Of a stretch of 64,000 nt of DNA, positions 1 to 64,000 are shown piece after piece (within the stretch, counting starts at the first letter, position 1; the number at the start of each line of letters is the position of its first letter). The translations under genes were made by a program, and so were the position numbers. Under the pieces are notes generated by a model, which saw only the letters and a list, made by a program, of their open reading frames with translations, did no database searches and was not told where the DNA came from. The DNA is from Eledone cirrhosa (lineage: Eukaryota): positions 2,666,001 through 2,730,000 of the forward strand of contig OZ024750.1 in assembly GCA_964016885.1 (NCBI GenBank), written 5' to 3'.

Positions 1-471
1 TATACTACACAAAGTTCCCAGACATACAAAATAGCTATTTGTGTGTATTGATAACATTTCAGGTGTTTTTCAACTTTCATCAAAGGAGGTTCATATTGGA
101 AATTTATACATTAGAAACAAGTTTTAAACCAACAGTATATCTGGGTTAAACTTGTACCACTCCTTATTTATGGTTCACTCCTGTTAGATGTAAATCAATT
201 TAGAATTATACATTGCATATACATTTTATCTAAAATATAAAAATTAATTATACATAAATTATTGTTTAGTTTTAATAAATAAATCAATTCTTTCTTGTCA
301 CACTTTCGAACATAATTTGAGAAAATTAATATCTGAATCTAATTTTCCATGCAATATTCTCTATTTATCCCAAATTCTCATGTATTTAGAGAATATTAGG
401 TGGACTGCAATGTTAAAACTTAAACTTTTATTTACAGACACTGGAGTATAAAACTCTATTTCTTATTGTAG

Positions 472-845
472 GTATGATGTCTGTTGGACTTCAGAATTCT
501 ACCTATCCAAACCTCATGCAAATGAGTTCTGCACCATTGCCCCAGTATCAGATGTATGGAGCTGCTGCTGTACAACAGATGCAAGCAATGAATATGTCAG
601 GAGCAAGCTACAGCCAAGTGCCCTACTCACAGCAACACAAATATTTAGATAAAGATCTAAAGTACTCAGATGTTTATATGATGTCAGCAGCAAATTCTTC
701 TAACATGCCTATGGTTGGAAATCCGATGACATGCATGCAAGTGAAGAACAACCCCAGTGCTCCAATGTACACCTACAACAGCCAGGGTATGCCTGTTGCT
801 TATTCATCAGCCAGTAAGAACAACATGTCAGGCTCTCGTAAGTAA
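472..845 (+). CDS. Terminal coding exon of an unidentified gene (Met/Gln/Ser/Tyr-rich low-complexity C-terminus)
   Basis: Pyrimidine-rich acceptor tttcttattgtag| at 471; open frame to TAA at 843-845; more GC-rich than flanks; AATAAA at 863-868 and ~1449. Confidence 0.7.
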
Positions 846-2639
846 AGGCATACTCAGATGGAAATAAACTCCGCCTATAATTCAGTCTCATTGGAAAATT
901 TACAAATCCAATTCATATTTCATTAATGTTTGTAATGGGTTTTCCGTGACAATTTTTTTAAACAAAAGTCTATGTTGATTAATTTCATTGTCTTTCGAGT
1001 ATATTTACATATTAAGTAGATTTCAATCCAGACACATTTCAGTTTGTTTATTTGCTTTACCAAAGAACCCTATCTTTAAAAGAAAACAAGTGACAAAACT
1101 ACAGTTTTTGTATTAACTTAGTTGATTAAATATTGTTTTTAAAATTCTTTGCCATTTCTTTTCTTTTTTAGTATACATATATGTGTGCATGTATCTACGA
1201 ACAGGAAGAAGCAAAGTCACTATAATTTTAGAATTTAGGATCTTTCTATGTATCATTTTGATAAATGAGACTTAACCACATCTACTTATGGCATTTGTTC
1301 TCTAAGTAATTTATTTTATTAGCTTGTCAGAAAGGCAGTGTTAATGAAATTTCCAAGTCAGCGTGGAAGGTATGATTGGATAAAGTGTTTAGTACATTTG
1401 TATGGGTGGGTGCTGGATCATGGTAGCATGCAGTTTGCTACTTCAGAGAATAAACTGCATCTGGATCATATTGTGATATTGAGGAATGAACTTTTGTCAA
1501 TTAAGAATATATATTTTCACGTTGTCTTTGATGTTTGAATATGTAGCAGTACTCTTGAGTTTTAGCAATTGATTGGAAGAGCCTAGTTTATATATGTAGT
1601 CGCTTAGTCTTTGTAACTTTTGAGGGTTTTACTTGTATTGTTAAGGCATAGAGTTGTCAGGGCTTTTTTTGAAATGTGTAGAGGTTATCTCTTGTGTTAA
1701 GGTTGCATGTGATAGATTAAGGAGGGAGAGTGTAGAAGGCAACTAAATTTCAGGTACACAAGAGGGAGCCCACATTGCAATACAAACGATGAGAGACGGG
1801 TTTGATTCTCATGCTGACATCAAGAGTAACCTGGCTTTTGTCAGAATATTCAAAAGTCTCAAATTTTACCATGGGAACTATTACTGAGAAAGAGATGAGA
1901 TTGTCTACAGCTGCCTCCGTTATTAAACTATAACAATTTTGTGATAAGTCAGTAGATTCAGTTAGTCTTTGTGAGAACGAGGTACACTATAGATATTTGT
2001 AGAGAGGAAGATCAGAGTTTTTGGCAAGGATAAAAGTTACCCCTGAGCTGCACTGCTTCAGTGTATGTAAGCAATCTGAATTTTTTTTTTCACTTGGCAA
2101 CTATTTGTGTGTGGTAGTGAAATTGGGCAGCATATGAAGTGTCTTTATTGAATAATACCTAGAATTTTTTAAATGTAATTTCTCCTGCAAATTCAATCAT
2201 TTCTTTGCTGTGCATCTGCAGCAACATCATACATATGCAGTACAATGAAAACCCTTGTAAGAATTTAGGAAGTACCTGTCACATTACAAACTTTAATTTC
2301 ATATCTAATTCATCTCATAAAATATATTAACCCTTTCATTACTGTATTTATAATGAGATATACTCTTTCTATTAATGAATTTGTTACTAACTTAACATAT
2401 GGTTCTTGTATATGGAGGAATTGTTTGAAATGGGTGGTTTTCTTTCATAGAACTAGGGCTGGGTTGGTACCAAAAAGGTTAATATAATTCCTAATTCCAG
2501 CTTTCTTGTAGCTAACAGGAACAATTAAAAATAGAATCTAGCATTTATAAATACAAAGAAGAAAAAAATTAAAACATTTGTATAGTTTTTAAAGAATAGA
2601 AATATAGGTTTTAACAAAATATTTAAGAATTATACTTAC

Positions 2640-2833
2640 TTCGGCACGGCTAAGGGTTATTGCTGCCAAATGATTGGGATATTTTAACTGAAGAAGTCTG
2701 TGTAGGAATGAATCAAGGTGTAGACCACCTAAATTTAGACGACGGCAGTTCTCAGCAACAATTTGACCATTTATAAAGGGAATCACATGAGTTGTTTGAT
2801 AACCGCAATCAACAATTAAAGCATTTGCTGATT
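2640..2833 (-). CDS. ACTR5: ARP5 coding exon 6 ([23 protein letters not shown]...[19 protein letters not shown]); gene incomplete in this window
   Basis: cttatag| acceptor, |gtaagt donor; LLQLKYP.H..AITLSR.E motif of ARP5. Confidence 0.92.
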
Positions 2834-3815
2834 CTATAAGAAAAAAAATAAGGAAAAGCCTGTTAATGTATGAATTAGATTTAAACAAATTAAACATTCA
2901 GTATCAATTTTTACATGGAAAATTATTTGTAATTTCTTTTTCCTTCAACAGTGGATCAATTCAAAAAATTGTTTAGTCCCATGATAAAGCATATTTATTT
3001 TTCAAATTTGACAAACTCTTGGCTATTTTATTCAGGCATTTTTAAGACAGTAAGGCAGAGCATTCCAAACTTTTTAATAAACAGTGAACTGTATGTCGAG
3101 TTGTCACATCGCAAAAGTATACTTCATAGCCAAATATAAAAATTGAAACCTTTGCAGTAATGTGTTGGAGATTTAGCTGTTACTTCTAGCAGGTTAAATG
3201 ACGATGTTGAAACTGGATTCTAAGGATTAATATTGTTAGTAATTTAGAGATCATGGAACTATAAAACAAAACAAGCGTTTTGCCTATGTTAATATCTAAG
3301 TAGTAAAAAAAAAAAAAAGTGATGTCAAGGGAAATAATATTAGATACGTATAAGCTATTTAGGGATATTATATAATGCTGCTCAATAATGAAGCTAATAT
3401 GGGGATTACTAACAGTTTGCAATTTTACAGTTTTAAAATCTTTGTTTTTCTTGTATATCATGTGCAGTATCCTCTTTTTTCTCTTTTTTAAAGGAATTTA
3501 TCCCACCAGTAGGGATCCTTATCAGTAAAGGTATGACACCAAGGATAAGTATTTATATTTGAGTTGGAACTGGAATTCATAGATGGAAAGATGTGACAAT
3601 TTAGACCCATCCTGAGCTATTCAACGCAGTAAATACCAGTTTAAAAAGTAATTTCCCAAAATTTCTATTATCTTTCTTCCGGAGATGGACACATAAATAC
3701 ATACCTGGCTTTTCCAATAAAGATCTATCTCTTCCTGTTGCAGAAAAATTATTCACAATATTGTAATTATACTAATAAAAATTACTAAAATATTTTGAAT
3801 GCGTTTTTAGAGTAC

Positions 3816-3911
3816 CTGGTTTGGGGTGATTTTTGTACAAGCTGAACAGTGCATCATTGCCATAAGAAACTTTAGGAACATGATAACATTCAAATAATAA
3901 CTCGGACATTT
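3816..3911 (-). CDS. ACTR5: ARP5 coding exon 5 ([32 protein letters not shown])
   Basis: tttcag| acceptor, |gtact donor, phase 1/1; MSELLFECY motif. Confidence 0.92.
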
Positions 3912-4431
3912 CTGAAATGAAAACAAAAACATTCTTTTTACATTAACAAAAAGCCATCAGTTTGCTTTTCTAAAAAAAGCATATTGTCTTAATTTAATTA
4001 TTGCACTTTTTAGCTACAAAAACTAAGATCATGAAAGATATCCAGTTATAAATTATCTGATCTAATAATTTATAAAAAGGTTTAAATATATATATGTCAA
4101 AAAACCAAGCTAACATTGACAATGATCAGGGCATTTCACTGAAAACTATTGCCATAGTTACAGACATGCCAAGCAAATGATGCTAATTCTTTCTATAAAT
4201 CATTTTAGTAGTGAACAGATATGGATAAAATGATGTGTTGAAATGATATACAATCTGTGCTTAGTGTAAGGAACTAAAAAGAAGCATGATGATGATGAGC
4301 TTTAGTGCTACTTTGAGATGAGTGAAAAAAATTGAAAGATATCACAACAGATCTAATGGTTTGAATTCACACTGGTTTCTGTAATTTAGAGTTGAACAGT
4401 TCAAACAGCACCACTTAGTATAGCTCTTGTT

Positions 4432-4602
4432 TTAACCCTTTTCATACCAACCCAGAAACTGCCCCTTTATAATTCTATGTAAGAACTTTTTGTTGTTTCA
4501 AACATCAACTTGATCAAGTTATACTAAATTCCTCCAAATGTCATTTTCAAATTAATTGAAACAGAATGTCTTACATTAGAAATATGGTAACGAAAGGGTT
4601 AA
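4432..4602. mobile_element. Second, older TTAA/CCCTTT MITE family (also ~2327-2482, 49605-49808, ~55830-55997)
   Basis: ttaacccttttcatacc ... ggtaacgaaagggttaa termini. Confidence 0.6.
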
Positions 4603-4695
4603 ATATAAATTAATTTTGTCCTCAATGACAATGGTAAATTGAAAATTTAATTAAGAACATGAAGGAATAAAGTAAAATAATGAAATGATTCTCAC

Positions 4696-4807
4696 GTTGT
4701 CTGCAATAATTTGGATTACACAAAGCTTCAGACATAACAATGGGATGATCCACACAACTTTCTGTGTCAATACCCAAATGGTTAAAAATGTAGTCGAACA
4801 CTTGTTC
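4696..4807 (-). CDS. ACTR5: ARP5 coding exon 4 (EQVFDYIFNHLGIDTESCVDHPIVMSEALCNPNYCRQ)
   Basis: ttttcag| acceptor, |gtgag donor; HPIVxxEAxCNP motif. Confidence 0.92.
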
Positions 4808-6839
4808 CTGAAAAAGAGAAAGAACTGTCTAATTTGAAGTGTTCATCATTGTCATCAGTTCTAGGCTGCACAGGTTGTTACAGACCAACTGTCCTCCTTA
4901 TCTACTTCAGTTGGATGCCCATCCAAACACCAGCCACTTTTCAGAGTGCACTAGGAAGTGTCCTCTCAACCTTTTGTTTGACATGGTTTCTATATAAATT
5001 AAAGTTTTCCATCATAATTTTATGTAAGAACCTATGTTGCATTCCAAATACCACTGGCATGGTAGTAAAAGACATAATTTTCAAATAAATATCAAACTTT
5101 CTAAAGTGGTTGATGAAAGGAAGGGCATTTAGCTGTAGTAAACCTCCAAAACAAAGGGTCAGGAAGACTCTTCAGCTATGCCAACCTCCCTAGTATTGGT
5201 TCCACAATAAAATGCACTTGATAAAGCATGGGTTTGTAAGTCAGAGGACCTGTTTGAGTACTGACCAGTCCGTGAAGTGATAACATGTACAACCGTTAAA
5301 CAATGATGGTTTCAGCATTGCTTTCTAGGAAAGAAACAAGAAATATTTCACAAATGATTTGCAACAATGGAGAGTGATGGTATGGAAGTGGTATCAGGAC
5401 TAGCAAATGTAAGATCAGTCAGTTGGAATTACTTAACTCATCAGAAAGTAATCTCTACATGCACTTGATAGGTTACAAAGTTTTGCAGAGCAGGAATGAA
5501 TATCTATGCTATGAAGACTGAGACATAGTGCACTCAGTAATGTGCTGGTGGTAGTGCCAAGAAAAAATGCAACCAGTAAACTCTGAAGTGGTTGGTGTTA
5601 AAAGGGGCATCTAGCCATGCAAGATATAAATGTGATGCAGGTAGTCTGACCATGAGAGCCTGTTCAATACTTGTAATATGAGTGTGTTTTGCTAAAGTCA
5701 TCCACATAAAAGACAGCTGCAGTAGTACTTCAAAGAGATTCAACCACACCAAGTAGTTCTGCAAGGTGTTGGAAATCAACAGTTATTCAACGAAGCTAAC
5801 AGTTGCTTCTTAAAAATTCCACCAGCACTAACTGCAGGGGTGGTCTCAATATCCCACTAGCTCACTCAGGAACCTCCATGTGACAACCCTACAATGTGGA
5901 GAACATGTGCTCTCTGAGCACCAGTCAATACAGTTTATTGCTTGCGTGTGTACATGATTTACCAAATATAGTGCAACAAAGGCTATATCGGCAACATGAT
6001 TTGACCCTGCACATCAGGATAAAAGAATGTGTCGCCATGAATTCCTCATTATTCCAGAAACCCATCCTTAAATGCAGGAACAAGGACTAGAGCCTAACCA
6101 TCACCATAATAGGCAGAGACTGAAACAAAGGAACCCTAAATTCAAGGAAGCACTACTAATAAAACAATGAAAACCACCCATTAACAATAGACTGGAATAG
6201 AATCAAAGGCCCAATAGTTAATTTAATCTGGTCACCTAAACCATACAAACAATACAGCAACACACCACTTTACAGTAACTGGCATTTATGGATCTGAAAA
6301 GGGGCCTTTGATGGAGTTCCCTACTGTTATCTGGTAGGTGCTAGGGAAGTTATGTTTGGATAAGCAAGATGTCAGGGCTATATGTCGAGGTGAAACTAGC
6401 AGGGGCTGAGAATTGGCAGTGGACATTGTAGTCCACTTCTGTTTCTTGATGTTCTTCAGGCCATCACAGTAGTTTAGAACTGGCCCACCATGGGAACTTC
6501 TGTGTACTGATATGATCCTTATAGCTGAATCCCAGAGAATAGTGTTTCTATATTGGACAAATTACTTCTAGAGAGAGATTGAATCTTTAACTGTGGCACC
6601 ATGTTGAGAGACTAAATTTGCTGGGTTTACATACAAATACAATCCAATAATTATTTCCCATAATTCTGCTAAATTAGATTTTAATTTATTCAGAACAGTA
6701 CCATTTAAAAAAAATTTATAATTGAAAAGAATGGAACAACATTTGAAATTTTCTAATTTACAAAATACTACAACTTCATAAAATTGACATAAAAAAAGGT
6801 AATATTATTATGAATATATATGATTCATTATTGACTTAC

Positions 6840-6944
6840 CTGAACATCATATTGTGTAACCACATTTCGGTCAAATTGAGTTCGAAGAATCCAGCGCACA
6901 ACTTCTAAGTTACTAATATCATTTCCTACTTGCAGTTCAGATTC
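6840..6944 (-). CDS. ACTR5: ARP5 coding exon 3 ([35 protein letters not shown])
   Basis: atacag| acceptor, |gtaagt donor, phase 0/0; VGND...RW.LR..FDRNV motif of ARP5. Confidence 0.92.
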
Positions 6945-7479
6945 CTGTATACAATTAAAGATGCAATTTGTTTTAAATATATTTCTATAGATAATAATTG
7001 TTTCTACTTTGGCACAAAGCCAGCAATTATCCCAGTGCATTACTGGTACTTTATTTTATTGACCTCATAAGGATAAAAGGCAAAGTTAACTAATAATATA
7101 GAATCAACTGTAAATATAAATTAAACTGAAACATTTTTATAGAGAGCAATATACTGTATATGTTACTCGAATATGATCTGAAACCCCTATTTTATGTCTG
7201 AGAAATAGGTGAAAATCTAAACCCCATTTATAAACCGAGGCAGCTAATCAACACATTGTTTAGATGGTATATAGAAGCCAACATTTCATTTTACCAACGA
7301 TATATTGGTTACGTATTTACAATATATGTGATCGTTATACACTGTCAGAGATAAAAGGAAAAACTTATTGTTTGAAACAGTTGCTAAGATAATATGTTTT
7401 GTTTATTTTTATAAATTTTAATCAGATTTTAAACTGCTGGGATGTTTTTTTAAAAAAAGTATAGGTTATTTAAAATTAC

Positions 7480-7568
7480 CTTCTTCCCTCTCTGTTTAGC
7501 AGTCACATTTTTGAAGATGAGTTGTGGTTTATCCATTGAGGCCCAGCCAGCACGGCATTGATAAGAAC
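7480..7568 (-). CDS. ACTR5: ARP5 coding exon 2 ([30 protein letters not shown])
   Basis: tttcag| acceptor, |gtaatt donor, phases consistent; GSxxCRAGW motif typical of ARP5. Confidence 0.92.
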
Positions 7569-7699
7569 CTGAAATATTACATAAATATATCTTGTTTATT
7601 TAATAATTCAGTAAAGAAAAGGTCAATTCTCTTTTATGAAATAAGTTGATTATACTTTGAATTTTTGATGCTGATAAGAAGGTAGCTTGGAAGTGTCAC

Positions 7700-9750
7700 T
7701 ACGAGACTACTAAATGAGGAGAATAAATGGCAATAAGATAGTCTGCCCCAAATCGATACAATAGAGGGACCAGAAGTGCAAGTTAAAGGTAGTGCAATAA
7801 GTAAAGCAATCAAAGATACGAATACAAGCAAGGCAGCTGGGCCTTTGGAGATAGTTGCTGAAATGCTGAAAGCATCTGGAATGGTGGGACACACTATGGT
7901 CACCTGGATAGTAAACCAAGTCATACAGAATGGGGTCATACCAAATGACTGGCGTAGCAGCATCATCATCATTAACTGCTACAAGGGTAAAGGAGATCCC
8001 CTAGATAGGGGAAACTATAGAGGCATTAAATTGGTTGACCAGGTCATGAAGGTCACAGAAAGAGTTATAGTGCAACTAATCAGAGAGCGAATTTATCTAG
8101 ATGAAATGCAGTTTGGGTTTGTGTCAGGTAAAAGTACCACAGATGCTCTTCCTTGTACGACAACTACAGGAGAAGTACCTAGCTAAAAGTAGACTCCTAT
8201 ACTTAGCTTTTGTTGACTTGGAGAAAGCCTTTGACAGAGTCCCTCGCTCCATTATCTGGTGGGCTCTTAGAAAACTAGGTGTTGTAAGAGCTTGTAAGAG
8301 CTATGCAAGGTTAGAATTAACAACGAATATAGTGAAGAATTTAGCATAAAAGTTGGTGTTCATCAAGGCTCTGACTTTAGCCCCTCTTATTTATTATTGC
8401 CCTTCAGGCTATAACAGAGGAGTTCAAGACTGGCTGCCCATGGGAACTTCTATACGCAGATGATCTAACTCTCATAGCTGAATCGATGGCTGAACTAGAG
8501 AAGAAATTCCAAACATGGAAGCATGGCCTAGAATCAAAAAGCCTTAAAGTTAACTTGTCTAAGACAAGTTCTAGTATGTAGAAAGGAAAATAGGGTACAG
8601 GTACTCTCTGGGAAATGGCCATGCTCAGTGTGTAGGAAAGGAGTAGGCAGAAATTCCATATGTCCCAAATGCAAACTATGGGTACATAAAAGATGTAGTG
8701 GGATCACAGGTAAACTAAGAACGTAGATTTTATATGTGGCCGATGCTCAGCTGCAATAAGTGGTAAGTGCCTACAGGATACTAGCTCCTATTGCCCAGAT
8801 GGTTCTATAGAAATAGTGGACGCCTTCTGTTACCTGGGTGACAAAATCAGCAGTGGTGGAGGGTGCTCTGAAAGTACGGTAGCCAGAGTCAAAATGGGTT
8901 GGAAAAAGTTCAGAGAGCTTATACCACTATTGGCCACTAAAGGTTTCTCTAAAAATGAAAGGCAGATTATATGATGCCTGTATACAAACAGCAATGTTAC
9001 ATGGCAGTGAGACATGGGCTTTGTGTGCAGAGGATCTGTGCAGACTGGAGAGGGACGAAGCATCCTTGCTCCGTTGGATCTGTATTAGTAATATACGCGA
9101 ATGGCAAAGCATAAATGAACTAAGTGAGAAATTAGGAATAAGAGGGATCAGATGGTCTTTACTTGAGAGAAGACTATGTTGGTATGGTCACGTGATGCGC
9201 ATGAAAGACAACAGCTGTATAAAAAAGTGTAGGGCGATCAAAATTGATGGAAGTTACGGAGTAGGCAGACCCAGAAAAACCTGGGACGATGATAAATTCC
9301 GACCTTACGCCTCTCTAAGACAATGTCACCCAGTAATACAGACGACCCGCCTTGCCTATGTACAAAGCGAAAGCTACATTCAGTAGGCACCTCTTAACCA
9401 AATATACACCCCCATCCCACTACCCCTACTCCACTCCCACCAACACCCTCTCTCTGTAAAGTTATGTTGGTACCACAACATCCAGTCCAAAATAAATGAG
9501 GTCCTGTAGGTGTCACGACAAAAAAACAGTCCACGCTGTAATGTGGCCGTGTAGGTAACACGGTAAAAACACCCAGTCCACACTGTAAACATGGTTGGTG
9601 TTAGGAAGGGCATCCAGCCATAAAAAAACATGCCAGACAGTCCTATACGAGCGAGACATGGTCTCCCGCCCAATCTTGCCTCAAGTAGGACAATTCCCGT
9701 CTAAACCCATTCTAGCGTGGAAGATAGACGTTAAACAATGATGATGATGA
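7700..9750 (+). mobile_element. 5'-truncated, frameshifted RTE-clade LINE with 3' tail, in ARP5 intron 1
   Basis: KAAGP, KGKGD..DRGNYRGIKL, QFGF, AFVDLEKAFDRVPR, GVHQGS, LLYADDL, ERRLCWYGHVMRM and GRPRKTW motifs; ends in (gat)n. Confidence 0.92.
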
Positions 9751-10559
9751 TTACTCTATATTTTCAATTGTATTTTCACGGTAAACACTTTATCTCACAT
9801 AATATCGAATCTATGAGATTTTGATATTATTTATTTTGAGAACAATACTTTAACGCCGGTATGAGCAGCTGGTTACAGCCAGTTTGAACAGAAAAAGGAG
9901 AGAGAATTCTGGCTGGATACAGCTGGTTTAAATGCTAAAGGGTTAATTCATGCCTTCTTCAAAGATATTAACAACAAATATAAACAGAAATAGTTTTAAT
10001 TGAGAATCAAAACTGACATGGAATGAGCTAATCAAGAAGTTACTATGAAACAACAATTCTAGCTGCTTATGGAATCATTTAAGAAAACTTTTTCACTCTA
10101 AATATGGTTGGCATTAGGAAGGGCATCTAGGTGTAGAGACCAAGCCAGAAACTGTTCTGTGTGAACAAGATACAGTCATTTGGTCTGACTTGTCTCACAA
10201 ATCATCTAACCCATACTAGCATAGACAATGGGTGTTAAAGAGTGATGATGATGATGATACAACATATACAGAAATTTGATAATTTAAACAATAGAAAAAC
10301 CTCGAAAAATGATGGGGCTTCTTGGGAAGTATCTAACTACCCAGGAAATTTATGTTGCTCATAGAGACAGATGCCAATTCCCAAGTGAGATATGGGTCCA
10401 TTATCTTCTTTTTTTTAAATAACAGACACTATGAAAAAAAGATAAGAGCTTAGAGGTGTTTTATTGGCTCCTGTGATGCTAATTCCATGATAAAACCAAC
10501 CAGTTTACTGTAATAACAGTTAACAAAAGACAGCCAAATATGGAATAATAAAATCTATT

Positions 10560-11218
10560 AAATGTGCAATGTAAATGTGAGAGAAAAGTAGAGCTTGGAT
10601 GAACTGAGGGAGAAACTTGGTTTAAGAGGAATCCGAGGTGGTGTGCAAGAGAGAAGACTGCATTGGTATGCACATGGATGATGATTGCTAGGTGAAGAAG
10701 GAGAGAAGACTGCATTGGTGTGGGCATGTGATGCACATGGATGATGATTGCTAGGTGAAGAAGGAGAGAAGACTGCATTGGTGTGGGCATGTGATGCACA
10801 TGGGTGATGATTGCTAGGTGAAGAAGGAGAGAAGACTGCATTGGTGTGGGCATGTGATGCACATGGGTGATGATTGCTAGGTGAAGAAGGAGAGAAGACT
10901 GCATTGGTGTGGGCATGTGATGCACATGGGTGATGATTGCTAGGTGAAGAAGGAGAGAAGACTGCATTGGTGTGGGCATGTGATGCACATGGGTGATGAT
11001 TGCTAGGTGAAGAAGGAGAGAAGACTGCATTGGTGTGGGCATGTGATGCACATGGGTGATGATTGCTAGGTGAAGAAGTGCCAGGAAAACCCAATGATAG
11101 GAAGTTGCAGTAAAGGAAGACCTGGGCAGAAGTGGTGAGAGCTGATCTTAGGTCACTGAGACTCACAGAGATGACGAAGGAAGATGGTAAGTGGAGAGAT
11201 GCTGTGCTGAGAAGGATA
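10560..11218 (+). repeat. RTE 3' fragment with a 63-bp tandem array (6 full units plus 1 partial); left arm of an inverted repeat
   Basis: Unit gagagaagactgcattggtgtgggcatgtgatgcacatgggtgatgattgctaggtgaagaag starts at 10701, 10764 ... 11016 and translates as ERRLHWCGHVMHMGDDC*VKK. Confidence 0.9.
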
Positions 11219-11413
11219 TGTCCAAGCCATGCGCTGCATTAACAATGAAAGTATGTTATACTGGGGCTCCACCTAGTAAAGAGTTATACCCAAACCAGAA
11301 ATCAATCTCACTGCTCTCTTGTATTGCTAATTGGTTTTAAGATAGAGGATATTATACTTATACTAGTTTCAGTAATTAGACTCTGGCCAGGAGAGGAGGG
11401 GGTACCTTAAAGG

Positions 11414-12026
11414 TATCCTTCTCAGCACAGCATCTCTCCACTTACCATCTTCCTTCATCATCTCTGTGAGTCTCAGTGACCTAAGATCAGCTCTCACCAC
11501 TTCTGCCCAGGTCTTCCTTTACTGCAACTTCCTATCATTGGGTTTTCCTGGCACTTCTTCACCAAGCAATCATCACCCATGTGCATCACATGCCCACACC
11601 AATGCAGTCTTCTCTCCTTCTTCACCTAGCAATCATCACCCATGTGCATCACATGCCCACACCAATGCAGTCTTCTCTCCTTCTTCACCAAGCAATCATC
11701 ACCCATGTGCATCACATGCCCACACCAATGCAGTCTTCTCTCCTTCTTCACCTAGCAATCATCACCCATGTGCATCACATGCCCACACCAATGCAGTCTT
11801 CTCTCCTTCTTCACCTAGCAATCATCATCCATGTGCATCACATGCCCACACCAATGCAGTCTTCTCTCCTTCTTCACCTAGCAATCATCACCCATGTGCA
11901 TCACATGCCCACACCAATGCAGTCTTCTCTCCTTCTTCACCTAGCAATCATCACCCATGTGCATCACATGCCCACACCAATGCAGTCTTCTCTCCTTCTT
12001 CACCTAGCAATCATCACCCATGTGCA
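11414..12026 (-). repeat. Inverted copy of the RTE fragment and 63-bp array (7 full units plus 1 partial); right arm
   Basis: Near-perfect reverse complement of ~10650-11218. Confidence 0.9.
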
Positions 12027-12155
12027 ACACAGACCCACACCAAAAATTAAAACCTTTCACTGCCATTTATTGACAGAGTGACTGACTTGAAAAATACTGT
12101 TTATATTATGCTACATAAAATGAAATGTTTATAAACTACTAAATTCAAAGCCTAC

Positions 12156-12285
12156 CATTATCAATAACCAATGGAATGGCACTTTCCCTTAAACCTGAAG
12201 GATATGTGTAAACAGAGTCAGGAACAGGGCGATCATCTTTAAAGGAAAAAACATTCTCTTCCTCCTCTTCTTCATCAGCTGACAT
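12156..12285 (-). CDS. ACTR5: Actin-related protein 5 (INO80 subunit), coding exon 1 (MSADEEEEEENVFSFKDD...IPLVIDNG)
   Basis: ATG at 12285; actin-fold motif VIDNG/S; donor G|GTAGG (phase 1); acceptor ctttcag| at 12299 implies an upstream 5' UTR exon. Confidence 0.9.
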
Positions 12286-13546
12286 TCTTAGTTATAAACC
12301 TGAAAGATATTAAAAAAATAAATTCAGAGTTAATTTCTACAAATATATAGAATCAAAATAAAAGGGGATGAGCAATTCTTATAAACCGGATATTAAAATA
12401 TGAAATTATAAACTTGCACAAAGGGAAATATTTTGATATAATTAATCCTTTCAATTTGTAAATTTGTTAAAATATAAATTATATCAAGTTTTAATAAACA
12501 TAGCCATGAAAATTCTAGAAAACAGAAATAATTTCATTTCTTTTATCTTTTTTATAAATAACATATATCTTAATATAACTCCCAATATATCTATCATGTA
12601 TAGAAAAAACACATAGTGCTCCCAAAACAATGTAGATCTTATAATGTAATCTAATCTACATGTAAGCATATACACACAAAATACAGGTGGAAATACAAAT
12701 ATTTATGTAAATTTAAATTTGTATTTATATGTTTATTATACATAAATATGTCATATATGCCTTATACACCTTATACACATTGTGTTTTTGAGACTGCTAA
12801 TTAATTCTAGCTGGTCTAAAATATGCAAATAAGCATTGCCAGCCATGTTTTAGTTGCACTGTATGCGCATGAGTATCTCCAGCTTATGTTTCATATACAA
12901 GAAACATATATAAGTGATAAGCTATAAGCTTATTTTTTCTAAATACTGAGTAAATAAATGACGGATCAGATAAAATATCCAGAAACATGTGTCTGACATT
13001 CTCATATGGATACTGAGATAGCTGTGACATGATCACAATTTTAAATATTCATAGTGAAACTCTTGTATCGTATATACCTTCATATACACCTCTATTGTGA
13101 ACCACACCATGTTAGTGCTACTGCAAATTAATATTTATACAAATATTAATATTTGTATTTCCACATACATTTTGGATGTATATTTTTACCTAAATTGTGA
13201 CATCTGTTAATGTACATAAAAATATTAAAGTATCTAATATCACAAAACTCACTGAATGCAGAAGGCTGTTTTCATTGATATGTGTATTAACCCTTTACCA
13301 TTTACATTACTCTATATATACTATTGTATTTTCAAGGTAAAGGATTTACTTCACATAATATTAAATCTATGAGATTTTGATATTATTTATTTTGAGAACA
13401 ATACCTTAACATAGGTAAGAGCAGTCGGTTTAAACAGAAAAAGGTGAGAGAATTCTGGCCAGATATGGCTGGCTTAAACATCTCCCTAATTCACACACTT
13501 ATACCTGTACTTATAATTTAACATTCACATAAACAAATAATGGGGC

Positions 13547-13730
13547 TTGACTGGCTGCTTCCTTTTCATGCCAGTCGCCATCGAGACCTCTGGTGTCCTT
13601 GGTCCCTGCACTGCCAATTTGCTCCGCAAAACCGGAAAGACAGCAGCCTGCTCGAGGAAGGGGCATTGGGCAAAGAGGTTGTTGGCCATTCTCCATGGCA
13701 ATACCTTCACCATTCTGTCTGTAGGACACA
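13547..13730 (+). mobile_element. CRE-like non-LTR retrotransposon C-terminal (restriction-like endonuclease) fragment
   Basis: FMPVAIETSGVLGP...LLRKTGK...RLLAILHGNTFTIL resembles the CRE-clade F.P.A.ET.G..G...QRLS.A.QRGNA. Confidence 0.65.
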
Positions 13731-15959
13731 GTCAAATCGCGACTCAGACTGAGATGTAGTCACTCCCTGCCGCCCTCTCTCCCCTTCCTTCGTTACTTCA
13801 TTCTCTTTTTTCTTCTTCTTTCCATTTCTTTTTTCGTTGTTGTTTCATTTAAATATTATTTTATTTAATTGTAAATATTACATTCACTAGTTTCAATTAA
13901 AGGAAGTGTGTACGCCGTATATATTTAACATTGTGGTTTCAGTAATTCGGTGTTTGTTTGATTTGTTTATAGTGAGCTCCCACTCTACCCCTGCTAAATA
14001 ACAAGGATGATCTCCTCCCTAATAGGAGCTGGTTTCAAGTCAACCCTGGGGGAACAGACTTACGATAAGAAAAACAAACATTCTAGCCATACTTTCTCTT
14101 CATTTTAAGGTTATTTTGGACATTATCTATTGTGTTCTCCCTCATTTAAAACAGAAAAGAGTGATTTGTTTGTTATTTCTAGAACATAATGGATCTTTCG
14201 TTGACGCGTATTATGGTCAAATTATCGTTTTTATTTTGCCGTCAGTTTCGACATATAGGTGTCCAAATCCTGCACAATCATAATTCAGAATCTATTTTCT
14301 TGCGGTAAGTCATTATTGTTGTTTACCATCTACATACTTTCCAACAATACACAAAGGCGGGATTTGGGTGTAATTTTTTATTTCTTACAGAACACAATAA
14401 TGATACTAAATTGAATGTTTTTGTATACAGACTTTTACCATGGATTGGCATAAACAGGGAAACAAAGCCGGCTTAATATTATGTATTGAGACAATAAGGC
14501 TAATATATGGATCTGTTAATCAATAACCTATCAACAGTATAAGATACAGTCAGTGGGAGTAAGTACGAATATAATAAGTTATAATTCAATAACAAATCTG
14601 AGATACTAAAATTGATAAATTCGGTCTAAAAGTAGAAAGTGACTAAAACGAAATGTAGAAGAAGTAGTTATAATTATTAAAATAATTTAATCCATACATT
14701 AAGAATTAAGGACACAGAACAACAACATATTTATATATATATTAATTACAAAATGTTTGTAAATTATAATCAGAAAAATATAAAGATGTTCATATGTAAA
14801 GTGTTTTTACCTTTAACTGCAACTCAGAAAATAAGACGGGAAGACATGACACTACACAATTAATACCTCCACAGCAGAGAGTTCCATTTATTTTAAAGTT
14901 TCTCTGTTTTATAAATGTTTCTATTTATTTAGAAGTACAAGTGTTAATATATCAATGAAGTTTCAGTTGAAGTATTATTACTAAACTATACAATTTAACA
15001 AACCCAAAGGAAAATTTTCAAAGCTGCTACTTGCAATTGCTGAAACATTTCCTTCAAAACGGTGCAGATTTATTTATATTACTATAGTAAATTTTATCCA
15101 GAATACTTCTAGACCTTTACTCACAGTTGTATAAATAACGTTTCAAATTGTTTATAATTTTTACAGAATGAAAATATAATCACAAAATAAAATATACAAT
15201 TAATTATTGCTAGAAACCTTATAAATATAATATACAAAAATATATAATAAAAGCGAGAGTAAAAAACACACCAATTCACCATTAAGTGCATCAATCAGTC
15301 ACACACTACGAAAGTCATAGACTCGAAGTAGATGTTGTAAAATAAATCTCTAATATACTGATTTAGATAAACCAACTTTACTACTTTATCTTCACAAATG
15401 AAAGAAGCTATTTAGCCCGTAAGAATGTCAGACACCATGAGTTGCGACCTAAGTTAAGGTAATTTGACATTTTTTCCACCATTAATTGTTAAAAAACAAG
15501 TTAAAATCATTTAGTCGTCCATTGGTAACGTACATTACACTTTATTTACAAACATACACGTAAATACATAAACATATACAGACGACAGAGGGAAGGGGCT
15601 GGTGAAATGTTATAGCGATGTGTGTTGCGTCCATTAAGGGTTTACCGGCTACATAGCCTATTCGGAAAATTATTGAAAGACACCCCCACTGATTTAAATG
15701 GGAGGTGAAATGTCCGAGAGATCCCTCACAATTCAGGGGAAAATCGTCCTTAGGACCGTAATGGGGAGTTTGTTTAATTGACAGCACACGAAAAAATGGA
15801 AGGGCAAAAATAATTTCTCAATGAAATCGTTTCTGGGTGACTTTATAATAATACCAAGATTATTTCATCAATAATTAATGATATTTTAGAATTTTATTCC
15901 GTTTTGCAATGGATGCAATGAACCTCATATTTACTGAAGAGTCCAGGATGTAGGAAGGA

Positions 15960-16200
15960 GCAAAATAGTAGCTAACTGCAGCCTCAAAAATGAGCCTTCT
16001 ACCTCTTACACAGGACGAAAGGCTAAGACCATCTGGGCTCTTTCAATGAACCCAGGACAATTCAGTTGGCTGTAGAATCGAGGGTGTATTGACTCGAACC
16101 AGAGCCCACTCAATAACCAGGTTCAGCTGGGTATGTCAAGGCAGGCAACCAGCACTCAGGTAACAAGACAACCTATGGAGACATTTGGAAGGATCTACCA
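15960..16200 (-). mobile_element. Decayed CRE-like retrotransposon fragment (zinc knuckle to PD motif)
   Basis: Minus frame reads HRLSCYLSAGCLP*HTQLNLVIEWALVRVNTPSILQPTELSWVH*KSPDGLS, matching H.LSC..SAGR..RH..LN..I.RAL....PS.LEP.......KRPDG. Confidence 0.7.
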
Positions 16201-17547
16201 CAACATGGAAGTTATGTCAAGGTTTTTAATGACCTCGTTATATTCAACTTTGACCTACTGAGGTCATATAACACTTTTCATAATCCCACTCTACATTAAC
16301 ATTGGAGTTAGAAATAAGAAAACCAAAATATCTCGTCAGATCCATCAGAAAGTTAACATGCCACCTTGTCAACCATCACAAATTATGCAGGACTTTCCAG
16401 TATTTTCTCTTTCACTCCACACTTTTTTATTCCGACACTCTTCTGGCTGGTAAGAAAAGGTATGTAAAAAAACTTGCTTTTATTGTAAATATTATAAATA
16501 ATTAAAAGCCCCAAACAATGTGTATAAAGAATTAAACCATTGATTTATTCAAAATGTTCAGTCTTAAAATACTTTCAAGAAATCGCCATAAGGTTTTTTT
16601 AATAGAATGTATCAATAAAGTGATTAAGTTTAGAAATGGCAATTAATAGGAGGGTTTCTACTTTTTGATACACTGTAGAGTTTTTCATTTCTTGTGATAA
16701 GTGCCATAGGTTTATTTATTTGAAAGAAGCTCTTTTAAATACCAGGTTAAAAATATATTTACTGTTTAATAACAAGACTCTTCGGTTGTGTCATAGACAT
16801 GACAACCTTCCTAGTGTTGGCGATCAACATGATAAACAGCCAGTACACTTCTGTAAAGTGGTTGGCAATAGGAAGGACATCGAGCTGTAGAAAACCTCCC
16901 AAACGAGGGGTCGTTAACACTCTTTAAGTATGCCAAGGATATAAGATATTAGCTAGTGTTAGTGCCACAATAAACCACACAACCTCTCAACATGTCCAAC
17001 ACTTGCTAACAGGGGAAAAGGTCATTAAATGATGATGGTAATTGTTTCTAATTTTGGCACAAGGCCAGCAACTATTCCAGTGTATTACTGGTACTTTATT
17101 TTATCGACCCCCGTAAGGATGAAAGGCAAAGTTAACCTCGGCGGGATTTGAACTCAGACTGTAAAAGAGCGTAACTCTATGCTGCAAAGCATGTCCGACC
17201 CTCTGCATGATGATAATGTTATTTTATCAGCCTGCTCTGCCATCTTTTATCCGTTTTAATTTGTTTAATATCAAGAGAAGCTACTTTCATTCACTTAGTA
17301 GACAGTGAGTTACATTCTTAAGATACTTTTAGGTAATTTTATAAAATTAGATGTTATTTAAAAGATGGGACCTCGTTTGAGATAAGGTGTAGAATCTAAA
17401 GAGAATCATCCTAGCTGTATGGATGTCGTGGTTGATATTACTGAATTGATAATGAACAGGTCTATCAGCTCCAGAGAAAAATAATTATTTCCCACTTAAT
17501 GTGAAAGGTGTGTAGTAGATCTGTGAAACACAAGTTACATTTCAACT

Positions 17548-18017
17548 GTGACTTGTACTTATGTACCAGTGACTTGTACCTATGTACCAGTCACTTGTAC
17601 CTATGTACCAGTGACTTGTACCTATGTACCAGTGACTTGTACCTATGTACCAGTGACTTGTACCTTGAAGCAGTGACTTGTACCTATGTACCAGTGACTT
17701 GTACCTATGTACCAGTGACTTGTACCTTGAAGCAGTGACTTGTACCTATGTACCAGTGACTTGTACCTATGTACCAGTGACTTGTACCTTGAAGCAGTGA
17801 CTTGTACCTATGTACCAGTGACTTGTACCTATGTACCAGTGACTTGTACCTTGAAGCAGTGACTTGTACCTATGTACCAGTCACTTGTACCTTGAAGCAG
17901 TGACTTGTACCTATGTACCAGTCACTTGTACCTTGAAGCAGTGACTTGTACCTATGTACCAGTCACTTGTACCTATGTACCAGTCACTTGTACCTATGTA
18001 CCAGTCACTTGTACCTA
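17548..18017. repeat. Minisatellite of interspersed 21-bp and 20-bp units (gtgacttgtacctatgtacca / gtgacttgtaccttgaagca)
   Basis: About 22 direct tandem units. Confidence 0.95.
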
Positions 18018-18591
18018 TCCGTATTGCCAGAATACAATTACTTTGCCTTGAACTATAACAATTTTTCTCTTTCTGATGAACTGCAATATTTTATTACGTA
18101 ATGCAAGAGATTGAGTATGGGACTATATAGTCAGCACATGTAGACGGTTATTGTGGAGAAACATATGTTAAGGAACTCTCCTTCTCACCAATTCTTCCTG
18201 GCACCGTACTTATTATATATATTGGGAAATGTGTGAGATCCTTGGTACAGTTCGGTATATTTGAAAAAAAAGGAAAGAATGACTTCACACTTACACAACC
18301 ACTTTACAGTGGTACATAAGCAGGAATATGTTCATCTCTGGTTGTACTTAACACTGTCTTAGTTAATTAATTAATTGTAATTTAGGTAGGTAGATATTAG
18401 CCTCTCTAAAACTAATTTAAACCGGGAAATACATTTCTGGAGACAAATTTCCACAAATTATCTCCCTTAGACCCATCACTACAGAATATTCGGTGAATTT
18501 AACAAAACCAGAAAATAATTTAATTCAGCATATATTCTATAGGTCCTATATTATATATATATATATGTAGATATATATATATATGTGTGTG

Positions 18592-18795
<204 letters not shown>

Positions 18796-18802
18796 ATATA
18801 TA

Positions 18803-18866
<64 letters not shown>

Positions 18867-18880
18867 TATATATATATATA

Positions 18881-18925
<45 letters not shown>

Positions 18926-18944
18926 ATATATATATATATTATAC

Positions 18945-19007
<63 letters not shown>

Positions 19008-19013
<6 letters not shown>

Positions 19014-19258
19014 GAAAGTAAAACAAAGAAGCCTTCAATACATCAAAAGTCTTTATGAGCCAACAATGTTTCGTCCTATTAAGGACTCATCAGGGCAATT
19101 AAAACAACAAGAAGTATTATCGGAGTTTTCGGCTTGTATTGGCCGATAATACTTCTTGTTGTTTTAATTGCCCTGATGAGTCCTTAATAGGACGAAACAT
19201 TGTTGGCTAATAAAGACTTTTGATGTATTGAAGGCTTCTTTGTTTTACTTTCATAATA
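19008..19258. mobile_element. Penelope-like inverted pseudo-LTR palindrome carrying a minimal hammerhead motif in each arm
   Basis: ~116-bp arms with 1 mismatch around a 19-nt loop; GCC-CTGATGA-GTCC ttaata GGAC-GAAAC att GTT-GGC then AATAAA at 19170-19214. Confidence 0.75.
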
Positions 19259-19390
19259 CTTCGGCTCTGTTTAATTACATTGAGCTATACCTTTACTGTC
19301 ATTTCTATAATACTAAGAGGGTGTTTAACTCCAACACGCTCCAGTATTTTAATCCTTATATATATATATATGTAGATATATATGTATATA

Positions 19391-19480
<90 letters not shown>

Positions 19481-19734
19481 TTGAAAATATTAACAAAATA
19501 GATATTCTTGTGATCAAGTATATTTTATTATACATATTTCAGAGGTACTGAGTTAAGTTCAACAGTACGTCCTCATCAGATAAAATGAGATGATGCATGA
19601 CATACCCTGACATAGTAGATGGTTAAGATTCAGCCTTAATTGTTGAGTGCTTCCAATCTATTGTAAAACTCATTCTTTAATGTATTCATTGAACCTTGTT
19701 TAACTTTTAAAGATATATATATATATATACACAC

Positions 19735-19791
<57 letters not shown>

Positions 19792-20085
19792 ATGTTCAGA
19801 ATTTCCGTGGAAAAGATAAAGGAAAGAAGAGTGCTCTATGTATTGTACAGAGCTATTTAATTGTGCTCGCTCACTATTAATAAGTCCCCTGGACATAAAC
19901 CCAACTATATTTTTTTAACTTCCTCTTTCTCCCCTCAGTTACTTACATGTGCCATTGTCCTGTGTTTCTCCCTTCGGTCTTTTCTCTTTCTTTGCTATCA
20001 CCTCTGTTTCGTTTTGTATTTCCCTCAAAACTTCTTGATATTGGTGTGAGAGGGAGTTCGTTGCTGCTGCCCTTAGGTTACCTTT

Positions 20086-20118
<33 letters not shown>

Positions 20119-20131
20119 CACATATATATAA

Positions 20132-20295
<164 letters not shown>

Positions 20296-20296
20296 C

Positions 20297-20347
<51 letters not shown>

Positions 20348-20492
20348 CACATATATATATATACATATATATATATATACATATATATATATACATATAT
20401 ATATATACATATATATATATATACATATATATATATTTACATATATATATATATTTACATATATATATATATTTACATATATATATATATAC

Positions 20493-20561
<69 letters not shown>

Positions 20562-20743
20562 CATATATATATACATATATATATATACATATATATATAT
20601 ATACATATATATATATACATATATATATGTATATATACATATATATATATATACATATATATATATACATATATATATATGTATATATATATATACATAT
20701 ATATATATACATATATATATATGTATATATATATATACATATA

Positions 20744-20875
<132 letters not shown>

Positions 20876-20901
20876 GAATATATATACATATATATACATA
20901 G

Positions 20902-20944
<43 letters not shown>

Positions 20945-21610
20945 GAATATATATACATATATATACATAGATATATATATATACATATATATACATAGAT
21001 ATATATATATATATACATATATATACATATATATATATATATGTATACATATATATATACTTATATATATATATATATACATATATATTTATATATATAT
21101 ATATATAAACTAGTTTTGCGAGGTTTTTTATATGAAATCGTGTGTCGAAACAAATATTGTTATACTTGGGGAAGGTCATATTTGTGTAATATTGCCAGAA
21201 TTAATAACAGAACACACTCACTGTTTCGTTGGTTTTCGCTTCTCGCTGTCTTTTATATCGGTAATCTAACTTACTCGGTCCTCAATGTTGCCATTGACTG
21301 ACCGACAGTCAAAAATAATACACATACAATATAGACACAAACACATATATATAGTTTATCATAAATCTTTCGTTGCACATCTGCAACATCGTCAGTGGTG
21401 TTATATTTTCCTCCTGTTGTGTTGTATGTCTACGCCATTTTTATTCAGTCTGTCTATAGACAAAGCATGGCGCCCGACTCTCCACCGATACTGCCAATCC
21501 ACATGAAATGATAATGACAATAATATATATATATGTATATATATATATATGTATGTATATATATATATATATATGTATGTATATTTATATATATGTATGT
21601 ATACATATAT

Positions 21611-21643
<33 letters not shown>

Positions 21644-21657
21644 TATATATATACACA

Positions 21658-21751
<94 letters not shown>

Positions 21752-21796
21752 TATACATATATATATATACATATATATATATATACATATTTACAT

Positions 21797-22296
21797 ATCA
21801 TCATCATCGTTTAACGTCCGTGTTCCATGCTTGCATGGGTTTGGACGGGGGTTTTCCCACTTGAGGCAAGGAGTGGTTGTCTTGCTCGCATAGGACTGTC
21901 TGGCAGGTTTTCTACAGTTGGATGCCCTTCCTAACACCAACCACATTTACAGTGTGGGTCTGGGAGGTTTTTACCGTGTTGCCTACACGGCCACATTACA
22001 GCGTGGACTGTGTGTTTTTTGTTGTGACACCTACACGATCTCATTTATTTCGGCCTGGATTTTGTGGCACCAACATAACTTTACATTGAAAGGGGCGGTG
22101 TGGATGAGGTGGGGGTGGTGGGACGTGTATTTTGTTAGAGATGCCTACTGGCTGTAGTAGGTTTTACTTTGTATTTAGGTAACGCGGGTCTTCTCTATTA
22201 CTGAGTACCGCCAAAGCTCTCGGTCCAGTGACATTGTCTTGGAGAGGTGTAAGTGTGTGAGGTCGGAATTTATCAGCTCGTCCCAGGTTTTTCTGG
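21797..22296 (-). mobile_element. Short 3' end copy of the RTE LINE family seen at 7700-9750
   Basis: PRKTWDE...MSLDRELWR, and a tail homologous to 9270-9750. Confidence 0.8.
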
Positions 22297-22345
22297 GATA
22301 TATATACATATATATATATACATATATACATATATATATATATAC

Positions 22346-22378
<33 letters not shown>

Positions 22379-22512
22379 CATATATATATACATATATACA
22401 TATATATATATATATACAAATATATATATACATATATATATATATACATATATATACACATATTTATACATATATATATATATATACATATATATACATA
22501 TATATACATACA

Positions 22513-22567
<55 letters not shown>

Positions 22568-22615
22568 ATATACATACATATATATATATATATACATACA
22601 TATATATATATATAC

Positions 22616-22652
<37 letters not shown>

Positions 22653-22814
22653 CATATATATATATATATATACATACATACATATATATATATACACATA
22701 TATATATACATACATATATATATATACATACATATATATATATACATACATATATGTATATACATACATATATATATATACATACATATACATATATATA
22801 TACATACATATATG

Positions 22815-22926
<112 letters not shown>

Positions 22927-23029
22927 CATATATATACATATATATATACATAGATATACATATATATACATATATATACATATACATACATATACATACA
23001 TATATATACATATACATACATATATATAC

Positions 23030-23095
<66 letters not shown>

Positions 23096-23275
23096 ATATA
23101 TATATACATATATATACATATATATATACATATATATACATATATATATATACATATATATACATATATATATACATATATATACATACATATATATACA
23201 TATATATATACATATATATACATATATATATACATATATATACATATATATACATATATATATACATATATATAC

Positions 23276-23324
<49 letters not shown>

Positions 23325-23391
23325 CATATATATATATACATATATATACATATATATATACATAGATATACATATATATACATATATATAC

Positions 23392-23448
<57 letters not shown>

Positions 23449-23469
23449 CATATATATACATATATATAC

Positions 23470-23550
<81 letters not shown>

Positions 23551-23607
23551 CATATATATACATATATATATACATATATATATACATATATATATACATA
23601 TATATAC

Positions 23608-23652
<45 letters not shown>

Positions 23653-23716
23653 CATATATATATATACATATATATATATACATATATATACATATACATA
23701 TATACATATATATACA

Positions 23717-23870
<154 letters not shown>

Positions 23871-23931
23871 CATATATATACATATACATATATATATACA
23901 TATACATATATATATACATATATATATATAT

Positions 23932-23978
<47 letters not shown>

Positions 23979-24021
23979 CATATATATACATATACATATA
24001 TATATATATACATATATATAC

Positions 24022-24089
<68 letters not shown>

Positions 24090-24302
24090 TATTTTCCGTA
24101 GTGTTGTAATATAAATATTACACACGGTAGATTGACAGCTCACGTAGAGTGTGCTCCACGGTTCCAGTTGTAGTTCCAAAAGTAATCCGGAGAAAAATAG
24201 AAAGATTTGAATGGATAGAGTTTAGTTAAAATAAATTCCTTTTAACTAAACTGTATCCATTCAAATCTTTCTATATATATATATATATATGTATGTATAT
24301 AT

Positions 24303-24344
<42 letters not shown>

Positions 24345-24357
24345 ATATATATATATA

Positions 24358-24502
<145 letters not shown>

Positions 24503-24568
24503 GTATATATATATGTATATATATATATGTATATATATATACATATATATATATACATATATATATAC

Positions 24569-25071
<503 letters not shown>

Positions 25072-25240
25072 CATATATATATACATATATATACATATAT
25101 ATATATACATATATATATATATACATATATATACATATATATACATATACATATATATATATACATATATATATATACATATATATATACATATACATAT
25201 ATATATATACATATACATATATATACATATATATATATAC

Positions 25241-25287
<47 letters not shown>

Positions 25288-25288
25288 C

Positions 25289-25333
<45 letters not shown>

Positions 25334-25446
25334 CATATATATACATATACATATATATATATACATATATATATATACATATATATATATACATATACAT
25401 ATATATATATACATATACATATATATATATACATATATATATATAC

Positions 25447-25509
<63 letters not shown>

Positions 25510-25601
25510 CATATATATATATACATATATATATATACATATATATATATGTGTATATATATGTATATAGATGTGTATATATATGTATATAGATATGTAT
25601 A

Positions 25602-25641
<40 letters not shown>

Positions 25642-25670
25642 CATATATATACATATATATATATATATAC

Positions 25671-25701
<31 letters not shown>

Positions 25702-25724
25702 CATATATATATACATATATATAC

Positions 25725-25757
<33 letters not shown>

Positions 25758-25768
25758 CATATATATAC

Positions 25769-25817
<49 letters not shown>

Positions 25818-25931
25818 CATATATATATATACATATATATATATACATATATATATATGTGTATATATATGTATATAGATGTGTATATATATGTATATAG
25901 ATATGTATATATATATGTATATAGATATGTA

Positions 25932-25984
<53 letters not shown>

Positions 25985-26093
25985 ATATATATATATATAT
26001 GTATGTATATATGTATATATGTATATATATATGTATATATGTATATATATATATATGTATATATGTATATATGTATATATATATGTATATATG

Positions 26094-26169
<76 letters not shown>

Positions 26170-26617
26170 GATATATATAGATATATACATATATATATAC
26201 ATATATGGTGGCTGCCAACTCGTTTTCGAGTACGGCCACTACTTTATATCCATGTAGGAGAACCCCTACCGATGCGCTGAACGAGTGTGACTTTTCAGTC
26301 CGGCCAGCGACTTGAAAACTTTGGTACAAACACTACACTTGTGACAATTATTGACACATAGTGCTGGGCCCATGGTACCATGCGACGACAAGTGCAGAGA
26401 GATCTCCAGATATAAAGCAATGCCTGTGCCGTGAAGCTTTTATAGTGAGCAAAGGCACTGCACAAAGCCAGTCCCACACTCTTAACCAAGATGATATTTA
26501 CCAAAAAGAAGAACAAGTCAACATCATTGGATACCATCAGGGTTGCAGGTGTTATATCAGAGTTTTCCTTCTCCTAGAATTCTGCCTTGACAAAGGCTAA
26601 GGGGTCATCTCTCCCGG

Positions 26618-26667
<50 letters not shown>

Positions 26668-26703
26668 GTATATATATACATATATACATACATATATATA
26701 TAC

Positions 26704-26741
<38 letters not shown>

Positions 26742-26748
26742 ATACATA

Positions 26749-26780
<32 letters not shown>

Positions 26781-26805
26781 CATATATATACATACATACA
26801 TATAT

Positions 26806-26874
<69 letters not shown>

Positions 26875-27116
26875 CATACATATATATGTATGTATATATG
26901 CATGTATATATATATACATATATATGTATGTATATATGCATGTATATATATGTATGTATATATGCATGTATATATATATATGTATATATATATATGTATG
27001 TATATATATATATATGTATGTATGTATATATATATATATGTATGTATATATATATATGTATATATATGTATATATATGTATATATATGTATGTATATATA
27101 TATATATATATGTATG

Positions 27117-27150
<34 letters not shown>

Positions 27151-27352
27151 TGTATATATATGTATATATATGTATATATATGTTTGTATATATATATATA
27201 TGTATATGTGTATATATGTATGTATATATATGTATATGTATATGTGTATATATGTATATATATATGTATATATATATGTGTATATATGTATATATATATG
27301 TGTATATATGTATATATATATATGTGTATATATGTATATATGTGTATATATG

Positions 27353-27384
<32 letters not shown>

Positions 27385-27512
27385 TGTGTATATATGTATA
27401 TATATATATGTGTATATATGTATATATATATGTGTATATATATATGTATATCTATATATGTATATATATATGTATATATATCTATATATATGTATATATC
27501 TGTATATATATG

Positions 27513-27545
<33 letters not shown>

Positions 27546-27816
27546 GTATATATGTATATACATATATATATACATATATACACATATATTTATATACATA
27601 TATATACATATATACACATATATTTATATACATATACATACATATATATATACATAAATATATATACCTACATATATATATATATACATACATATATCTA
27701 TACATACATATATATATACATTCATATATACATACATATATATACATTCATATATATATACATACATATATACAGATATATATATACATACATATATATA
27801 TATACATACATACATA

Positions 27817-27854
<38 letters not shown>

Positions 27855-28059
27855 CATATATATACATAGATATATATACATACATATATATATATACATA
27901 CATATATACATACATACATATATACATATATATATACATATATATACATATATATATACATATATATACATATATATACATACATACATATACATATATA
28001 CATATATATACATACATACATATATATATACATATATATATATACATATATATATATAC

Positions 28060-28109
<50 letters not shown>

Positions 28110-28186
28110 GTATATATGTATGTATATATATATGTATGTATATATGTATGTATGTATATATATATGTATGTATGTATATATATATG

Positions 28187-28369
<183 letters not shown>

Positions 28370-28626
28370 GTATATATATATATGTATATATATATATGTA
28401 TATATGTATGTATGTATATATATGTATGTATGTATATGTATGTATGTATATATATGTATATATATGTATATATATATGTATATATATGTATATATATATA
28501 TGTATATATATGTATATATATATGTATATATATATATGTATATATATATATGTATATATGTATATATGTATGTATATATGTATGTATATACATACATATA
28601 TATAGATACATATATATATATATATG

Positions 28627-28671
<45 letters not shown>

Positions 28672-28832
28672 GTATGTATGTATATATATATGTATGTATG
28701 TATGTATATATATGTATATATATGTATATATATGTATGTATGTATGTATATATATGTATATATATGTAGATATATGTATATATGTATATATATATGTATA
28801 TATGTATGTATATATGTATGTATATATGTATG

Positions 28833-28898
<66 letters not shown>

Positions 28899-28925
28899 CA
28901 TATATATACACATATACATATATAT

Positions 28926-28958
<33 letters not shown>

Positions 28959-29009
28959 ATAATGAAATGACAGGAGGCTGGATTTGTGTAAATCCTTGAA
29001 AGGTTTATT

Positions 29010-29067
29010 ATACTATGATCATTTCAATGACCGGGTTCCGTATGAATCCGGTGATATCATCAGGTAT
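29010..29067 (-). ncRNA. Minimal type I hammerhead ribozyme motif (Penelope-type)
   Basis: ATAC-CTGATGA-(accgg..ccggt stem II)-GAAA-TGATCA-TA-GTAT followed by AATAAA; palindromic stem III ATGATCAT. Confidence 0.65.
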
Positions 29068-29125
29068 TCGAAATATAATACGTGAATGTAATAGGTAAAA
29101 TCCATGGGGCTGAAAATCGATACCC

Positions 29126-29205
<80 letters not shown>

Positions 29206-29216
29206 CATATATATAC

Positions 29217-29247
<31 letters not shown>

Positions 29248-29282
29248 CATATATACATATACATATATATATACATATATAC

Positions 29283-29315
<33 letters not shown>

Positions 29316-29364
29316 CATATATATATGTATATATACATAAATACTTATATATATATATATATAT

Positions 29365-29411
<47 letters not shown>

Positions 29412-29430
29412 TATATACATATATATATAC

Positions 29431-29495
<65 letters not shown>

Positions 29496-29520
29496 TAAAT
29501 ATATATATATATATATATAC

Positions 29521-29584
<64 letters not shown>

Positions 29585-29615
29585 ATACATATATACATAT
29601 ATATATACATATACA

Positions 29616-29651
<36 letters not shown>

Positions 29652-29865
29652 CATACATACATACATATATATATATACATACATATATATATATACATAC
29701 ATATATATATATACATACATATATATATATACATACATATATATATATATACATATATATATACATACATATATATATATACATACATATATATATATAT
29801 ACATACATCCATACATATATATATATACATACATTATATATATATATATACATACATACATACAT

Positions 29866-29947
<82 letters not shown>

Positions 29948-29977
29948 CATATATATATACATATACATATATATACA

Positions 29978-30047
<70 letters not shown>

Positions 30048-30048
30048 C

Positions 30049-30095
<47 letters not shown>

Positions 30096-30143
30096 CATAT
30101 ATATATATATACATACATACATACATATATATATATATATACA

Positions 30144-30229
<86 letters not shown>

Positions 30230-30230
30230 C

Positions 30231-30276
<46 letters not shown>

Positions 30277-30289
30277 GTATATATACATA

Positions 30290-30321
<32 letters not shown>

Positions 30322-30382
30322 CATATAGATATGTACATATACATATATATATACATAGTACATATATATACATATATATATA

Positions 30383-30559
<177 letters not shown>

Positions 30560-30585
30560 ATATATATATACACATATATATATAC

Positions 30586-30672
<87 letters not shown>

Positions 30673-30679
30673 TATATAC

Positions 30680-30786
<107 letters not shown>

Positions 30787-30829
30787 CATATATATATACA
30801 TATATATATATATATACATATATATATAC

Positions 30830-30902
<73 letters not shown>

Positions 30903-31465
30903 AATATATATATATATACATACATATTTATATATATATACATACATATATATATATATATACATATGGACATACATATATATACATACATATATATACA
31001 CATACATATATATACATATATATACACATACATATATATACATATATATACACATACATATATATACATATATATACACATACATATATATACATATATA
31101 TATATACACATACATATATATACATATATATATATACATATACATATATATACATATATATATATACATACACGTATATATATACATATATATATATACA
31201 TACATACACATACATATATATATACATACATATATATATACATATATATATACATACATACATATATATATATATACATATATATATACATACATACATA
31301 TATATATACATACATATATATATACATACATACATATATATATACATACATATATATATACATACATACATATATATACATATATATATATATACATATA
31401 TCTATACATACATATATATATATACATATATATATATACATAAATATACATATATATATACATAC

Positions 31466-31518
<53 letters not shown>

Positions 31519-31555
31519 CATACATACAGATATATATACATACATACAGATATAT

Positions 31556-31586
<31 letters not shown>

Positions 31587-31665
31587 CATATAGATATATA
31601 TATACATATATATATATACATATATATATATACATACATATATATATATACATATATATATACAT

Positions 31666-31696
<31 letters not shown>

Positions 31697-32693
31697 TATT
31701 TCGTTTCTGAATTTGTTTAGCAAGATTCTTTATCTGAAATCGTGTGTTGAAACCGATATTGTTATACTTTGGGAGGGTCATGTTGCCAATAAGAAACACA
31801 CGCACCAGTTGCTTTCATTTCAATTTATTATATATTTATAAATTTATAAATTTACAAATCTACAAACTTATAAATTTATGGTTGGTTGGTTGGTTCCACA
31901 ACCAGATAGTTGTTTATATATTGTCATAGTCCTTTCATCACACACTCTGTGACCTCTTCAGTGACTGGGGATTCCTTTCTTCGTTTCTGTGCCTTTCCTT
32001 TCTTCTGTCCTACGCCATTTTGTTTCTGTGTGTGTGTTGTGTGCTCAGTTTGCGCATGCGCCACATCCGGGTGTCTGTGTGTGTTTGTGTTCATTTATCT
32101 ATTTGTTTATTTATTTACATGTTGTTGGTTGTTTGTTTGTTCTATGTGTGTGTGTGTTTTCATTTTGTCCTTAATTGTAAGTTGTGATGTTGCTGTTCCA
32201 CTCATATTTTCTATTTAATTTTGGTTGTAATTCTTTTATGCTTACTGCCTCTGTAATTTGCCTAAACATTGCCGTCTTTTCTGTGTGTGGATTCCATTTT
32301 TATTTCTATGCTCTCTAATCTACCCCTGTGTTCTATCTTAGCATGTTGGTAGAGTACAGATGGATTCTTTATTATCTTGAAGGTCTCGCCAGTGTTCATT
32401 TATCCGTTCCCCTATACTACGAGCTGTCTCACCTATGTACACTATATTTTTGTTTCTACATTGTCCTTCAGTACATCTTATGCTATACACTACATTTCTA
32501 GTTTTAACAGTTAATATGGGGGCTTATTTTACAGGTTATACATTTCTTATCTATACATGAGGGTCTTTGGAACGGGTATGTCTTGCTAATAAGTGTTTTT
32601 ATGGAGGTACCTCGTCCATACATATATATATATTTTTATACATATATATATATACATATATATATATACATATATATACATACATATATATAC

Positions 32694-32986
<293 letters not shown>

Positions 32987-32992
32987 CACATA

Positions 32993-33295
<303 letters not shown>

Positions 33296-33296
33296 G

Positions 33297-33366
<70 letters not shown>

Positions 33367-33372
33367 TTATAC

Positions 33373-33587
<215 letters not shown>

Positions 33588-33610
33588 CATATATATATAT
33601 ATATACATAC

Positions 33611-33643
<33 letters not shown>

Positions 33644-33683
33644 CATATATAATATATATATACATATATCTATATATATATAC

Positions 33684-33783
<100 letters not shown>

Positions 33784-33788
33784 CTACA

Positions 33789-33828
<40 letters not shown>

Positions 33829-33857
33829 CATATTTATATATATACATATATATATAC

Positions 33858-33892
<35 letters not shown>

Positions 33893-34216
33893 CATACATT
33901 TATATATATATATATACATACATTTATATATATATATATACATACATTTATATATATATATACATACATATATATATATATACATACATATATATATATA
34001 CATACATATATATATATACATACATATATATATATATATACATGCATATATAAATATATATACATACATATATATATATATACATACATATATATATACA
34101 TATATATATATATACTATATATATATATATCTATACAATATATATATATATACATACATATATATATATATATACATACATATATATATATATACATACA
34201 TTATATATATATATAC

Positions 34217-34311
<95 letters not shown>

Positions 34312-34477
34312 CATACATATATATATACATACATATATATATATATACATACATATATATATATATACATACATATATATATATATACATACATATATAT
34401 ATATATACATACATATATATATATATACATACATATATATATATACATACATACATACATATATATATACATACATA

Positions 34478-34511
<34 letters not shown>

Positions 34512-34516
34512 CATAC

Positions 34517-34663
<147 letters not shown>

Positions 34664-34731
34664 CATACATATATATATATATACATACATATATATATAT
34701 ATACATACATATATATATATACATACATATA

Positions 34732-34772
<41 letters not shown>

Positions 34773-34944
34773 ATACATACATATATATATATATATACAT
34801 ACATATATATATATACATACATATATATACATATACATACATATATATATATATACATACATATATATATATATACATACATATATACATACATATATAT
34901 ATATATACATACATATATATATATACATACATATATATATATAC

Positions 34945-34993
<49 letters not shown>

Positions 34994-35439
34994 CATACAT
35001 ATATATATATACATACATATATATATATACATACATATATATATATATACATACATATATATATATATACATACATATATATATACATACATACATATAT
35101 ATATATATATACATACATATATATATATATATACATACATATATATATATACATACATATATATATATATATACATACATATATATATATATATACATAC
35201 ATATATATATATATATAGATATATATATACATACATATATATATATACATACATACATATATATACATACATGTGTATGTATATATATACATACATGTGT
35301 ATGTATATATATACATACATGTGTATGTATATATATATACATACATGTGTATGTATATATATATACATACATGTGTATGTATATATATACATACATGTGT
35401 ATGTATATATATATATATGTATATATGTATGTGTATATA

Positions 35440-36480
35440 TGCCACACAAAAGGCTTATGGCAAAACTCTCTGCAATGGGTGTGAAGATGATCTTTTTAAC
35501 TGGTTGAAGTCCTTCATTCTCAGTCGAAGAGAGGTAGTCACGGTTCTGGGACAGCATTCCTCACCATATGAGATGGCATCTGGTGTACCTCAGGATCTGT
35601 TCTTGGCCCCCTTTTGTTTGTGGCATATATTAATGACATAGATGCCAACTTAAGGAATTCACAGTACTAAAGTACGCAGATGACATGAAGCTGTACCTTG
35701 TGATAAAAAGGACAGATCCTGAACACTATAGATCTTGCTTGCAGCCTGACCTGGACACTATGCAACAATGGATCTCAGACTGGCAACTCAAGCTAGCTGT
35801 GGACAAGTGCACAAACATGCATTTTGGGAGTAAAAACCCAGCGTCCACATACTCCCTCCACAACACTAATATCAAGAAGTCTTCCTGTGAACGTGACCTG
35901 GGCATTACGGTCAGCAGCGATTTGCGTTGGACGAAGCACGTCTCTAAAATTGTCAAGAGGGCCGAGGATGTCTTAGCATCACTCAGCAAGACCTTTGTCA
36001 GCAGCTCTCCAGATATCTATTTAAGGTTGGACATGACTATGGTGCGGCCACACTTAGAATTTGCATCACCAGTCTGAACCCCTATCTTGCTCAGGACATT
36101 GACCGCCTGGAAACTGTTCAGAGACGTGCAACCAAGCGAATACCCTCCATCAGGCATCTACCATACTCTGAGCGCCTTGCTTCCCTGGGCATGGATTCAT
36201 TGAAGCTCCGACGCCTGGCAACTGACTTGGTAAACACCCACAAAATTGTTAACCATCTTGCCAACAACAACCCTGAGTACCTTTTTGATTTCCATGTGTC
36301 TAAACACACGTGGACATGCCCACAAAGTAAGAAAACAGCACAGTTCCCATGACTTTTGGAAACAATCACGCTCAGAGTTGCTGAAGCATGGAACAAACTA
36401 CCTGCATCAGTTGTTAGCTCTCGTGACACTGCATCCTTTAAGGCCTCCATGCTTCCCGAGATCCGCCAACACTACAGCTA
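35440..36480 (+). mobile_element. Truncated CR1-type LINE reverse transcriptase fragment
   Basis: SGVPQ, YINDI, KYADDMKLY, ERDLGI, VRPHLEFASPV, LETVQRRATK and TRGH motifs with frameshifts and stops. Confidence 0.88.
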
Positions 36481-36692
36481 ACACATACACACATGTACTT
36501 CCCTGACATTTGTGTATTATTCTATGTACTATATTGACGAGTTGTAGTGCACCTGAGCACTTTACACAATTTCACTATCATATATATATACATATACATA
36601 CATACATATACATGCATATATATATATACATGCATATATACATATATACATACATACATACATACATACATATCTATACATATCTATACATA

Positions 36693-36730
<38 letters not shown>

Positions 36731-36734
36731 CATA

Positions 36735-36772
<38 letters not shown>

Positions 36773-36927
36773 CATATATATATATACATACATATATATA
36801 CATATCTATATATACATACATATATATACATATCTATATATACATACATATATATACATATCTATATATACATACATATATATACATATCTATATATACA
36901 TACATATATATACATATATACATATAC

Positions 36928-36975
<48 letters not shown>

Positions 36976-36993
36976 ATATATACATATATATAC

Positions 36994-37024
<31 letters not shown>

Positions 37025-37082
37025 CATATATATAATATACATATATATATATACATATGTATATATACATATATATATATAC

Positions 37083-37113
<31 letters not shown>

Positions 37114-37608
37114 CATATGTATATATACATATATATATATACATATATATATATACATATATATATATATACATATATATATACATATATATATATATAC
37201 ATATACATATACATATACATATATATATACATATATATATACATATATATATACATATATATATACATATATATATACACATATATATATACACATATAT
37301 ATATACACATATATATATACATATATATATATACATATATATATATACATATATATATATACATATATATATATACATATATATATATACATATATATAT
37401 ATACATATATATATATACATATATATATATATACATATACATATATATATACATATATATATATATACATATACATATATATATACATATACATATATAT
37501 ATACATATATATATACATATATACATATATATATATACATATATATATATACATATACATATATATATACATATATATATACATATATATATATATACAT
37601 ATATATAC

Positions 37609-37657
<49 letters not shown>

Positions 37658-37672
37658 CATATATATATATAC

Positions 37673-37779
<107 letters not shown>

Positions 37780-37804
37780 CATATATATATATATACATAT
37801 ATAC

Positions 37805-37915
<111 letters not shown>

Positions 37916-38036
37916 CATATATATATATACATATATATACATATATATATACATATATATATACATATATATATATATATACATATATATATACATATAT
38001 ATATATATATACATATATATATACATATATATATAC

Positions 38037-38259
<223 letters not shown>

Positions 38260-38343
38260 CATATATACATATATATATATATATACATATATATATACAT
38301 ATACATATATACATATACATATATATATACATACATACATACA

Positions 38344-38379
<36 letters not shown>

Positions 38380-38530
38380 TACATATATACATATATATAT
38401 ACATATATATATACATATATATATATATACATATATATATACATACATATATATATACATATATATATACATATATATATACATATATATATACATATAT
38501 ATATACATATATATATACATATATATATAC

Positions 38531-38583
<53 letters not shown>

Positions 38584-38594
38584 CATATATATAC

Positions 38595-38693
<99 letters not shown>

Positions 38694-38698
38694 CATAC

Positions 38699-38793
<95 letters not shown>

Positions 38794-38847
38794 CATATAT
38801 ATATATACATATATATATATACATATATATATATATAAATATATACA

Positions 38848-38881
<34 letters not shown>

Positions 38882-38956
38882 CACATATATATACACATAT
38901 ATATATATGTACATATATATATGTACATATATATATATATATACATATATATATAC

Positions 38957-38987
<31 letters not shown>

Positions 38988-39157
38988 CATACATATATAT
39001 ATATATACACATATATATATATATATACATACATATATACACATATATATATATATATATACATATATATATACATACATATATACATATATATATATAC
39101 ATACATATATATATATACATACATATATATATATACATACATATATATATACATACA

Positions 39158-39197
<40 letters not shown>

Positions 39198-39386
39198 CAT
39201 ACATATATATATACATACATATATATATACATACATATATATATACATACATATATATATACATACATATATATATACATACATATATATATATATACAT
39301 ACATATATATATATATACATACATATATATATATATACATACATATATATATACATACATACATATATATATACATACATATATAC

Positions 39387-39417
<31 letters not shown>

Positions 39418-39434
39418 CATATATACATATATAC

Positions 39435-39465
<31 letters not shown>

Positions 39466-39569
39466 CATACATATATATATATACATATATATATATACAT
39501 ATATATATATACATATATACATATATATACATATATATACATATAATACATATATATACATATATATAC

Positions 39570-39638
<69 letters not shown>

Positions 39639-41857
39639 CATATATATATATACATATATATACATATATATACATATATATATATATACACATATATACA
39701 CATATATACACATATATATATATATACACATATATATATATATACACATATATATATATATACACATATATATATATATACACATATATATATATATATA
39801 CACATATATATATATATATACACATATATATATATATATACACATATATATATATATATACACATATATATATATATACACATATATATATATATACACA
39901 TATATATATATATACACATATATATATACACATATATACATATATATGCATATATATATATATATACATATATATACATACATATATATACATATATATA
40001 CATATATATATATACATACATACATATACATATACATACATACATATACATATATATATACATACATACATATCATTTTACGTCAACTTTTTCCCTGCTT
40101 GCAAGGGTGGGACGGGAACTGATTCTGGCTTGATTCCTACAGCTGGATGCCCTTCCTAACACCAACCTCATTTACAGTGAGCGCTGGGTGCTTTTTTGCC
40201 GTGGAATGATAGGGACCCCAGTCCCTATCACCTCATTTCTACAGCTGAGTGAAATAAAGTGTCTTGCTCAAGGAAACAACACATCACCTGGTCTGATAAT
40301 TGAACTCACAATCTTTCGATTGCAAAGCCAATGCTGTAACCACTAAGCCATGTGCCTCCACATAAATACAACTATGTATATACATCTCTGTATCAGTTCC
40401 CGTATGTGTAGGTCAGCCTCCCGGATGCTGCCCACAACAGGACAACCCGTCTAAACCATGCAAGTGTGGAAGAACAGACGTAAAACGGTGATGAAGATGA
40501 TGATATATATACATAAAACAGTTGCTTTAGTGGGGGTGGAGTTCTAGTCTGAAGAACTTCTGCTGAGTTTCTTACCACTCTGAGTTTTTTGAGTTTCTTA
40601 CCATTATTTGAAAGATATTACAAACAATGAACATCAAATATTAGAAAACATAGATCATGGATTATTTTGTTTATTTTATCAAAGTAAACTTTTCAATAAA
40701 GTAAAAAAATGTAATATATTTTTGCCACATTTTCTTCAATAAAATGATCCAGTTTCCAAGTATTTGCTAAATTAACCATTACAATTTTCACATGCATATC
40801 AACATCGGTTTCAATAAAAGTTAAAGAAAAAATTATATTCTCTGATCCACAGTTCAATTACAAGCTATGGAATACACTATATATTGTTAATCTATTTATC
40901 AGTTGCTAGGCACCAGTGGATTGCTGAAAAAAACCCAGTCAAAGCCAATGTTAACAATGATAGCACACAATTAAAAGAGATGTTTAACTTTTATATGTTG
41001 TAAAACTAAAATGCCCAATTATAAGTATCCAAGTATTGACCACATAAGTAATATATTTGTTACTCATTTTGAAAATAATTTAAATTTACAATCATTTGGA
41101 ATAATGCTTGGAAAATAAAAAAGGTGACAGCAGAGAAAATTGAAAGTTAAAAGAATCTAAAAACTGAAACATTTTCCTGATATGATATTAATTCACTATA
41201 CTGATTAAAACAAACTTCCCAGTGAATTTCAATGAAGAATTGTTGATAAAACTGAAATTATAATTACATAATTGCACTCCATTGCATAGCCACATACAAT
41301 ATCCAAGTCAATGAGGGAGCTTTTCCCATCTTGAAAATATTATTGTTCAGAGAGGCCACAAATTTTTAACTCTGATCATTACCTGTCGATAATTTTAAAG
41401 AGATGCAGCTGAGCAGAAGAAAAATATATAGCTTTTGTCTCTCCTTGTGTATTTAGATGGTTTTAATGTTTTAAAACCACAAGTAAGATGATGAAAAAAA
41501 AAAAAAAAAAATCCTTCCTCAAACAGCATATTTTTCTTTTGCCTTCTAAACGTAAGGAAAGTTTTCTTTTCTTGATATTATATATTTCTCGTTTTATATT
41601 TTATCAGCAGAAAACATTAAAGATGTAATTAAAAAGAATGAAACAAACGTGTTTCTTAGCTGAGGTCATTCAGATGAGAAAAAAAACAAAATGAAACAAT
41701 ACTGAAAACTTCCTATTTTTAAAAATTATATGAATTGAGATCATTGATAAATTATGCGATATGGCCTTATAAGATTCTACTTTGAATCCCCTGCCAATCA
41801 AACTAGAAAAATCATCAAAGTTGATGAAAATAATTAAGTTTATTTCTTCAAACAAGT

Positions 41858-42829
41858 TCAAGTAATGTCCAAGCCTTTAGTCTGAATTAATGACACAACA
41901 TAAGGTAATCCTGATGTTTCTAAATCACTGTTACTGCCTCGTTCAAGTTCAATTTTAATAGGATAGGAGTCTTTGGCACTTTTAGAGTGAGAGCTGAATT
42001 CTTCGATATTTGGATGAGATAAATTAGATAGAGTATCGTCAGTTAGCTCTGAAGATTTTAATCGTTTTGGCGGTGAAGGACCTTTTGGGTTTTCACTATC
42101 ACAGTAAGAATGTGGTTGCCAAGGTTCTGATAAATCATCGTGGACAACAATATGTGTATCTGAGTGTCTTGAAGGAAAAGAAGATAAAAAGTCCTTTTTA
42201 CTGCATCTTTTTTTCAAAGGACTTGATGGTTCTTGTTTCAATCCTACAGAATCGTTGGCATAGCTTGAAACTGTAGAGTCTCTATCAGCTGAATAAATGA
42301 TCACCGGTGCAGCTGGTTGTTTTGTTTGGAACTGTATTTGGTTTGTTACCGACTCTGGAGATAAGCTCTGTAACTGTTGGACTGCTTTTGAGATTGTTGG
42401 AGTAACATCCCTATTAGGCAGGCCTACAAAAGATACACCAGTTGATAGTGATGGGCCGTCAGTTTTAGGCATTGTATCAACAACATCTGTTGAAATGGCA
42501 TCCCTCATAATGTCTGGAGATTCATTTGATTGTGAAATTAAGGCCTTAGTTGAGATAGAGTTGTCAGCAGAACTCAAAACTTGCTTCCGATAAAGTTTAC
42601 ACATATCTAAGAGATCACATAAACCAAGAATTTTTGCAATATGTTCCATGTCTTCTAACACCTCCTCGTTAAGAGAGACAACACCTTCATACATATATTT
42701 AGCAAATGACCATAAAGCATCACCACCAATTTCCTGAGAGAATGTCAACTGGAAACATCCTGATGTTACATTGGCATTCGGTAATGTTAAGAGCTGTGGG
42801 CTAAGAGCAATCAACACAACTTTGTGAAC
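41858..42829 (-). CDS. Shared terminal exon: rest of BTB (VHKVVLIALSPQL...FAKYMYEGVVSL...IAKILGLCDLLDMC) plus a Ser/Pro-rich tail with basic patches (PLKKR, PPKRLK)
   Basis: tttctag|GTT acceptor, phase 0; BTB motifs HK.VL.A.S and YMY.G; open to TGA at 41858. Confidence 0.88.
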   Translation of the reverse strand, partial: VHKVVLIALSPQLLTLPNANVTSGCFQLTFSQEIGGDALWSFAKYMYEGVVSLNEEVLEDMEHIAKILGLCDLLDMCKLYRKQVLSSADNSISTKALISQSNESPDIMRDAISTDVVDTMPKTDGPSLSTGVSFVGLPNRDVTPTISKAVQQLQSLSPESVTNQIQFQTKQPAAPVIIYSADRDSTVSSYANDSVGLKQEPSSPLKKRCSKKDFLSSFPSRHSDTHIVVHDDLSEPWQPHSYCDSENPKGPSPPKRLKSSELTDDTLSNLSHPNIEEFSSHSKSAKDSYPIKIELERGSNSDLETSGLPYVVSLIQTKGLDIT

Positions 42830-43318
42830 CTAGAAAAGAAAGAACAAAACGTTTATAGAAAAACAATATAAAACATAAAGAATCTCAAAAACTAACAAGG
42901 AGTATTAAATCTTTCGTTACCAACAAATCTGAAACTGCACTATTTTATAAAATGTTCATGCTTAACTCTTTAGCATTTAAACCAACTGTATCTGACCAGA
43001 ATTCTCTCACCTCTTTCTGTTCAAATCAGCTGTAACCGGCCACTCATACTGATGTTAAGGTATTGTTCTCAAAATAAATAATATCAAAATCTCATAGATT
43101 CGATATTATGTGAGTTAAAGCCTTTACCATGAAAATATAATAGCAAATATAGAGTAATGTAAATGGTAAAGGGTTAAAGACTTAATGTTTGATACTAAAC
43201 ATTCTGTATTTGTGATTTGGATTAGCAATGATTCACCTTAACTACTAAAGAAAAATACATAAGCATCTGCAGATACATACAGAGTTGGACTATCAATAGT
43301 TCAATATTTAATGCTTAC

Positions 43319-43481
43319 CATAATTTTCATTGTTCCATTTCCAATAGAAGCATCACAGAGTTTACCCTTTTTCCAAAGGTTGGCCATATTGGAGAGCATG
43401 TGGCCTTGGTGTTTGTGCACAACATATGAATGAGTGGGGTTTTCAACTGTTTTCATAAAACTCGGTGGAGTATTTTGCTCA
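43319..43481 (-). CDS. Shared BTB/POZ exon 1 (EQNTPP...HQGHMLSNMANLWKKGKLCDASIGNGTMKIM)
   Basis: catacag|T GAG phase-2 acceptor; H...L..M..LW..GKLCD start of a ZBTB/Kelch-type BTB; ATG|GTAAGC donor, phase 0. Confidence 0.88.
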
Positions 43482-45304
43482 CTGTATGTAAATAAAAATG
43501 AAATATAAAGCATGAATGGATGACAAATATAAATTAAAGAAAAAACATGAAAAATAAAACAAAGACGACAATTCTCTGACCAATCAAACATAGACCAGCA
43601 GGGAAAGCAGATGTTAAAATGATGAATGTTCATATGAATATATACCATATATACTTGAATAAAATAAACTGACCACCATTGGGGCAAACATCCAAATATT
43701 ATTAACGTAGAATTTAAAGTTGGTGAAAATCGTCAAAATATTGATCATAAATATAAACCAAACCCTCTTCTACCATCGATGTTTTCGGTCACATATTCCT
43801 TGACTTATATTCGAGTATATACAGTAAGTATTGAGATTTGCAGTACTTAGAAAAAAGAAAAGAACTCATTTCATATTATCTTACAATATAAAACTCACTG
43901 AAGTTGGATATCAGTACCATTAAACAACAAACTTATTAAAATATGTCAGAGAAAGTGGACATAGCATTTATTAAGTGGAAGTGTAGTACTCCATGCAGAA
44001 GCATTGTATTGACATTTGAAGATAAAATACATACAGATTATCATAATGTATGAAAATACAAGGGTAGGCTGAACAGTTTATAGGCATTCTATGAAGGAGT
44101 GATGCTAGTGCTGTGAAATCTTGCATGCATTAATTTCAACCCCTCATGGAAACTGGAGATTTCGCACTGTATGCCACTATTCAGTTTATAATAGAATGAA
44201 AATCTGAGTTGTCTCCCTTGCATTAAACGAATTATTACTAACGATAACGATGTCTTTTTATGATAGGTGTAATTTACATTGTTTTAAGGCTTGCTACATA
44301 TACGGCAGCCCTCAAATATATGCTCTTACTGAAAAAAGTGTTATTGCAAATAGTTTAGAAAGCAACCTATTTTTGTATACATGGAGGTTATGTTGATGAC
44401 TGCAATAAACTTAACCAATGTGGAAAAGCTGTAGTTCCTTTGTAAACCATTAAAGAGTTTAGTTCTGAAGAGATAACTGAACTGATATCTATTTTTGGAG
44501 TAAATGCATTTTATATTTATCAAGTTAGAGTAATATTGATAGATTTTACGGGCAAAACCAACCGGCAGGAGACCCAGGGGTAGACCCCGAGCAAGATGGT
44601 TCGAGTTTGGTTGGTCTTGCTTGGGGATCCAGCCGGATCAGTTGATGACGGTTACTTCTGACATGACCCACTGGAGGGAATGTTTGAGGACTCTGCCCCC
44701 ACGACCATCTCAGGAATAAGTGGTCAAAGGAGAAGAAAGAGTAACATTGGAGATACCAGGGACTGAACCCAGGACCTTTTACTTGCCTAAACCAGAAACC
44801 ATTATTATTGACTAACTATTTCCAAGTGAAGGGTGTAGTAAACTTTAACAGACTGGACATCATTTGCACAGCTCATATATTTATGTACTACCATAATCTG
44901 TACTTGATTTTATTGCCTTGTTGTTTATCCCAAGGCCAGCTTTGATTAAATAAACTTATGATCAAAATGTTCAAAGTTAAAATCAAGTTGAAACCAACTT
45001 TTCCTATCATAGTAGATTGGCAGAATTGCTGAAGCACTGGATAAGATGTCTTGTGGCAATTGTTCTGGCTCTTTGCATTGTGAGTTCATATCCGGTTGTG
45101 ACCAACTTAAATTGTAGATCTACAAGTAAGTGTTAGCATTCAGACCAGACTTGAAGATAATTACTTCTCAGAGGATCTGAAAGGGTCATGAGCACAGCCC
45201 TGACTAAACAGAAAAAAAAAACAAACACCAACAGTGACTATCCATTCCAGACATAGTATATCCAGGACCACATTGATCAAAGTATGGGTATGATGTGAGG
45301 AATG

Positions 45305-45438
45305 TTTCATTGTTTCCGAAGAAGATGGTATGATCGAACCTATATATTATGTCTGATAGTGTACAGTTCTGTAACTGCTATAGATCAGTCAATATATTGA
45401 TATGATCAATCCTCCGAAACGATCGTAAAACAATGAAA
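45305..45438 (+). ncRNA. Hammerhead-like motif with a long stem II (variant core CCGAAGA)
   Basis: 11-bp perfect stem I tttcattgttt/aaacaatgaaa, GAAAC-GATC-GTA, irregular ~93-nt hairpin as stem II. Confidence 0.55.
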
Positions 45439-46239
45439 TGAATATGTAAAATAACTTGCCTTTGTTATCATTGTTAAATAAACTAATATGTTATATATAA
45501 TATTAGGTATAAATTGAAGTTGTAGCTGCCATATAGCAGGTACTACTCGAGTTGAGGCAATCACAAAGCACTCAATGGATTGATAAGCTAAACATTATTG
45601 TCCAGAGTAAAACACAATGGTTAAAATGTGGGACACCAAGAAAAATGACAGAATGCAGTGGCCATACTTATACCACAAGGACAAATACAAAAAGGTTGAG
45701 GACTAACTAACCATATATATGTGTGTGTGTGTATCTTGGGTTCAAGTGGGGTAACCACAGTAAGGTACACAATACATTAGTAGAGTATATAATGTTTAAG
45801 ATAGAAATGGCTTCTACAGGACTAGAACTGTTGGGATTTCCTGGTGATTTTCTTTGAATGAAACAGTTGTAGCCCTGTAAAAGCCATTTCTATATATATA
45901 TATAATCAGATAAGATGTGGTAAAAAACCAGGTGGACCATAACCCACCAGAGTACTCGATACTTGGGGTAGTAAAGTAGGTAATATGATCTAGCTGTCAA
46001 AAGGGCTGGAGCTCAGCCACCGGGGTCCTGAATCTTTTCATATATATACATATACATACATTCACACAACCATCTATGTGTGTGTGTATATAAATATACA
46101 TACATTCACACAACCATCTATATGTGTGTGTGTATATATACATATATATACATTCACACAACCATCTATGTGTGTATATATACATATATCTACATACATA
46201 CATACATACACACAACCATCTATATATGTGTATATAGTG

Positions 46240-46566
46240 TAGAGAGAGGCGTTGCACCCCAGCAAATTTTACGAAAGGCGGGTAAATGTGTTTAGGATGG
46301 CCCGAGTGGTTGGGCCTTCTCTCTATATAAACCTGTAGGTTGCGGGAAGAGAGGAAAGGTGCGCTCCTAGAGATGAAGGTTGTACATTTGTTCGGGGTGT
46401 GTACAACCCATGTGTAACGCCCCCCTCCCCCCTACTGGGGATTTCGATTGTTAAATTTAATATTATTGTTATTAATTCTTTTCTTTCTTTACACGCCTGT
46501 ATGTAAACTCCCCACTATATGTATTTGTCCCCATCTTTTTACGCCCTTGTGGCAAATAAAGAAATA
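46240..46566 (+). mobile_element. Probable LINE (Tx1/L1-like) 3' end
   Basis: GC-rich island ending in aataaagaaat next to TA repeats; family assignment tentative. Confidence 0.35.
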
Positions 46567-46768
46567 TATATCTATATACATGAGATAGAATTGTAAACAT
46601 GCAAACAAAAATAATTTATCTACTAATAAATATTAAGTCCCTTTGAAGTAAATATTTACCATGCTACAATGTTTGTGTGAGAGACGACAGAACATCTTAG
46701 AAAGAATTAACAGATTGTTCAGTCTCCTAACTAAAGATGGTGACAGACGTGGAAATAATTATGCTTAC

Positions 46769-48330
46769 GTGAAAGAGTTGGCGCAAGAATGGACATCTGT
46801 GATCATAAAAGTTGATGTTTCCGAACTTTGATCGGCAACACGAGTCTCTTCCACAGTTTCAACTCTACTACAACTTTTTTCTTTCGATGTTCTTCCTCTC
46901 CCAAAATGTAAACTTTGTAAACATCGAAGGTTGTTTTTAGCTTCACTGGAATTAATTGGAGGTCTTCTGTTTACAACAGGTTCTCGCCAATTGACAGGCT
47001 TTTCGTTAGATTCTCCGACTGTCGTAGAAAGAGGCGGCCTCGTGGCATTAGATTTTGATAAACACGAAGTATTTAGAGTTGTTGATAGTGCTTGTTGCTG
47101 TCGTGGTGGTGGAGTGAGAAGATTTATATTCTTTTTCTGCAAGAAGGAAGCAGAATTATTTGAGAGTTTTTCAAATTCACTTGTGAAATTATTTACCCTT
47201 TTATTGGGCGTCATCTTAGGAGGACTTGGTCGAGTATCTTCCAAAAAGGGTGCTACTGCTGTTGTACTTTGCTCCCCAGCAATGTTACTAAGAATAGATG
47301 CCATTTTCTTTCTCTGTAAAACAGATGTTGGTTGTCCGAATAACTGGCTAATGGCACGAACATCTTTCCTGTTTATTCCACCCCACAGTAATTTCTCTAT
47401 AGCTGTCGCCCTCAAACTGTGATTGGTATAACGTTTTGAGAGTCCTGCTTTGTGGCTTAAAGTAGGCATCATACCACCCAGGGGAGTCTTACCATACGGA
47501 ATGCGATCGAACCAATACGGTTGACTAGAATCTACGAGTTTTTTAGGCTTCTGGAATAGTCTATCAAAATCCTGGTGCAGTTTAGAAATATATAACTCGT
47601 ATGCTCTCACTGGACAGAGTACATCTCCTTTCAGTGATGGTATCAGGCCACCAGCTAATTCCTCATCATTTTCTCCGTTTCCATTATCGAGAGGTTCACA
47701 TTCGTTTTGAACAATACTCCGTTCTCCCTGAGCATCGGTCCGGATAACAAACGATGTTATTTTCAATTCTGTCTGTCCATCTCTTCCTAGTCTACACATG
47801 TAATACTGTAAAATAAACCAAACATACTCCAAAAGTTCTCGTGGAGTTGGATTTTGCATATTTGCTTTAAAATAATCTTTTAAACGTGACATGTCTTGTT
47901 CTTCAACAGGAGGATAATGTCGTATTAGGCCTTTACCCTCAGCTTTAATTCGCTTCTCCATAAAAATAAAGGATTCGTTCGCTTCGACGAAAGCATCCCC
48001 TTTGATGATATCCAGATTGAGAGTCTCTTCGAAGTGTCGTTTCAGTGCATAACGAAGAGAACGGAAAGCTGTGAGCTGATAAAGTTCACATTTTTTTGTT
48101 CGCGCTCCAGCATATAGCCGCTTCAATACCTGACATAATAATGACACATCTTTACACGCTGACTCCACATTATAACCAACTTCATTGCAAAAATCAGTGA
48201 ATACTCGTACCCCCCATTGAGTGCTATCTTTCGTTTTCTGACAGTGTTTGTCTTCATTAATTTGTTTACTTGAATTATCGACAATCAAATTACTACTAGG
48301 TTGGACCACCTTATGCCACTCAGTCGCCAT
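46769..48330 (-). CDS. Crypton-derived DUF3504 / tyrosine-recombinase-like first exon (alternative N-terminus B of the BTB locus)
   Basis: Intact 520-codon frame with T..ST.WGVRVF, F..LRYALKRH, CRLGRD, CPVRAYELYISK, PYGKTPLGGMM, YTNHSLRATAI motifs; own ATG (caagATGGCG) with an upstream in-frame stop; ends TTC AC|GTAAGC (phase 2). Confidence 0.85.
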
Positions 48331-48783
48331 CTTGTCAAGTTGGCTTAACGACAGTTAATACATATTCAATAAAATGGATTTTTTCTAATAGTGCAGAAAA
48401 TTTCTCATAGTACAGGTTCGTAAGTTTTTCAGCAAAGGAATTATAATGACAGAAAAAACACTGAATCGTCTTCAAAATATAATTTACATCTATTTGTAAG
48501 AGTTGAGGATAATCTGGATAGATAGATTTTCGACAGAAGTTACATAAATTGTTTAAGACTGGGTAGTAGTACTTGGTAGAAGTCGACCAACCAATCTAAT
48601 AATAGCTGATTATAGAGCCACTGCTGTCAGTTTAGCTTGCTAGCTATCGGTCCTGCAAAACAAGCAATATAATACAGCCATAGAAAGCAGTTCACTCGAC
48701 TTGTAACGGTTGTTGTTATTCATAAAACAAAACAACTTAATGGAGGATAACAGATCTGATAGTGTATGTGCTTGTCTAGTGTG

Positions 48784-48816
<33 letters not shown>

Positions 48817-50135
48817 TTGCTGTGCATATGCCAATATATTAATTCTAACAATAGCTGTGTGGTTTTTGTTTTAAATATGTATATATATTGTTTTCTCTCT
48901 CATCTCTAAACAACAAGAAAACAATTGAAATCAATCAGAAATTTTACACGAAAGATTATTTTATTTAAAAGAAATTATCAATTATTTTCGCCTATTTCTT
49001 TTAGAATAGAATTTTATATATCTAAATATATGCCATATACCTATTAAGCAGAACTCGAAAATAACTGGGACAGAAAAAGAATTATCTTTTATGCTGAGAC
49101 ATCAGAAATAAACTACTGTATAAATTTTAACTTCAGTAATTAAATAAGAATTCTTTATAAAATTGAAATGTAATCCTAAATAATCTATAAACATGAGACA
49201 TCAACTTCACTTTATTTTCTTATTTACCATTAACAAAAGGTAATGTTAAGTGCTCCAACATGACCACAGTTCAATGACTGAATACAGTTTAAAAATAAAT
49301 TAAAGTAAAGTCATTACTTTACTTTATTTTTTTTTAACTGTACTAAACTGTATTGTTTCTTTTAAAGAGAGTGTTTTCAAAATTAAAAGCACACGTGAAA
49401 AAGATCCTATAGTTGAAACAAAGCCCTCAATTCATGATTTCTGCGAAGTTTCTTCAAGTAAACCAACATTACTTTTAATATGAAAAACTGAGGGTAATAT
49501 CAAGTTAGAAAAACAAATCTCTCTCATACCAAATTTTAAAATAAGGTATTTCATATTTGTTAATAAATAATTTAATGTTCTTAATTTATCTATTATGCCC
49601 ATATTTAACCCTTTCATTACTATATTTCTAATGACCAAATGATATTGCTTTTGATTTTCAAATAATCAGGAATTTTGAGGCATCTGGTAATATAACTTTC
49701 TCATTAAGCTTTCCAATATAATGGAAAGTTTTTAGGTAAATATAAACACTTTAAAACAAACAAATTTTAACTGTAGCACCAGTGGCGGTTTTAATACCTA
49801 AAGGGTTAGGTAAGATGAACATAAGTAGTTTTACCTTTTTACATATTCCAGCCGATTAGCTGAGGCCATGCTGGGGCACCACAAACGAGAACTTTTTGTT
49901 ATAAGAATGAATATAATTAATTTGGCCAGTTAGTCAATCATAGATCAGTGCTAGCTAGATAAGTTCTATGACTAAAGATATTTCATGTATAACCATTCAG
50001 TCTTTTATTCAGACATATTGCAAGTAAAGAGCTACACTATCACATTTGTCCTTAAAAAAAGCCCCCAAAGATTAGGCTGATATAGCTTTCAGATCAAGCA
50101 ACAACTTTGAGATACCCTTATTGTCCTAGTTAGCA

Positions 50136-50320
50136 TACAAGGGTCAGCTGAAAAGTTAATAGTCTGACCAAGATACTCTTATGGAATGATCAAATGAGGT
50201 TTATTTTGTTCCTGGTAAGAAACAATTATTGATAAAAAGAGTTGAAATTAATGCAAGATTTCACATCACTAGCATCACTCCTTCATAGTCAACCTATGGA
50301 CCTTTCAACTGACCCTCGTA
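50136..50320. mobile_element. Tc1/mariner-type MITE (related fragment at ~44057-44150)
   Basis: TA-caagggtcagctgaaaagt ... acctttcaactgaccctcg-TA imperfect TIRs with TA target duplication. Confidence 0.7.
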
Positions 50321-51499
50321 TGTATTAGTGAAGGAACAGAGTGAGAAATTTAAATGGAAATACAGTAACGGTGACAAGATAAAATAGAAGGACTGTGATG
50401 AGGTTTTCTTTTTTTATCATGCATGATAAAGTAAAATACAAGTATATCATGCCAAGAAAGAAGGTACTTCAAATCTACATAAAACTATCTAAGGCTACAA
50501 GGAAAAAGAAATATCATTTGGAGTAATGGAAACATGTTTTTTGTGTTGTACTGAATATTAAGTTATTTGTTGAGTACAGAAAATGAAAGAAAAATCATTA
50601 ATTTAACCCTTTACATTACTCTATATTTACTATTATATTTTCGCAGTAAAGGCTTTACCTCACATAATATAAAATCTACGAGATTTTGATATTATTTATT
50701 TTGATAACAATACCTTAACATCAGTTAAGCGGCAGTTTGCAGCCGGTTTTAAGAGAGAGGTGAGAGAATTCTGGCTGGATACAGCAGGTTTAAAGAGACA
50801 CTCATAAGGTAAATGTCAGCAGCATCTACTGGATATATATATTAAAACAAGCAATGTCAACTCTACACCTTGTCCCTAAGGAGATAATTAGATGGAAGTA
50901 AAGAAAGAGACAAAAAATACTTGGCAATTTGATGTGTTAGATAATTAACCCTTTAACATTTACATTACTCTATATTTACTATTATATTTTCACGGTAAAG
51001 GCTTTACCTCGCATAATATCAAATCTGAGATTTTGAGAATACCTTAACATCAGTAGGCTGGTTATAGCCAGTTTGTACAGAATTGTAGAGAATTCTGGCC
51101 AGATGTGGCTGGTTTAAATGCTAAAGGGTTAAAGAAGGCAGAAAAACCACATGGCATGAAGGCCATAATTGCTTATGTTAAGTGGCATTGCATTTGATTA
51201 TGTTGATGATGATGATGATGTATACACACATTTATTTGAATTTATGAATGATGATAATGATGGTGGTGGTAGTAGTTTCTCAAGTTATTGCTGATTCTTG
51301 TTTATAAGTAGGTAACGTGGGTTTCTTATTTCATTTATTTATTTATTTTTAAAATCAACTTGATCTTCTGGACCTAGAAACTGAAGCAATTGATGGTATA
51401 TTGATCATCTGGCAATGGGAGTACCACACTGACAATCATCAGTAATTAGTGAACTGGGTATGGGAAATTTAATCTTCATATTCTCTAGCATGTAGCCTC

Positions 51500-51730
51500 C
51501 TCCATGCTAGAGAACATGGACATGTGGTTAGAATGTCTCAGGAAAGAATTGCTGGACTTAAGGCAACACCAATTGGCAGGAGACCCAGGGGTAGACCCTG
51601 AGCAAGATGGTTGTATAACATCCATGAGTTTGGTTGGTCTCACTTGGGGATCCAGCTGGATCAATTGGAGATGGTTGCTTCTGACAGGACCTGCTGGAAG
51701 GGGTGTTTGAGGACTCTACCCCCCAGGGTA
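51500..51730 (+). mobile_element. RTE/L2-like LINE 3' fragment (second copy at ~44540-44740)
   Basis: GRRPRGRP.ARW motif; the two copies are mutually similar. Confidence 0.6.
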
Positions 51731-53157
51731 AGAAGAAGATAGTCTCCAGTAAATGCAGAACATGTAGGTATGCTTCTGGGATTAATCCCATTACTTAGCA
51801 CTTGGGAAAATACTTTTTTATCATAGCATCTCTTTGGCTAATACTTTGTGCATGAAATTTGGTAGACAGAAACTCTGCAAAAGCCCTACACACACACAAA
51901 AGGCTTTATATTAGATGAAGAAGAAAAACATTATATACACACACATATATATATATATATGTGTAAGTGTGTATAGGCAAATTATTATTATTATTACTAA
52001 TGAGTTCAAATCCCGCCAAGGTTAACTTTGTCTGTCATCCTTACGGGGGTCGATAAAATAAAGTACCAGTAATGTACTGGGTAATTGCTGGCCTTGTGCC
52101 AAAAGTAGAAACAATTATTATTACTAACAATAATAATAATAATTTGCCTCATGTGTCAGGTTGACACTTAGCAAGATATAGGAAAGAAGCAGTATTCAAA
52201 GGAAGTTTCAAATAATAGTAAATCTTGTGAGAGTTGTCCTGTTTTTCTATACTCGCATAGTTGGGTTGTGATAGTGTATATTTTTGATATACATACATGC
52301 AGATACAAAAAGAAAATAACTGAGTATTAAATTTTAACTACAAAATGAAACAATCTGCTGAAAAAGAGTTGGAATATTTCGAGTAATTGGTAATGGAGGA
52401 AGATGGAGCAAAGAGCAGAAAGAAGAAAGCTTGTAAGTAGCTAGATTTACCTTTTAATCTAATAGATACCATATTGGACTAGAGCAGAATAGACAATATA
52501 ATTAACTAGCAGTTGACTAAGCACATCTGGAGTTTTACTATAGCTTCTGTATAGAAATTCAAAGAGATGAAGACGTAATGTGTATCAAATTATTAATGAA
52601 TAAATAACTAGCACCTAACATCAAGTAGCTTTTAAGCGATCAATAGAAGCAATCGATATCAGAAATGTTCTAAATTTATCAGATGAATTCATAACAGGCC
52701 AAGAAATACATTATCTAAATTTTATATAATCATTACATTTAGCTTAAATAATATATTCTATGAAACATGATTCATTGTAAAGTAAATATATATTTATATA
52801 TTATGAATAAAACAAAGCTAAATATATAATTTCTCTATCTTAAGTGCCTTCGTAGTGTATATTCTGTTTAATTAGAATTAACAATATGTATTTCATTTTT
52901 TTCCACACTTATTTTCTGTTTATTGTTTGTACTTATTTTTTCAACACCGTTATAAGTAATGTAGCTGATTAAATAGGAACATTTTCATGTGTTCAAGTTG
53001 CAACAGATTGTTTTTAGCTACGTGTCTTTCCAAATGCCAACTACAGGAGCACTACCTATGAGATAACTAGATGAACAGATGATGAATTTGCTTGAGTAAT
53101 CTTATTCCTTAATATGCACTCCATAGCATAAAAATAATTAATGTCTGTGGCAATATA

Positions 53158-53351
53158 TTAACCCTTTAGCATTCACATTATATATACTATTGTATATTCA
53201 CAGAAAAGGTTCAATCTATGAGAGTTTGATATTATTTATTTTGAGAATAATACCTTAACGTAGGTATGAGTGACCTGTTATGACCAGTTTGAACAGAAAA
53301 AAGTGAGAGAATTCTGGCCGGATATGGCTGGTTTAAATGCTAAAGGGTTAA
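53158..53351. mobile_element. piggyBac-type MITE (other copies ~9750-9946, 13288-13480, 42962-43178, 50603-50793, 50945-51132, 53626-53795)
   Basis: TTAA-CCCTTTAGCATT ... AATGCTAAAGGG-TTAA termini; shared interior (gagattttgatattatttattttgagaacaatacc). Confidence 0.85.
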
Positions 53352-53942
53352 GGTAGTAAAGCAAATATGGAAAATAGACATTAAACGATGATGATAATGA
53401 ACAAATTTGTCAGGAATCCAGTATTTAATTCTTAATCTCCTGTACCATATGAAACCACAGTAGCAAGACATTCTTCAAAAGTACAAAACAACACTATGAC
53501 TGCATCATATTAAAAATTAAAGTTTTTATCTAATACTATACATTTTCTCAATAATCTGTTCATTAGTAAAGATACTATAAACATTTGAATTAACAAACCA
53601 GTTATTGACTGCATTACATTAGAAATTAACCCTTTAGCATTCAAACTGGCCAGAATTCTCTCACCTCTTTCTGTTCAAACTGGTCGTAACATACTGATGT
53701 TAAGGTATTATTCTCATAATAAATAATATCAAAATCTTATAATTATGTGAAAATACAATAGTATATATAGAGTAATATAAATGCTAAAGAGTTAAAGTCT
53801 TTATCTAATACTATAAATTCTTCTCAATGATCACCTGTTCACTAGTAAAGATACTATAAACATTTGAGTTAACAAACCAGTTATTAGATATTTTGAAGTT
53901 AATCATTACAGGATGTTAAGAGTTAAATCAATGTTATGACAA

Positions 53943-54130
53943 TAATTGTTTCTACTTTTGGCACCAGGCCAGCAATTACCCAGTACATCACTGGTACTTT
54001 ATTTTATCGACCCCCGTAAGGAATGAAAGGCAAAGTTAACCTCGGCGGGATTTGAACTCAGACTGTAAAGGGACGTAACTATGCTAGAAAGCATGGCGTC
54101 CAACCCTCTACCGATACTGCCAATTCACCA
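53943..54130 (-). mobile_element. tRNA-derived SINE (other copies ~6995-7090, 17040-17205, 52000-52118)
   Basis: B-box-like gagttcaaatccc; shared core actggtactttattttatcgacccc; (aat)n tail; several copies in the window. Confidence 0.75.
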
Positions 54131-55025
54131 ATAATGAACAATTATCTTCATCTTATACACGAGTATATATAGGGATATATGGCATCCATTTCTATGTCCA
54201 GATGAAAATATTTAGAAATATATATTTATTGATCACTCCAAATTATAGTTAACTAATGGTTACAATAATTTAACTGATTTTTAAAATGTAAACTTGATAG
54301 AATCGAGAGTTGTAAAGAAGGAGCAGGAATGAGCTGAATATAATGGATATGAGGTAACCATTAGTCTAGTGTTGATGTTAGTAGCAATGCAGTAGATCAT
54401 GAAGATGTATATTGATCTATTAATGATTATTAATTAGCAATAGATTGTTCAAGATGATAAATGAATTGTCCTTTGGCTGTTCAGCAATTTTATGAAAAAT
54501 GTATTTATTTATTGACAATTGTAAAATAATCCAATAGAATATTAGAAATTCATAAAAACAAACCTTCAATTATTTACAAACTCTTAAATGGCAGTTGTAT
54601 AAGCTAGTAAGACAGCAAACTTCAGAACAGAAACAGTGGTATCCTAGCTTTCAATTCAATTTTCACTGATATAGTTATGTCCATTAAGAAGGTGAGAGTT
54701 GATAAAGTCAATAAGTAGCAGACTCCTTGCTTAAAATTGGCTCTAGTCCAGAGAGAGAAAGAGAGATCTGTAATTATGTTTTCTGTATTATTGAATCCAG
54801 GCTTGAAAAATGTCCCCTATGTTAGTAGCCATCCACCACTTTTAAAATAAAAAAACTGTTTGAAGAGAAGCTCTTAGATATAAGACAGGTTCTTAAATGT
54901 CTCAAGTATTAACAGATGAGGTAGAGCCAACTAACAAGTCTTTAGAACTTGATGAAAGTTTAGTACTTTTTCAAAGCCTTGCTTCAACTTTGAAAGAACA
55001 TAAAGAGCTAGAAGAGTTAACTTAC

Positions 55026-55423
55026 CCATATAAGGATCTTTTGTTCTGTCTTTGTGTTTGGTTTTGAAGTTCCATGTTTTGTTGAACATCTACATTCATG
55101 TGTGAAAGTCTAGATTGTATACTTGGAATCTGTGCATTATTAAGCATGGCAGATTGATTGTAAATGGTGGGCTGGACTTGAATACAATCATTTATTGAAG
55201 TTAGTTGACTAAAGTAGTTTGTAATATCAGGTAGGTTAAAGTGAGTATTTGAATTCTCAGAGTTAATATGAGATTGCAAATCAGCAGGAATGATTAGATG
55301 GTTAGGGTTGTCATTAACATCTGTAGGTAGTTTGATGAAATTTGATGAAAGATCAGATTTATTCTCAAATGATGGAAGAATCCGTTCCGAGAGTGGTTCA
55401 TGTTTGATTGTCTGACAATCAGC
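55026..55423 (-). CDS. Second exon of the THAP isoform (Q/N/S-rich linker, contains IKHE, a possible SUMO motif)
   Basis: tttgcag|GCT phase-0 acceptor matches the THAP donor; 398 nt open; ends TAT GG|GTAAG (phase 2). Confidence 0.8.
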
Positions 55424-56399
55424 CTGCAAAGGAAAAGTTATTTTAACAAATGATTATGAAAATATATTATTTACTATACATAAACATGCAATTCAAAAAC
55501 ACTAGTTATTGATAGAATTATTAAAATTATGTTCTAAAATTTATCCATACTACCGTTTAATAATAAAACACTCTTTTTAGCAACATCAAATCTATTATAA
55601 ATTCCTATTTATATATAAATATATTCTATTATAAATTCTTATAGGGACCAGAAAATTGATAAATAGAATGTTCTGGAAACTGCATACCTAGATGTAAGAT
55701 ATACATATACTAACTATGACTATATACTAGTGGAGGGGGGGGGGTCTGGTTAGGCAATGTAGGCAGTATCTATCCAGACTAAAACTCTAGTTATTAAACT
55801 TCTATTCAATACAAAGCAGTTTATTATAACATGTTTATATTTAGCTAAACACATTCCATTATAATTTTATGAACCTTTGTTAAGTTCTGCACAAACGACA
55901 TGTTTAATAATAAAGTTATTTATAATACTAAATTCCTCCAATTCCTTGACTATTTTCAAAATTATAGACATCAGAAATATGGTAATGAAAGGGTTAATTA
56001 TTAAATATAAAAAAATGACTACTGATTATAAAAATGTTAATAGAAGTGTATAATTAGGTGAATGGCTACTATTTTAATGTTAGATACAATTACTAATGTT
56101 GTTGATGACTACTATATATACTAGTATGTAAAGCTATTCCCATGCTGGAGTTCAGCTCTAGAGTATAGAGTCAACAAGAAAGAAATGATTGTATTTCTCC
56201 AGTGTTTATGGAGTGACGAATATGTGAACCCAGTGTTGGATTGACCATTGCATTTAAGCACGGGCCCAGTTAGCCAGGGAGGGACCATTTTCCTGCCAAC
56301 AAATTTTTTTACCGGCTTCAGGGCCCAAGTAAGGGGCCTCATAATTTAACTAGCTGAGACCCTCATTTGTCCTAAATCTGGCACTGTGTGCACCTGTAT

Positions 56400-57530
56400 T
56401 ATATAGTGAATATATGTCTGTATTTTATAGTATGTATGATATTGTGTTATATAGCATGTGTGATACTGTGTTATATAGCATGTGTGATATTGTGTTATAT
56501 AGTATATGTGGTAGTGTGTTATATAGCATGTGTGATAGTGTTATATAGTATATGTGATACTGTGTTATATAGTATATGTGATACTGTGTTTTATAGCATG
56601 TGTGATAGTGTGTTATATAGTATATGTGGTAGTGTGTTATATAGTATATGTGGTAGTGTGTTATATAGCATGTGTGATACTGTGTTATATAGCATGTGTG
56701 ATATTGTGTTTTATAGCATGTGTGATAGTGTGTTATATAGTATATGTGGTAGTGTGTTATATAGCATGTGTGATACTGTGTTATATAGCATGTGTGATAT
56801 TGTGTTATATAGTATATGTGGTAGTGTGTTATATAGCATGTGTGATAGTGTTATATAGTATATGTGATACTGTGTTATATAGTATATGTGATATTGTGTT
56901 ATATAGTATATGTGATACTGTGTTATATAGTATATGTGATACTGTGTTATATAGTATATGTGGTAGTGTGTTATATAGCATGTGTGATACTGTGTTATAT
57001 AGCATGTGTGATATTGTGTTATATAGTATGTGTGATATTGTGTTATATAGCATGTGTGATATTGTGTTATATAGCATGTGTGATATTGTGTTATATAGTA
57101 TATGTGATACTGTGTTATATAGTATATGTGATATTGTGTTATATAGTATATGTGATACTGTGTTATATAGTATATGTGATATTGTGTTATATAGTATATG
57201 TGATATTGTGTTATATAGTATATGTGATACTGTGTTATATAGTATATGTGATATTGTGTTATATAGTATATGTGATACTGTGTTATATAGTATATGTGAT
57301 ACTGTGTTATATAGCATGTGTGATACTGTGTTATATAGCATGTGTGATATTGTGTTATATAGCATGTGTGATATTGTGTTATATAGCATGTGTGATATTG
57401 TGTTATATAGCATGTGTTATATAGTGTTATATAGCATGTGTGATATTGTGTTATATAGCATGTGTGATATTGTGTTATATAGCATGTGTGATATTGTGTT
57501 TTATAGCATGTGTGATACTGTGGTGTATAT
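56400..57530. repeat. 21-bp minisatellite (tgtgatactgtgttatatagca / ...agta variants)
   Basis: About 50 tandem units in the intron between the THAP exon and the linker exon. Confidence 0.95.
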
Positions 57531-58391
57531 AAACTGTCTGTATACGTAGATGTAAGATATATATAACTATGACTATATATTCCAAACTAGTGTGTAAATA
57601 CAAGTTATTGTAAGTACAGTACCAGCTGCTTGGACTTGTCAACTATTGCAGGAAATATTGTTACTGATACCCAAACTATGGAACACTTAGTTCTACTCCA
57701 TTTACACTGACTGGAGCAATACAACAATAACACATCCTTTATATTCTAAAACAGAATCAACTTCAATAAACATTTAGATCTGAGGAAACTAGAGATGGGA
57801 TTGTGTGGGGCAAATAAACAGTTCAGAGGTGTTAACAGATTGTTTTGTTACGAGAAAGAGGAAAAAGTGTAACGTTTCGGGGAGTTACTCTTCATCACCA
57901 GAAAGGTATTACTAATTTCAGTGATACAATATGAAAAAAATATTTAAAAAAAAAACCCATTGTAGGTATTACAGTCTGATTAAATGTATAACCCTGGTGG
58001 ACAGTGCCACAACTTAGTACATCAATATGTTGGAGCCATTTTTATAAGTTTAATAGAAGTATATATAACATGTTGGAATGTTTTGTTCAACTAAAGAATT
58101 TAACGTCATCATATCGTAAACAAATGTTCCAAATATTGGACTTGGAATCAAAGATTATGGTACAAGCAACCGAAATAAAACTATCTGAATTACTATATCG
58201 ATGTGTAGTAATCGAGATATATATGTTGATTCCTGAGTTGTGTCGGGAAATGACCACAATTAAAAAAGGGTACTCAATACATTGGTAGAGTATAGGCATC
58301 TTTATATATATATATATATATATACACACTCACAGGCACACATAACCCTGATTTCATACGAATGAAACAGTTCTAGTACTGTAGAAATCAC

Positions 58392-58435
<44 letters not shown>

Positions 58436-58609
58436 CCCTCTCTCTCTCTATATATATATATACAGGGTGTCCCCCCAAAATGCATACACACTGATTATCT
58501 GTACAGACATTATATATATATATCAATTGGAATGAAAGGACATTTTATTATGAAATATTCTGCCACTTTTCTAGTAATATTTAGTAAATAAAATTGGCTG
58601 GCAAGAATG

Positions 58610-58730
58610 TGAGAGGAAGATATGGTGAGGTGTGTGAGGAAGATATGGTGAGGTGTGTGAGGAAGATGTGGTGAGGTGTGTGAGGAAGATGTGGTGAGGT
58701 GTGTGAGGAAGATATGGTGAGGTGTGTGAG
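58610..58730. repeat. 23-bp minisatellite (ggaagatatggtgaggtgtgtga) x5
   Basis: Direct tandem copies. Confidence 0.9.
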
Positions 58731-59262
58731 TCGTATTCATGTTTCAGTATCAAATATAACATGTTTGTATTGTCACGTTTTAAAACAGGAAATATTTGTA
58801 AAAATATCTGTAATAAATAACAAAATATGACTGAAGACTGAAGCAAACCAAATAACAAATAATATATATAAAGTTACGATGGATATTGGTGTTTCGGAGG
58901 ACAAAACATTGGTTAAATGTCAATATTTGATGAACTGGCATCAACATTTAGAAAGTGTTTTGAAAATATATCTCAAGCATGTGGAACTATTTCGTTAACA
59001 ATAAATAACCTTCATGAAGAATAAGGCCACGTAATTATTTGTAAAGAATAATTAATTAATCAACTTGCTGGTGCCCTCCACACTCGTACATGGTTGAAGT
59101 TTACTAAAGAAATATCTTAACAAGCTTAAATATATTTGGGAAATAGAGACGACGAACAATCTTTTATTTATATATGAAAATATATTTTTTATGTACAAAC
59201 GATATACGTGTGTTTTGGGTTTATAAAGAGGGAAGGAAAACAATTAAATTAGATGAACTCAC

Positions 59263-59757
59263 TTCGATTTGATTGAGGAAATCACGAGAAGTTGAAACAT
59301 TAGTGATATCTTCGAAGTCGAAGTCACATTGTAAAATCTTCGGAGAAAATAACTCATTCAAACTTTTCTGCGATGTCAAATTAATATATTTATTAGCCCA
59401 TGGACAAACAGGAGGAATTCTCAGAGTCATCGGCCGATTCTTACGTTGTTGTTCAGGCGACATATTATCCAGTCCCATCTGGGTTCGCATCATGTTGTAA
59501 TTATTGATAATCGCAGGCCATTCCTGTGACCAAGGGAAAAATGAAGGGTCTTTTTTGTCATGGGTCTTTTTGCCGTTGGGAAAATGTAGACTACAAACAC
59601 TTGTGTACTTCGAATCAATTCGTAAGTTACTATTCCGAATGAGCGCAACCCAAGTAGCACGGCGGGTTTCTTCCTTAGGGAGACTATAGAAACGAATTCT
59701 TGCGTGTCTTTTAGAGTCTGCAGAACAGAAAGGGATGCAGCAATTAACATGAGGCAT
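59263..59757 (-). CDS. THAP zinc-finger first exon (alternative N-terminus A of the BTB locus)
   Basis: N-terminal C-x4-C (CCIPFC), F..LP.E..RR..W...I, VCSLHF and DPSFF (AVPTIF-like) boxes; 165 codons then GAA|GTGAGT donor, phase 0. Confidence 0.88.
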
Positions 59758-61069
59758 TATTACTATTAATTGTTTTTTAAATGTCTCCCTCTTTTTTTTT
59801 TATTTTCATATACTGAAATGTTTTCATGGGGACTGGTGGAACTTAAGTCTAAACAGCTATGGCGGTCACCTTCCCCGATAAAATCCCATAATGCATCAGT
59901 AAATCTAGAATACGAAGTGAGATTGCCAAGAGAACAAGGGCTGCTTTTGATTATTCCTCTTTGATACTAAAATTCCTTTTTTATCTCGTGGAATGCTTAC
60001 GAAAACCGTTCCACTTCTTCTTTGAATGACTTTTCAAAAAAGGGTTTTATAGAATGGAACAAAACGAACTAAATCCTTTAGATTAAAAACGTATGAAAGT
60101 GTAGTTATTAGATTAATAGTCAGAACCCCTAAGATACTATGCATCATAAATGTCTACACTACTTGACCTACTAAATGTTTGAAATTATATATAACTATTT
60201 TACATAGTCTTCCAGATTGGCAAAGACTTTTCAAAATTGGACATTTGCATCTTGGATTTAGAGTGTTTTACCAGCTCCAATCGTTGGTAATTGTTTTTCA
60301 TTGTTACATGGAGACAAGTTGAGTAATATAAATTATTGTAGTATGCTAAAGTAATCAGAAATAGACCCCCTCCCCCATTGTGATATGTTATGATGTATAC
60401 TTCTGCATGGAAAATTTAGTTTAGTTGTGTCTTGTGTATGCATGTTTATGACTATAGTAGAAAACAGCATGGACCAGTCGATAAAAGGTTGTTATCCCAC
60501 CCATCCATCTTATTCATCGACTCTGCCTCTCCAATGTGCAGAACCCAAGATGTATGCCAGCTCATTGTCCCAGCAGACAATAGAGAAAGTATTACCCCAG
60601 AGAATAGCAAAGAAGAGGTATTGAAAAAAACCCATTCCAACTCATGGAACTTATTCCTGCAGGTGGCCAACTCATTTCCAATAACTATGAGTAGGAAGGA
60701 GGTTTGGGGACCCACGAGTCTTCATTGCTGTTCGTTCAATGGTAAACTTATCAGAAAGCAGCCTTTACTTTAAACAGCTTTTGACCTTCAGCTTGGCAGG
60801 CAACAAAATATGGGACTGTCACAGAATTCACCAGGTTGCTAGGTTACCACCATGGTGCAGGAAGACTGATGCCATGAGGATTTTTTCCGTCTCTTTGGTA
60901 AAATCCTACTTATTCGAGCTGCTATGGAAAGACAGCAGTGTCTAAACCAATCATGGACAAACTGCAGTCTATTCGGTTTTCTGAATGGCACACCTAATTT
61001 CTAAATTGCCTTGATATATTTTAGTAGCGTGGCCCACCTTATAATGAGCCACATTCTATGCTGTCCACT

Positions 61070-61240
61070 GCCTGGTCTAAACCATGCTTAGTGATTTCAT
61101 TGAGAGCAGCATGGCATGCAGTGTCATTTGTGTTGCTTGCAGATCCAGAGGCAAGCCAACATGCCCGCAACATTATCGAGGGTGACAGTGAGGTTAAGGT
61201 GCTGAAACAACCAGGCACCCTCACAGGGTAAAGCAAGCCG
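61070..61240 (-). mobile_element. Scrambled CRE-like retrotransposon fragments
   Basis: EGAWLFQHLNLTV and CHAALNEITKHGLDQA motifs on the minus strand. Confidence 0.5.
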
Positions 61241-63149
61241 CCAACAATGACAAGAACTTCGCTGTCAGTAGCCCAGCTGATTTAACTGAATATTAAACCT
61301 GGAACAATACTGTTACAATGTTTAAATTGGTACTAAATATTTGTGTTAAATTAATTCCAATTAAAATTGTGTTCCTTGATAGTTGATACATACTATGGTT
61401 CTTAAAATGTAGAAGTCTAAAGACTGTCTGGAGCCTGGGGGCTCCTCAGGCTGGTGCCTAGTTTCCATGGTGAGAAATGACTGAGAGTACAAGACTCTTC
61501 TCTGGTTCCAGCTATTGCTGATATCCATTTTCAGCTGAGTATACTGGGGCAACGTGAAATGAAGTGTTTTGCTCAAAGACAACACAGTCCAGGAATTGAA
61601 CCCAGGACATTATTATCCTAAGTCCAACCCTAACAATATGCCACATGTGTTTGTATATTTGTATATATCTCCATCTGTAACTCTTTTAAAATTTACACAC
61701 ATGAACATACCCACAATGTATTTCCTGTATCAGTCATGTTGCTGCAGTAAGAAGTTTGTTAACCACTCAGCTACACACGTTAAAATGATGGATTGTAATG
61801 TTGGTTCTCATGTAGTCAGTTGCCTTCTGCTGCCCTAAAGAAACAAGTTATAATCTTAACGTGTATTTACAAATATAGTCATATCTATATGTGTACGTAT
61901 TTGGCTTGTATAAAACTTTTCATAAAATAGCCAGAAGGATTGAAATGTGAAGAATTTAAAATCATTTTCCCATCCAATTTTTTATGCTGGCATGGGTTGG
62001 ATGGAATGTATTAAGACAATGTTTTACAGCTAAATACACTTCCTGATGCCAAACCTTTTAGACACCTTTTACAGCAGGGATACAGTGTGTTTATTAAAAA
62101 ACAAACAAGATACACTTGTTTATAATAATAATAATAATGAAATTATTGTGTACAGTGCTCAGGTGCATATAGAATAATGTACAAATGTCAGGAAAATGAA
62201 CAGTCATGATATACATGTAGAATAGTACTAAATTAATTATTTTATCATATAATAAAGCAGTAAAGGTATTTGGCTGTCCAAATACGTTTAAAAGTTTTGC
62301 TAGTACTGAAGAAATAACAAGTGGAAGAGGAATTGGTGGCTGTATTGATTAAAATAATTGTTTTTGAAAATTGATTCAAAATAAATTCTCTGGAATATAA
62401 AACTTGTCCTTTAGTTGTGATAAATTCTACTGTTGACAGTTGCTACAACCTTATTCTATATATCCTACTAAACAAAGTAATTAATACTTACCAATTATTA
62501 AGTTTCTCTGTATATTTTTTTATATTTTTAATAATTCATCTTCAGAAAGAAAGGGGAAGTAATTACATAAAATTATTCCTATATTAACTCCCTTGTATTG
62601 AAAGAAAAACTTTAAACGAAATAACAAGCTACCCGATGCTGGTGCATATGTTGCCAGCCAATTTGTCAGGGGCCCAGCTCCCGTAAACTTCTCTAACGCT
62701 ACAGGCTGGAAAAAATAGTTTTCGTTCTATAGTTTAACATATTACAATGTGAATAAAATAGGCTTTAAGAACTATGAGTACGCTAAGGAGAATTACTACA
62801 GTTTTGTGTTCTCATAAATTTCTTAATAATGAATATTTTAAAATGAAGTTTTATGGAGGTGCGTTTTCAAAAGTGTGATTACGATTGTATCGATGAAATT
62901 GAAAAAAAAAAAGTAAGTTTTAATTACTTGGAAATGAACGGTTATGACTGACCACGGGAAGTTCTTCTCTAAGGCACACACTTGTGCAAAGATGTCTTGG
63001 GAAAAATCATCAGTCACTCAAGCATACCAATCTTCCCCCTCAACGCCACCAATATTGTCCAAGGTAAAAGCTGTACAGCTCGGCACCAGTGTCACTGCAG
63101 GCGAACGACTGTCTCGAGTCCGGAGGTTTATTAAGTCTGTGCTTATCTC

Positions 63150-63260
63150 CATTTCCGGGTGATGGCAAGGCTGATGCGCTGGAACAACCAAGCGCCCTCA
63201 CGAGCACCACCAGTTACCTCAGTTAGGCGAGCAGCCAGTGAAGATGAAGACCTCGCACGT
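63150..63260 (-). mobile_element. CRE-like retrotransposon 3' fragment
   Basis: SSLAARLTEVTGGAREGAWLFQRISLAITR, typical CRE C-terminus. Confidence 0.6.
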
Positions 63261-63764
63261 ATTTTTAATTCTTATATATATATATATATATATATACAGT
63301 ATTAATATATAAGGAACAAAGAATCAGTGTTGGATCATATACATATTTATTACATATCACATGTTTCACTGTCGATCAGCTCGAGGAACGATCTATTAAT
63401 GATTATATCTGACTCTGGAATCGGAAGCTCCTCAGATAAGTAGGCTCGCGTCTGACACACACACTTTATATATATATATAATGATCAACTTTCGTCAAAT
63501 TGGACCGAGGAAACAATGTTTCCATTGGTCTTTCCAATTGCTAATACTATCTGTCGGTCGCAACTCCAGGTAGAAGCAGCAACGTGAAATAAAGTGTCTT
63601 GCTCAAGGACATAACGCATCGCCTGATCCACGAATTGAACTCACAACCTCACGATTGCGAACCCAATTCTCTAACCACTCATCCACACGCCTTATATATA
63701 TATAAATACACACACACACAAAATCAAACAGCTTTTCAATTTTTGCACTTAAGAGCTACAATGC

Positions 63765-64000
63765 CGCACTATGGCACAGCGGAGCTAGGGTGACTCATTA
63801 TGGCACAGCGGAGCTAGGGTGACTCATTATGGCACAGCGGAGCTAGGGTGGTACACTATGGTACAGCGGAGCTAGGGTGGCACACTTCTGTAGAGTGGAG
63901 CTAGGGTGGCACACTATGGTACAGTGGAGCTAGGGTGGTACACTATGGTACAGTGGAGCTAGGGTGGTACACTATGGTAGAGTGGAGCTAGGGTGGCACA
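63765..64000. repeat. 29-bp minisatellite (cactatggtacagtggagctagggtggta), runs off the window end
   Basis: About 8 tandem copies. Confidence 0.9.

Follow-up and report, generated by a model that had tools for sequence, protein, structure and literature searches.

Alternative THAP and DUF3504 modules predicted to be spliced to one constant BTB domain at a locus of Eledone cirrhosa

Two unrelated domains, THAP and DUF3504, are encoded in tandem upstream of a single BTB domain in Eledone cirrhosa, which raises the question of whether these exons belong to one gene or to two, and which proteins they may give rise to. The locus is found on the minus strand of a stretch of 64,000 nucleotides of contig OZ024750.1 (the window). 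Most probably, with a probability of roughly 0.78, it is one gene in which either of two 5′ modules with separate starts is cis-spliced to a constant pair of BTB exons, and which is a two-module member of an array-bearing molluscan gene family.

All exons lie on the same strand, with the variable exons in tandem 5′ of the common constant exons, an arrangement also observed in the paralogues. Module A consists of a THAP exon (59263-59757, 495 nt), with its own ATG at 59757 and a phase-0 donor (GAA/GTGAGT), and of a CpG-depleted linker exon (55026-55423, 398 nt), with a fitting phase-0 acceptor and a phase-2 donor (GG/GTAAG). Module B is a single exon of 1562 nt (46769-48330) with its own ATG at 48330, coding for DUF3504 and a low-complexity tail and ending in a phase-2 donor (AC/GTAAGC). 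Constant exon 1 (43319-43481, 163 nt) starts at a phase-2 acceptor (cag/T GAG) at 43481 and encodes the N-terminal part of the BTB domain, while constant exon 2 (41858-42829) encodes the remainder of this domain and a Ser/Pro-rich tail, up to the stop codon TGA at 41858. The donors of the linker and DUF3504 exons (2/2 in the window) therefore have the same phase as the BTB acceptor. Coordinates, start codons, donors, acceptor and phases in the first-pass annotation all agree with the sequence. A phase match would arise by chance in 1 of 9 cases and is weak by itself, so that the weight of the argument rests on the presence of the same junctions in proteins of related species.

Searches against Pfam identify the THAP domain with an E-value of 1.5e-11 and DUF3504 with an E-value of 8e-7, at a score of 29.7 that is exactly at the cut-off. 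The BTB domain is detected below the cut-off of 20.5 bits when constant exon 2 is used alone (E 1.3e-3, 19.3 bits), and with an E-value of 3e-9 in the joined orthologue protein. As in domesticated Crypton genes, DUF3504 is encoded by one uninterrupted exon; its H-x-x-R motif is present (HSLR) and no Tyr occurs within the next 40 residues, the Tyr column being loosely placed (XerA match with an insignificant E of 1.3).

The DUF3504-BTB junction (ANSF-T-EQNTP) is found in O. bimaculoides XP_014776313.1 and O. sinensis XP_029656788.1 (isoform X1), and the THAP-linker-BTB junction (SFY-G-EQNTP) in Argonauta GAB1597304.1, while a Sepia gene model joins the THAP tail, linker and BTB with the junction LPT-G-DRNV. 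Both BTB junctions thus rest on annotated gene models of other species, four cephalopods in all. In addition, the linker is joined to THAP in proteins P0240, P0002 and P0242, and to BTB in P0002 and P0007. The predicted junctions of both modules to the BTB domain are supported by these gene models or spliced contigs. Protein searches did not find full-length versions of both forms for any single species, nor the O. sinensis X2 protein, which is known only via the name of the Argonauta protein. The idea of the first-pass annotation that two alternative N-termini share one BTB domain is borne out by the gene models of the four species and by paralogues built in the same way. Cis-splicing of either module to the constant exon pair would yield a THAP-linker-BTB protein of ~675 residues and a DUF3504-BTB protein of ~898 residues.

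A further acceptor at 48652, overlooked in the earlier annotation, is located 322 nt 5′ of the DUF3504 ATG, and the intervening segment (48331-48652, minus strand) contains four upstream ATGs. Splicing of the linker to this site reads G-T-D-S-stop, giving a THAP product without BTB. With approximate splice-site matrices, it scores 7.1 versus 3.6 for the BTB acceptor; the AG immediately 5′ of the DUF3504 ATG, with a score of −8.5, was ruled out as an acceptor. A BTB-less THAP form is indeed annotated in O. bimaculoides, for which the 2015 annotation contains LOC106873460 and LOC106873459 as separate models, THAP plus linker forming a gene that ends at the 48652 acceptor, and the spliced Logan protein P0242 also stops shortly after the linker, without BTB. 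These observations, together with the higher score of the 48652 acceptor, would fit two neighbouring genes, one coding for THAP alone and ending at, or close to, the 48652 exon, the other coding for DUF3504-BTB, with THAP-BTB representing rare read-through or a merger of gene models. Such an arrangement is unlikely, however, since linker and BTB are joined in frame in the Argonauta and Sepia models, the name of the Argonauta protein suggests that the same gene has an isoform X2 in O. sinensis, and the module-linker-constant layout is repeated at the paralogous loci C4 and C11 and in Haliotis. For a single gene with alternative modules, the connection of the linker to 48652 would be a side route, yielding the BTB-less THAP form or a target for NMD.

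The domains derive from transposon families and the DNA around the locus is rich in repeats, as might be expected if the modules were functionless transposon remnants that are spliced in by accident. Their conservation makes this very improbable: compared with O. bimaculoides, the THAP and DUF3504 cores are 99% and 98% identical, whereas the linkers are only 77-80% identical, and the THAP exon is still 58% identical to P0242, the protein of a more distant cephalopod. Moreover, each module occurs once in searches of its own genome. The THAP exon is 96% identical to O. bimaculoides XP_014776314.1 and 87% to Argonauta GAB1597304.1; the 98% identity of the DUF3504 core extends to O. sinensis.

Both module exons are free of CpG depletion, in contrast to the linker and BTB exons. 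The observed/expected CpG ratio is 0.84-1.0 across 58.8-60.0 kb and 0.68-0.99 at the DUF3504 module, although the enrichment is weak relative to the repeat-rich upstream background (p 0.036). The DUF3504 ATG sits within a YY1-like motif, and such motifs are present in the 5′ regions of modules (6/19 versus 1/135). Promoter-like motifs 5′ of the THAP ATG (59859-59896, minus strand) comprise a CGCCAT core and an SBS/ZNF143-like site; an SBS-like motif as common promoter of the arrays was ruled out (0/19 C4 modules). The absence of CpG depletion from the module 5′ regions suggests a separate promoter for each module, and the promoter choice put forward in the first-pass annotation thereby gains indirect support, from the CpG profile, from the YY1-like motifs, and from RefSeq isoforms of the C4 paralogue, which differ in their 5′ ends. 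Alternatively, a single promoter with a common non-coding leader could serve both modules as mutually exclusive internal exons, in line with the strong acceptor 5′ of the DUF3504 ATG and a slight enrichment of acceptor-like sites 5′ of C4 module ATGs (p 0.03), or the modules could be trans-spliced, a process known for lola and mod(mdg4) (PMC11426971). We consider this pair of alternatives rather improbable. The THAP ATG has no good acceptor 5′ of it (score 0.8), the CpG and YY1-like profiles of the module 5′ regions argue against a shared leader, and cDNAs of the C4 orthologue in RefSeq start with differing sequences, two of which match, by eye, the DNA directly 5′ of their modules. As for trans-splicing, every module examined lies on the BTB strand, and cis-splicing suffices.

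The suggestion that more variable exons lie beyond position 64000 did not hold: 75 module queries revealed no further module in 200 kb upstream, where the sole other match covers 33 residues (E 2.5e-5). No long unexplained minus-strand open reading frame was seen upstream of 64000, and ~12 kb upstream the same strand contains a dystrophin exon. The locus thus has two modules and is not a long array; long arrays belong to its paralogues.

With its two modules, the window gene belongs to a molluscan family whose largest representatives have tens of modules in tiered arrays. On contig C4, a paralogue combines ~20 single-exon modules (THAP, DUF3504, CENP-B and Psq), and an unplaced contig carries further ones; the modules form three phase-matched tiers 5′ of a single BTB. 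Phase 0 is the best donor phase in 19/21 candidate C4 open reading frames versus 66/242 control frames (p 2e-9), and, of the frames with another phase, one would fit a linker exon in phase 1. C4 modules are matched by four RefSeq isoforms of O. bimaculoides from a published supplement, and three of these join at the predicted donors. In the E. cirrhosa genome, all 8 DUF3504 reading frames and 10 of 18 THAP matches have a BTB paralogue on their own strand at most 150 kb downstream; the corresponding zones make up 0.04% of the stranded genome. Among Logan proteins from short contigs, THAP and ZSWIM3-type heads have 828 residues in common at 99%, and a DUF3504-BTB protein encoded on contigs no longer than 4.6 kb maps across 16 kb of C21. 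At the abalone locus LOC124116851 (Haliotis), which has at least 12 isoforms, 638-751 C-terminal residues are common to 12 of them; their heads are THAP, FLYWCH, C2H2 or MADF, and this locus has a linker exon in common with the C4 paralogue. Across the family the heads include THAP, DUF3504, CENP-B/Tc5, Psq, FLYWCH, BrkDBD, MADF, C2H2, CG-1, STPR and ZSWIM3/FAR1. The ESM Atlas contained no usable match for a Haliotis isoform or the Argonauta N-terminus.

In a quick tree of BTB domains, 27 internal BTBs including that of the window gene group together (SH-aLRT 99), as does one BTB labelled N-terminal by a position cut-off, while those of Haliotis, Lymnaea and C23 fall outside on long branches, a topology that neither demonstrates nor excludes a single family origin. 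A family of opposite polarity was not found in the E. cirrhosa genome with one query of 61 residues. Tentatively, and with some doubt on our part, the family may be an old, mollusc-wide system of transcription factor diversification, in which many BTB loci serve as landing pads: exons for transposon DNA-binding domains would be captured together with their promoters, arranged into tiers of matching phase, and combined via BTB pairing within and perhaps also between loci. If so, given a locus with ~30 heads and a set of ~20 BTB paralogues, promoter choice that is stochastic or specific to the cell type could endow cells with a code of DNA-binding dimers comparable to that of protocadherins. In Argonauta, duplicates in which new heads are attached to the old tail of the DUF3504 exon suggest ongoing capture, and the family would offer a direct view of how a host gene captures transposase domains.

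Clustered protocadherins and UGT1A likewise have tandem variable 5′ exons with their own starts, which are spliced to constant 3′ exons. Their variable exons are paralogous to one another and form a single family, whereas the domains here are unrelated and occur in nested tiers with linker exons of their own. With Drosophila lola, in which 17/20 isoforms have different C2H2 fingers, and mod(mdg4), with at least 30 mostly FLYWCH isoforms (PMC11426971), the family has in common one constant BTB domain and many alternative DNA-binding modules. In those genes, however, the BTB is N-terminal and the variable domains are C-terminal, whereas here the 5′ exons vary and the BTB is near the C-terminal half; the heads come from many unrelated families, and trans-splicing is not needed. 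BTB of the TTK type is reported to be absent from Mollusca (PMC11426971). Across molluscs, the family would correspond to lola/mod(mdg4) in a layout of opposite polarity, drawing on a dozen unrelated DNA-binding families and set apart by control through promoters in place of 3′ splice choice, and would be a likely means of making many gene regulators from one gene. The two-module locus is its simplest copy for studies of promoter choice, exon skipping and heterodimers.

Octopus THAP-BTB and CENPB-BTB factors of the same family were described by Mukherjee and Moroz (2023; PMC10027918), who list such fusions as separate genes and regard BTB as a transposon source. LOC106877732 is named 11 times in the supplement to their Table 1, and the eight entries examined are CENPB, Psq and THAP entries with differing gene names; LOC106873459/60, the window gene, is absent from that supplement, and the word isoform is absent from the main text and five supplements. 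Counts of cephalopod transcription factors would change, since many THAP, CENP-B and Psq genes in such lists represent isoforms of a single locus. The arrays are undescribed in the literature searched, most subscription papers and bioRxiv supplements lying outside the search.

The two-copy model of the BTB domain has a score of 0.79 (best control 0.01), with at least 89% of contacts agreeing between runs and pLDDT of at least 82. The score mark that it passes is reached by 21/30 solved homodimers and 0/23 single chains, or 17/29 and 0/30 for eukaryotes, and the pass may stem from likeness to already solved BTB dimers. Self-pairing, which in dimerising BTB domains of the ZBTB/Kelch type runs through the N-terminal strand and the first helix, is supported by a model only. 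The common BTB would most likely let the products form homo- and heterodimers, with promoter choice setting which DNA- or chromatin-binding heads a dimer bears; dimerisation, DNA binding and a regulatory role are all inferred. A published precedent uncited in the first-pass annotation is vertebrate KCTD1 isoform b, in which a single-exon Crypton-derived DUF3504 precedes BTB in an alternative transcript, and KIAA1958a/b has two alternative DUF3504 exons (PMC3212892). KCTD1b resembles module B in producing DUF3504-BTB from an alternative 5′ exon, but with a single module added and without THAP as an alternative. The solved structures closest to the BTB domain are of Kelch and ZBTB types (gigaxonin, KLHL3, NS1-BP and ZBTB17/8A/18), and none of the 11 is a KCTD protein, so that the DUF3504-BTB fusion is probably independent of that in KCTD1.

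The window, G000:C10:2666001-2730000, contains a real two-module gene on the minus strand, rightly read from the sequence by the first-pass annotation. The five exons, i.e., a THAP exon (59757-59263) with its linker exon (55423-55026), a DUF3504 exon (48330-46769) and the constant BTB pair (43481-43319 and 42829-41858), were re-read from the DNA and agree in ATGs, donors and phases. The THAP domain matches Pfam with E 1.5e-11 and DUF3504 with E 8e-7, which is at the cut-off; BTB exon 2 alone gives a weak match, and the joined orthologue matches BTB with E 3e-9. Taken alone, the phase agreement of the two donors with the BTB acceptor is a 1-in-9 event. The proposed splicing of both N-terminal modules onto BTB is supported by gene models of relatives. 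In the 894-residue DUF3504-BTB proteins of Octopus bimaculoides (XP_014776313.1) and O. sinensis (XP_029656788.1, LOC115230799 isoform X1) the junction reads ANSF-T-EQNTP, with the residue expected from the AC/T splice of the window exons. Argonauta GAB1597304.1, which takes its name from isoform X2 of LOC115230799, is a THAP-linker-BTB protein with the junction SFY-G-EQNTP, and a Sepia protein runs continuously from the THAP-exon tail through the linker into BTB. Conserved parts of the window-encoded proteins are 86-99% identical to the Octopus orthologues.

The DUF3504 exon had been taken for a first exon with its own ATG. This ATG is present, but the exon is also reachable through an acceptor at 48652, 322 nt 5′ of it, and is therefore not solely a first exon. 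O. bimaculoides XP_014776314.1 consists of THAP and linker with the end G-TDSQLAS; its TDSQLAS tail maps to this acceptor, from which the window reads G-T-D-S-stop. The acceptor outscores that of BTB (7.1 versus 3.6, approximate self-made matrix) and is followed by four ATGs ahead of the DUF3504 start. Because both XP_014776314.1 and the Logan protein P0242, in which THAP is joined to the linker and then stops, end without BTB, transcripts initiated at the THAP exon are processed in at least two ways.

In an animal whose gene bodies are methylated, undepleted CpG is a sign of unmethylated 5′ ends. In the window, the linker and BTB exons have a CpG o/e of 0-0.58, compared with 0.68-0.99 in the DUF3504 exon and 0.84-1.0 in the THAP exon with its 5′ flank. 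The DUF3504 ATG falls within a YY1-like motif, and 100-140 nt 5′ of the THAP ATG there are a CGCCAT core and an SBS-like site. A CpG-rich stretch at 62800-63600 (o/e 0.82-1.11), in which no module ORF was found, is possibly a further promoter or a young repeat. Further variable exons had been suggested as possible past 64000; a search with 75 module queries found none in 200 kb upstream, and a dystrophin exon lies on the same strand at about 76.2-76.5 kb. The window locus has two modules.

The window gene opens the way to a group of 5′-variable BTB loci that form a molluscan family. In the 3.0 Gb genome the window BTB exon has 22 other matches. All DUF3504 ORFs found (8/8) and 10 of 18 THAP matches lie on the same strand within 150 kb upstream of a BTB match; four more THAP matches are on contig C581, which also bears array modules. 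One large locus, a tiered array of about 30 candidate modules ahead of one BTB (plus strand, G000:C4:234669434-234784808 and G000:C581:27423-65747; loci L057-L060, L021-L029 and L063-L067), matches O. bimaculoides LOC106877732 and includes THAP, truncated THAP, DUF3504, CENP-B/Tc5, Psq, FLYWCH and BrkDBD candidates. Contig C4 is interrupted by Ns at 234660712, and C581 is probably a displaced piece of its array. At C4 234.67-234.78 Mb, 18 of 20 scanned ORFs have a Pfam match at E 0.01 or better, comprising 7 THAP, 2 DUF3504, 4 CENP-B/Tc5, 2 Psq, 1 C17orf113-type finger and a spurious DOG1 match that falls on a truncated THAP; this breakdown names 17 of the 18, and THAP numbers 8 if a weak match at 234741853 is counted. 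A tblastn search brings the DUF3504 ORFs to three and recovers two additional truncated THAPs. Of 21 candidate ORFs, 19 have a phase-0 donor as the best one past the domain, versus 66 of 242 controls (p 2e-9), in agreement with two phase-0 acceptors; the phase-1 donors of one C4 exception and 5 of 9 scored C581 ORFs match an additional linker exon whose acceptor is phase 1. The modules of the array are therefore arranged in tiers, resembling the THAP-linker/DUF3504 nesting of the window. In the 400 bp preceding 19 of the array's module ATGs, median CpG o/e is 1.00 versus 0.40 in array introns (p 3e-8) and 0.77 in repeat-rich DNA upstream of the array (p 0.036), and YY1-like motifs are more frequent (6/19 versus 1/135). 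Downstream of the constant exons, a second BTB exon 1 (L030, G000:C4:234796662-234796856) and another BTB exon 2 (G000:C4:234840617) represent an incomplete duplicate or a second constant region.

Five further paralogues, G000:C11:590936-761085, C23:1126203-1149978 and C21:7741528-7758590 on the plus strand and C7:11263.5-11270.1 kb and C23:6419-6431 kb on the minus strand, carry FLYWCH, DUF3504 or THAP exons 5′ of a BTB exon pair with the same intra-BTB intron. Two tandem BTB clusters, at G000:C4:285.95-286.08 Mb (six matches) and 297.95-298.33 Mb (four matches), were sampled for 5′ modules. By eye, the C21 DUF3504 exon (L039:6528-7709) keeps a G-Q-K-S...G-Y segment after H-x-x-R, and may retain the recombinase tyrosine that is seemingly missing from the window module.

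The BTB query was run against 1.84 billion representatives, and 40 of the 150 matches listed were scanned. Among the matches listed, relatives with an internal BTB have THAP, DUF3504, CENP-B, FLYWCH, CG-1, STPR or ZSWIM3/FAR1 heads, and where a name is given, it is that of a numbered isoform of a single Octopus gene. In Haliotis rufescens LOC124116851, with isoform numbers up to X14, the 12 isoforms examined have 638-751 C-terminal residues in common, arranged in three tiers, and bear 7 THAP, 2 FLYWCH, 2 C2H2 and 1 MADF heads. Five of the 12 have truncated THAPs, completed by one common exon; the C4 array has four truncated-THAP exons (41-57% identical) and the same completing exon (41-44% over about 45 residues). 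Because a quick tree did not group the Haliotis BTB with the octopus BTBs, the modules are the basis for orthology. Among Logan proteins derived from short contigs, one body (828 residues at 99%) occurs with alternative heads, and a DUF3504-BTB join covers 16 kb of genome, which points to spliced RNA for the paralogues. Gene models of two Argonauta duplicates of the window gene, P0003 (GAB1597305.1) and P0004 (GAB1597306.1), keep the DUF3504-exon tail (41% over 115 residues), and in place of the core have a head resembling a zinc ribbon (a weak match to the Pfam IS1595 ribbon, E 0.13) and, by eye, a BED-like motif.

These loci are a variation on an already known gene design. In KCTD1b a DUF3504 exon was set upstream of BTB as a new transcript variant (PMC3212892). 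In lola and mod(mdg4) the polarity is reversed (PMC11426971). Proteins P0033-P0075 include a related BTB family with the polarity of lola (e.g., P0043/P0044, P0071/P0073 and P0062/P0064): the members of a pair are identical over 542-619 N-terminal residues and end in different BEN, C2H2, DDE zinc-finger or DUF3504 tails. A search of the window's genome with one query found no member of this family. Octopus THAP-BTB and CENPB-BTB fusions are recorded in PMC10027918, which lists LOC106877732 11 times under different gene names, not termed isoforms; three of its entries join at donors predicted in this analysis. The parts consulted of PMC12111275 describe BTB gene clusters in oyster, not such module arrays, and our literature search found no account of the tiered arrays.

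In the most likely mechanism, every module would have a start of its own, the first donor of the module would be spliced to the acceptor of the next tier, skipping downstream modules, and the constant BTB would pair the protein products. For the orthologous BTB, a two-copy model scores 0.79 versus 0.01 for the best control, with contacts agreeing to at least 89% and pLDDT of at least 82; the pass mark is reached by 21/30 solved homodimers and 0/23 single chains (eukaryotes, 17/29 and 0/30). Because BTB dimers have already been solved, the model indicates likeness, not binding. THAP domains bind DNA; DUF3504 is a putative DNA-binding head.

Around the gene, the window contains an exon at 2592-2897 (minus strand) that by eye we take to resemble actin-related protein 5, a Met/Gln-rich ORF without clear Pfam match (417-842, plus strand) and broken LINE reverse-transcriptase fragments (7737-9383, plus strand). 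Downstream of the gene, about 22 kb of (TA)n-type microsatellite occupies 18000-40000, and the THAP-linker intron contains a 24-bp tandem repeat of 46.5 copies (56419-57531).
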